This document shows, in pieces, positions 1 to 64,000 of a DNA stretch of 64,000 bases. Where the stretch lies: the NCBI GenBank assembly GCA_052426225.1, contig JBNJNM010000006.1, forward strand, positions 2,852,001 to 2,916,000, in the 5' to 3' direction. Each line of letters starts with the position of its first letter. Positions within the stretch are counted from its first letter, which is position 1. Both the position numbers and the translations under genes were made by a program. The notes under the pieces are model-generated. The model was given only the letters and a program-made list of their open reading frames with translations, was not told where the DNA came from and ran no database searches. The stretch comes from Zancudomyces culisetae HAW-14-8. Lineage: Eukaryota; Fungi; Kickxellomycota.

Positions 1-779
1 TAGCCAAGTAAATCAAGCTAGTTAGAACTTTAAAAGTTAATCGGCCTTTCAACTAGGATAGCTAGTAATTAAAAGTAGATTATGCTGATAACGAAGAAAT
101 AAACTAATGATTCTGTACAGTAAAAACGTATTCAGCTATATATCATCCAGATCCTCTCTCTTGGCAGCAGCCTCAGCGGACCTGATTTGAATTAAAATAA
201 CATACGTTCAAACATATGCAGTACCACGTGATAAAAAGTTCAATCAAGATAGAATGCAGTACCATATAAAAGTGCAGAACTTTCCATTTTCCAATCATCC
301 ATTATTATACTTTAATCACATATGCAGTTAAAATGAGATGGCAAGAATTATAAATGCTTTAACGGATCCTATTTATTCTTGCTAAATCACTACCGCTAGC
401 AGTGGTAGCTTGATTTTCTACTTGATCTGGTTCCATTTCTTTTGATGTTTATCGGATTGATAGTTATAATTAAATTAAAATCAGGGATGTTAAATTGAAG
501 TGTAGATATTGGAATTAAACTAATTATATTTTTTCCAACGAATTATATTTCGATTTGATGGAGATTCCTAAAATACTTTTTTAGTTAAACCTTAGGTTAT
601 GGGTAGTAGAACAATTCTTCATTTAATATATAGATGTTATATATACTTTCTATGAGTCTTTATTTTTCTGATATTCTGCTGATTGGAATACTCACATTTA
701 AAAAACTATACAGATTGGACAACCCTTTGAAAATATATTATTATAGTGAGTTAAATTTTCATGTTTTACGTTCATAAAG

Positions 780-1250
780 GAAGATGGTATTTTCGGACGT
801 GACCAAGCAGATAACATTAGTTTGTCGGGTTTCTGACGGATAGAAACTCATGATTTATCAAATATTTAAAATCTTTAAATGCGTTACGTGACAATCAGGA
901 TTTAAATTCATGGACGAGACACCTAATCTGTAACTATCAGAAGAGTAGCAACCATCATCCCGGAACTGTTAAATGACTGTCAAACAGAGTTGCTTCATCA
1001 AACCTGATATTTGAGATTTTAGTATTTTTTACATATATTTTTACCTTAAATACTAGCCTTAGCACTATTTATAATATTAGATGATTTATTTTCAATTCAA
1101 AATAATTTTTTAAACAAAGTCTTTACTATTTATATTTGCTTTATTTCCTATTCTTGTTGTAACTAAATAACTACTAAAAGAGATGTAAAACCTCCTATTG
1201 AGTTATCTTAAACTTCTATATATTTATTATAATTTGCAATATCTGCCTAT
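780..1250 (-). repeat. Degenerate copy of the dispersed element found at 9758-10510 (LTR plus gag-start-like)
   Basis: Reverse-complement similarity to 10080-10510 and to 34500-34677/35553-36121 (e.g. gagattttagta, tagcc..agcact, cctc.attgagt). Confidence 0.55.
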
Positions 1251-3707
1251 TTGTAGCTTCCACATGCATTTATATAATATCTTGATACATTTCCTCATCA
1301 ATAGATTGTCACAATTTCATTACTCGTATTTTTACTATTATGATATTGATATATACTATGATCATTAATTTCTTTTTCAGGTGGTTTTACATTGAATATT
1401 TATCTCTTGAATCTTTTATTTTAATAGTTACTGCATTTCGTGATTTAAATTTGTTTATTTTAGATTATTTATATTATTGTTAAAATTAATTATAAATTTG
1501 ATATTTTTATAATTTATTTGAACACATAATTTCAAAATAATTCGATTAATTAGGTCTTAATCACAAACGCACGAAAATTAATAGCACTGAGTTTGTTTAA
1601 AGTGGGAACTATTGGTATTCCAAAATAGTCCAGTCAAAATAATTGACTCAAAGTTGAGACAGGAGTGGGTGTGGTTGATGCCGAGGAGGTTGTAGATGTG
1701 GATCCATCTATTGTCACGACTCTTGGCATTTTCAATTCTAGAACTGTAGTTAGGTTTATTGTGTGACAGCTACTATAAAATTTGAGATTTAGGTATCAAA
1801 AATAGTCAAATTATCGGCTATAAAGTCAGGGATAATTATAGTACGGTCAGAGGCTTGTTTGCGGAATAGCCTTGATGCTTCTCTTTTGTGAATTTTTTCA
1901 ATATTGCGAATTTCTCATTTTTTAGATCGTTTAGCTATTACTGAATAGTTTATGAATGCAAAGGAAAAATGACTGTTAAATATGTTTATCTTCATTATAT
2001 ATTTGTTTTTCTTAATTATTACTAGAGTGAAATACCGAATGGGTTTTTATAAATCTGTTTTATTTTTTCTGAGTTTGTTTCTTTTCATCTCATTAATATC
2101 AGCTTATATAGAGCACCTCAAACTATTAGCTATTAAATAAACGCTTTGAGCTTTTTAAAGAGTTGTTTTTACAAGTTTTATACTTTTTATGTATATATCT
2201 ACACAAAACTGATGAATAGAATACATATATCACCATACCTTGTTTCCTTCATCCAAAAAGTTAGACTTTTTTAATTTGATTAGAATGGATTTAGTTTGAC
2301 ACCAAGTTCCAATTTCGATAATAAGTGCCAGTGCTCGCCAAATTCTTTATCAATTTCTTGCATTTTTCTGTTTACATCAATGTTATCTAGTTCTTAACAT
2401 TTGCCTGTTCTTATTTCAATATTAACACAGAATATTGATCAGTATTATGTTAATATTATTAGAAATACGTATTTACTTGGATTAGTTTTCATCAAATTTC
2501 ATATCAACAGGGAATGGAATGGAAATATGGTTAATTCAACTGATGGATTGCACTATTTGTACTTTGAATAATATTAATGTACATGTGATTAATTCTCAGA
2601 TTAAATTACGTATAATGAAAAATAAAAAGTATCATATTGTTGCTGGTGCTGGTTTTACAAGGATTTGCAATTTAAATGGGACTCAGCATGCAAGTGTCTA
2701 TAAAATTAATTGGTGATAAAGTCCATACCTGGTATTTATATTGAAAAGATGATTCAATGTAGTTTACTCTGTACGAGTAATTATTTCATCTACTAACTAG
2801 ACGTTTGGAAAGGGTGTTGTGAGGATTAGAAAGCATAAAAAGTTGAGAATATTACGAGGTTATTCGCTTTAACTTCTGGATTTGATGTAATTCTTTGGTT
2901 TCACATCGGATTGTATATTATATGTGAGCATCTGAATATTCTCTGTAAAGTTATATTATTTTTAACTTGCCAATACTTTTTGAAACAATAATAATCAGCC
3001 AACTTACTTTTACCAATTTTTTTTTTGCTTATCAGGTTGCCCTATGTAATTTTGTGCGCTGATACATCTCTAACTCTGATGAAAGTTGAGTTTTGGTTTA
3101 CATACTAAAAATAACTAGAGCAATAATATTTTGTTCTGTTAATGCTTTATATAACGTCAAAAAATTTACAATGTGTGATGGGAATGTAATTTACTACTGT
3201 TTTATTTGTTTCTGTGATACTTTCAATCGGAATATGATGGGTACAAAGTTTATAGAGTGATATAAGAGTGATTTTTCAGGTAGATATTTTGTAGGGTTGT
3301 TTTTTTGTAGTGTTTATTTGATAGCTCGATAGTGAATTATATCCTTAGTGCTTTTGTTTTTAAACCTTTGAAAATCTTTATACATCAATTTTTCCGAGCT
3401 AAAATCTGTAAATATTTTGCAAAAAATACTTTAAAAGCGGATTTAAAACAACAATTGCCTACTGTTCATCTATCAGTAGTACTCAGCAGTGTATGATGTT
3501 ATTGAGCTTAGATTAAATTATTTATTAATCCATTTATCAATACCGTATAATAATATTTATCTCAACCAAAAGTACCACCTTCCTATGCTATAAAATTTAG
3601 TATGTAATATCCGCTACTTGTACTATAAAAAAAGTATAAAACATTCACTAAATTCACTAATCACTTGCTTATCATAATTTGATACCAGGTTCTTCGCTTT
3701 AATTATC

Positions 3708-5831
3708 CTAAGTATAGCCTATTTGACATCCAGTTACTCCATAGTCGGGAAAAATCAATCTAAACAGAGATTTGATTGATGCTCTAGTACTCCGCTTTGA
3801 CCATGAATAATATTCTGGTGGTTTACGAATATTTAGTGTATGAACGTTATTCATACCAATATCGTCATATTTCCCTAATAACATGTTGGTGTTGTATGAT
3901 GGTTTGCGTTTGTGCTGACCTTTTTTTCTCATCTCAATCATAGGTTTTTGATAAATGAAATCCAAATAAATATTGACTGATTGCACTAAATTTGTATAAT
4001 TCTCGTGATCGCCAAAATCTACAGGTGTGCTAGGAAGGTGCATATAATGTGTTAGCGATAACACATGTAAAGGTATTTTATTGTTTGACAAAAGACAACA
4101 CCTGCTTCCCGCAGATGAAGGATGAGCCAGAATAAACCAAGGATTCAGATCTTCCTCAGTGATTGCACTGTTTACAATAATACTGGGCACAGGACTAACC
4201 ATCCTGTTGGTGTTGTAAAAATAATTCTTTATTCTATTGATTTTTGTAGAAAATTCTTGAAATATTCCTCTATTCGGAAATTGTGGTTCGAATTTTTGTA
4301 ATAGCATGAGAATAAAATCTCTATTTTCGATAATATCCTTGTACTTTGAATGATCTATAATATAGGCTGCATTAATTAGTGTCAGTGATATCCAAAAAAC
4401 CAAAAAAGGAAGATTCAAGTCCATATACTGTGTTGGAATATTAGCATATCCCCATTTCAAAACCCTTATACCTTCAAGAGAGTAGTCGATACATAGCATC
4501 TTTGCCACCTGGACGCGCCAGGGTTCATCATAAAAATACTCTAGAAACAATATCTCAGTCATACACAAATGGACGGCTGCATTTATCAAAGCAAGGCGCA
4601 AGCTCCACAGCTGGAATATCAGATTTTTGACAGTGGCTTCATCGATTATAAGAAAGTTTGCGTTCTCACATAACTGAAGTTTTTGAAGCGTGTCAAATGT
4701 ATATCTTCCGAGCATTTTTAAAATATCATTCAGTTGCTTTGAAAGATCCGTGTACCTTTTAAAGTCAAGTTGATAGCCCCGTTTAATCATATAGCTTCTT
4801 TGGTTTCGAAAAGCACAAATTTTGTTATGCATACCAAATACTATACATCTCATTTTTGTAATATCCGGGTTTACCCTTCTGCTTTCGCTGGTCCTGATTA
4901 GTTGTCGATTTTCCACTAGTATAAGTGTTGAGGTTTTATATTCAATCCCATTTCTCCATTCATAGTCGTTTTTTGGGAGTTTATTTGCGCTATTAAAAAA
5001 CCCACCATAGATAGTATGCTTGACGAGTCCTGCTTGAACGCTGTTGTTAAGATATACCATCCAGAACATCCTCCGCTTAAACTCCATTTCATTAGGTTCC
5101 TGTGCGGATTGTTTTAACCCTAGATAAGCACTTGAATCAACTTTGTGCAACCCAAGCATGATACATGCGCTGTAACATCTCATTAGATCGGTATGTGTGG
5201 TATGGCTAAACCTGTTTGAGAGTTTTTGCTCAAGTAAAGCTTGGAGACACCACAAGTGATTCATTTTGAATTTATTTTTTCTATTTTCAAGCACTTTGCG
5301 CACATAGTTTACCATTTTTCCCACTTTTTTGGAATCCAGAAATCTTGTAACTCTGGATTCTGGCAACAGTTGTGTTCCAAGAATCAATATTGTGTAAATC
5401 ATGTATCTGGGAAGTCTCAAATTTTTGACATTTTCTATCAGCATGGGTACTCTAACGGGTATCATCAGATTTGGTGTTGCAAACACACAGAGTTTTGTGG
5501 TTTCTACCATGAAGTTCACCAGTTTTATCATGTGTGTTTTGGTGTTCTCATCATAGTACGCCTCATAGCTAAAATTCCCATTATCTACCTTTTTTATCAG
5601 CACATATTCATAAATTTTCTCATACATCTTATCAAAATTAACACCTGTCCTACTGTTTTCCAGCTTCAACCGTTTACTGTTGTTTATAACAGCATGTATC
5701 TCCGTAGCTCTGGTCTCCACACTAGCAACAAGGTCACTGACCTTGTTGATGGTTATCATTCTACTCCTTCGGGTCATTGGTTTTTCTGTAGCCATTAGTC
5801 TTTCTATTAGTATATCAGTAATTTGTTTCAC
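3708..5831 (-). CDS. Probable host gene: fungal-specific transcription factor (Fungal_trans / middle-homology-region type) protein; true 5' end uncertain
   Basis: 707-codon ORF with motifs typical of the domain (ACIMLGLHKVDS...EFKRRMFWMVYL). The ORF track starts at GTG directly after an in-frame TAA; the first ATG is at codon 13. A possible GTACGA...TTTGTAG intron lies at 6150-6052 (minus). No Zn2Cys6 cluster is visible in the ORF. Confidence 0.7.
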   Translation of the reverse strand: MKQITDILIERLMATEKPMTRRSRMITINKVSDLVASVETRATEIHAVINNSKRLKLENSRTGVNFDKMYEKIYEYVLIKKVDNGNFSYEAYYDENTKTHMIKLVNFMVETTKLCVFATPNLMIPVRVPMLIENVKNLRLPRYMIYTILILGTQLLPESRVTRFLDSKKVGKMVNYVRKVLENRKNKFKMNHLWCLQALLEQKLSNRFSHTTHTDLMRCYSACIMLGLHKVDSSAYLGLKQSAQEPNEMEFKRRMFWMVYLNNSVQAGLVKHTIYGGFFNSANKLPKNDYEWRNGIEYKTSTLILVENRQLIRTSESRRVNPDITKMRCIVFGMHNKICAFRNQRSYMIKRGYQLDFKRYTDLSKQLNDILKMLGRYTFDTLQKLQLCENANFLIIDEATVKNLIFQLWSLRLALINAAVHLCMTEILFLEYFYDEPWRVQVAKMLCIDYSLEGIRVLKWGYANIPTQYMDLNLPFLVFWISLTLINAAYIIDHSKYKDIIENRDFILMLLQKFEPQFPNRGIFQEFSTKINRIKNYFYNTNRMVSPVPSIIVNSAITEEDLNPWFILAHPSSAGSRCCLLSNNKIPLHVLSLTHYMHLPSTPVDFGDHENYTNLVQSVNIYLDFIYQKPMIEMRKKGQHKRKPSYNTNMLLGKYDDIGMNNVHTLNIRKPPEYYSWSKRSTRASIKSLFRLIFPDYGVTGCQIGYT

Positions 5832-7979
5832 AATTTATTTTTTAAGATTATTTTAATAGTCTATATTGCGGAGTTTAAGAGATTGATTGTGAAATTGATA
5901 GAAAATTCCAGATATTTTTATTATTCATCCTCTCTGAATTTTTTTTTGATTAAATCTTTTATTAATTGTAATTTATCGAAACATTTCATGTTTGCATAAC
6001 TATATCAAATATAGCTTGGTTCTGGAGTGTGTTTATGGTCTAAATTAAATCTACAAATAAAAAAAACGAATTAATTGAAAAACAAATCCATTAAAAAAAA
6101 CGGTGGTTTTGATAGGCATTTGTTATAATTTGCTTATGTTCATTTCGTACCAACAACAAAGGCAATCACACCCATGATTTCATGACAAAAAAAGTCAAAT
6201 TCGAGTTTGGTATTCATTCGCCAAGTTGATCTGATTTATTCATTTGTTTATCATGTCTTGCGATGGTAATTTTTGGATTGGGAACAAAATCAAGTTTTAT
6301 AAAAAGCCTAATTGATGGATAAATAGTTTACAACTCACAATCTAAAAGCACTTACACTATATTTATTTGTGCCTAACACTGTGCGGGTAGTTTTAGAGCT
6401 AAATGGCATTAATTTCCTTTGCGCTTGGAACTTGACCTAGATAATCCAGTTTCGTTTAATTTATGTTTTTTTAATGTAAAAATAGCTTTTGTGTCGCACA
6501 ATGAAAAAAAATAAAATAGAACAACGTTTGCTTTTGCTTTTGTTTTTAGATCCCATAGATTAATTAAACTTGTTCACCAGTTTCCGATAATCAACCCAAC
6601 AATCGAACTCATCATTTATGATGCCAAATTTACTCGCATGTATTTGAAAAAAATTTAGGTAACTCAGTATTTTATTCACATAACCAAGTATAGAAGAATA
6701 ATCACTTAATTATGTTTTATGTATATGTTTCACCTACTACCTAGTGCGCTCATATTTACCTATACCAACAGATATTCATAAACCTATTTATTTATACTCC
6801 ACACCTCTCCCTTTTATAACCTAGACTTGAAATATGAATTCCCTCTCACCCCATCAAAAACTAGTGCATTATTCGTCGAATATTACAATAAAAATTAGGG
6901 AATTTGATTTTTGTCCTTTTTCTTTTGATATTCTTTCCATATCAAGTTTTTTTAAATAATGGAGTAACCCCAGTGCAAACGGAATCACATTCTTTACATT
7001 GCGTTTAATTTCTAAATCCTATTAAAAATAAAGTGAATTAATAGACATATAAATTGTATAGTTTTCTTTAAAAACATCTATTCAGATACTTTAGTAATAT
7101 ATACGACGCTTTGTTATTTTTCTAATATTTTCATAGATTAACGATTTTATATATTAATCATTAGTTAATACGTTGGTTAATAAATATAACAGTAAAATAA
7201 TGAAAATATAACCAAAACAATTATACATATAAATAAAGATAGAAACTATTCCAGATGGTGCGTACAGAATACCATAATTTAAAGAGTTTAAAATTAAGAT
7301 GGTGCTATGAAAATGCTTGGCTGCTCAAATATATCAGCTAATTATGTTTAGATGTACAATATTTATAAATTGATTTATTGTATAACTACCAACTTTGTTT
7401 TTACATCAAGTTCTTAAATGAAAGAAATATTATAATGACCATGTACTGTTACGACAAAGTCGAGTTTCTATTATACCAATACTAGATTTGTTCAAATAAT
7501 GAGAAATACACTATTGTAGCCTATTCGCAATTTTATACTACTTACCTTAAATTTTATTCTTTAGACTGTATTATAACTAAAAATATAATATCTCTACTAA
7601 ATTTTCCACTACTTAAAGACTAGTTTTGATTTATTCCTTATCAAAAGTATCGTGTCTGTTATATTTTTTGGGTAGTATTTACTTATTCACTTTAGTACTA
7701 AATATAAAAATTTGGTCAAAGTTTCTAAGGTGAAGGATTCAAAAGACTATTAAATACCTATCCTGCTTCTTTTTTAATTTTTAATAATCTCATTATTATC
7801 TCAATTATTTTATAGTAATCTTGCTATTAAAAATGATAAATTAATGTAATATAATTTAAAAGTATGTAAAATAATTATATAGTCATAGTTGACCTGTGAT
7901 AATATTACAGTACCAATCGAACTAAGCGCGGATGATCTCATCGCGTCGGTTTTTGTCTGAAAACGTTATCTTTGGTCTG

Positions 7980-9300
7980 AGTGTTTGAACCAATTCTAGG
8001 ATCATGTACTTACTTTAGTCGTTAATCGCTCTGCGAATGGGATTGAAGTTTAGAATTTTCTATTGTACTTTTGGTTTTTACAATCATTTATTTATTTTGA
8101 TAATCTTTTTAATATTAATAAACTGGTGTTCTCCTTAATAATAAAATAATACGTATGTTGTAAAAAACTCGAGTGACCTATCTAAAAAACCTTATTCTTA
8201 CTATAAATATCTATAATCATAATAATAATAGCAATAAATAATAATAGGTAAATAGTAATTTAAAACAGGGATCGATGCAGGAATATGATAATTATTCCCA
8301 CTACTCTCTTAATAAGGTTTAAGCATAATCTCGTTGATTAAATATCGATTTCCTATCTCGTCTGTTATGAGATAAGTATCTTTGTCCAGTCTCCTAAGTA
8401 TCAAATAGGGTCCCTCCCATAAGTCTTCGAGTTTACCTTTCTCATGTTTTACTAACTTCAATACCTTCTCTCCTACGTAAAAGTGCTGCTTCTTTACAGT
8501 TTTGTTGTACCTATACTCGTTCCGTTTATTTGAGGTTAGCGCTTTACTAATCCCAAATCTCTGATTTGAGGGAAGTCAGTTGTTATCAACTTTATCGTTC
8601 TAAAACATGTTCTACTACGTTATCAATGTTTCTATTGTCATTCATGCGTTTGGCAGTGTTACCTGTATTCCATACAACAATTGTGAGGGACTGAATTGCG
8701 TCGACTTGCTCTGCATGATTCTAAGAATTATCATTGCCGTCTATAAATGCCCATCCCAGTTTTGATTGTAGTGCCAACCCAGTTTGCGCAACAAGTTAAA
8801 AAATTTGAGTTTAACCTTTCAACCTGACTATTACTTTGTAGTCGGTAATGATTTGTAGGGCAGAATCTATTCCTAATCACTTAAAAACTTCGGTCGTCGC
8901 TTCACTTACGAAACTCGACCCAATGTCTGACATAAAATTTAGGGCGACGCCAGATTGTTGTACAATGTTATTTATGAAAAGTTTATTATAGTCTGGCTCT
9001 TAAGATTTTCAACCACAGTGGCAATCGGCCATTTGGTACAGTAATCTATAACCGTTAAGATGTACCTATTTTCTGGTTTTGAATTGGGGTTGATCGGTCC
9101 TATTGCGTCCATCCCCATTATCTGAAATGGTTTTACTGCATTTATAAAAACTAATCTGTGTTTCAGTTTCCTTCCTTCTTTAAATACTTGACAAGTGTAA
9201 CACTTTTATAAAAAACCGTACAAGTCTCTGTATAATTGTTTGCCGCAATACGGTTCACTTTTCGATTCCAAGTGATTTCGATCGTTTGTGAGCCATATCG
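7980..9300 (-). mobile_element. Degenerate gypsy 3' end: integrase remnant (~8320-9300), PPT (~8293-8310) and LTR remnant related to 28935-29230
   Basis: Minus-strand integrase-like words (GMDAIGPI, IDYCTKWPIA, SDIGSSF). LTR words shared with 29110-29220 (aaaaactc.gagt, aaacaggg). Confidence 0.55.
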
Positions 9301-9755
9301 TGAGTTTATTGAACTATATCTGTATAGACCAATGTATTTAATGATTTTGTTTTAATATTAAATAGAAAAATATTTACTTTGATATAAGAGAATACTTTTC
9401 ACTGACGGTTTCAACAACGAAATTCGTCGGGTTTAAATACTTTTTCGGAGTGAATTTTTCGAAATAAAAACAAGGTCGCGAGGCCTTGTTTATCGAAGAA
9501 AAAACATTTTCTTACTTCGAAGAAAAGTGAAGAGGTTTGACCCTTACACTGTTTCATGACTCAATGTTTCACTAAGTTTCAACATCGATGTTGTTTTGAT
9601 TTATGTAAAATAGTTATTACGTGAAAATTGAATTGGTAATAAATTAGTTATTTAATTACCTAATGCAATTTACGTAGCTTTACTAAATAGGACTAAATGA
9701 TTCTAGTTTAAAATAAACTAAATTAAAAAAAGGTTATGTAAGATAAAATTTTGAT
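9300..9755. repeat. Dispersed LTR-like repeat, second copy at ~24776-25230
   Basis: Shared strings ttgttttgatttatgtaaaata, gaaaattgaattggt, gtttcatga, tttgacc.tt, cttacttcga. Confidence 0.6.
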
Positions 9756-9757
9756 AC

Positions 9758-10510
9758 TGTCGTGTGGATCCCGATGCATAAGGGGATTCAACAATTTCAA
9801 ACAATATTTAAATTACTTAATAAACAATCAACAAAATTAAATTGAAGTTGATCAACAATATAACTACTATTATTTAGTAAATCGAAAAATATATAATTAC
9901 AGAAAAATCAAAAATGAAAAATACAATTAATAGGAATAGTAAATCAACATTCGAATATACAAACAATAAGAATAATAAGACGATTTTAAGAATGTAACCA
10001 CAAGCAAGAACACAGATAATTAAGACTTTAACATAGGTTAATTAAATTAGCTTTAAGTAGTTTTATTGAAATATATATATATACAAAGGAAGACTCATGG
10101 AGGATTCCTTAGCTCTTTTAGTAGTTAAAAACGTATTAGTAACATCAAGAAATAAAGACATTGAACAAGAAGAATTTTGTTTAGTACAAGTTTATTTAAC
10201 AGTCATATAATAATATAATAGTGCTTCGGCTAAAAGTTTAAACTAGTAAAGGTTAAAAGTTTAAAATTACTAAAATCTCATGTCAGGTCTCATGCAGCAA
10301 CTACGTGCAGCCATCATCCAACAGTTCAAGGATGAGGGTCGTTACTCTCCGGACAGCGACCGTTCCGGAGCCACCTCTATGGAGTTGGATCGTACCGAGT
10401 CACATGATCCATTTGCTTTTGTTCAGGAGCATGTGCAACAACAGTTCCGTAGCATGAGAAACCCGACCAACGAACGTGACCCGCCCGGTCTCGTCCGACA
10501 ATACGATGAC
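9758..10510 (+). mobile_element. 5' fragment of a retroelement (LTR-like region plus gag-like N-terminus MSGLMQQLRAA...)
   Basis: Starts TGTCG; three related copies in the window; GC-richer coding-like segment 10280-10510. Confidence 0.5.
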
Positions 10511-10517
10511 CTATTCA

Positions 10518-10732
10518 TAACACCTATACTAAAATTAGGCCATATTAAACAACGACTTGCATTTGCTAAAAAATATCAGCATTGGACTTTAGAAGACTGG
10601 AAACGTGTGATATGGTCTGACGAGACTAAAATTAACAGATTTGGGTCAGATGGGCGCATGTGGTGTTGGAAAAAACAATGGCGCCAGTTAAAACCGAACC
10701 ATGTTAAAAAAACTATAAAACATGGTGGAGGT
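10518..10732 (+). pseudogene. Internal fragment of Tc1 transposase, same family as 50989-52603
   Basis: LKLGHIKQRLAFAKKYQHW...WSDETKINRFGSDGRMWCWKK...KHGGG, near-identical to the 52264-51230 transposase. Confidence 0.85.
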
Positions 10733-11090
10733 TGTTATGAATATACGTGTATCATAACAATATGTATATTTAATACAATATTAATTAATTAATATTATTA
10801 ATTATTAGTTTATATTAATTAATTATTATTTAATTATTAGTTTAAAACATTAATATTGATACACATGATCAATATATAATGTATCCTCATTATTATTGTG
10901 TATATTAATGATATTAGTTTATTAGTTTATAAATAATAATTTTATTACTTGTTTAAGTTTTATATTAATATTTCATACAAACCTAATTGTATTAAGGTGA
11001 TACAATCCCTTTTCATGAACAATTAAGTTTGTCAATCTCGTTTAAAAATATTAATTATATTATTATAAAATTTATTAATACTGTGTGTTT
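10733..11090. repeat. LTR-like repeat (family H), second copy at 34148-34500
   Basis: Starts TGTTAT...CATAACA; shared strings attgatacacatgatcaatat, cccttttcatgaa, aattaagtttgtca, tactgtgtgttt. Confidence 0.65.
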
Positions 11091-11879
11091 AAACTATTAT
11101 AATTAATTCTATTGTTTAAAATTCTCTATGTGTTAACTAGTTAGATCAATATTATTGTGTATATTATTGGTATATATAACTAATCTACGCTCAATCATCA
11201 TATTTATATTTCCCAAAATGATAATGAGAAAATTGCGCAGCAATTTAGTAATTTAATTCAACACGTGATGTAATTTCAAATGGCATGATAAATCATTACA
11301 CATATAATAATATTTACAACCACGTTTTAAAAGTTTTAATAGCTATTACACGTGTGGTTCTTAATGACATTTTGTATAAAGTTTATTGTTATAAAAGTGT
11401 TCAACTGACTTATTTAAAATTAGGCTACTATTGTGAATATATAAATCCTAAATACTATGTATCTGAAAAATTTTGTGTAAAGATATACACATACCAAAAA
11501 TTTAATATTTATATTATACCAAATTACCTCACTAAATATACTATCAATACTATAATTAAAATTATATACCGATATATTTTCAATACAATTTAATAATTTA
11601 ATATAAACTTATAGAACTAATGAAGTTATATACGCAGGACTACTTTAGAATTATATTGATCTTTATTAAAGATTTTATTAGATATATTCTAGATAAACTT
11701 TAAATATATCACTATATGACAAAACTTACCAATAAATATTAGTCAAATCGTCTAAATATTTTTATGCTATATGGTTTTGACAAATTTTAAGTTATTGAGT
11801 AGATAATTTTAATATTTACCAAAGTCAAAAAGTTTGTTTAAAATTTTAATAATAATATTTAGTATCCATTCCGGATTGT

Positions 11880-13073
11880 AGTGTTGACAGTAGAATAATT
11901 TGCTTCCTGATACACTTCTGCAACATCATTTTAACTTCCATATAATATAATTGAGTGAATGTGCAGCTTTAATCGGGCTTACTTGTTACTTGGTGATACT
12001 GATGTTGGTCTTCAAAAAATCCTATCAGGTTTTTGTAATCGGTGTAAATCTGAATTCTGTTCTCGAGGCAATGGATAATTTTTTAAGAGCATTGATGATC
12101 GCTACCAACTCTTTTTCATGTACATAACATTAATTCTAGGCTTTTGATACTAATTGTGAGTCAAATCATAGTGGGTCTTTTTCTGTTTTTCTATTGTGAT
12201 AGCACGGTATCTATTGCACTGACGCTTGGATCACTTTCCTAATAATTTTATTTACTTTAATCTAGTGGATACAATGTCAATTTTTGCTGACTTTTTCTAT
12301 TAATGAAGCAAATTTAATAATGACAATTATTCTATTGTTTTAGGCATTCTGGCTTTTGTAACTCTGTGTCAATTCATAATCATTTAGAAATCACTGCGAA
12401 ACCAGCTATGAATCTTCTATAATAGTTGCATAATCCTAAAAATGATAATAATTTTTGAATCGTATCTGGTTTTATCCACTTTCTAATCGTTTCTACTTAT
12501 TCTATATTTGGTTTTAACTTTCCGTCTTCATGAAGTGGCTCAAATAATATAATATTGTTACTGAAATATTCATTTTTCCTTGTTTAGAATTAATTTGTAT
12601 TTTTAATTTCGTTTAATACTTGTCTTATATGTGCCATATGTTACTCCCAAGATTTAGAGAATATTATTTTATATCTAAATAAACAATTAAAACATTATCG
12701 ATAAACTCTTGCAGAATTTGATTCATTATTCTCTGAAAAGTACTTGGTGCGTTACATAAGCCGAATGGCATCACCGTTATTCATAACTGCTATTTCTAGA
12801 TACAAATGCAGTCTTTTCTATTGACTCTTCGTCCATCCTTATTTGGTGATATCCAATGCTTAGATCCAAAGATGAAAAGTATTTTGCCCCTCCTAGCCTA
12901 TTGAAACAATTCTCCATCAATGGTAACGGATATCTATCTTTAATGGTTACTTTAATTAACGCCCTATAATCTACACACATACGGAATTCATTATCTTTTT
13001 TCTTTTCTAGCAGATCTGGACTAGCCCACGCCGAAGTTGAAGGTCTAATCATTCCCTATTTTACTACCCCTTC
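11880..13073 (-). pseudogene. Degenerate gypsy pol (RT/RNase H), family E, left part; interrupted by element B
   Basis: ORF 12777-13052 RMCVDYRAL...DRYPLP...LDLSIGYHQI; further broken RT/RH words to the left. Confidence 0.8.
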
Positions 13074-13314
13074 TGTTATGAATAGAACGTAGTTCTATAA
13101 TTTATTTTTAATTAATTTTATTTCTCTTTAGTTTAATAAAGTTAATATTTTTCTTAAATCAAGTTCATTAAATAAAATATATCTAGTTCTATGTCAGAAT
13201 CGCATTATTTACCCATAAGTTTTAATATTTATTTTTAATCATATTTAATTACCTTTGAATCCTAACTTGGGAACATTAAGTTTCCCAACTTAAATAAATT
13301 AGTTTCCTGACATT

Positions 13315-13325
13315 TTGGGAAACTT
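13315..13325 (+). promoter_or_regulatory. Self-priming primer-binding site of A1
   Basis: TTGGGAAACTT, 2 nt after the LTR, exactly complementary to LTR AAGTTTCCCAA (13278-13288); no TGG tRNA-type PBS. Confidence 0.85.
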
Positions 13326-13332
13326 CTAATTA

Positions 13333-14301
13333 TTGGTTGAAGAGTTAATGATGGTCCACCAATTAGATGAGATCGCAAAATTAGCTATGCAACAAGCTTT
13401 GCAAGATAGTCAAGCTCAAGCCCAGGCTCAAGCCCAGACACCCGCCCAAGTCCCCAGTCAGTTGCAGAATTTACCTGCACCAAATCCGCAGCCAAGGATT
13501 GATGGTATCAGAATACCAGAAATCCAGAAATACTCAGGAGAATCAGGAAGGTTCCGAGCCTTCACCGCCGAGATCAAGCGCCAGTTCTGGGCCAGACCAG
13601 ACGTGTTCCAGAGTGACCATAACAAGATATGGTTCATCAGTTCTCACCTTGCCGGTCATGCTGCCCTGTGGTTCGATAACCTTATCGATACCCAATCACC
13701 GTTGCTCTCAGATTTCAAAGGGTTTGAGAATGAATTTCAAAAGAGATTCTCAGATCCTGGCCACCAAGCCCGAGCTATCACCCAGCTTCATAGTTGCCGC
13801 CAGTCCCAGCGTTCCGTCCTGGAATTTGCAACCGAGTTCAGAAACCTCGCCTCTCTCAGTGGATTCAACGAGCCAGCCAAAATTCACCTGTTTTACATCG
13901 GATTGGATACTAGCCTTGTCCAGCGCCTTGCCACTGAACCGCTACCAAACACCTTGGACCAGCTCATTGATCAGGTGATTGAGCTTGAGAACAGAATCAA
14001 TGCCCGCAGTGCCTACCTGCCCAAGAGAAGCGTCCCATTCCGCAACTGGAGTACTCCGGCTCCACCGGTCTTCCCCCGTCCAGCCATGCCTGTCCCAGAT
14101 CACCAGGCTCCTGAACCAATGGACGTTGATGCCGTCACCTCCCGTCCAAGAGCACCGCTAGATACAGCCGAACGCCAGAGAAGATTAGCCAATAATCTTT
14201 GTCTATACTGTGGTCAGCCGAACCACATTCTCCGTAACTGTCCGCTCCGCAGGCCAAGACCCCCTATACCTGGGGTGCCAAAAGACAGTGCTCAGATGTA
14301 G
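13333..14301 (+). CDS. gag: Gag of A1 (retrotransposon gag domain, PMDVD motif, CCHC zinc knuckle); first ATG at 13348
   Basis: EPMDVD...CLYCGQPNHILRNC; sushi/PEG10-like architecture. Confidence 0.92.
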   Translation: MVEELMMVHQLDEIAKLAMQQALQDSQAQAQAQAQTPAQVPSQLQNLPAPNPQPRIDGIRIPEIQKYSGESGRFRAFTAEIKRQFWARPDVFQSDHNKIWFISSHLAGHAALWFDNLIDTQSPLLSDFKGFENEFQKRFSDPGHQARAITQLHSCRQSQRSVLEFATEFRNLASLSGFNEPAKIHLFYIGLDTSLVQRLATEPLPNTLDQLIDQVIELENRINARSAYLPKRSVPFRNWSTPAPPVFPRPAMPVPDHQAPEPMDVDAVTSRPRAPLDTAERQRRLANNLCLYCGQPNHILRNCPLRRPRPPIPGVPKDSAQM

Positions 14302-17300
14302 TCCGGGAGTTACTCCTGAGCGTAGCTAATAATTCTAATATTTCTAGTAATAAATTTCATATTAAAGTTGTTTTAAATAATCTATACGAACTTGTTGCAT
14401 TAGTGGACTCCGGTGCTTCAGCCAACTTTATTCGTCAAGATTTATTAGAAAAACTAAACCTCCCAACCAAAGAAGCAGAAAAAACCATCGTCCTAGAAAG
14501 TGTTGATGGTCACCAGATATACCCAGGGGGCATAAATGTCAAGGTTGATAATGCCCATATCAAGTCCGGTCCTAACCACTCTGAACACCTAGACCTTATC
14601 CCGATTCCAACCAATCACACTGACATCATATTTGGATTACCCTGGTTACGCAAACACAATCCTAGTATAACTTGGCCAGACCTCCAGATCCACTTCGACT
14701 CTGACTTTTGCAGTACAAATTGTGTTGATACCCACTCCATCCAGGCCGTGTTCAAGTCACCTGATGAACCAGATCCAGATCCAGTAGAACAAAATATTAG
14801 CCAGAATACGTCCACAAACCCAACTATCCTCCAAAGGGTGTTGAATAGATTATCAACTACCCTGCTTCCACACAGTGCCAAGTTGCTCGAATCGGTCAAG
14901 TTGGACGATTCAAACACTGAAAATCAAAGATTTTCACCGCCTCCGTCTCCTGATCTCCCCAGCCCAGCTCCGTCAAATCCATACGCCAGAATTGAAGAGA
15001 TTCTTCCTGTACCTGTTCCTGCACCAGTCCAATCAGTCACTCCAGAACCTGAAACCCAAAGTTTGCCCAAACCCGCAGCTATTGAGAACCCAGTAGATAA
15101 CCATGTTGTCAAGCAAATTCCTGAGCCCCGTCGTCCAGTAACCCCTGTGCCAAAAGTACCACTCAGACCTGAACTTCCCAAAGCAATCCTGAAGAAAATT
15201 GAGCCAAGAGAACCAGTCGTCAGATCCCGGCCATTTCATAAAAATACCCCAGTCACCACCCCCGAGCCAGAATATTCCTTGGATCCAGATCCTGTAACTT
15301 TTGCCGTTTCTGAGTCCCCGCTAGAGTACTTGGAAGAATTTCCGCAACTTCCAGTAATATACTCTGAATTCAAGGAAGTGTTCAATCCCAAGTCTGCCGT
15401 TTCACTTCCTCCTCACCGCCGTTATGACTGTCCTGTCAACACCAAAGAGGGTTACACCCCATACTGGGGGCCAATATACCCGCTATCGGAAGTAGAGTTA
15501 GAGTCTCTAAGAGGTTACATCCGTGAAAACCTCACCAATGGCTTCATCAGACGCTCTGTTTCCCCTGCTGGTGCACCAATCATGTTTGTAAAGAAGAAGT
15601 CTGGAGACTTGCGCCTTTGTGTTGACTACCGCCGATTGAACGAAGCTACCATCAAGAATAGGTACCCATTACCTAGGATTGATGAGGCGTTCGATCGGCT
15701 GCGTACAGCCAAGGTCTTTACAAAATTGGATCTCAAAGGTGCCTACAACTTAGTGCGGATCAAGGAAGGTGACGAGTGGAAAACTGCATTTAGGTGCAGA
15801 TATGGCCACTTTGAGTACCAGGTCATGCCATTTGGCTTGACAAATGCTCCCGCCACCTTTCAGCACTTTATCAATGATGTGTTACGAGATGTATTGGATC
15901 TCTATGCAATTGCATACCTTGACGACATCTTGATATTTTCCAATGACACTGACACTCACATCAATCATGTGAAATCTGTTCTGAAAAAGCTGCTTGAAAA
16001 TGGTCTGTACTGTAACGCCGAAAAATGTCACTTCCATATCAGGGAAGTTGAATTTCTAGGCCATGTTGTGTCTTCAGATGGAATAGCCACCGATCCTGCT
16101 AAAGTCAAGTGTGTAAAAGAATGGCTACCACCCACCAATGTTAAGGAGGTCCAGAAGTTTCTCGGTTTTGCCAATTACTACCGAAAGTTTATCCCATACT
16201 TCTCGCTGAAAGCCCTGCCAATCACAAGACTTCTGAAAAAGGATACACCGTTCGTTTGGAGTAAGGAGGCAGGTGAAGCCTTTAATACTCTTATCCAGGA
16301 TCTCACCACTTCCCCCGTTCTCAGATACCCTGACCCAGGAAAACAGTTTATTCTGGAAACTGACGCCTCAGACTACGCCATTGGGGCTGCTCTGTCCCAA
16401 GAAGATGAAAACGGTGATCTCCGTCCTTGTGCCTACTATTCTTACAAACTCAACACTGCCGAATCCAACTATAATATCTATGACAAGGAACTCTTGGCAA
16501 TCATCAAGGCTCTCAAAGAATGGCGACATCATCTGGAACGCTCCTCCATCCCGTTCAAGATTCTTACTGACCATAAGAATTTGGAGACCTTTAAAAATCT
16601 GAAGTCACTCAACAGAAGACACGCAAGATGGTCTCTTGATCTCAGTAGATTCAGCTTCATCATAACCTACAGGCCTGGATCTCAAGGAGGCAAACCTGAC
16701 GCTCTTTCTCGTTTGCCCAATCACACACCTGATAAGGTCGCCAACAACAACATCATAGGCGAGGACCACTTCTTAGACATTATCAGCATAGTGGACAGTG
16801 ATTTTGCTCAAGAAATCGCCAAATCCAGCAAAGCCCATCTAGAAGGATTATTGGATGCCGCAAGATACCAGAGCAGCCATAAGTCTAACGAGCCAGTAGA
16901 AGTTGAAGATGGAATTGTAATGCTTGGAAACCGTGTTGTCGTCCCCGACAAAATGAAGCCGCAAGTTGTAAGTTCTAGACATGACAGTGGCCCAGCCGGC
17001 CATTTTGGCGCTAAAAAGACATTGGAGCTCGTGGAACGAGACTTTTGGTTTCCAGGAATGCGCAAATTTATTAAAGAGTTTGTTCAAACCTGTGATACAT
17101 GCAATAGATCAAAGGACAGAAGACACAAAGTTTACGGTAAACTACTTCCGCTACCCGCTCCCTCAGGCCCATGGAAATCTATCACCATGGATTTCATAAC
17201 TGATCTTCCTCCATCCAACAAGCACACTACTATTATGGTAGTTGTAGACAGGTTCACTAAAATGAGCCATTTCATCCCGCTTAAGAAGCTGCCATCCTCA

Positions 17301-18229
17301 GAAGAAACTGCCTCCGCCTTTTTCACACATGTATTCAAGCTTCATGGACTACCAGACGTCATAATCTCTGACCGTGGAACCCAATTCTCGTCCAAATTTT
17401 GGAGTTCACTATTCAAACTGCTCAAAGTTGATACTAGAATGTCTACAGCCTTCCATCCAGAGACAGACGGTCAAACGGAGCGGGTGAATCAACATTGGAA
17501 CAGTATCTACGCTGTTTCATCAACTATCAGCAAGATAATTGGTTTGAACTGCTCCCAATTGCCGAATTTGCTTATAACAACACTCTCCACTCCAGCACTA
17601 ATACTTCTCCTTTCTTTGCTCTATATGGTTACCATCCAAGATTTGATCCTCAAATCACTAAAAACGTTCACGTCCCCAGCGCTTCTGATAGGATAAAACA
17701 ACTCAAAGAACTTCAATCAGCCCTCACTTCCATACTTAACAAGAAATCTCAGGAATATAAAAAGTATGCTGATGTAAACCGATCTGAACATCCAAAGTAT
17801 AAACTAGGTGACAAGGTTTGGCTATCCAGCCAAAATATCAAAACTCAAAGGCCTTCTAAAAAGCTTGACCATAGACTTCTAGGCCCATTCACTATTTCAA
17901 AAATCATCAATCCTGTTTCTGTCCGTTTAGACCTCCCGCCATCAATGAAAATCCATAACACTTTTCATGTCTCGTTATTGGAACCGTATATCGAACCCAG
18001 CAGTAACCGCAGATTAATAAACAGTCTTCCTCCACCTCTAATTATAAATGGAAATAAAGAATATGAAGTTAAGGATATTTTGGATTCTAAGCTTGTACGG
18101 GGTAAAAAATATTACTTAGTTGATTGGAAAGGCTTTGACATAAGTGAAAGAAGCTGGGAGCCGATTGAAAACATATACGCGCCTCAACTATTGAAAAAAT
18201 ACTATAAGACATATCCCAACAAACCATAA
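14277..18229 (+). pseudogene. pol: Pol of A1 (PR-spacer-RT-RH-IN-chromodomain) with a 1 bp deletion near 17491
   Basis: LVDSGA, YLDD, TDASD, TDHKNL, HHCC/DDE integrase, GPF, chromodomain YEVKDILD...YLVDWKG. A1 reads gtgaatc-aacattgg where A2 reads gtgaatcaaacattgg. The pol frame is open back into the end of gag. Confidence 0.92.
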
Positions 18230-18343
18230 GAGCAACAATATATTTATTATTTAATCAACATTATACCTAAATACTTATCTATAAAAACTATAAAAACAAC
18301 CTAAAAACAACTAAAAAGCATAAAAAATTATAAAAGAAAAAAT

Positions 18344-18610
18344 AAAAAAGAATGAACTTAGGAGGGCGCTAACGTCTTGGGCCACACGATCACGTGATTC
18401 GAATTAACTGCTCGAGATCCCGAAGGAGTTATCGGAGAGGTGAAACGGTCCGGTACTAGTCCCGAAGGACGTTATCGCGCACATTGGCCCCGTGAAACAT
18501 CACATCCACTCTACAGCTAATTACTTCCCAATTACGGTCTTACAGCGAAGGATCGAACCAGGGTCCTGCAGAATACAAGTTCGACGCCTTAGCCACTCGA
18601 CTATAAGCTC
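18344..18610 (-). ncRNA. Putative Pol III-transcribed, tRNA-derived structured RNA embedded antisense in A1
   Basis: A box TAGTCGAGTGG, B box GGTTCGATCC (18559-18550), two cUUCGg hairpins, no internal T4 run, T6 terminator; second copy at 54530-54796. Confidence 0.6.
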
Positions 18611-18827
18611 ACATTTTTGTCCAAGATATTATTTTTATATATTTAAAATATTCTTTGAAGGGGGGATAATGTCAGAATCGCATTATTTACCCATAAGTTT
18701 TAATATTTATTTTTAATCATATTTAATTACCTTTGAATCCTAACTTGGGAACATTAAGTTTCCCAACTTAAATAAATTAGTTTCCTGACATTCTAACACC
18801 ATATTTTTCACTCTTTACAATCTGAAC

Positions 18828-21800
18828 ATGGAGGAAATTCAAGACAGTATTAGCCAGGTTGAACTCGTGAAAGCCTTAATGGCCCAAATCGCTACACTAT
18901 CCAATCAGGTGGACGCCCTCCAGCGCCAACAACTCACCAACTCCAACACGCCAGCTCCAGAACCTCACGTTGCCCCGCCCGAAAAATTTTCAGGAACCAA
19001 GAAAGGAAGCATAAAGAATTTTATCTCTACCGTTAAAACGGTGTTCAGGTTGCAACCCTCAAGGTTTCCCACATCAGATTCCAAAGTATTGTATATTGGT
19101 ACCCTTTTGACCGATAATGCACAGACGTGGTTTCGAACTATGGAAGAATCAAACCATCCAGCGCTCCTTGATAGCAATAATTTCTTTGCGTTACTCGAAC
19201 ACACTTACGGAGATCCTAACTCTACCTGGAAAGCCCAGATGAGACTGTCAAAAATGAGACAAGGGACTTCAAACTGCCTAACATACTCGACTCATTTTAA
19301 AAGTATTGCACTAGAAGCGGATTTCAATGAAGCAGCTCTAATCAAGTTATTCTATGACGGGCTCAACGACGAGATAAAAGACACGCTCGCCACAATGGAT
19401 CGAATCCCAGGAGATTTTGAGTTATACACCGCATTGTGCATCAGAATCGACAACCGAATAGCCCAAAGAAGAACCGAAAAACTCAGGAGAGAACCTTGGA
19501 TTCCGAATAAATCCTTCTCAAGACGAGATACTGACAGTATGGACATCGACCTAATTGGAACCAAAAGACTTACAGAATCAGAAAGAGACCACCGTAAGTA
19601 CAACAAGTTATGTTTTTACTGTGCAAACCCCAATCACTCCCTGAAAGAGTGTCCTCGGAAGGCCAGACAACTCAAGAAAATGTTCAAAAAGTCCATTGAC
19701 CAGCCAGACTCTCCAATCCCAGAAAAGTTTAAGCCAAAAAAACAAATCGAATCTTCAGGAATGAGGGAACTGAAGAACTACAATGCCTCAAATTTTATTA
19801 GTAGTTTATTTATAAAGAATAGTACCATAAAAAGTAGAAAATTAAATAATTCAAAAAACAAGTTTTTTATTAATATTAGTTTAAACAATAATAAAGATAT
19901 TCATACATATGCACTGATTGACTCAGGAGCATCAGGAAACTTCATGAATCTTGATTTTGCGATACATAATAAAATCAAAATGATCAGGAAAACCCATCCT
20001 TGCAGATTATTATTAGCAGATAATAGTAATTCTAGAGAAGGATTAATCACACATGAAACAACGAGGTTACCAATAATGATAAATAGTTTTCAGGAAAAAA
20101 TCAGCTTCAACTTAGTTAAAAATCTCAGCAGCCCTATAATTCTCGGATTACCATGGTTACGTACAAACAATCCACAAATCAATTGGGAGAACCTCACCCT
20201 AAAGTTAATAAGACCTGAACCGGTAGAGGAAATCAATAAAGCAACCTGTACACCCGAACCTGAATTAATCCTACCCTCTAAGTACAAGGACTATCGTGAT
20301 GTTTTTTCAAAGAAAAACTCGGACACACTACCGGAACTAAGACCCTATGATTGCGAAATTCCACTCCAAGATAAAGATAAAATACCACCGTTCAAACCAA
20401 TCTACAACCTATCTGGACCAGAACTAAAAGCTCTTGAAGAATACATCAAAGAAAACCTACAAAAGGGTTTTATCAGACCAAGCAAATCACCTGCAGGTGC
20501 ACCAATATTTTTTGTGAACAAGAAAGATGGAGGGCTAAGACCGAGTGTGGACTACCGTGAACTCAATGAAATCACAGTCAAAAACAGATATCCGCTTCCA
20601 CTTATCACAGAACTTCTAGATCGCTTATCATCAGCTAGAATATTCACCAAGATCGATCTCAGGGGAGCCTACAATCTTGTTAGAATGAAGCCAGGTGAGG
20701 AATGGAAAACAGCATTCAGGTCTAGATACGGTCACTTTGAATACTTAGTAATGCCTTTCGGTCTTACTAATGCTCCTGCGATATTCCAACACATGATGAA
20801 CGACATTTTTCGTGACATGCTTGATATCTCGGTGATAATTTATCTTGATGATATTTTAATCTTCTCACCAGATCAAGATACCCATACAAAACATGTCAAA
20901 GACGTACTAGTTCGGCTCCGGCAGCATGGACTATACGCCAAACTCGAGAAAAGTCTATTTGATCAGAAATCGGTCGAATTCTTAGGCTTTGTCGTATCTG
21001 ATAAAGGAATATCTATGAGCAAAGACAAAGTAATCAGTATCCTAGATTGGGAGACGCCAAAGAATGTAAAAGATGTCATGAGTTTTCTAGGATTTGCAAA
21101 CTTTTACAGAAGATTTATCAGGGACTACTCCAAAGTAGCAAAACCACTTACTAATCTCACCAAAAAGGACATCAAATTTGAATGGTCAGGAGAATGCAAT
21201 ACCGCTTTCAAAACCCTAAAGAACCTGATAACATCAGCTCCAATACTACATCATGTCGATCCCAATCTACCGTTCACTCTAGAGACCGACGCTTCAGATT
21301 TTGCAATCGGAGCAGTTCTGACACAACCAGATCCAACATCCAACGACAAACAACATCCTGTAGCATTTTACTCCAGAAAGCTGGTAGACGCAGAAGTGAA
21401 CTACGACGTTCATGACAAAGAACTTTTAACCATTGTTGACTCACTCAAGCATTGGAGACACTACCTATCAGGCGCAATTCACCCTATATCCATTTATTCC
21501 AATCATCGGAACCTAACCTTTTTCAAGTCCAAACGGATTCTCAAGCAAAGACATGCCAGATGGGCTGGTACCCTATCTGAGTATGACTTCAAACTTTGCT
21601 ACAGACCAGGAGCTTTAAACCCTGTAGCAGATGCCTTGAGTCGGAGGACCGACTTGCTTCCTAAGGAGGGGGAACCCTACGCAAACCCACAAAAGTTTGA
21701 ATCCACACTTCTCCCGCACAAATTATGGATAAATCAGGTCCAAATTCAAAACGCCTGGATCAGAGAAATCAAGTCAGAATCAGAGGAACTGGAAATTCTA

Positions 21801-23111
21801 AAGATCAGACATGATGCAGTTACCGCTGGACATCCAGGACAGTTCAAGACATATAATCTAATTGCCAAAGACTTCTACTGGAAAGGAATGAGACAGTATA
21901 TCAACAACTACATCAAAGGATGTGATACCTGTCAAAGAACTAAGCACTCCAGACACAAGCCTTATGGACTACTCACCCCGTTACCAATTCCAGAACGCCC
22001 ATGGCAATTTACATCCATTGACTTTATAGTCAAACTCCCACGCTCAAATAACTTTGACTCCATCTTAGTTGTCGTCTGTAGACTAACTAAACAAGCACAC
22101 TTCATTGCTTGCAATGAATCCATAGATGCCGCAAAGACTGCCAAGCTATATTTAGACAACATCTTTAAACATCACGGACTCCCAGAAGAGATAACCTCAG
22201 ACAGAGGGCCACAGTTCAGATCCGCATTCTGGCAATCATTGACAAAAATATTAGGAATCAAATCTAATCTTACTACAGCATACCACCCAGAAGCAAATGG
22301 TCAGGTTGAACGCGTAAATCAAACACTTGAACAGTATCTAAGATGTTACACAACTTATAATCAGGACAATTGGGCTGAACTACTACCACTTGCAGAGTTT
22401 GCCTATAACAACTCAACAAACAATAGCACCAAGCATACTCCATTTTATGCTAACTCAGGCTACCATCCAAAAGCAGATCTTTTGAAGCTAAACAACTTCA
22501 GCACAAATGTACCTTCGTTGGAACAGAGACTAAGTACAATCAAGAAAATTCAGTAAACAATCAAGGATAACCTAAAAAACGCGCAGGACGCCGCCAAGAA
22601 ATATTCAAACACGAAACGTAAAGATCAGGAATTCAAGGTTGACGACATTGTATGGTTACTCAGGAAAAACATCAAAACCACAAGACCATCAAGCAAACTG
22701 GACTACCAAAGGCTAGGGCCTTTCAGGATATCCGATAAGATTAATCAGGTAGCATACAAACTAGATCTTCCAGACACTATGAAATCTCATAATGTATACC
22801 ATGTCTCCCTATTGGAAAGATACTACAAGCCGACCATACCAGGACAGACACAAAGACCGCCAGAACCAATCATTGTTGATGATAATGAAGAATGGGAAGT
22901 AGATCAGATCCTAGACAGAAAAATCAAAGGAAAAACCAAGTATTACCTTATCAAGTGGAAAGGTTTCAATGATAACGACAACACATGGGAACCAGAAGAA
23001 AACCTAGTAAACAGTCAGGAGTTATTAAACGATTATGAAGACAGTCAGAAACAAACTCATCTCGCAGAGCTCGATCTTAAAGAGGAGGATGATGTTATGA
23101 ATAGAACGTAG
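18828..23111 (+). pseudogene. Single-ORF gag-pol of element B with one premature TAA (22554-22556) before the GPF/chromodomain tail
   Basis: gag (SMDID, CFYCANPNHSLKEC), LIDSGA, YLDD, TDASD, integrase; ORF 22779-23111 is in the same frame and carries the chromodomain (EWEVDQILD...YLIKWKG). Confidence 0.92.
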
Positions 23112-23213
23112 TTCTATAATTTATTTTTAATTAATTTTATTTCTCTTTAGTTTAATAAAGTTAATATTTTTCTTAAATCAAGTTCATTAAATAAAATATA
23201 TCTAGTTCTAACA

Positions 23214-24100
23214 CCTTCTATTTGTTTTTTAACTTTTTTTAGCTGTTTATCTCCGTGTCTGTCCATCTGTCTGGCAAATGGGAGTGCATCCCATGATACC
23301 ATTTTATGCTTGTTTCTAAAGCCGCGTTTTCGCCAATGTGCATTATAAATAATTTGTTTTTGAATTTGTCCAATATACTTTTTAATAATTCGGGAATGTT
23401 ATTATCTTCAATTGATTGATCGATTAATTAATATTAAAAGTCCAGACATCTCCAACTTATCTAATTTTAAGTATTAGTTTAATGTGTTTCTACTCGATAC
23501 GAATCTGTTAATTGTGCGCCATTGTAAAGTTGAAATTTATATATATTAGCATTTTCTTCATACCAACACTTGTTCTATAATCGAAATGAATCTTATGTTC
23601 TATCCAGAAATCAATCCCTATTAACATTCCACATTTAACCCTTCAATAATTATTAACTTAACTTGTCTTATTCTTCGCCAAATGTGATTTCAATATTGAC
23701 CATTTTATCGCATGTAGTTATAACACCGTTTGCCATTCTTGCCTTGACAGGTGTTGAAAGTTCTTCAATTAATCCGAGTTTTTTTGATAACTCATTTGAA
23801 ATAAAACTTGTTGCGCCGGAGTCTAATAGAATTTTTACTCCAATATTGTTTATAATGCCATTACTCATCGGTATATTATCCGTGTTCTGGTTGCCGACAT
23901 CGTACATATTTTAAAATATTTCTTCGAAATTGACCATTTTTTGATCCTCATCGACTGGTAATCTCAGATTCGCCGTTTTTCGAGCAGTTAATTCACTCGT
24001 CCATTGTTTTCGTATTCCTTGTCAGCCCAGTTGTAGTCTGTACTGTCGTCTATACTCGATTGGCTTGTTGATGAATCGCTTTCAATATCGACTAATTTGT
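23214..24100 (-). pseudogene. Degenerate gypsy family E, right part (protease)
   Basis: ORF 23668-23907 ILLDSGATSFIS; contiguous with 11880-13073 across the TSD of B. Confidence 0.75.
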
Positions 24101-24775
24101 TTTCTGTTTTTCGCCACTCTAGGTTTCTGGAGTTACTAGCTATATTCTGTTGTATAACATTATAATTAGCTTATTATTTTTAACTTTAGATTATTTTATA
24201 TTTCTTCAGTTTAATTGTATTAGTTTTATGACTATATCTTTTCACTTTTTATTGAATTATCGTCATTATTGTTTAAAAATGTATTATCTTTAAACTACGA
24301 TATTTTATGCATTGTAAATTCTATCGGCTTTTAAATGGTCATTAGTATTAATTTTCATTTAAAATGGCCTTATAGTTATGAATTGCCTTTATCCGTTTCA
24401 ATTCAATCACGTCTTTATCATTTTCATCAAATAGCTTTTATAACCATTGTCGGAAAGCGTACTACAATTTTTTTGGGTGCATAAGATTATAAGTTCCTTT
24501 TCAATCCAAAGAATGGAACCTTAGGCTTTTGATAACAGATGTTAGCTATAGGACTTCTTCCACACTTGAAACATAATTTTTTTGATGGAAAGAATTTTTT
24601 TCCTTCATCAGTATTTGTGTCTACTGGTATTCGCTCGCCAGCAACTACTATATATACTATGTTAATTTGCTTGTGACCTTTGTTCCGTTTTAACATATTT
24701 AGGTTTTATTTGTCTCAATAGATTAAAATTTGAGTGAATCTACATCATTATAACATATATGTAAACTTCACCTAC

Positions 24776-25230
24776 TGTTATAACTATATTTATTATATTA
24801 CGTATAAGAACTTGAATTAGAATAATATTAACTTCATTAAACTAAAGAGAATATTTTTCACTGGCGATTTCCACAACGAATTCATAAATTTTACATACTT
24901 TTCCTTCAGATATAATTTCATTTAACAATCAAAGGTCGCAAGACTTTGTATATCAAAGAAAAATTATTGTCTTACTTCGATAAACATTCAAGGAGTTTGA
25001 CCTTTGGTAAGTTTCATGATTTTCAATGTTGAGGTTAGTTTCATCATTGAGTTGTTTTGATTTATGTAAAATAATAACAGTTACTTGAAAATTGAATTGG
25101 TTATATATTATTATTTGATATCCTAAATCAATATGTAATTATACGAAATGGGAAATTCATCAAATTGAATTAATTTACAGAATTAGAATTAAAATTAAAA
25201 AGACAAAATTTATAAAACATAATTCTTTCA
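24776..25230. repeat. LTR-like repeat related to 9300-9755
   Basis: Starts TGTTAT; shared internal strings with 9300-9755. Confidence 0.55.
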
Positions 25231-26199
25231 CATATCAACTGAGACTTTGTTTAATATATTATGTAAATTTAGATTTTATTTAAAATTGTTACTATCAAGA
25301 TTAAAATTCAAATATCAATTGATATAATTTTTAATTTTTAACGATATTAAATTAACTCTATAACAATTCACAATTAAATAATTAATTAAGAATATCACAA
25401 AAATATAATCGAATGTAATACCAAAACCACTGACAAGAAAGTTGTTTATCATGCAACATCTAATGATAATTATTTATAGCTATTAGCAGTTTATAATAAA
25501 TGATTGATCAAATCATTAATCGATAAATGAGAATTTTAAAGATAATTAATTGTTTTAAGATGTACAAAACAAGCTATTTAATTTGAATTTATAATATTAA
25601 TTCAAAATTAATGATACTAGACAATATTAGAAATAGTTTATGGTTAGTTCAAATGTATTTATAATATATTTGTCTTAACCATATAATAGATATATATATT
25701 AGACCGTTATTACATTTATAATCTATTGTAAAATTATATTTTTAATTACTATAATAATTGTAATTAACATTTGTGGGATAATATTAAACATTAATAAATA
25801 TAATATAACTTAATAATTTTAAAAATATATAATGTCAATTACAATTTGAAATCAAATCAGGTATAAAATATTTCAATTCAAGTTTCTAACTATTAATAAT
25901 TATAAAAACCCTATTATATCCTTAAAATAAATATTCCTCATCTGAAAACAATAGCCACATATAAATAATCATGTATAAATTAATTATTTCACAGCCAGTC
26001 TTGACATTAAGAATGAAATCTAATAAAATCACAAATACTAGTTTTGTTCATATGTAAAATAGTACCGATTGATTCAGACATTTGATATTAGGGTCAATAC
26101 TTATCTAATAGTGTGCGTACAGGCACTACAACAATGAAAGTTTTTACTGAAAATCATAGACCCATTTTCGCATTTCATGTTCAATATAATTTGCTAATT

Positions 26200-28934
26200 A
26201 AGATCTCAACGACGGATAGGGCAAACTTAATAACTAACTAGATTTGTATTAATATGGTTATTAAAAGCAAACGATTAAAATAGTATTATAGCATAAGAGA
26301 GAAAATTAAACAACAATTATGTGCAAAAAATACAGATATTATTCAAAAATGAAAAATATAAATTCGTAAAGATACGCTTCATGAAGCGTGTATTTAAAAA
26401 AATTCTTGTAACCAGACATGTGGAATTAAATGCATCGCAAAGTGAAACTTTCTTATATTTTATTTATATAATGCTAACGAATTAAAGATATACTAAATAA
26501 ATTATGATACTGGAAATCGCATTAAGGTCAAATAAATCACTCAAGGACATCTTCAAAGATACGTTTACCTATACACAGTTGTTGATGATATTTAACGAGG
26601 ATCAGTCAATAATATTATTACAGTCGATGAGATTGTGGATAAGCAATTAAAAAAAGCTGAAGACAGAAAAATTATTAGAGTCAATCACGAATGAATAAGT
26701 TCTACATTTGCCATAGCGGATACCATAAAAAATATGACTGCCCCAAATGAAGGCGACTGTCATGATCCATTCATGACATTATTGATATTTTTTAGTATTT
26801 ATTTAATAATAGCAAATGTTAAAATTATTAACGTTATCTCCGCTTTAATTCTTACTCCATAATTAATAATTTATGGAGTAAGAATTAAATTTATTAATAA
26901 TTTGGTTTTACCCCATATTATTAAATGTTAACTGTGGAGTTGACAGTTAATATTATTTAGTTTATGTTATAGTTTAATTATAGTTTTTATAATGTTTTAC
27001 AATTAATTTTGTATATTGTAAAACTATATAAGGACAAGGATTTTATTGCTTTAGGAAACTTTAGCAATAAAATACTTTTCATCTCATAGTATTTTATTAA
27101 ATAAATCATAGCCAAGTAAACATATAGTACTTAGTGTCAAGTCGTGACAGCGACTCAACAGCAGCCGGACTGCTCAACTGTAAAGAATTATCAAATTAAT
27201 CTGCTTGACATTGTAGCTGAAGGATTATTAATCTATGGAAATTATTGCACTTGAAAAGCGGGAGTTAACCAATATCTCAGAAAGAAATTCAAATATGCGA
27301 GTTGGTAAGCCAAGGTTAGATGAAAACGAAACCGAAGTACGTCGAGCTGACAATACCACAACAGCGTCACAAATTCCAAACTGTTATAACAGACATGTAA
27401 CCAAGTCGAAACTTTAAAAACTAAAAACTTTTCTTTAGTTGAAGAATTAGTAAAAATGTACCCTAATATATATTATTGCAGTTACTAGTGGATTTTCCAA
27501 AGCAAACAAAAGAATTACTTACACTACAAATATAGAAGATATTCGAGATGTTAATATAATAAATACACCGGAAAAGAAAGTTACCAACTGTAAGGTACTA
27601 ACCAAAATCTTTAATAGACATTTGTGGTCTGTTATCGATACCGGTGCAGCGTGTTCAGTTATAACTGTTAGTTTGCTGGTAGAATTGGGATTACTGGTCC
27701 AGGAGCAAACCAGTCAAAATGGTAGTGACGGCGGACGGGAAAAAGCATCCCACATTAGGAAAAGTTTACGGAGTCCCGCTCAAAATCTCAACAATAGAAT
27801 TCCCTACTGACCTTGTAGTTATGGACAGAAATGATGACACTCGCATCTTGGGGACTGACTGGATGCTCAGACATCATATAATTCTGAATATAAAGCTCAG
27901 GAGATGCGGATACCTATAGAACAAGCAGAAGTTTCTACAAAAAGTTTAACAACTAGTATCAAGTCACTATACGAAGATGAAGCAGAAAATTGCCTTGTGA
28001 AAAGATCCACCTAACTTAATAGGGGTGACTGAAAATCCAATATTTAACGAGGTACTTGAATAGTTTTAAGACATATTTGTAAACGACATTACCCAGCTAA
28101 CTAGTACTGACGTGGCCGAGCACATGATCGATTTAATTGAAGAGAAGCCAATAAAACAAATGCAGTGTCACATTTCGCATAGGATGCCATTGAATGTTAG
28201 ATTGGAGCTAACAGAAATTTAAAAGTGGGTATTATATCGCCTTGTGTATCAGAATGGTATTCTCTTATTGATATGTTTATAAAAAGAATGATAAGTTGAG
28301 GATATGAGTTGAATATAGAAATATTAATCAAATATCTAGAATAGATACGTACCCCTTACATGTAATTGACAGATTAGAATATAGAATGAAGACATAAACA
28401 AAACCGCATTTTCTATCCCTGGTTGCGGAAGTTACCAATTTAATGTTATGCCATTCGGCCTAACAATTAGTCCCGCTACTTTTCAGCGTACCATGGAATC
28501 TGTTCTAGCCCCAGTTCTCTGGATAACGGCTATAATTTTTGTGGATGATATTTTAATCCATTTTAAATAGTTGCGGAACATTTTAAACATTGGAAGAAGT
28601 ATTTAAACTATTGAAGATTAATAAAATACAATTACACAGTGACAAGTGTAATATAGGATTTGATACATTGGATTAACTGGGCCAAACAGTATTTAGTGAG
28701 GGAATAGGCACCAATAAAAGTAAGCTAGAAGCAATTGAGAAATTAAAGCAGCCAACCAATGTAAAGGAACTTTATCATTTCTGGGTATGATAGGTTATTA
28801 TAAAATTATGTAAAAAACTACTCAGTTATAGCAAGACCACTTACATCACTGCTAAAAAAAGACAGTACATGGAACTGGAGAGACAAGCAAGAAACAGCGG
28901 TTCGTGAGCTAAAAATCAGACTTGTAACAACAGT
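26200..28934 (+). pseudogene. Degenerate gypsy element family J (gag remnant, protease, RT), interrupted by solo LTR F
   Basis: VIDTGAACSVI (27622), LGTDWML, RT remnants (MPFGLT, VDDILI); paralogous to 44700-46685. Confidence 0.75.
26758..27149. repeat. Solo LTR, family F (392 bp)
   Basis: TGTCATG...CGTGACA, TSD GCGAC on both sides; second copy at 62444-62834. Confidence 0.92.
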
Positions 28935-31900
28935 TGTTTGTGGCTCTGTTTAATGGTGTTAGTTTTAATATCATTTATTAAATAAATATATTATTATCTC
29001 TCTGTTTCAGTTAACTCCAATACTAAATTTTTTTGAATATAATAGTATATCTTATCTCCTAATAAAAATAATCATATTATATATAATATTAAATATAAGT
29101 TATGACTTCATAAAAACTCCGAGTCGCCTCGTACAAAAACTTCCATCAATACCTAATGATAATGTTAAACTAACTTTAAAAGAAATAAAAATGTAGATGA
29201 AACAGGGGCAAAGCTGGATTATAAAATTATATCCACTCTCCCCTCCTGAATGTCTCTTGAAGTTAAATCTGATTTTTTCAGTTCGTATTTCAAAATTCTT
29301 ATAGCATGGTATACTTCTACTTTCCCTGCTTCATTTTCCACAGAGTATAAGTAATGTGCTAAAACAGATTTTATTCTCCCGGGACCAGTATATCGAGGTA
29401 ACTATTTGTTGTGTGGTTGCTTTTTTCTAATTCTTCCGTTCAATATAAGTACTAGATCTCCAACATCATAAGTAGTACAATTCTTCGACGGCACTGCAGT
29501 ATTAACCGTCTCCAACCTTTCTCCTCTGACTCCACTCAGTTCATCTACTCGAACTTCGTTCGACGTTAGGAATATTTCCCATCCTATTGTCTTTGGTGGT
29601 ATACCGTATAATAATTCATAATGCGTTTTTCCTGTCGAGCGATTTCGTGAGCTACGGAGCCCCAATAGAATCGCAAGTAAATAATCTTCCCAGGTATTAT
29701 AGATACCATCACAAATTGTTGCAAGCCCGTAACGGATTCTACTATTACTTCGTTCTACAAGTCCCATCCACTCCGGTTGATACGGTACGTTAAAATAAAG
29801 ACTAATGTTATAAGTATCACATAAACGATTAACTTTTTCATTTTAAAAACTCGTAGCAAAATCTATTCGCAACACAGACGGTACTCCAAACATGGATATT
29901 ATATTCTTGATGATATGGCTAGTCATCATTCCTGTCGTATCCGGGGTAGGAAAAGCTACGGGGAGTCAACTTAGCCTCTCGACTCCTACAAAGATATACC
30001 GATTCCCACTTTTCGATATTGGAAAAGGTCCAAGATGATCCAAGTCCGACTGATCGAATATTCCCGAAGTGGCCATCCTTCCATTAATACAAAGTTGGGT
30101 TTCTTCAAACTGTAAGTTTTAAATTGGTGACATGAATATATAAACGCTCTCAGGGTTTTGAACATCTCGGAGAACCAGAATCGTTCGCGTATCCACTCCC
30201 ATATCGGTGCGGCGGATAAGTGTCCTAACTTGACATGCAGCGTCTGAATTATCTTAAGAGCATTTTCCTTTCTTTTTACTACCTCTATAAATCTTCTTTT
30301 AGTTTTCCTATAGAGTAGGTTTTTTAAGATAGTAAAATCATTAATTAAAGACGCGACATATTGTTCAGTATAAATAATTTTAAAAGAAATCAACATATCC
30401 ACTATTGCATTCTTTACGTCATTTGCTAAGTCCGCAATCTTATTCTTTATTAAAACGAACATTGGTCTACTTAAATAGTCGGCTACAATGTTATCCTTTC
30501 ATTATCTATGGTGTAAATAAAATTATATATATTTAACATATTTAACCACTAAGCCACTCTATTCAAAGGTTCCTTTCGAGTTGGAACATATTTTGCTGCT
30601 GAATTAAACGTATATATTATCAATGGTTTTGGAATCAGAAAATGACGAAAATGTTTTATGCTTAATATGATTGCGTAAAATTCTCGCTCGTACGCTGAAT
30701 ATCGGCTTTCTGATTCGGTAAGTCGTCTAGAATTTATGCCACTAGTCTCCTATTCCCGCTGAACTCATTTTCTAGAACGGCACTAACCGCTATCGACGAT
30801 GCATCTGTCAAAAGTATAAACTCCCTTTCTTGGTCCGGTTGCGCGCGTACTGCGTTTGTTGACAAGATATATTTTACTTTCTCTACTGCGGTTGTGCAAT
30901 CTTTCTTCCAGTTGTATCTTTTCCCATGCTTTATCAAATCTTGTACTGGCTTAAGTATTGTAGTGTAATTATCTATAAATTAACGAAAATAGTTAATTAA
31001 GCCTAGAATCAATTGTACCTGTTTGATGTTCTTTGGGTTAGTCTATATATCCAATCTATTTATTATTTCCGCGTATAGTTTGATACCTACAGGAGTAATT
31101 ATGTGCCCTAAATATATATAAGTGCCTGTTCCAAATTTGCACTTTGTTAAATTTAGAGTGACGTTATTTTCACTCAGAGTTCTAATACTAGTTTTAAATG
31201 ACCAAATAGTTCTTCCAAGTTAATTGAAAACATTGAATTATTGTCCAAGTACACTACTAAAAATTGAATCATAAATGGCGATAAAATTCTTTTCATATTC
31301 TTGCTAAAATGTGCTAAGGCGTTCGATAAGCCAGAAGGCAATATAAAAAACTCGAATAATTCCCATGGGCTGATAAATGTCGTTATCGGACCTGCATTTT
31401 TGGCGAGCTTACACTGCCAATATCCTGAGTTAAGGTCATGAGTAGAAAATACTTTACCTCTCGTAAGCGAATTTAAGCATTCGTCGATACGAGCAATTGG
31501 AAAACGGTCTTTTACAGTTATCTCGTTAACCCTTCGATAGTCGACGCAGAATCTTGCCGTTCCGTCTGTCTTTTTTGCTAACACAATTGCCGATACCCAG
31601 TTTGAAAACGAATCTTTTATTACACCCATTTCTTTCATTTCCGGTATTTGTCTGCCTAGTTCGTTTCGTTTGTACTCCAAATATCATCGTAATCTCGTTG
31701 CTACTGGCCCTTTCCTTTGTTCTATTTTGATGTCAATCTCTGCGTTTGATATTGTGGTTTTTCCTACTTTATTTTCAATAATGTCTGTAAATGAATTTAC
31801 AACTTCTAAAATCTCTGGGGCAATATCTGGTGAAGATCGAATCGCTGCTCCTTGGTTTTGTTAAGTTCGCCTGGAAACCCTGATTCAGTTAAATCTGCAC

Positions 31901-34147
31901 TCATTAATGAATAAACATAGGTTTATTCACTATCTCGTGTTCCGCCTCGGATGCAGAAGTTTCACAAGTATCTTCGATATCACTTTGGACATCTGAATAC
32001 TCCTCATCGGACATTCCTATATGGTTTAAGTCCTCTTGGCTCATAAGTTGAAAACGGTATCTATCCCTGTCGATTATGATGTCGATAGTATTGTCTTTGT
32101 AGTTCAATGTAGCTCTGAGATCCTTGCTAGTGTTTAGACCCTGAATCGCAGGCACGGCGCACTCTTGTGTTATTAAGAATCTGACTTTGACTTTGACGTC
32201 GTCGTCCAAATTTATTCTGGCATTTGCGGTCACTGTGACTTCTAAGCTAGTTCCACCTACTTGTGTTAGTAAAATTGGGTTTTCTAATTTTTTTTTCTTT
32301 AATCTTAACTCTTATACCAGTGATGTTCTCATGAGTGAATTTATTGCTTATGAATATACAAATAGTGGTACATTCCTGTTTACTATCCTAGTCCATAAAT
32401 AGCAAGGGTCTGTATTAGTTCTTTCACTAGTTGTTGTATCTACTAACATAGCTTTCTTCTTTGTTCTCTTCCGAATATATTGTCGTATAGCGAGCATACG
32501 ATGGAAGATCCTAGGTGATTTTATAGTAAATATTTATTTTTATTCTATATGTTTTGATTTCTTAACCAACTAAATATTATTATCGATCTACAAATAGTTT
32601 TTTATACATATATTTTTGAATATATATTATTTCTATGTTGTAGAAACAAACATTAAAGTTTATTAGATTTATTATATAAGTAAAGCATTTACCGACTCTA
32701 ATGAAAAAGGTGTGCAATAAATAAAGATTATTATATAAATTCAATATTAGAAATTTTGTGCCCTTCCATCATTATATTTCTAGCAAGTAAAAGAAAGATA
32801 AAATACTAAAGTAAATGATAATATAATATATTTACAACCAAGCAAGGATAATATCACTGCATTCGATTAAAAGTCGATATTATATAACAGTATTATCTGA
32901 AAGAGTTATAAACGGGCCTCTTCTCTTTCGGATGTGAGTCAAAATACTCACGCCATGATACAGGAACTGGTGTACCTAACAATTTGTTAAATAAAATGCA
33001 CTCTTTTGCCGGCTTCTTCTTTACCTTAATCTTGGTCTTATTCTTTACCTTTAACTTCAAAGAACGCACTGGTTTGATAGTTCTGTCTATTAGATTTTCT
33101 GATGGTTAGACTGTGGTGACTTGTGTGGATAATCCTCGGAGTTAAGGTAGTGTGGTTCTAATGTGTGGGCGGTAGCGGCAGCGGATATCGCTAGCATTGA
33201 GTTTTCCTTATGAACGGGTAGTCAATTATCCGTGTGCTTTTTGACGTCCTCTGAGTTATTTTTTACCGATGCTGGTTGAGTACTGGGTTGACTTGTGCAA
33301 AATCTCGCCTTGTGTCCAGTTTTGCTTCAATTGAAACACGTAATCTTGGGTCTTTCCTACTTACTTTGAATTAGTAAGGTTTTCACCGTCTCAGTTAAAT
33401 CCTCTAATTTTTGTTGTAATAATTCAGTTTCTGGAACTTCTGACTTACTTTCAAACTGGCTTTCCTAGTACTTAGTGTTTCTTCGGCACCTTGATTTTTC
33501 CGATCTGTCTCACCTTACTCAGGTTGATTACTTTATCCACTAGCTCCTTCAGCTTTATACTATCCAAATTTTTGGCTATTTTCCACAGAATAGCCTTATC
33601 TCAAGCAGCTAAACAATTTATGAATATTTTTCTCACCTGCATTTCTGTATTCATTTCTTCAGGGATGGTATCTGCATATCTCATAAACCGTCAAGTGAAC
33701 TCGCCAATGTCTTCTGAGATCTCTTTCTACATACTTGCCAGTCCTTCTATGCTGCCAGCTGGGGTTTTTTGTTACTCTTGACTTCTTTAATAAGAAGCGT
33801 TAACCATTCCGTTAGTTTCCTTTCTCTTGCCATTACTTCTTCCATTTCATATAACATCCAGTCATTAGCTCTTCCTTGTAACCATATCCCTAAAAGCTGA
33901 ATAGCTTTCTTCTCATATACTCCCATAATATCTATATCCATCGAAAACCTTCTTGTCCATTGTTCAATGCCGGTACTTTCCTCACCTTCCCATTTAGGTG
34001 GTAGCAATGTGGGTTCGATCTTGTCCGTCATTTTAACTTCTTTTATTGGGGTTTTAGAACAAGAATTTTTTTAACTGTATATCTGTTTGGATTTATCCAC
34101 TTTCCCCTTGGTGCTGATAACGCCAACGTTGTTTGTGGATCTGATTA
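28935..34147 (-). mobile_element. Degenerate Ty3/gypsy element family G (gag 34031, PR ~32400, RT 31680, RH 30937, IN 30462-29400)
   Basis: LTR end TGTTTGTGG at 28935 and 34130 (5' LTR truncated by family H at 34148); PPT complement CCACTCTCCCCTCC at ~29233; gypsy domain order. Confidence 0.85.
34109..34129 (-). promoter_or_regulatory. Primer-binding site of element G (tRNA-complementary; resembles the anticodon arm of tRNA-Ile)
   Basis: Plus strand reads TGGTGCTGATAACGCCAACGT and abuts the LTR edge at 34130. Confidence 0.6.
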
Positions 34148-34500
34148 TGTTATATATACACATGTATCATAACAATATTGTATATTTAATACAATATTTA
34201 TTAATTAATATTATAAAATTATAAGTTATAATATTTAATTATTATATATTTATTAGTTAAATTCATTAATATTGATACACATGATCAATATTTAATGTAT
34301 AATCATTAAATTGTGTATAATAATGATATTTGTGTATTTGTTTAATATTATGTTATATTAATAATTTTAGTTTATAATAAAGTTTATAAAGAACTAATTG
34401 TATAATAAGAGATACTAACCCTTTTCATGAATAATTAAGTTTGTCATTCTCGTTTTAAATAATAAGATATATTAACTTATATTATATTATTACTGTGTGT
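34148..34500. repeat. LTR-like repeat family H
   Basis: Similar to 10733-11090. Confidence 0.65.
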
Positions 34501-36121
34501 TTTGTCGGACTTGACCGGGTAGGTCACGTTCTTTGGTCGGGTTTCTGATAGTCAGAAACTCCTGCTTAACTATCTCCCCTAGCTCATGGAAGGGATCCTG
34601 TGACTGTTCCGGTTCTATATCCATATTGGATACTTCTGAACGGTCACTGTCGAAAGAATAGCGTCCCTCATCCTAAATGTTATAAACAATGAGCTGCTTA
34701 TAACTTGGCTTAGAGAATTGTTATGCTTGATTAATGTTTATTTAGGGAGAAGTAAGTATTTAGAAAAATTAATATTTGATGTGTTGATAAATATATATTT
34801 TTCTCTGATGTATCCCAACGGAATTTCGAAGGGTTTATATAATTTTTCATCAGAGAATTTTACTGTGAAGAAAAACTTAAAGTCAATAAATCTTAGCTAT
34901 AAAATTTGACTATGTAAAATTGAACTAGTTTAAGGTATCTACTTATCGTGAAACTTGTAATTTTCATTTGTTGATTTTAACATAGATATGGTTTATCAAT
35001 TTTATCATTGATTTAGTATATCAATTTTAACAATGATTTTGTTCATTGATATTAGCATAGTTTTTGATTATCGATTTTAGCGTTGATTTTGTTTATCGAT
35101 TTTATCATGGTTTTTGTTTATCGATTTTATCATGGTTTTTGTTTATCGATTTTAACATTGATTATATTTATCAATTTTGGCATTGATTTTATATATCAAT
35201 TTTATCATGGATTTGGTTTATCAATTTTATCATGGATTTGGTTTATCAATTTTATCATGAATTTTATTTATCAATTTTATCATGGATTTTGTATATCCAA
35301 TTTTTTAATGGATTTGGTTTATCCAATTTTTTCAAGGATTTTTGTTAAATTTAATTATTGGAAAATTTCTTGATTTTGCTTAGTAAATTTTCCCAATAAT
35401 AAAATCAGAAAATTCATGGTGAAGTTGCAAACATGATTCCAATGTCGGAATGGCATATTAGAAAACCGGAAATGAAATAATAAAATAGGTTAGATTTTTA
35501 GTAGGCCAAAATGTAACTAAAAATTATGTTACAGGAATCGGCCATTCCTAACACTTGAACTGTTGGATGATGGCTGAACGGAGTTGCTGCATCAGACCTG
35601 ACAATGAGATTTTAGTAATGTTTTAATTATATGTTCTTTTACTTATTTAGCCGTAGCACTATTAAACTTTATAAATAAACAGCCTTGTTTAAACGAGTAC
35701 TTTGTTGTTCAACTGTTTTCTTTATTTCCTTATTTTTTTTACTTGTTTCTTAAAACTACTAAAAGAGCTGAGGAATCCTCATTGAGTCTTCCTTCGCTTA
35801 TATATATATACTATTTAGTTTAACCTAATAAAAGCTAATTCAAATAACCTATGTTTCTACGTAATATACTGAGTAGTATCGGATGGTTTCGTTTATCATC
35901 GTTTTCGTATTCTTATTGTTCATTTATTTGAATGTTGATTTCCTATAATCTTTTTTAATTGTATTAATTGTTTTATAATTTTTCTTTGATTATTAATTTT
36001 TTTTCAATTGACTAAATAGTATTGTTGTATTATTGTTCAACTTTAATTTACTTTAGTTGATTATTATGTGGTAAATAAAATGTTATATATAATATTTCGA
36101 GTGAGGTAAAAATATGCGACA
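34500..36121 (-). mobile_element. Copy of the 9758-10510 element, split by an ~875 bp LTR-like insertion (34678-35552, family I)
   Basis: 34500-34677 and 35553-36121 are colinear reverse complements of 9758-10505; the insert has TGTTA...TAACA ends. Confidence 0.65.
34985..35345. repeat. ~21 bp minisatellite (consensus ~TTTATCAATTTTATCATGGAT) inside the family I LTR
   Basis: About 15 or more imperfect tandem units; reverse-complement units also at ~38650-38727. Confidence 0.85.
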
Positions 36122-36224
36122 GTTTAATTAGTATAATTATTATTAACTTTTATAAATTAACTGTTTGTTAATTAGTTAATACCATCATTATTGTGTATAA
36201 TATTATTATCTTACAATATCTAGC

Positions 36225-38629
36225 AATGCCGTTCAGATTGTGGAATGCACCGAGCACTTTCCAGTGACTGATGAACAATATTTTAAGAGAATACTTGGAT
36301 GAATTTGTGTTGGTATATTTAGACGACATATTGATTTATTCAAGACAATGGAAGAACATGAATTACATCTAAAAGTAGTACTAAATAACTATCTGAACAC
36401 AAGTTGATTTTAAATCTAGAAAAATGTAGTTTTGGAGTAAAAAGAATTATAATTTTAGGTCATCTAATTAATAACGGAAGTATTAGTCCATGCAAAGATA
36501 AAGCCAAAGAAATAATAAAATTAGAAAAACCGATTAATATTCGACAACTATTGGGATACTTAGGACTAAGCAATTATTACAGGAAATTTATTGCAGGATT
36601 CGCAAACATGGCGAAACCTCTGTACAATCTAAGTCATGGTTATAAAAACATTAATGAAAAGGTTACCTGGACAGTGGAAGGAACAAAATCATATAGTCAA
36701 ATAAAGGAAGCAATAACTAATGCAGACAGATTGTATCCACCTGAAGGGATAAAAAGTTCGTTATCGAAACGGATGCCAGTGGAGTAGCAATAGGAGCGGT
36801 TATGTTACAAGATCAGGAAGTAGGTCGAGTCCCCATCGCATTCGAATCTAGAGTGTTAAATAAAGCGGAACTAAATTATTCTGTAAATGAAATAGAAATG
36901 TTAGCAATTATTCATGCATTTAAAACATGGAAACATTACCTTATTAACGGAGTAACAGTACATACCGACCATAAGACGCTGACATCGATTATTAAAAAAA
37001 ATGAACCAACAGGAAAGATCGCTAGGTGGCTAAAAGAATGGCAATATCTAAACCGGAGATCAAACATATCAAAGGAAAGGAAAATATGGGAGCGGATGCG
37101 TTATCAAGAAAAAAGTTTATTAACAGTATGGAAACAATGGAATGGCCTGAACTAGTTATAGATTGTATAAAGGATGGCTATAACGATAAACCAATGAATA
37201 TTAGACACCAATTCGATAAAGAAAGAAGCAAATTTGAATACATTAAAAACATTTTATATAGGAAGGTAAATAACAATATTTACCGTATATACATCTAAAT
37301 CAAAGAGAAGATATAATAAATGCTTACCATGTAAGTGCAGCACACCTAGGAATAAACAACGTGTACAACCTGATGAAGCTCCGTTGCTGGTGGCCGAATA
37401 TGCGACAAACGATAACAGCGGAATTGGCAAAGTGCGAGGCTTGCCAATTCTCAGCTAAAGGCAAAGGAACATCAGCACCACTACACCCATTGAAACCAGC
37501 AGACGAAGCTTTTTCCAGATGGGGGATAGATTTTATCGGCCTCCTACCGAAAACAAAGAGAGGAAACAAGTGGATTCTAGTCGCGGTAGACTACCTAACA
37601 GGGTGGGTCATAACACAAGCTACGATCGATGCAACCACAGAGACAACTGCTAAATTTATATATGAAAGTATTATGTTAACGTTTGGTTGCCCAAAAGAAA
37701 TTATAAGTGATAGAGGTAAACAGTTTACAGCAGAAACATTAAGAACATATTTAAGAATACTAGAAGTAATTCACAAACTCACTAGCGCTTACCATCCACA
37801 AATGAATAAAAAAACCGAGCGAGTGAATGGAATCATCTCGACAGCAATAGCAAAAATGGTTAACAATACAAAAACTAATTGGGATATATTCCTACCTCAA
37901 GCCACATGGGCCGCACGTATTGCATAAATCGATCGACCGGTATATCTCCATATTACTTAGTTTTCGGACAAATACCAAAATTTCCAGGAGATACAAAACC
38001 ACCGTTGATAAAGTCAAAAAATAATTTGAATAAGGCTTGGGATAAGGTAATTAACTGAATTCGCGAACAAAATAAAGTCAGGAAAAATGCCATAAAAAAC
38101 CAAAAAAATTTTGCTGATAAAATGAAAAATTTTTGCGATAAGAAAATAAATTTTCAACCATTGGAAATCAACGATTGGGTACTAGTAAAAAAATTTAACA
38201 GGAAAAAATTGGAACCTTAGATTGCTGGCTCTTTCAAATTATTGAAAAAACACCATTTAACACATTTAAACTGCGCTCATCTTAATGGTGAAATATTCGA
38301 ATATTTAGTACATCACGACAGATTAAAACGAGCGAATATAAGAAACGAAAAAACAATAATGAGACCATGGAACAAATTTAGAAACAGAGTAGAGGACCTC
38401 TGAATTGAGGAAGGAGATGATATCGTGATCAACCGTTCACATTCAGAAACATGAAACACGGAGAGGAGCATAATTAGCTCAATACATATTTAAATATAAT
38501 TAAGTGCTTAAAGACGCACAGGATGAATAGGGAGTTCAGTAAAGTAGTTAGATAAGGTTAGTTAGGTAATCATATAGTCATATGGTTAAGTTAGTAAAGA
38601 TACATTTTAAAGTTACTGATTTCATGACA
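36225..38629 (+). mobile_element. Degenerate gypsy family K, 3' half (RT-RH-IN, PPT, 3' LTR ~38421-38629)
   Basis: VYLDDILI, TDHKTL, WGIDFIG, ISDRGKQF; PPT GAGGAAGGAGATGA; LTR ends CATGACA. Confidence 0.8.
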
Positions 38630-38869
38630 ATAATATCTATGCAAAAATAATAAATAAAATCAATATTAATTGATATACAAAATCAATGTTAAAATTGATA
38701 TACTAAATCAATGTTAAAATCGATAAATATAAGGAACTAACCAATAGGAATCATAATCCATTTAATTAGTTAGTATATAAACCTTTACCAAAGCTTACTA
38801 GTAAACTTTAAGTCTTTTAATCTCGTTTATTTAGTATCTATACTATTACAATAAAGACAATCATAACAT

Positions 38870-38881
38870 ATTAAAAGACTT
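38870..38881 (+). promoter_or_regulatory. Self-priming PBS of element C
   Basis: ATTAAAAGACTT is complementary to LTR AAGTCTTTTAAT (38810-38821), which lies ~30 nt downstream of TATATAAA. Confidence 0.85.
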
Positions 38882-38972
38882 CTAAAGGTTCCAGTAATTC
38901 TCCTAGTTAAACCTACACTTGTCATACCTTAGCAAACCCTAGTACAACCCTGTCACAATCATAGCAAGAACC

Positions 38973-39812
38973 ATGTCAGAGAAAAAATCCGCAGAAAAAA
39001 AAGCTGCAGAAACGAATCCGTTTCGCATGGCAGAACTAAAAAGCCCAGAACTAGAAAAATTCGATGGATCAGCAGCTAATTATGACATATTCATGTCACG
39101 CCTGAGATTCCACTACTGGTCGTATCCAGAACACTTTGAACTAGATAAGCAAAAAATCAGATTCATAGGAAGTCACTTAACCGGAGCAGCATCACTATGG
39201 TTTTTGAATCTGGTGGATTCAAAACCAACATTACTAGAAGATTATGACATTTTTTTGGCTGCATTCAAGAGCAGATTTTCAGACCCCACAGCCCAAGCCA
39301 CCGCCATTAACAAAATGACTAATCTGAAGCAAGGTAAACGCCCATTGGCTGAGCACGCAGCAGACTTCATTACATATGCCAACCTATCAGGATTCAATGA
39401 CGTTGCAAAAATTCACACTTTTGTAAACAGCCTGAATAAGGATATTTTGTTGTATCTCTTCGCTACAGAACTGCCTAACACCTTGGACGAAGTCATAAAC
39501 GTAGCCGCCAGAGTAGAAAACAGAGTCAAAGCCAGAAACCAGTGCCTCCAGTTGGCAGCAGAAGAGCCACTCAGTCTTAACCCGTTTAGACCAATCCCAA
39601 GCAGCCTACCACCAACGGAGCCAATGGATGTGGATGCCACTACCCTCCGCCCCCGCTACCCCCGCAGACCCCGCGAACACCGGGAACCCCTCACCCCAGA
39701 AGAACTCCAGCGCAGAAGAGACCTAAACCTGTGTCTTTACTGTGGAAAACCGGGCCATTTTGTAGCAGATTGCCGAGCCAAAAAGGCTTTAAAAGGCCGC
39801 ACCCAACAGTAG
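38973..39812 (+). CDS. gag: Gag of element C
   Basis: EPMDVD, CLYCGKPGHFVADC. Confidence 0.92.
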   Translation: MSEKKSAEKKAAETNPFRMAELKSPELEKFDGSAANYDIFMSRLRFHYWSYPEHFELDKQKIRFIGSHLTGAASLWFLNLVDSKPTLLEDYDIFLAAFKSRFSDPTAQATAINKMTNLKQGKRPLAEHAADFITYANLSGFNDVAKIHTFVNSLNKDILLYLFATELPNTLDEVINVAARVENRVKARNQCLQLAAEEPLSLNPFRPIPSSLPPTEPMDVDATTLRPRYPRRPREHREPLTPEELQRRRDLNLCLYCGKPGHFVADCRAKKALKGRTQQ

Positions 39813-42800
39813 CCGGGAAGTTACTATTGGGTAATTCCTATAGCAGATACACAAATAGTAGTGATGTTCCAAAGAAATTTTTAAAATTAATAAAGTTAAC
39901 CAATGAAAACATCGACTACCCAGTATTGGCACTGATCGACTCCGGAGCATCAGCCAATTTTATCTGCGAAAAGTACCTCAAGGAATTAAATCTTCCCACG
40001 GAACGCCTAGACAGACCAGTAGCCGTAGAGACAATAGACGGAAAACCATTGAGCGAAACAGACATCGGTTACAAAGCTCACAGAATCAAACTAACCATTG
40101 GCCAGCACCAGGAATACACAGATCTGTACCCCATAAGATCACAGCATGCCAAGATCATATTAGGTTTATCTTGGTTAAGAAAACACAATCCGAGCATTGA
40201 TTGGCCATCGTTATCCATAAAGATGGACTCCAACTTCTGCAAGGACAGATGCTTACCCAAGACAGAGACACTGAACATGGTATACCGATGCCCAGACCCA
40301 AGCGACGACGAATCAGAAACTAGAAAATCTAAACTAGCCGCAAACCCGTACATCAGAACCAGAGAACTTAAGCCAAGGTACACTAAAGTCGGGTTACCCA
40401 ATGTCGACAAGACCCCATTTTTCGGTAAAAAATGGGCCGAAAAGATTCGAAGCAGCTATTTTTCCGACCTCATGGAACTACAAGAATGCGTGAACCAGGC
40501 TACCAACAAAGCTACCAACAAACAGGAACAGAATACCGATCCAATGCCAAGCCCACCAGTAAACCAGGAACCCGAATCAGAAAGCGACTATTTCTCAGCC
40601 GACGAACCAGAGACAGCCAAGCAAACTGAAGCCAATCAAGCCGAACATGCCGAATTCGAGGAACCGAAACAGCCTGCAGAGACCAAACAAGAAAAACCGC
40701 CACAGATCACCGAAATCTCACCGCCGACACTAGAACCAAAAAACGCCCCGCCAGATACTGCCACGCCCCCAGTAGTGCTCATAAGTCCACCCCCAACAAT
40801 AACTCAATTACCCCGCCAAGACCATCAGAAACACACACTCCAGGAGGAGCCCAGCACTGAAGAACAAGAGATTCCGGAGGTCTACAGTCAATTTATGGAG
40901 GTATTCAGCAAGGAGAAAGCCAATACACTTCCAATGCACAGAAGATACGACTGCCCAATAGACCTAAAACCCGGATCCGAGCCAACATTTGGCCCCATTT
41001 ACAATTTAACGGAACCAGAAAGACGAGAACTGGCAAAATACACAAAGGAAAACTTAGCCAATGGATTCATCAGGAAATCCAAATCTTCAGCAGGAGCTCC
41101 AATCATGTTTATCAAGAAGAAAGATGGATCGCTCAGACTTTGCGTGGACTACAGGAAGCTTAACGAAGCGACAGTAAAGAACCGCTACCCGCTACCCAGA
41201 ATAGATGACTTGCTGGACAGACTTAGAACAGCCAAGATTTTCACCAAGCTGGATCTACGGAACGCCTACCATTTAGTCAGAATCAGAGAAGGCGACGAAT
41301 GGAAAACCGCGTTCAGATGTAGGGAAGGCCACTTCGAGTACCAAGTAATGCCATTCGGGCTTACAAACGCTCCAGCCACGTTCCAACACTTCATCAACGA
41401 CGTACTGAGGGATGTCCTGGACCATTACGCAGTCGCATACCTCGATGATATCTTAGTCTTTTCTAACTCCATGAACGAACACATTGATCATGTGAAATCC
41501 GTACTGGGTAAACTTTTGAGACATAATCTTTATGTCAAAGGGGAAAAATGCGTTTTCCATGTGAACAAGGTTCAATTCTTGGGGCAGGTTATTTCTGACA
41601 AAGGCGTAGAAGCCGACCCAGAAAAGCTAAACAATGTGATGAAATGGGAAACACCCAAAAACAACAAGGACATCCAAACATTTTTAGGTTTCGCTAACTA
41701 TTACCGTAAATTTATACCAGACTTCGCCAAGATGGCAGCCCCACTGTCAAGACTGCTAAAGAAAGTTCAAGGATTTACCTGGACTCAAGAAACGGAAATG
41801 GCCTTTAATGAACTCAAGAGGAATCTGACATCTACCGCAGTGCTCAAATTTCCAGACCCAGACAGACCATTCATAGTAGAAACAGACGCATCGGACTTTG
41901 CAATAGGAGCAGTGCTATCGCAGGAAGACTCGGATGGATCACTAGCACCATGTGCATTCTACTCGAGAAAACTCCAGCAGGCAGAGATCAATTACAACAT
42001 TTTTGACAAGGAATTATTAGCCATAGTCGAAGCCCTAAAGGAATGGAGACACTACCTCGAGGGAGCCAATCACAAGGTGACAATACTTTCGGACCATAAA
42101 AATCTGGAATACTTCAAGACAGCTAAATCACTCAACCGCAGGCACGCTAGGTGGACCATATACCTCAGCAGATACGACTTCACAATTAAGTTCAGACCAG
42201 GGAAAAACAGCGGGAAACCAGATGCGTTGTCTCGAAGAGCAGAATTCAAGGCCAAAGAAGAGCAGAACACGCCGATCATTCCAGCTAAACACTTCCTGAA
42301 CATGATCAGTAGTCCAATCAACTCAATCAGAGAATCCATAGTTCAAATGATAGCAGCAGAGCCAGAAAAGATAAATGAAGAGCTCAACAGCATCAGAAAA
42401 AAATCTCCAACATCAGTCCCGGAGTTCAATGAACAGGCAGGAGTATACTTTATTGACAAAAAGGTATGGGTACCAGAAAGATTAATATTAGATGTGGTCC
42501 GCTCCCGTCACGATTCACTCGTAGCAGGCCATTTCGGAATAGCAAAGACTTTGGATCTTATCAACCGCGATTTCTGGTTTTCAAAGATAAACAAATACGT
42601 CAAAGAATACATTAAATCCTGCGAAATTTGCTCCAGATCCAAGCCCAGCCGCCACAAAAAGTACGGATTACTGCAGCCCCTACCAGTCGCATCCGCTCCC
42701 TGGAAATCAATCACCATGGATTTTGTAACAGACCTACCAAAATCGAAAGGGTGCACAGTTCTAATGGTAGTGGTGGATAGGTTCTCGAAAATGGCGCATT

Positions 42801-43755
42801 TCATCCCGTTGAAAAAACTACCCTCCGCATTAGAAACGGCCGACGCGTTCATAAGAGATATTTTCAGAATACATGGCATGCCAGACGAAATCATTTCGGA
42901 CAGAGGCACGCAGTTTACATCCAGATTCTGGCGCAGTCTGTTCAAACAGCTCGAAGTATCGATAAAACTCTCATCCGCTTTCCACCCAGAAACAGACGGG
43001 CAGACTGAAAGAACTAATCAAACCGTAGAGCAATATCTCAGAATGTACAGCAATTATAAACAAGACAACTGGGCAGACCTCCTCCCACTAGCCGAATTTG
43101 CATATAATAACTCTAATCAAGCTTCCACACTTAAGTCGCCGTTTTTTGCTGTATATGGCTACAACCCAAGAATGGACCCACCTATAGCTAATTCAGACGA
43201 CATCCCACAGGCTCGCGACAAGGTCAAAACAATGGAACGGATCCACAAACAGCTAAAAAAGAACCTATCCAACGCCATTAAAAACCAGAAAAAGTTTGCA
43301 GACAACAAGCGTTCTAATCCCCCAATATTCAAAAGCGGTGACATGGTATGGCTAAATTCAAAAAAATCAAGACCGAAAGACCCTCTCAGAAACTCGATTG
43401 GAAAAAGCTGGGACCGTTCAACGTACTAAAGAAAATTAACCAGGTAACTTACAAACTGGCTCTCCCAGCTAGCATGAAGATCCATAATAGTTTTCACGTT
43501 TCACTGTTAGAACCATACCACGCTAACAAAATTCCCAAGAGAATCCGGCCTCCTCCCCCGCCAATAATCGTAAATAACCGGGAAGAATTGGAAGTAGGCG
43601 AGATTTTGGATAGTAAGATTTCGAGGAAAAAAATTTACTATAAGATCAGATGGAAAGGACAAGGACCTGAAGAGGACACATGGGAACCAGTGGAACACTT
43701 AAACTGTCCCGAACTGGTAGCAAAATTCAACCAAAATACAACAGAAGCAACTTAA
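39788..43755 (+). pseudogene. pol: Pol of element C (-1 frame), with a frameshift in an A-run near 43360 separating the GPF/chromodomain tail
   Basis: LIDSGA, YLDD, TDASD, SDHKNL, integrase; ORF 43348-43755 carries GPF and LEVGEILD...YKIRWKG. Confidence 0.92.
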
Positions 43756-44699
43756 GCAATATCGCAACTAAACATTATTTCACAACAAAACTCACTAGCA
43801 ATAAGGCACCGTACATGGTTATTGGATAAAGGTCCAGAGATTTTAACTGAGTGGGGCGCCGGGAATTGTCACCATATTCTACTTCCCATTGGAACCTAAG
43901 ACCACCCACAGTTCGGACTCCCCTTTATCACTTAACCATTCCGACACAGCAAAAGCTGTTCTTACGCCGAGCTTGAGTTTAAGTGGTGAAATAATATTTA
44001 AACAGCGAATTAAATAATCCGGCCGAAGAAATAATTATTAGAATCGATTTCATTTCGATTTTTGTATGAAAAAACCAAACCCAACAGGAAAATCGATTGT
44101 TTTTATACAACGAACCAAAAAAATTTCCAAATATGGGACATTTGTTGTTCAATTTTTACAAAAAAATTTTTATTTTTTTCACTATTTCCTTAAAGAAATA
44201 ATCAAAAAAAAAAAAAAAAAAAAATTATTTAAAACCTGGGAGAGAGGATAATATAAGGAACTAACCAATAGGAATCATTATCCATTTAATTAGTTAGTAT
44301 ATAAACCTTTACCAAAGCTTACTAGTAAACTTTAAGTCTTTTAATCTCGTTTATTTAGTATCTATACTATTACAATAAAGACAATCATAACAATATTATA
44401 AGAAATAATAATATATAATATTGATAATTTATTAAACAATCTATAAATCCATCATAAACTTGTAATTAAGAAAAATGGTAATATCACTGTTTTAGAACCA
44501 ACAATAAGGTTTTGATAGCAGTGGCATCAGCTACAGGATATTAAGCTTTATCAAGCAAGAGAAGTTATTAATTAAATATTTTATTGAAACGCATGAGTTC
44601 TATTATATACATTTATATTTAATTTAAACAGAAGATTAAAAATTTAAATTAGATGCTAAAAAATTTGATTAATCGTAAAGCTAAACAAATGGAAAACGG

Positions 44700-46685
44700 A
44701 ATATTGGTGAAAATGGTAAAGTTATTTATAGATAAAAGTAAAATATTTAAATATAATTTAGAAAAAAGATTTTAATAACTGGGATGACCTGGAAAAAATG
44801 TAGTTACTAAATTTGTTACAATGTTGTATAGTTAATGTTATAATAACACGAGCCATAAAACAAAACGATTACAAAAGTATTGTGGAATTCGAGAGCAAAC
44901 TTACACATCTCTGGGCTAGTGATAAAATAACTTTTGATGCCACTAAGGTGGTTTAGTTATTAAGTTTAATAGATAACACACTCGGAAGCGTGTGATTGAA
45001 ATAAAATGTAAAGTCTAGGATGAGGTTATAAAAGCCGCACAAAAAGAAACTTTAGTTGAAGTACAACCCTTAAAAAAATGCTCAAGTAGTATCGGCGTTT
45101 ACAAAGTCAACGATATTCAGAAACGCAGTATCGAAGTCGGGTAAACAACTTAAAGCTAAATCCAAAGATACCTTTGCCTATACTCAGCTTGAAAAAGTTT
45201 AATGAGGCAACAGTGAATAATGTTTCTAAGGTTGATGAGGTCGTGGATAAGCATTTGGTAAAAGCTAAAGACAGAAGAAAGTATAATAGTCAGTCACGAA
45301 TAAAGGAGTGTTACATTTGTTAAAATGGGTTTTATATGAAATATGTTAGCCCAACCGAAAGCTACACAAAATCAAATTTACAGCCCTGTGGAAAAGGATA
45401 ATTTTATTAACTTGCTCGACATACCAACAAACGGGAAAAATATTGAGGAAATATATACAATCGAAGATACAAAGTTTGACAATACCTCAGAAAGAAATAC
45501 GAATAGTTATTAGGCAGACCAAGGCTAGAAGAAAACGATACTCATGAACGTCAAGCTGAAAGTACTCAGCGTTATCATAATCTACTAAACAGGAAATATA
45601 GATAACTAACCAAGTCATAAATGCAAATCTAAAAACTTTTTAAAAGTTGTAAAATTAGAAAAAAAGTTTTCTATAATACTTTTTTACAGGATTAGAGGTC
45701 TCGCTGTAACAATTAAATGTATGCATTACACTTTTAAATAATATCGACATTCGCAAATTCAATAAATAATTAAGCCAGATAATAAGGTAACAAACAGTAA
45801 AGTGAGATCCAATATTTTAAATCGACACCTGTGGTCGATTATCGATACAGAGACAGCATGTTGGTTATAACCGCAAGTATGGTGGTAGAATTAGAATTAC
45901 AGGTCCAAGAGCAAACAAGCCGAATGGTAGTGACTGGGTGTCAAAAAACTATTTTATACAAGTTGGGAAACTTAATGTTCTCAAGATAGGATTCAACGGT
46001 TATTAAATATGACTAAAAATTAATATTAAAACTTATGAGTAAATAAGTGTTTTTAACACTGGGCATGATAAAAGGCATTGATAATTGGTGAAAATATAAG
46101 GTGCTCATCTCAAAATTAATAAAGTAGAATTTCTCATCGACCTCGTAGTAATGGATAGAAATGATGACACTCTTATCTTGGGAACCGATTGGATGTTGAG
46201 GCACCAGATTAAGCTAAACATAAAAGCTCAGGAGATGCGTTTACCTATAGAGCAAGCGGGGGTTTCTACAATAGTTTTAACAACTAGTACAAGTCACTAT
46301 ACGAAGAAAAAGCTGAAACATACCTTGTTGTAAAGAACCCATCAAACGTAACAGAGATAACTGAATTCTTAATGTTTAACGAGGTACTTGACCATTATAA
46401 AGATATATTTGTAAATGTCATTTCACAGATAAATAGTACCTAGGTTACTGAGATTAAAATTGAATTGATCGAAGTGAAGCCAATAAAACCAATGCAGTGC
46501 CGCATTTCGCATATGATGCTATTGATGTTAGATTGGAGCTATCAGAAATGGAAAAGCAGGGTGTTTTATCACCATGTGTATCAGAATCGTATTCCCCTAT
46601 TGTTTTAGTTTATAAAAAGAATGGTAAGATGAGGGTATGTGTTGATTATAGAAAAATATATCTGATAAAAAGAAAAGATACTTAC
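44700..46685 (+). pseudogene. Degenerate gypsy family J paralog (gag remnant, protease, RT start)
   Basis: MDRNDDTLILGTDWML, SPIVLVYKKNGKMRVCVDYR; colinear with 26200-28350. Confidence 0.75.
45939..46058 (-). repeat. Old diverged solo LTR of family A
   Basis: aagttgggaaacttaatgttc...ggattcaa core matches the A LTR; TSD CTGGG on both sides. Confidence 0.9.
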
Positions 46686-46979
46686 TGTCAGCACTTGACA
46701 ACTGGGTGATATTATTATTTAATACAAGTTAAAAACTATAGTTAAAGAAAGTTGATATTTTATGCTAAAGAACTTTTACAATAAAATCACTAAGTATTTA
46801 TAGTTTTAAAACTCACTAACAAAATCGAATATAATTTATAGACAATAAAAATCTAGGCATAAAACTAAATAGAACAACTCGATATTAAATATAATTTAAT
46901 ATGGATTTGGGGTTGGGGAATTGAAAAAGAATATTAACAAATTTTGGTTTACTCAAAATGCCATTATTGGATCATGACA
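46686..46979. repeat. LTR distantly related to family F, opposite orientation
   Basis: Ends TGTCAGCACTTGACA...GGATCATGACA resemble the reverse complement of the F ends; no TSD. Confidence 0.55.
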
Positions 46980-48132
46980 ATAGGTTTCTCTTAATGCTTT
47001 TAATTATCTTGAGAAATGGGTAAATAGTGCCAGATTGGGCTTATGCATAATTGTGCAATTAATAGGACAGTGGTAGTTCTTATGTCATGGTAACTGGTCC
47101 GCTAGTTGCTTGTTGAATGCATCACTTAAGTCTGATAATTTTCTGGGAGTATTACGCTTTCTTGATTATCAATCATGTTTGTTGGTGTGATGTTTGTTAG
47201 AATATTTATTATGTGTAATTATTATGTAATTTATAAAGTTTCTTAACATGAGTGTCATCGTAGTATTGGATATTTTACAATTCATAAATTTGCTATTTAT
47301 GGTTCAGGTGTTATCATTGTATACATACTCACGTCTTGATTATACTTGTGTTTATAGAATTTTATCTTGTACTTTCATCGATTTTCTGAATTCCGAATAA
47401 TTTGATGATGATAGACTTGTTGTGTCCATTCCAATAGTAATTTCACTTTCATAGTCTTTTTCAATTAGTTTAGCTCCTCCTTATCTTTATCACCATCTTC
47501 TACCAACAGGTTTAGACTATATTTGTATATTAATATATTATTGTTATCTATGAATACCAATGTTCTTTTCAATGGTGTCACACTTTTCACGATTTTGATT
47601 TTTACCATTGATAATATAGTTAGTATCCTTATTTATTTGGTTGCTTGGTTATGAATACTACTTTAGTTGAGATCATCTGTATGATTTTGTCTTTTAAAAG
47701 TCGTTTGATCGTTAAATTAATTTATATGTTTTTTCCTCATCATCCGTGAATGGTGTGAATTTCTATCTCAATTTTTTACTTCATTTTCGTCCTTAATTTA
47801 ATTTTTGTTTAATTAATAAGATTTTTAAATAAAATGTTTGGATATTGTTAGGTTGGTGTAAGAACAGTGTTTTTCCATTTTTTGGATAAATTTTAAATGA
47901 TTTATGCATATACTTAATAGCTTATAAACTTTATTAGAGTTAGTTAATCTATTGAAATATGGTACATTGTTAGCAAAAATAGTTCTTTTTTCACTTTTAT
48001 TTTATATTTACTATGAAAACAATTATACTTTACTATAATTGTCAAGTTTTACTTAAAATTGTTTTACTATTAGTAAATAGATCAAAATTAAATTATATTG
48101 ATAATGTTTCGTGCTAAGAAATAGTACATGTA

Positions 48133-49695
48133 CAGTGAGTTTCAAAAATGTCTCAAAATAATGAAAATTTTTAATAGTGTAATATCTCGCTCAATATTAT
48201 CCAAAAATTATAAGTTTTTTATAATATATAATGCACAAATGTTATATGTTAATTTTATATAAACTGTAAATTAATTGGATAAAAATTCATTATGAAATTA
48301 TAAATTGAAAAAATTTTAAAAATGAGACAATTTTGGGAAATTTTCAAAAAAAAAATTTAAACTATCATAACTTTATGAATTCAAATTTTAAATTTTTAAA
48401 CTTTCACATATAATAATATATATAATTGTTATACTAATCAAAATAATAATTTTTTAAAAAATGATATCTGAACAACGTAAACTGGATATTAAAAACGCGT
48501 TACTTGAAGGCAGAAGCATTGACCAAATCATTATAGATAATGGAGTTAGTAAAGCAACAATATACAGAATTAAAGCAGCAATGAATATCAATTTACCGGC
48601 TAATAAACGCGGTCGTCCAGCGAAGCTTTCACCCCAAAGCAAGCGAATATGTACTAGGATGATATTATCTGGAGAGTATCGATCTGCTACTTCGATACAA
48701 AAGAAGTTAGAAATGGATAATGTTGTTAGTGCTAGTAAGTCTACAATATATAGGGCTTTTAATGATCTGAAAGCCGTTGCAAAAAAGAAGGCATCCAAAC
48801 CGAAACTGAGACTTAAAAATATAGCAAAAAGGTTATGATTCGCAAAATATCATCACCAATGGACTACTGATGATTGGAGACGAGTAATTTGGTCCGACGA
48901 AACTAAAATCAACCGATTTGGATCTGATGGAAATGAATGGACTTGGGTTCGTGATGGTGTGAGTCTACAGCCGCACAATATTAACCAGACCGTAAAACAC
49001 GGTGGAGGATCATTAATGATTTGGGGATGCATCACAGCATTTGGAACTGGCTACATGTGCCGAATAGTAGGAATGTTAAACAAGGAAGATTATTTAAACA
49101 TTTTAAAAGACGAGCTTAGCAATACAATAAAGTACTACAAGTTGGATCCCAAGTCAATAATATTTCAACATGACAATGATCCTAAACATACCTCAAAGTT
49201 AGTTACATGCTGGCTTGAAAACCAGGAATATAATACATTGGACTGGCCGCCACAATCTCCAGACTTAAACCCAATCGAAACTATATGGGCAATCATCAAA
49301 AGACGCCTAAATAGATACAGTAAACCTCCGTCCGGGATGATCGAATTATGGGAGCGAATAGAAACGGAATGGAATTTAATATCAGTGGAAACTATACTTG
49401 GTCTTATAGATAGTATGTCCAAAACCGTTGAGGCAGTTATCAAGTCTAAAGGATGGTGGACAGAATTTTAAAGTTTTTTTTTGAAAAATTCCCAAAATTG
49501 TCTCATTTTTAAAATTTTTTCAATTTATAATTTTATAATGATTTTATAACCAATAATAATACTAATTATATTAATAATATTATACCAATTGTGCATTAAT
49601 AATATAAAAAATATCTAATTTCTGGATATTATTGAGCGAGATATTACACTTTGAAAATTATTATCATTATTTTGAGACATTTTTGAAACTCACTG
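48133..49695 (+). mobile_element. Tc1-family DNA transposon 1 (DD34E), ~220 bp TIRs, TA TSD
   Basis: TA|CAGTGAGTTTCAAAAATGTCTC ... GAGACATTTTTGAAACTCACTG|TA. Confidence 0.95.
48461..49471 (+). pseudogene. Tc1 transposase with one in-frame TGA (48836-48838)
   Basis: HTH-GRP, WSDETK, QHDNDPKH, SPDLNPIE with 34 residues between D and E; both ORF halves are in the same frame. Confidence 0.92.
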
Positions 49696-50988
49696 TATTT
49701 ATAATTTTAAACTGCTAAATAATACTCCTAATGAATATACCTTTAAAATAATAATCTCAATATTTTATTTAGTTCTATATAGAAAAAATCCGTAGATAAA
49801 TAAAACTAAACTAGAACTTTTATAATATTAAATATACTAATATTAAATCATAACAGATCTATTTTTGGATATGCATGAACATGTATAAAATTAATAAATC
49901 AAGCTAAATTAATTTGTTTGTTAATCCCATAGGGTCTAGGAGCGATCACTGCCACCTTATAACAATATAAATATAGTTTTGAAGTAATGATATCGGTATT
50001 CTAACCAGAATATTTCAGGGTTGTGTAAACTAAACCAAGGTGTTCCTAGTATAAATTTGGATGAGCACTGATTATTAGATCAAAAAAGTTCACTTCGGTG
50101 TAGTAGTCGCAAGAGTTCATGTCAGCGGAGATGTTTTTATTGATATTGTTCCTGAAAGTAGGTTCTACTATCTACCGATTCTGCAGGTATTGCCTGGGTT
50201 TTTTAAGTAGTGTGAATAGAATGGTTGCCTGCAAACTTAATGTTCATAATATTCTTGGTGGCAACTAAATCAATTAAATCAATTATATTATTTTATTCGG
50301 AAATTGACAATAATATTTTGATGAATATGTGGTATTTACAATTAAGTATCAATGATGTTCCAGGTAAGTTAACTGATATTATGGAAAAATCTAGTAAGCT
50401 ATTAATATTGCTTAGTGTATTGTCCAGATGTGAGCCTTCATACGTACTTGGATATTTGCTTTTCCCCTGGAAAATTCTGTTATCTGGCCAGGCCACAACT
50501 AAATGTCGTTATTTTCGCAGTAAACACAATGTTCTAATCTTGGTCGTCTTTCTATATCTTGGTTTATTACTAATTTTTGTAACAAGTCCACCATAATTGA
50601 ATACTCTGTAAAAATATTCATTAAATACTGTGATCTGTTGCTTTGTTCTCATTGGATAATGTGAAGTTTAATGCATGATTTGTGCATTATCATAATTGAT
50701 AATCTTCATTCGAGTGATGTTTGAACAATAAGTATTCTAATAAATAGGATGTTATCTTGCTGATCTTGTTCATAATGGGGCAGCATTATTGTTAGGAATG
50801 GTAAATTCAGGATAATAATTATTGTTTAAACTATATTTAATAATAATGTCTACCAAATAAAATAGTTCATTTTCAGATTTTCACATTATCAAATCGAAGT
50901 AAAATCAAGTTTGTAAAATTTAAAAAGTATTACTACAATATTTGTCGTGAATATTAAAAAATTATATTTAAGAAAATATCCAGATATA

Positions 50989-52603
50989 CAGTGACTCAAA
51001 AAATTGTTCAAATGTTTTAGATGTTCATTAAAAAAACATTATATCTGACGAATACTATATCGTATCACTATAAAATTTACAATCATTATACATCCATATA
51101 CCATGAATTACCTATCAAATTTTTAGAATACTTGAACCAGCCAATCAACTGTAGTTATACTTTTTGTAAGAATATTTTATTTGAACAATTTTTTTGCTAA
51201 TAATAAAAAAATTTATAAACTTAATTAATCTAGTATTTTGTATATCCACTCCTGGCTTTCAATACTGCATTAATTCTTGATGGCATGCAAATGATTAGCG
51301 ACATACACTCGTCACGTGTTATCTTATTCCACTCGTCTTGTACGCGGTCCCAAAGTTCGTTCATCCCTTTAGGTGCATTTTCGTGATCTGACAGCCGTCT
51401 TTTCAAACTGACCCATAGATGTTCAATTGGATTTAGGTCAGGTGACTGTGCTGACCAGTCAAGCACCTGAATTGAGTTAGTTTGCAAGCTTTCTTTAGTA
51501 ATTTTCGCGGTGTGTTTTGGATCGTTATCATGCTGAAAAATTGTACTTTCCCTGTCTAAGTCGTACCACTCCATTGATTTTACCAGTTCGTCTTCAAGAA
51601 TATCACAGTACAATTCTGCATTAAGTCAGAAATCAATTATAGTGCGATATCCTGGGCCTTCTGAAGTCATGCATCCCCATATCATGATTGAACCTCCACC
51701 ATGTTTTATAGTTTTTTTAACATGGTTCGGTTTTAACTGGCTCCGTTGTTTTTTTCAGCACCACATGCGCCCATCTGACCCAAATCTGTTAATTTTAGTC
51801 TCGTCTGGCCATATCACACGTTGCCAGTCTTCTACAGTCCAATGCTGATATTTTTTAGCAAATGCAAGTCGTTGTTTAATATGGCCTAATTTTAGCATAG
51901 GTTTTTTGACCTTAGGTTTTGCACTTAAACCATTTCTATTTAAGCTATTTCGCACATTTTGAGGAACCACAGTTACGATGCCATTATCCTTGAGAAATTT
52001 TGTAGAGTCTGTCGCTGTATCAAATTGCCCAGACGTAATTTTCCGAATTATTAATCGCTCATTAGCTTTTGTCAATTTATTTGGGCTGCCAGGTGATAAT
52101 TTTTTTATTGATGGACGATACTTTTTTTTTATGTTAGATATTGTCCCTTTACTAATAGATAGTTTAGATGCAATTTGGCTATATGAGTATCCATTATCCA
52201 GCAGATTTATAACACTCCAAACTTTTTCATTATTTAGTATTTTCATCGTATTTAAATTGATCAAAAATTTATATTTCTAAACTAAAATTTATTGAGTAGA
52301 TAATTGTGAATTATAACTAGTAACATATATATTTTTATAATGATAGCTAACATTATGAAAAAGATATCATCAAAATTGATAATATTAATTTAAAGCAAAA
52401 AAATTGTTCAAATAAAAAATTTTTACAAAAAGTATAACTACAGTTGATTGGCTGGTTCAAGTATTCTAAAAATTTGATAGGTTATACATGGTATATGGAT
52501 GTATAATGATTGTAAAATTTATAGGGTTACGATATAGTATTCGTCAGATATAATGTTTTTTTAATGAACATCTAAAACATTTGAACAATTTTTTGAGTCA
52601 CTG
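50989..52603 (-). mobile_element. Tc1-family DNA transposon 2 (DD34E), ~210 bp TIRs, TA TSD
   Basis: TA|CAGTGACTCAAAAAATTGTTC ... GAACAATTTTTTGAGTCACTG|TA. Confidence 0.95.
51230..52264 (-). pseudogene. Tc1 transposase with in-frame TGA stops (51755-57 and ~51627)
   Basis: WPDETK, QHDNDPKH, SPDLNPIE; ORF pieces in one frame; the 10518 copy has TGG at the first stop. Confidence 0.9.
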
Positions 52604-53239
52604 TATAAAATATCTAATTTTGATTCTATAAAGTGATTAAATGTATTACATTATCATATTCAGAACTATAAGATAAGGCAAAATCGCGATTTATGCTAAT
52701 TTTTACAAATTATTAATTTATATGTAATATTTGCAATAACTTGGTATATCAATAATATGTTATTATAAGATAATCTAAAACTATGATAAATTGTATACAC
52801 TAATATATGATAAGATGGATAATAATATTTGTTAAAATCAACAAATAAAAATATTAATTTTCTCTTTAATCAGATAATTTAATCTCGTTAGATTATACAT
52901 ATCAAATTTTTAAATCTAAATTTATGACTTTAAGTTTTATCCATAGCAAAAATCAGTGTTGAAAATATTTCAAAGCATTCGTAATTATGTTGGGCATCAT
53001 ACAAAAATTATATATATTTAACACTTTTAATATTATAATATTCTAAAAAATATTTTTAAAATATTAAATTTATACTCACTACTCTCAGATTTAAACTGAT
53101 CATTATTTGTTAAATATTTTGAATACTGTATAATTACATTGATTTAGTCTTATATAAATTTTAAACTTATACTTGATGACACAATATTAAAATGTTAAGA
53201 TATCATTATAGTTAGTGATTATTGATCAAAGAAGTAGTA

Positions 53240-53851
53240 TTGTTTTGAATACTGCCATATCTGTTAAGACTTGAATATTTTAAGATTATTTATTTATTAC
53301 TATTATATTATTTAGAAAAATATGATATTCAATAGTGAATATGATATTTTTCTCTGAAGTTCTCTTTCGATGGATTTCGAAAGGGTTTTTATACTTTTAC
53401 TCCAGAGATTTTTCCATATAAAATTTTTTTAAGTAAAGTTGCTATCAAACTATAAATTTGACTATTAAACTTATGAGTAACTGATGTGATTAACTACTGT
53501 GAGTTTAGTGTGTCAATGATTGCGTCATTCATGAGATTCTGACAATTCTTTGAATTATTAGTTTCGAAATTCTTTCTAGGTTTCTTATTTCCTAAAATGG
53601 TCTTAGAATATTTTTAAAACTGAATTTCATCGCGAAATTCATTTTTACTAGACTTGGTTAGATTAATTATACAATTTGTACTTAGTTACATTTAATTACT
53701 TTGTACTTAGTTACATTACAGTAATTTGTACCTAGTTACATTATAGTAATTTGTATATGGTTACAATTTCATTTTGTAACCTACTTGATTTGGTCATGGA
53801 GAATTTAATAAACATGAATTTGTTTACTTTATTTTAAAACAGTTCCTAACA
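53240..53851. repeat. LTR-like repeat family I (second copy) with an internal ~26 bp tandem repeat (53672-53765)
   Basis: Shared strings with 34760-34920 (ttttctctga, atttcgaa.gggttt, aaatttgactat) and the same TTCCTAACA end; left boundary approximate. Confidence 0.55.
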
Positions 53852-54529
53852 TTCTAGGTATGATCTCCATTCTTTAAAAGCCTCAATTATGGCTAACATT
53901 TCTTTATCGTAAATTTCGTAGTTGATTTCAGCAGGTTGTAACTTTCTGGAATAATATGCTTTAGGATGAAAATTATTATTATCGTTGCGTTGTGATATAA
54001 CTCCTCCAATTGCGAAGTCTGATGCATCAGTTTCAATAGTAATTGATTTATTCGGATCAAAATATTTTATTATAGGTGCAGTTGTAAATGCTTTTTTAAA
54101 TTGATCGAAAGAGTTTTGTGCTTCAGTGCTCCAGCTCCATTTTTCATATTTTGTAACAATTTTGTTCTATGTGTCACAATCTTTATAAAATTCATTATAA
54201 ATTTCTATAGAAATTTGCAAAACCAAGGAACGTTTGAATTTCTTTTATTGAGGTTGGTGCAGGCCATGTACTTACAGCTATTGTCTTTGTTTTATCCATA
54301 CTTACCCCTTTATCGATAACAATTATCCTAAGAATTCGACTTCTGCTTTTGTCAGGAAACTAATTTATTTAAGTTGGGAAACTTAATGTTCCCAAGTTAG
54401 GATTCAAAGGTAATTAAATATGATTAAAAATAAATATTAAAACTTATGGGTAAATAATGCGATTCTGACATTATCCCCCCTTCAAAGAATATTTTAAATA
54501 TATAAAAATAATATCTTGGACAAAAATGT

Positions 54530-54796
54530 GAGCTTATAGTCGAGTGGCTAAGGCGTCGAACTTGTATTCTGCAGGACCCTGGTTCGATCCTTCGCTGTAA
54601 GACCGTAATTGGGAAGTAATTAGCTGTAGAGTGGATGTGATGTTTCACGGGGCCAATGTGCGCGATAACGTCCTTCGGGACTAGTACCGGACCGTTTCAC
54701 CTCTCCGATAACTCCTTCGGGATCTCGAGCAGTTAATTCGAATCACGTGATTGTGTGGCCCAAGACGTTAGCGCCCTCCTAAGTTCATTCTTTTTT
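54530..54796 (+). ncRNA. Putative Pol III-transcribed tRNA-derived structured RNA, antisense within A2
   Basis: A box 54537-54547, B box GGTTCGATCC 54581-54590, UUCG hairpins 54670-81 and 54713-22, T6 at 54791-96. Confidence 0.6.
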
Positions 54797-54911
54797 ATTT
54801 TTTCTTTTATAATTTTTTATGCTTTTTAGTAGTTTTTAGGTTGTTTTTATAGTTTTTTTTGATAAGTATTTAGGTATAATATTGGTTAAATAATAAAATA
54901 TAATGTTGCTC

Positions 54912-57900
54912 TTATGGTTTGTTGTGATATGTCTTATAGTATTTTTTCAATAGTTGAGGCGCGTTTATGTTTTCAATCGGCTCCCAGCTTCTTTCACTTA
55001 TATCAAAGCCTTTCCAATCAACTAAGTAATATTTTTTACCCCGTACAAGCTTAGAATCCAAAATAGCCTTAACTTCATATTCTTTATTTCCATTTATAAT
55101 TAGGGGTGGAGGAGGACTGTCTATTAATCTGCGGTTACTGCTGGGTTCGATATACGGTTCCAATAACGAGACATGAAATGTGTTATGGATTTTCATTGAT
55201 GGCGGGAGGTCTAAACGGACAGAAACAGGATTGATAATTTTAGAGATGGTGAAAGGTCCTAGAAGTCTATGGTCAAACTTTTTAGAAGGCCTTTGAGTTT
55301 TGATATTTTGGCTGGATAGCCAAACCTTGTCACCTAGTTTATACTTTGGATGTTCAGATCGGTTTACATCAGCATACTTTTTATATTCCTGAGATTTCTT
55401 GTTAAGTATGGAAGTGAGGGCTGATTGAAGTTCTTTGAGTTGTTTTATCCTATCAGAAGCGCTGGGGACGTGAACGTTTTTAGTGATTTGAGGATCAAAT
55501 CTTGGATGGTAACCATATAGAGCAAAGAAAGGAGAAGTATTAGTGCTGGAGTGGAGAGTGTTGTTATAAGCAAATTCGGCAATTGGGAGCAGTTCAAACC
55601 AATTATCTTGCTGATAGTTGATGAAACAGCGTAGATACTGTTCCAATGTTTGATTCACCCGCTCCGTTTGACCGTCTGTCTCTGGATGAAAGGCTGTAGA
55701 CATCCTAGTATCAACTTTGAGCAGTTTGAATAGTGAACTCCAAAATTTGGACGAGAATTGGGTTCCACGGTCTGAGATTATGACGTCTGGAAGTCCATGA
55801 AGCTTGAATACATGTGTGAAAAAGGCGGAGGCAGTTTCTTCTGAGGATGGCAGCTTCTTAAGCGGGATGAAATGGCTCATTTTAGTGAACCTGTCTACCA
55901 CTACCATAATAGTAGTGTGCTTGTTGGATGGAGGAAGATCAGTTATGAAATCCATGGTGATAGATTTCCATGGGCCTGAGGGAGCGGGTAGCGGAAGTAG
56001 TTTACCGTAAACTTTGTGTCTTCTGTCCTTTGATCTATTGCATGTATCACAGGTTTGAACAAACTCTTTAATAAATTTGCGCATTCCTGGAAACCAAAAC
56101 TCTCGTTCCACGAGCTCCAATGTCTTCTTAGCACCAAAATGACCGGCTGGGCCACTGTCATGTCTAGAACTTACAACTTGCGGCTTCATTTTGTCGGGGA
56201 CGACAACACGGTTTCCAAGCATTACAATCCCATCTTCAACTTCTACTGGCTCGTTAGACTTATGGCTGCTCTGGTATCTTGCGGCATCCAATAATCCTTC
56301 TAGATGGGCTTTGCTGGATTTGGCGATTTCTTGAGCAAAATCACTGTCCACTATGCTAATAATGTCTATGAAGTGGTCTTCGCCTATGATGTTGTTGTTG
56401 GCGACCTTATCAGGTGTGTGATTGGGTAAACGAGAAAGAGCGTCAGGTTTGCCTCCTTGAGATCCAGGCCTGTAGGTTATGATGAAGCTGAATCTACTGA
56501 GATCAAGTGACCACCTTGCGTGTCTTCTGTTGAGTGACTTCAGATTTTTAAAGGTCTCCAGATTCTTATGGTCAGTAAGAATCTTGAACGGGATGGAGGA
56601 GCCTTCCAGATGATGTCGCCATTCTTTGAGAGCCTTGATGATTGCCAAAAGTTCCTTGTCATAGATATTATAGTTGGATTCGGCAGTGTTGAGTTTGTAA
56701 GAGTAGTAGGCACAAGGACGGAGATCACCGTTTTCATCCTCTTGGGACAGAGCAGCCCCAATGGCGTAGTCTGAGGCGTCAGTTTCCAGAATAAACTGTT
56801 TTCCTGGGTCAGGGTATCTGAGAACGGGGGAAGTGGTGAGATCCTGGATAAGAGTATTAAAGGCTTCACCTGCCTCCTTACTCCAAACGAACGGTGTATC
56901 CTTTTTCAGAAGTCTTGTGATTGGCAGGGCTTTCAGCGAGAAGTATGGGATAAACTTTCGGTAGTAATTGGCAAAACCGAGAAACTTCTGGACCTCCTTG
57001 ACATTGGTGGGTGGTAGCCATTCCTTTACACACTTGACTTTAGCAGGATCGGTGGCTATTCCATCTGAAGACACAACATGGCCTAGAAATTCAACTTCCC
57101 TGATATGGAAGTGACATTTTTCGGCGTTACAGTACAGACCATTTTCAAGCAGCTTTTTCAGAACAGATTTCACGTGAGAGATGTGAGTGTCAGTGTCATT
57201 GGAAAATATCAAGATGTCGTCAAGGTATGCAATTGCATAGAGATCCAATACATCTCGTAACACATCATTGATAAAGTGCTGAAAGGTGGCAGGAGCATTT
57301 GTCAAGCCAAATGGCATGACCTGGTACTCAAAGTGGCCATATCTGCACCTAAATGCAGTTTTCCACTCGTCACCTTCCTTGATCCGCACCAAGTTGTAGG
57401 CACCTTTGAGATCCAATTTTGTAAAGACCTTGGCTGTACGCAGCCGATCGAACGCCTCATCAATCCTAGGTAATGGGTACCTATTCTTGATGGTAGCTTC
57501 GTTCAATCGGCGGTAGTCAACACAAAGGCGCAAGTCACCAGACTTCTTCTTTACAAACATGATTGGTGCACCAGCAGGGGAGACAGAGCGTCTGATGAAG
57601 CCATTGGTGAGGTTTTCGCGGATGTAACCTCTTAGAGACTCTAACTCTACTTCAGATAGCGGGTATATTGGCCCCCAGTATGGGGTGTAACCCTCTTTGG
57701 TGTTGACAGGACAGTCATAACGGCGGTGAGGAGGAAGTGAAACGGCAGACTTGGGATTGAACACTTCCTTGAATTCAGAGTATATTACTGGAAGTTGCGG
57801 AAATTCTTCCAAGTACTCTAGTGGGGACTCAGAAACGGCAAAAGTTACAGGATCTGGATCCAAGGAATATTCTGGCTCGGGGGTGGTGACTGGGGTATTT

Positions 57901-58871
57901 TTATGAAATGGCCGGGATCTGACGACTGGTTCTCTTGGCTCAATTTTCTTCAGGATTGCTTTGGGAAGTTCAGGTCTGAGTGGTACTTTTGGCACAGGGG
58001 TTACTGGACGACGGGGCTCAGGAATTTGCTTGACAACATGGTTATCTACTGGGTTCTCAATAGCTGCGGGTTTGGGCAAACTTTGGGTTTCAGGTTCTGG
58101 AGTGACTGATTGGACTGGTGCAGGAACAGGAACAGGAACAGGAAGAATCTCTTCAATTCTGGCGTATGGATTTGACGGAGCTGGGCTGGGGAGATCAGGA
58201 GACGGAGGCGGTGAAAATCTTTGATTTTCAGTGTTTGAATCGTCCAACTTGACCGATTCGAGCAACTTGGCACTGTGTGGAAGCAGGGTAGTTGATAATC
58301 TATTCAACACCCTTTGGAGGATAGTTGAGTTTGTGGACGTATTCTGGCTAATATTTTGTTCTACTGGATCTGGATCTGGTTCATCAGGTGACTTGAACAC
58401 GGCCTGGATGGAGTGGGTATCAACACAATTTGTACTGCAAAAGTCAGAGTCGAAGTGGATCTGGAGGTCTGGCCAAGTTATACTAGGATTGTGTTTGCGT
58501 AACCAGGGTAATCCAAAAATAATGTCAGCGTGATTGGTTGGAATCGGGATAAGGTCTAGGTATTCAGAGTGGTTAGGACCGGACTTGATATGGGCATTAT
58601 CAACCTTGACATTTATGCCCCCTGGGTATATCTGGTGACCATCAACACTTTCTAGGACGATGGTTTTTTCTGCTTCTTTGGTTGGGAGGTTTAGTTTTTC
58701 TAATAAATCTTGACGAATAAAGTTGGCTGAAGCACCGGAGTCCACTAATGCAACAAGTTCGTGTAGATTATTTAAAACAACTTTAATATGAAATTTATTA
58801 CTAGAAATATTAGAATTATTTGCTACGCTCAGGAGTAACTCCCGGACTACATCTGAGCACTGTCTTTTGGC
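54912..58871 (-). CDS. pol: Pol of A2 (PR-RT-RH-IN-chromodomain), intact, probably expressed by -1 frameshift from gag
   Basis: 1277+ aa open frame with all catalytic motifs; 5' boundary set at the inferred shift site. Confidence 0.93.
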   Translation of the reverse strand, partial: AKRQCSDVVRELLLSVANNSNISSNKFHIKVVLNNLHELVALVDSGASANFIRQDLLEKLNLPTKEAEKTIVLESVDGHQIYPGGINVKVDNAHIKSGPNHSEYLDLIPIPTNHADIIFGLPWLRKHNPSITWPDLQIHFDSDFCSTNCVDTHSIQAVFKSPDEPDPDPVEQNISQNTSTNSTILQRVLNRLSTTLLPHSAKLLESVKLDDSNTENQRFSPPPSPDLPSPAPSNPYARIEEILPVPVPVPAPVQSVTPEPETQSLPKPAAIENPVDNHVVKQIPEPRRPVTPVPKVPLRPELPKAILKKIEPREPVVRSRPFHKNTPVTTPEPEYSLDPDPVTFAVSESPLEYLEEFPQLPVIYSEFKEVFNPKSAVSLPPHRRYDCPVNTKEGYTPYWGPIYPLSEVELESLRGYIRENLTNGFIRRSVSPAGAPIMFVKKKSGDLRLCVDYRRLNEATIKNRYPLPRIDEAFDRLRTAKVFTKLDLKGAYNLVRIKEGDEWKTAFRCRYGHFEYQVMPFGLTNAPATFQHFINDVLRDVLDLYAIAYLDDILIFSNDTDTHISHVKSVLKKLLENGLYCNAEKCHFHIREVEFLGHVVSSDGIATDPAKVKCVKEWLPPTNVKEVQKFLGFANYYRKFIPYFSLKALPITRLLKKDTPFVWSKEAGEAFNTLIQDLTTSPVLRYPDPGKQFILETDASDYAIGAALSQEDENGDLRPCAYYSYKLNTAESNYNIYDKELLAIIKALKEWRHHLEGSSIPFKILTDHKNLETFKNLKSLNRRHARWSLDLSRFSFIITYRPGSQGGKPDALSRLPNHTPDKVANNNIIGEDHFIDIISIVDSDFAQEIAKSSKAHLEGLLDAARYQSSHKSNEPVEVEDGIVMLGNRVVVPDKMKPQVVSSRHDSGPAGHFGAKKTLELVEREFWFPGMRKFIKEFVQTCDTCNRSKDRRHKVYGKLLPLPAPSGPWKSITMDFITDLPPSNKHTTIMVVVDRFTKMSHFIPLKKLPSSEETASAFFTHVFKLHGLPDVIISDRGTQFSSKFWSSLFKLLKVDTRMSTAFHPETDGQTERVNQTLEQYLRCFINYQQDNWFELLPIAEFAYNNTLHSSTNTSPFFALYGYHPRFDPQITKNVHVPSASDRIKQLKELQSALTSILNKKSQEYKKYADVNRSEHPKYKLGDKVWLSSQNIKTQRPSKKFDHRLLGPFTISKIINPVSVRLDLPPSMKIHNTFHVSLLEPYIEPSSNRRLIDSPPPPLIINGNKEYEVKAILDSKLVRGKKYYLVDWKGFDISERSWEPIENINAPQLLKKYYKTYHNKP

Positions 58872-59815
58872 ACCCCAGGTATAGGGGGTCTTGGCCTGCG
58901 GAGCGGACAGTTACGGAGAATGTGGTTCGGCTGACCACAGTATAGACAAAGATTATTGGCTAATCTTCTCTGACGTTCGGCTGTATCTAGCGGTGCTCTT
59001 GGACGGGAGGTGACGGCATCAACGTCCATTGGTTCAGGAGCCTGGTAATCTGGGACAGGCATGGCTGGACGGGGGAAGACCGGTGGAGCCGGAGTACTCC
59101 AGTTGCGGAATGGGACGCTTCTCTTGGGCAGGTAGGCACTGCGGGCATTGATTCTGTTCTCAAGCTCAATCACCTGATCAATGAGCTGGTCCAAGGTGTT
59201 TGGTAGCGGTTCAGTGGCAAGGCGCTGGACAAGGCTAGTATCCAATCCGATGTAAAACAGGTGAATTTTGGCTGGCTCGTTGAATCCACTGAGAGAGGCG
59301 AGGTTTCTGAACTCGGTTGCAAATTCCAGGACGGAACGCTGGGACTGGCGACAACTATGAAGCTGGGTGATAGCTCGGGCTTGGTGGCCAGGATCTGAGA
59401 ATCTCTTTTGAAATTCATTCTCAAACCCTTTGAAATCTGAGAGCAACGGTGATTGGGTATCGATAAGGTTATCGAACCACAGGGCAGCATGACCGGCAAG
59501 GTGAGAACTGATGAACCATATCTTGTTATGGTCACTCTGGAACACGTCTGGTCTGGCCCAGAACTGGCGCTTGATCTCGGCGGTGAAGGCTCGGAACCTT
59601 CCTGATTCTCCTGAGTATTTCTGGATTTCTGGTATTCTGATACCATCAATCCTTGGCTGCGGATTTGGTGCAGGCAAATTCTGCAACTGACTGGGGACTT
59701 GAGCGGGTGTCTGGGCTTGAGCCTGGGCTTGAGCTTGACTATCTTGCAAAGCTTGTTGCATAGCTAATTTTGCGATCTCATCTAATTGGTGGACCATCAT
59801 TAACTCTTCAACCAA
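58847..59815 (-). CDS. gag: Gag of A2
   Basis: Differs from A1 Gag by one residue (H/Y). Confidence 0.93.
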   Translation of the reverse strand: MVEELMMVHQLDEIAKLAMQQALQDSQAQAQAQAQTPAQVPSQLQNLPAPNPQPRIDGIRIPEIQKYSGESGRFRAFTAEIKRQFWARPDVFQSDHNKIWFISSHLAGHAALWFDNLIDTQSPLLSDFKGFENEFQKRFSDPGHQARAITQLHSCRQSQRSVLEFATEFRNLASLSGFNEPAKIHLFYIGLDTSLVQRLATEPLPNTLDQLIDQVIELENRINARSAYLPKRSVPFRNWSTPAPPVFPRPAMPVPDYQAPEPMDVDAVTSRPRAPLDTAERQRRLANNLCLYCGQPNHILRNCPLRRPRPPIPGVPKDSAQM

Positions 59816-62443
59816 TAATTAGAAGTTTCCCAAAATGTCAGGAAACTAATTTATTTAAGTTGGGAAACTTAATGTTCCCAAGTTAGGATTCAAAGGTAAT
59901 TAAATATGATTAAAAATAAATATTAAAACTTATGGGTAAATAATGCGATTCTGACAGCTTTGTGAAATCGACATTTTTCCAGTTTAGCATAAAGTGAATT
60001 ATTCCGGGGTCTTCTTAATATTTCTTTTACATGCTCAATATGGTCTTCTAATATTGTACTATAAACCAGTATATCATCTAAATATACTACTGCAAAACTA
60101 TCTAAGCAGTCTGATAATACATCATTCATGAAACATTGAAACGATGCTGGAGCATTGCAGAATCCGAATGGCATAACTCTATATTTAGAGTGACCGTATC
60201 TCGTACGGAATGCAGTATTCATTCTTCTCCCTTAGCGATTCTTATTAAATTATAAGCGCCTCTTAAATCGATTTTTTAAAATATTTTCGCTTGTCTGAAT
60301 CTGTCGAGTAACTATCCTATTAAAGTTAAAGATACCTGATTTAATTGACAAATATTTAATCCTCTATAATCAACGCATTTTCTTAAAGATCCAACTTTCT
60401 TTTTTACAAAAAGTATAGGAGAGCCAGCTGGAGATGATGAAGGATGAATAAAACCTTTATCTAAATATACTTTCAAATAATCACAAAGTGCTGCAAGTTC
60501 TGTTTCAGATAGTGATTAAATTGGTACAATGGTGGTTGTGAGCCTGGTGTTAACGGAATTTTATGATCATATGTACGATGAGGTGGTAAATTATTAGCTG
60601 CTTTTTCGTCGAATACAATATAAATTCAGAATATTGCGATGGTATAATAGTTATTTCTGATATTTCTGATATTAATGTGCAAGTTATTGTGTGTGTAGAA
60701 CATTGATTTTGTTGTTTACTACAATTATTTTGGCAATATTCTGATATGAAATACAACTTATCTAAATTCCCCTATGTGTATTTTATGGGTTCTCAGCCAG
60801 TTTATTCCAATAATTACAGGGTATTTTCCCAATTTGGTTAAATCAAATGATATAGTTTTGTGATGATTATAAGTGTTATGTTGAATAGGTATTGTATTGT
60901 GTGTTATGGAGTCTGACGAAATTAATCTTCCGTCAATTACTAGTAGCGGAATTGGTAATTTTTTTAATACTAATGGTATGTTATTAGTCTTGGCAAAAGT
61001 AGAATCAATGAAGCAATTAGTTGCACCCGAATCAATCATGGCAACGGTTTATATCGGGGTATTGTTTACCCGAAGGGTTACTGATACTATAAGGTGCGCG
61101 TTAACTTTATTTGTTGACATATTTAAATGTTCCAGGTCAAGATTCTTATTAATTGTGGAATTAATTTTTAAGTTGCAGTCAGGTATAGATTCAGGCTTGA
61201 GTTCAGGCTTAAGTTCAGGTTTTGAGTGTAGTACGGGTTTAGTTTTAATTATAAGTTCAGATTTGATTTCAGGTTTAAGTTCAGTATTAAGTTCAGGTTT
61301 GACTTCAGATTTGGTTTCATGTATATTTTCAGAGTTATAGTTGGATTAGTAGAATGTATCTTTTACATTTAATTCAAGTGTTAGATTGGTTATTTCAGTA
61401 GTGTATATTTTATTGTATATTGTAAAGGTAGATTTACTTCAGATTAATATAAACTTCCGGATGTTTCATTAGCGGCAATAATTAAAAGGTATATATTTTT
61501 GGTTGAAGTGGACGGTTTAGGATAATTAGATACGCTCAAGACTACGTCCGAAAATTGTCTTGAGCTTAATTGTTTTCCTTAATAATACTTGCAGATATAG
61601 TATTTGGTACCTTTATTTGCGGGCGACGAGGACAAGATGAAATGACATGATCTGGATTACCACAGTATAGACAAAGATTAAGGTCGCGGCGGCGTTGTTT
61701 TTCAGTCTGAGTGAGTGGTGGGCGACGAGATGAAGCTATGTCAATTTCCATTTGTTGCACCCGAGGCTGTGTTATGTTTATTAAATTGTTGATTGATGGT
61801 GTAGAGTTATCCAAATTTTGCATGTGCATTGGGCGAGGGCAAAACGTTTTTTCAAGGTTTCTATCAAATAGTCTATTGTCAATTTTTATGGCGAGGTCAA
61901 TAAATTCTGAAAAGTTGTCAGGTCTATCTAAACGGGCTAATAAATCCTTAATGTCTTTTTTAAGTCATTCATAAAATTGGCTACAGAGTGCTGCGTCATG
62001 CCAGGAAATAAGTGTGGAAATACGACAAAATTCTGTAGCATAAGTGGCTGCGGATCCCAACTGGTGAAGTTTTCTGAGTTGACGTTCAGCTGTCAAAGAT
62101 TGGTGTGGATTTCCGAAAACAGATAAAGTTCGTTTATGAAAATGTCAAAATTTTCCAGGATTGGTTCATGATCATTAGATTCTAGTAACGGTTGTAACCA
62201 CGAGAAAGCAGGTCCACGAAGGAAAGTAGAAGCAAAAATGACTTTCTGAGTATCTGTTGAAGATCTTGAGGGTTGAGCTTGTATGACTAATTGGACTTGT
62301 GCTACAAAGATTCTTTGTTGGTATCTATTGCCACTAAAGTATTCAGGATCTGCTACTCTTGGTGCTCTAGCCACTGGTAACACGTTTGCTTGATTATTTC
62401 TTAACATATTTAAGCGGAGCTGAAGATCGTCTAATTGGGTTGC

Positions 62444-62834
62444 TGTCATGATCCATTCATGACATTATTGCTATAATTATTATGTTATTAAAAATTGCAA
62501 ATGTTAATTTTATTAACGTTTTCTCCGCTTTAATTCTAACTCATAAATTATTAATTATGGAGTAAGAATTAATAATTATTATTAATTTGGTTTTACCCCA
62601 TATTATTAAATGTTAACTGTGGAGTTGACAGTTAATATTATTTAGTTTAAGTTATAGTTTAATTATAGTTTTTATTATGATTTCAATTAATTTTGTAAAT
62701 TGTAAAACAATATAAGGAAAATGATTTATTGCTTTAATAAACTTTAGCAATAAAATATTTTTCATCTCTTAGTATTTTATTTAATAAATATAGCCATAGT
62801 TAATACAAATAGTACTTAGTGTCAAGTCGTGACA
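62444..62834. repeat. Solo LTR family F inserted into gag of element D
   Basis: TSD GTTGC on both sides; D gag reads through when it is removed (...ELHRMATQLDD). Confidence 0.92.
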
Positions 62835-63285
62835 GTTGCCATCCTATGTAATTCATTAATATGACTTACAGTCATTGTTACTAGTGCATTAAGGTCTTCG
62901 TAATTATTCTCTGACATGATAGTAGTAGTTAATATGTATTGATCTGACAAACTGTCATGAACTTGTTTATTTTGGTGTAATTTGGTGATTATTAATTACT
63001 ACTATAAAATATATTTATTGTTGACAATTGTTGTCAGATAAGTTTTTCTGAAGGAATAAAGAATGCTATTTAAACTTTTTGTTTGTAATATATAAATTTA
63101 AATTAATGACTAAAATGTTGCATAAATAGAAAGTAGTTAAAATTAAAGAACTATTTAAAGTAAAGTTGTGTTTTGTGCTAGATTCAATATTAAACATGTT
63201 TAAAATCATATTTCTGATTCATCCAAATCATGTTTGATAATGTTTGTTGATTTAAATTGAAACTGTTAAATATTAGTTTATGACA

Positions 63286-64000
63286 GTATTCCCTCTCTTA
63301 GTGTCGATCTCTGAGCGACATTGGTTTATTCGGGTTTTCATTATGGTACATTTCCACAAGTTCTTTTGTATTTGTTAGATGTTCGGCTGGTTACCAAGTT
63401 CTTTCGCTTGCGTCGTACCCTTTCCAGTCCACTAGATATTGTAGTTTATCCTATTTAATACGACTGTCTAATATTTGTTCGACTTCGTATTCTGATATTC
63501 CATCAACTAGTACCGGTAATGGAGCTTCCTGAATTTGGCCTTCAATATTGTTGTTAGTTACTGGTTCTAGAATAGAAACGTGAAAGACAGGATGTACTTT
63601 CATAGTCGTAGGAAGTTGAAGTTTGTATGCTACTTTGCTTAATTTTATAACTATTGTGAATGGACCTAATTTAGTATAATCTAGTTTGTTATTTGGTCTG
63701 TTAGTTAAATATATTTTCTATTTAACCACACTTTTGATCCTATATTAAACTCGCGTTCTGCTTGTTTGTTTTTAGTATATGCTTTAGCATATCTTTCATT
63801 TGTATTTTTAATATTATTTATAAGTTCCTTGTAAATTTGTAACATTTTCTGAGTTAAATCTGTGATTATGGGCGAGTTACTGGGTGGAGTCAAAATATTT
63901 GATCGAAATATTGAAGGATGATATCCAGTATTAGCGTAGAATGGTGAAAATATTGTAGTTGAGTGTTGTGAGTTATTATATGCAAATTCTGCAAGTGCTA
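63286..64000 (-). pseudogene. 3' end of a further gypsy pol (integrase C-terminus, GPF, chromodomain, PPT) running into LTR 62953-63285
   Basis: AEFAYNNS, KLDYTKLGPF, EYEVEQILD...YLVDWKGY; PPT AAGAGAGGGAATAC abuts the LTR at 63285. Confidence 0.88.

Follow-up and report, generated by a model that had tools for sequence, protein, structure and literature searches.

An antisense, tRNA-related module with putative Pol III signals in the 3' UTR of a Ty3/gypsy chromovirus

Results

Two copies of a self-priming chromovirus

The window (the whole 64-kb stretch of DNA analysed) contains two copies of Family A (Table 1). This Ty3/gypsy chromovirus is complete, measures 5.6 kb, primes itself in the manner of Tf1, and has LTRs of 121 bp and target-site duplications of 5 bp. 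Searches against Pfam assigned gag, protease, RT, RNase H, integrase, a Tf2-type SH3 domain (SH3_Tf2-1, E = 1e-20) and a chromodomain (Chromo, E = 4e-13) to its proteins, and this domain set, the C-terminal position of the chromodomain, the LTRs and the target-site duplications identify Family A as a chromovirus. All four LTRs are identical across the two copies; a repeat match of 124 nt consisted of the 121-bp LTR and three flanking bases that are alike by chance. The primer-binding site TTGGGAAACTT is an 11/11 complement of the LTR-internal AAGTTTCCCAA (59860-59870 and 54374-54384), an arrangement which, with a presumed transcript start, places Family A in the Tf1/sushi self-priming group. 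While pol is intact in copy 2, its frame is broken near 17490 in copy 1, which itself sits within the 5' LTR of a Family B element, also a chromovirus. Between the copies, pol showed pS of 4.75% and pN of 0.46%, and gag showed pS of 1.9%: the two copies have diverged under purifying selection. Both are young copies of a chromovirus of fungal type.

Table 1. Coordinates of Family A, its island and the signals of the island in the window
Feature	Position	Strand	Remarks
Family A copy 1	13192-18790	+	
Copy 1 LTRs	13192-13312 and 18670-18790	+	
Copy 1 target-site duplication TTCTA	13187-13191 and 18791-18795		
Island, copy 1	18344-18610	-	one base different from copy 2
Family A copy 2	54350-59956	-	complete chromovirus
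Copy 2 LTRs	54350-54470 (3' LTR) and 59836-59956	-	
Copy 2 target-site duplication AAAGC	54345-54349 and 59957-59961		
Polypurine tract GAAGGGGGGATAA	54471-54483	-	adjoins 3' LTR 54350-54470
TATA-like motif TATATAAA	54499-54506	+	-31 to -24 of putative start
Island, copy 2	54530-54796	+	267-nt GC-rich non-coding module, putative type-2 Pol III unit
Decayed tRNA-like head	54530-54604	+	acceptor, anticodon and T stems only partly paired
Box A-like motif TAGTCGAGTGG	54537-54547	+	+8 to +18 from putative start 54530; 1 mismatch to consensus
Box B-like motif GGTTCGATCCT	54581-54591	+	+52 to +62; 1 mismatch to consensus
Body domain	54650-54761	+	closed by GGGCCA (54650-54655)/TGGCCC (54756-54761)
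Internal direct repeat unit 1 (CGATAAC-G-TCCTTCGGGA)	54663-54680	+	contains first UUCG hairpin
Internal direct repeat unit 2 (CGATAAC-TCCTTCGGGA)	54706-54722	+	contains second UUCG hairpin
T6 run, putative Pol III terminator	54791-54796	+	first T4-or-longer run on strand
A-rich linker of Family A 3' UTR	54797-54911	-	between pol stop and island
pol, copy 2	54912-58745	-	intact; stop at 54912
gag, copy 2	58847-59800	-	
Self-priming primer-binding site TTGGGAAACTT	59823-59833	-	2 nt past 5' LTR

A GC-rich island between pol and the polypurine tract

The stretch from the pol stop to the polypurine tract holds an island with sharp GC boundaries, whose GC content is 50-57% (54540-54780) against 15-25% in the flanks, and which has an open frame in none of the six reading frames. 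Because copy 2 has its gag and pol on the minus strand, the tRNA-like strand of the island is antisense to gag-pol. The sole difference between the two island copies is found at 54752 (T, against C at position 18388 of copy 1). Both copies of Family A carry the island and each, with a target-site duplication of its own (TTCTA, AAAGC), integrated independently, which supports the view that the island is an inherited part of Family A. The preliminary description of this DNA had reported a GC-rich island of about 265 nt in an AT-rich UTR, antisense to gag-pol, with a second copy at 18610-18344 that differed by one base, and all of this was borne out, the length being 267 nt. Other Family A-like sequence in the window amounts to a solo LTR, with no "empty-site" relative that lacks the island. 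In a related family, a conserved accessory ORF of 115-117 aa, to which the island is unrelated, occupies the same slot; therefore, we regard the region between pol and the polypurine tract as a place where accessory modules accumulate.

A tRNA-related head

When the head of the island was aligned with 25 real tRNAs, tRNA-Asn(GUU) was closest and tRNA-Thr(UGU) next, with z = 7.8 against shuffles (0/500 shuffles reached the observed score), while the reverse complement, used as the control, stayed at the null level. Moreover, blastn with the head matched 11 phage records, of which 8 were annotated tRNA-Asn genes aligned in register, and the head aligned end to end with two real tRNA-Asn genes. 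Judged by this similarity, the first ~75 nt of the island descend from a class I tRNA, nearest to Asn-GUU, that no longer has a tRNA fold. A functional tRNA gene was rejected: ARAGORN found 0 tRNA genes in the island and only noise at relaxed thresholds; the Rfam tRNA model matched nothing in the island, whether at the gathering score or, on 701 nt and on 101 nt, at E <= 10; by eye, about 3/5 pairs are left in the anticodon and T stems; and the MFE fold of the head, which has no excess stability either, is not a cloverleaf. Thus the tRNA-like start that had been read on the antisense strand stands, as does the verdict that it is not a tRNA.

The resemblance to tRNA may be read from the other strand, namely that the sense strand of the genomic RNA anneals to a host tRNA, much like the 3' half of the bipartite primer-binding site described for Ty3. 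Family A would offer about 75 nt of sense RNA complementary to a tRNA-like sequence, not far from U3 and the polypurine tract at the 3' end of its genome. However, Family A self-primes through its 11-nt LTR complement and uses no tRNA primer, on which ground a bipartite primer-binding site was rejected; the other 190 nt of the island would be left unexplained; and the head has decayed from a foldable tRNA, so that a duplex with an actual tRNA of the host would have gaps. We therefore consider a tRNA-binding site highly improbable.

Pol III promoter and terminator signals

The box A-like and box B-like motifs start 44 nt from each other. Nowhere in the window except in the two copies of the island do boxes A and B stand together at the spacing of a tRNA gene, and the same stringency yielded one occurrence outside the island in ~1.5 Mb of related retroelement strand. 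The T6 run is the only T4-or-longer run of the island, which also has no A4 run, and further T runs follow downstream to 54911; the absence of an internal T4 counts for little, because about one would be expected by chance in 267 nt. TATA-like boxes of Pol III genes with boxes A and B have been reported at a position that matches the -31/-24 motif seen here (PMC10137851), though its weight is small since the upstream stretch is ~80% A+T. With box A and box B at the canonical positions (near +8 to +19 and near +52 to +62), a spacing within 30-60 nt and a terminal oligo-T, all on the antisense strand, the island has the sequence make-up of a candidate type-2 Pol III gene. The tRNA-like spacing of the boxes, the lack of T4 and the end at TTTTTT were points on which the preliminary description proved accurate.

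If the island were a random GC-rich remnant with no feature at all, its likeness to a tRNA would be accidental; this would be consistent with the failure of the Rfam tRNA model to match and with the lack of excess folding energy. It is disfavoured and barely credible in view of the z of 7.8 for the match to real tRNAs, which the reverse complement did not reproduce, the A+B box pair that is unique to the island in the window and nearly so in the ~1.5 Mb control strand, and the significant internal repeat described below.

The body: an internal repeat without excess folding stability

Downstream of the head, GTCCTTCGGGAC is located at 54670-54681 and TCCTTCGGGA at 54713-54722 of the plus strand, and both belong to an internal direct repeat of 18 nt (17/18 identical), whose score was reached by 1/200 shuffles. 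GTTTCAC stands upstream of each unit, at 54642-54648 for unit 1 and 54694-54700 for unit 2. The GGGCCA/TGGCCC helix that closes the body was predicted on both strands. In the plus-strand MFE, which leaves out the UUCG hairpins, the variable base 54752 (U/C) pairs with G, and the substitution is predicted to turn a G-U into a G-C pair in the antisense strand.

The stability of these folds was no better than that of dinucleotide shuffles: z was +0.3 for the whole island, and for the body -0.6 antisense and -1.5 sense, neither of which is significant. Rfam returned no family for the island, neither at the gathering score over the whole window nor at E <= 10 on 701, 201 and 101 nt, and no C/D or H/ACA boxes were visible by eye in the body. 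These results change the earlier picture of a structured RNA, which was not upheld since the MFE is at shuffle level on both strands. Its enclosing GGGCCA/TGGCCC stem is present with a predicted helix, and its two UUCG hairpins exist as sequences but are not independent features, both being contained in one 18-nt repeat; the Rfam search that it named as a check was run in nested lengths and gave no island match.

The repeat and the folds also bear on the possibility that the island acts on the sense strand as a cis element of the retrotransposon RNA or DNA, for export, packaging, stability or 3'-end processing or as two protein-binding sites made by the internal repeat, with the antisense tRNA-like reading being a relic of its origin. 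The slot between pol and the polypurine tract is that of retroviral CTE/DR-type elements and also holds the accessory ORF of the related family; the 18-nt repeat with GTTTCAC before each unit is significant; the body folds slightly better in sense than in antisense; and the island seems to be constrained (see below). On the other hand, the sense-strand z of -1.5 falls short of significance, Rfam returned no cis-element for the island, and its long-range complementarity to the 5' leader, as 5'-3' cyclisation would have, was not beyond chance. A sense-strand element would further leave the complete, in-register set of Pol III signals on the opposite strand unexplained, and we consider it improbable.

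Insertion signature and searches in relatives

Around the island, only AT-rich chance matches of at most 8 nt at implausible positions were found in the search for a target-site duplication. The island has no A-rich or simple-repeat 3' tail on its own strand, which runs into a T-rich stretch that is the A-rich linker on the Family A sense strand. A solo LTR or Helenus-type insertion was rejected, as no TG...CA ends with a 5-bp duplication surround the island. The preliminary description had also seen neither A-tail nor target-site duplication, and its observation holds, but its conclusion that the island is not an inserted SINE is not established: a SINE that was old or had inserted atypically would no longer show its duplication, and a tRNA-like head, a body and a Pol III terminator together constitute SINE architecture.

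Among 101 related chromovirus loci, none had the island sequence or an A+B box pair in the 3' UTR, so we take the island to be an acquisition of Family A; this is in line with the earlier statement that no such module was known in fungal chromoviruses. In the closest relative (L001/L002), the 3' UTR contains an antisense B box without mismatch, at the pol end and not at the polypurine tract end; it was rejected as a related module, having no A box and no similarity to the island, and is ascribed to chance because one such match is expected among ~80 elements. Free-standing or diverged copies of the island were absent from the TE-dense 64-kb window, even with purine/pyrimidine-collapsed matching (nothing above shuffles). 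Exact island patterns were found neither in viral contigs (two patterns) nor in metagenomes (one pattern). Searches with Family A pol and with its C-terminal 250 aa gave no match above 56% identity, the relatives of pol in viral contigs were at 36-45% identity only, and exact look-up of ten window proteins found 0 in the collection. The two-hairpin pattern had one exact match, in DNA of a Poseidoniales archaeon that looks coding; it was taken as chance because the linker and flanks are unrelated, and a prokaryotic origin was rejected.

These observations raise the reading that the island is passive cargo, i.e., a tRNA-derived SINE or similar Pol III retroposon that landed antisense in the 3' UTR of the master copy and has no function, while perhaps still being transcribed. 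A tRNA-related head, an unrelated body and a Pol III terminator in 267 nt are the standard architecture of a SINE, the GC boundaries are sharp, and the absence of the module from related chromoviruses fits a one-off insertion. The antisense orientation is the one usually tolerated within transcribed DNA, and the island has it. SINE insertion into LTR elements has, in addition, been proposed as the origin of Cassandra, Helenus and Ajax (PMC10886601), which provides a precedent. Against passive cargo are the lack of a target-site duplication, of a tail and of any free-standing or diverged copy in the window, and the extreme compactness of Family A otherwise, with its 121-bp LTRs.

Divergence of the island between the copies

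Between the two copies, which are the only ones available for the comparison and whose islands are ~99.6% identical, the island differs at 1/267 nt (0.4%), against 4.75% for pol synonymous sites and ~6% for the linker (7 differences/114 nt), the most divergent stretch between the Family A copies. Taking the pol pS as the rate, we estimate a Poisson probability of ~4e-5 for at most one island difference; with the gag pS, the estimate is ~0.04. Further, the island holds 50-57% GC while the neighbouring UTR has drifted to 15-25%. The low divergence thus suggests constraint, with the element lineage keeping the island under selection. However, divergence is also low in the entire 3' terminal 480 nt and in a 628-nt stretch of gag, so recombination between co-packaged RNAs could mimic constraint on the island.

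Both the low divergence and the GC content maintained amid AT drift speak against passive cargo, for which recombination could account for the former; on balance we regard cargo of no function as doubtful.

Discussion

Our tentative reading, to which we assign a probability of roughly 0.45, is that a Pol III unit, SINE-like and derived from a tRNA, became lodged in reverse in the 3' UTR of a Family A ancestor as the present island and would since have been copied along with Family A at each retrotransposition. TFIIIC would bind box B, and Pol III would start near 54530 and end at the T6 run. The putative product would be an RNA of ~265 nt that could pair along its whole length with the 3' UTR of all Family A transcripts, immediately before the polypurine tract. 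Its most likely effect would be antisense pairing with genomic RNA, which could lead to RNAi/heterochromatin or to damped expression of the element itself; TFIIIC occupancy may be a by-product or a second function. The roles put forward in the preliminary description, an RNAi/Dicer decoy, an antisense copy-number regulator and a TFIIIC chromatin barrier, are hypothetical. The further-reaching proposal, in which an autonomous chromovirus would own a Pol III gene for a ~265-nt antisense RNA that is kept by selection and regulates the element or its chromatin, whether through copy-number control by dsRNA/RNAi, nucleation of chromodomain-targeted heterochromatin or a TFIIIC boundary, is, as we judge it, rather unlikely.

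SINEs have Pol III promoters, as do TRIMp3 elements, which are small and non-autonomous and have them in their LTRs, and a few retroviruses, which use them to make microRNAs. The island is like tRNA-derived SINEs (SINE2 type) in its decayed tRNA head with boxes A and B, its unrelated body, its length of ~270 nt and its putative Pol III terminator, and differs from them in having no target-site duplication, no tail and no dispersed copies within the 64-kb window; such SINEs move through a LINE, whereas the island moves inside an autonomous LTR element. TRIMp3 comprises Cassandra (5S), Helenus (tRNA) and Ajax (5S), with Helenus found in fungi with 5-bp target-site duplications, and in these non-autonomous elements of under 1.3 kb the promoter is inside the LTRs, in sense, and is thought to drive their own short template RNA (PMC10886601). 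In Family A, by contrast, the module is internal (3' UTR) and antisense in an autonomous 5.6-kb element. Boxes A and B were not found in the 121-bp LTR; with the island between pol and the polypurine tract and gag and pol encoded, Family A was not classed as TRIMp3.

Bovine leukemia virus (BLV) and simian and bovine foamy viruses possess microRNA units transcribed by Pol III (PMC4267658, PMC3993851). The likeness consists in an independent Pol III unit, putative for the island, that is embedded in the 3' region or LTR of a reverse-transcribing element, and these retroviruses obtain their small RNA while the genomic RNA stays uncut. Their units are in sense and form pre-microRNA hairpins or dumbbells of ~55-120 nt, whereas the island is antisense with UUCG hairpins of only 3-4 bp; a retroviral-type microRNA unit was rejected on this orientation and on predicted folds without a long (~20 bp) hairpin. 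The preliminary description, which named adenovirus VA RNAs, gammaherpesvirus tRNA-miRNA RNAs and Cassandra as precedents, had passed over the closest ones among retroelements, namely these BLV and foamy virus units and, within TRIMp3, Helenus and Ajax.

A tRNA-like leader is also found in Pol III genes such as the tRNA-miRNA units of gammaherpesvirus 68, plant tRNA-snoRNA dicistrons and the yeast RPR1 leader. There, boxes A and B of an unrelated downstream RNA come from a tRNA-like part at the 5' end, as they would in the island, but in those genes the tRNA-like part mostly folds and is processed, whereas the stems of the island are broken.

If a functional Pol III unit is confirmed, no accessory gene of this kind would have been described before in an LTR retrotransposon that is autonomous; it would be an antisense counterpart of the BLV and foamy virus units and would show such elements carrying regulatory cargo in a new way. 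It would offer a tractable case in which an element makes RNA complementary to its own sequence with a polymerase that heterochromatin silences poorly, and would bear on the persistence of heterochromatin-targeting chromoviruses in TE graveyards and on TRIMp3-type origins. If the island were only a hitch-hiking SINE, it would still document the first step of a TRIMp3-type route, a SINE captured in an active LTR element.

Compared with chromoviruses of the Tf1/sushi group, Family A has the same domain set and the 11-nt self-priming primer-binding site, and differs from them by its unusually short LTRs (121 bp) and by the antisense island.

Organization of Family A and its island

The window consists of AT-rich (about 22-35% GC) stacked transposons, including several Ty3/gypsy elements and Tc1/mariner remnants, and holds only one host-like ORF. 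When the element ends were read directly, both copies of Family A proved to be complete LTR retrotransposons, inverted relative to each other and ~99% identical, with LTRs of 121 bp rather than 124 bp. Pfam domains for gag, protease, RT, RNase H, integrase, a Tf2-type SH3 domain and a chromodomain were found, and Family A is therefore a chromovirus. Its polypurine tract, GAAGGGGGGATAA, directly adjoins the 3' LTR, and its primer-binding site, TTGGGAAACTT, is a perfect 11-nt complement of the LTR-internal AAGTTTCCCAA (59860-59870, 54374-54384), with the same arrangement near 13315-13325 in copy 1. As read from these matches, this is a Tf1/sushi-type self-priming arrangement, so that no tRNA primer would be involved, and the complementarity implies that transcription starts at AAGTTTCCCAA, which would leave an R-U5 of only ~35 nt. 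L001, a relative (Logan contig), is arranged alike but uses another 11-mer.

The island, antisense to gag-pol, has a GC content of 50-57% within 54540-54780 vs 15-25% on either side, which bears out the preliminary description of a GC-rich island in an AT-rich UTR; its two copies do differ by one base, as had been counted by eye, and all listed motif positions were found. No open frame was present among its reading frames. The terminal T6 is the sole run of T4 or longer on the + strand, again as described, and a search of the flanks agreed that no target-site duplication surrounds the island.

Coordinates of features in the window and in the comparison loci (L-numbers)
Feature	Position	Strand	Remarks
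Family A copy 1	13192-18790	+	target-site duplication TTCTA
Family A copy 2	54350-59956	-	target-site duplication AAAGC
Family A LTRs	13192-13312, 18670-18790, 54350-54470, 59836-59956		121 bp, TGTCAG...CTGACA
Family A primer-binding site	59823-59833	-	11 nt, 2 nt past 5' LTR
Family A 3' UTR			440 nt: 115-nt A-rich linker after pol stop, 267-nt island, 46-nt AT-rich spacer before polypurine tract
Family C (chromovirus) 3' UTR	43756-44240	+	~470 nt
Conserved extra ORF	L003:4947-5294, L085:5160-5513, L086:3957-4310		115-117 aa, between pol and polypurine tract
Solo LTR, Family A-related subfamily	45939-46060	-	89% identical; flanking 5-bp duplication CCCAG
Host-like ORF	3708-5831	-	707 aa, no Pfam domain
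Tandem array	34941-35369		25-bp unit repeated some 17 times or more, 60-79% identity
Tc1/mariner-type transposase fragments	48959-49471, 51755-52264	+, -	DDE_3, HTH_Tnp_Tc3_2
Inverted repeat pair	50985-51207 / 52385-52607		223 nt, surrounds one Tc1/mariner-type transposase fragment

A tRNA-derived head with Pol III signals

The head (the first ~75 nt of the island) had been said to start like a tRNA without being one, and both halves of this claim held. ARAGORN found no tRNA gene in it, and the Rfam tRNA model gave no match, also when a 101-nt slice was searched at E <= 10. A blastn comparison with phage genomes returned 11 records, in 8 of which the hit is to an annotated tRNA-Asn gene and covers the anticodon arm through the T loop in register, and two phage tRNA-Asn genes align with the head end to end. 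In a panel of 25 annotated tRNAs, all from one phage cluster, Asn(gtt) and Thr(tgt) scored best (z = 7.8 vs shuffled heads, 0/500 shuffles reaching the observed score), and the reverse-complement control scored at the null. The head is thus derived from a tRNA, though not a tRNA itself. That it serves as a site for tRNA annealing is very improbable, because Family A primes itself.

Box A (+8 to +18) and box B (+52 to +62, tRNA numbering) are each one mismatch from consensus, and only about 3/5 pairs are left in the stems; boxes kept and stems decayed is the pattern typical of SINE heads. Within the window, an A+B pair at tRNA spacing occurs only in the two island copies, and beyond the island the same stringency yielded one pair, outside any element, in ~1.5 Mb of strand (101 related loci). 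Upstream, at -31/-24 relative to the putative start, is a TATA-like TATATAAA, weak evidence in a stretch of 80% A+T; TATA-like boxes have been reported at the same position in the 4.5S genes of rodents, where boxes A and B are in use too (PMC10137851).

On the best-supported reading, to which we give a probability of about 0.45, the island would be a Pol III unit of SINE-like make and tRNA origin that was caught in the 3' UTR in antisense orientation and moves with the element. The preliminary interpretation as an element-encoded Pol III RNA is partly supported at the level of sequence signals, the evidence base being only two near-identical copies. The island is like a SINE in its head and body, but has neither the flanking duplication nor the tail of one. 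The main rival tells the same story of origin and denies selection, the island being passive cargo; this ordinary explanation, a carried SINE-like insert, is still alive, although we consider it rather unlikely, since the target-site duplication and tail are missing and free copies are absent within this window, neither point being decisive.

Body and predicted folding

The 190-nt body matched no Rfam family, nor the rest of the window, nor the related loci. It had been described as carrying two UUCG hairpins; both are present, but they are units of one internal direct repeat (18 nt, 17/18 identical, score matched by 1/200 shuffles) and are to be counted as a single feature. The claim of a structured RNA was not borne out: whole-island folding gave z = +0.3 on each strand, the GGGCCA/TGGCCC-enclosed body gave z = -0.6 on the antisense and -1.5 on the sense strand, and the + strand MFE fold lacks the UUCG hairpins, so unusual stability of an island RNA is unsupported. 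A cis element acting on the sense strand would fit both the location and the internal repeat, but it leaves the in-register Pol III signals unexplained and is distinctly improbable.

An exact search for the two-hairpin pattern hit one contig, from an uncultured Poseidoniales archaeon (L084:7792-7847), where the likeness is limited to two 15-mers, GTCCTTCGGGACTAG and CTCCTTCGGGATCTC, separated by 26 nt. Neither the linker nor the flanks are related to the island, the DNA looks coding, and we regard the hit as coincidence, though the naive expectation is only ~0.02.

Divergence between the two copies

The copies differ by pS 4.75% and pN 0.46% in pol and by pS 1.9% and pN 0.13% in gag, a dN/dS of ~0.1 that reflects purifying selection during divergence. 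Since the coding differences are mostly synonymous, the copies represent two lineages that diverged while active, not mere recent duplicates, yet their four LTRs are identical. The island has 1 difference in 267 nt (0.4%), the A-rich linker beside it 7 in 114 nt (6%), and the spacer, polypurine tract and LTR 0 in 182 nt (0%). About 12-13 island differences are expected at the pol synonymous rate, and by our own Poisson estimate the probability of at most one is ~4e-5 at that rate and ~0.04 if the gag rate is used instead. This is suggestive of constraint on the island, and only suggestive because the differences are patchy (a 628-nt gag stretch holds just one) and retroelement recombination could give both copies the same recent 3' end; the low divergence thus also counts against passive cargo without being decisive. 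The sole substitution changes a predicted G-U pair to G-C on the antisense strand; this fits an antisense RNA, although only one side of the pair has changed.

Relatives and the slot between pol and the polypurine tract

Family A pol, searched at full length and as its C-terminal 250 aa, had no match above 56% identity in the protein collections, and none of ten window proteins looked up there was on record. Among 101 related chromovirus loci, we found neither the island sequence nor an antisense A+B module downstream of pol. The closest pol relative (L001 and L002, 56% identity) has a perfect antisense box B, GGTTCGAGTCC, in its 3' UTR (L001:6125-6165, the same in L002), in the loop of an 8-bp hairpin at the pol end of the UTR, not the polypurine tract end. 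That UTR lacks a box A and is not similar to the island, and this box B is therefore probably due to chance; ~80 elements would yield one by chance.

In L003, L085 and L086, comparison loci of one related chromovirus family, the slot that holds the island in Family A is occupied by an extra ORF that is 89-92% identical among loci, has an arginine-rich N-terminus and contains no Pfam domain. Family B, another chromovirus of the window, has no 3' UTR because its pol/chromodomain frame runs nearly to the polypurine tract, and the ~470-nt 3' UTR of Family C has no Rfam match and no similarity to the island. Taken together, the gap between pol and the polypurine tract is a site of accessory cargo turnover, and the island, on this comparison, is an acquisition specific to Family A. 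The Family C UTR has a moderately GC-richer part (~43800-43990) and a run of >20 A (~44204-44225) just upstream of a purine tract.

Possible consequences and known systems

The sequence shows where the island came from and that its promoter and terminator signals are all present; transcription and any RNA effect we infer. If transcribed, the island would yield an RNA of ~265 nt perfectly complementary to all Family A transcripts in their 3' UTR. Pairing with these transcripts into a duplex would be the most direct outcome, and may lead to RNAi and heterochromatin or to self-limitation; a second possibility is TFIIIC binding at box B.

Like the island, the TRIMp3 elements Cassandra, Helenus and Ajax carry a small-RNA-derived Pol III promoter within an LTR retroelement, but theirs lies within the LTR and points in the sense direction, and the elements are non-autonomous and <1.3 kb long (PMC10886601). 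Among reverse-transcribing elements, BLV and foamy viruses also contain independent Pol III units, which make microRNAs, but these are sense-oriented and encode pre-microRNA hairpins (PMC4267658, PMC3993851). A limited literature search, which does not prove novelty, turned up no described case of an autonomous LTR retrotransposon with an internal Pol III module in antisense orientation.

Other features of the window

Copy 1 of Family A sits in the 5' LTR of Family B, 5 bp from the LTR end (13074-13191 and 18791-23215); Family B, too, has a short LTR (~120 bp). Copy 2 interrupts the RT-coding sequence of an older, AT-rich element. The 707-aa ORF has a single database homologue, a Zancudomyces culisetae hypothetical protein labelled 'transcription factor domain-containing' (51% identical), which hints at a Harpellales-like gut fungus as the source of the window. 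The 223-nt repeat pair and the transposase fragment that it encloses are probably a DNA transposon with terminal inverted repeats.
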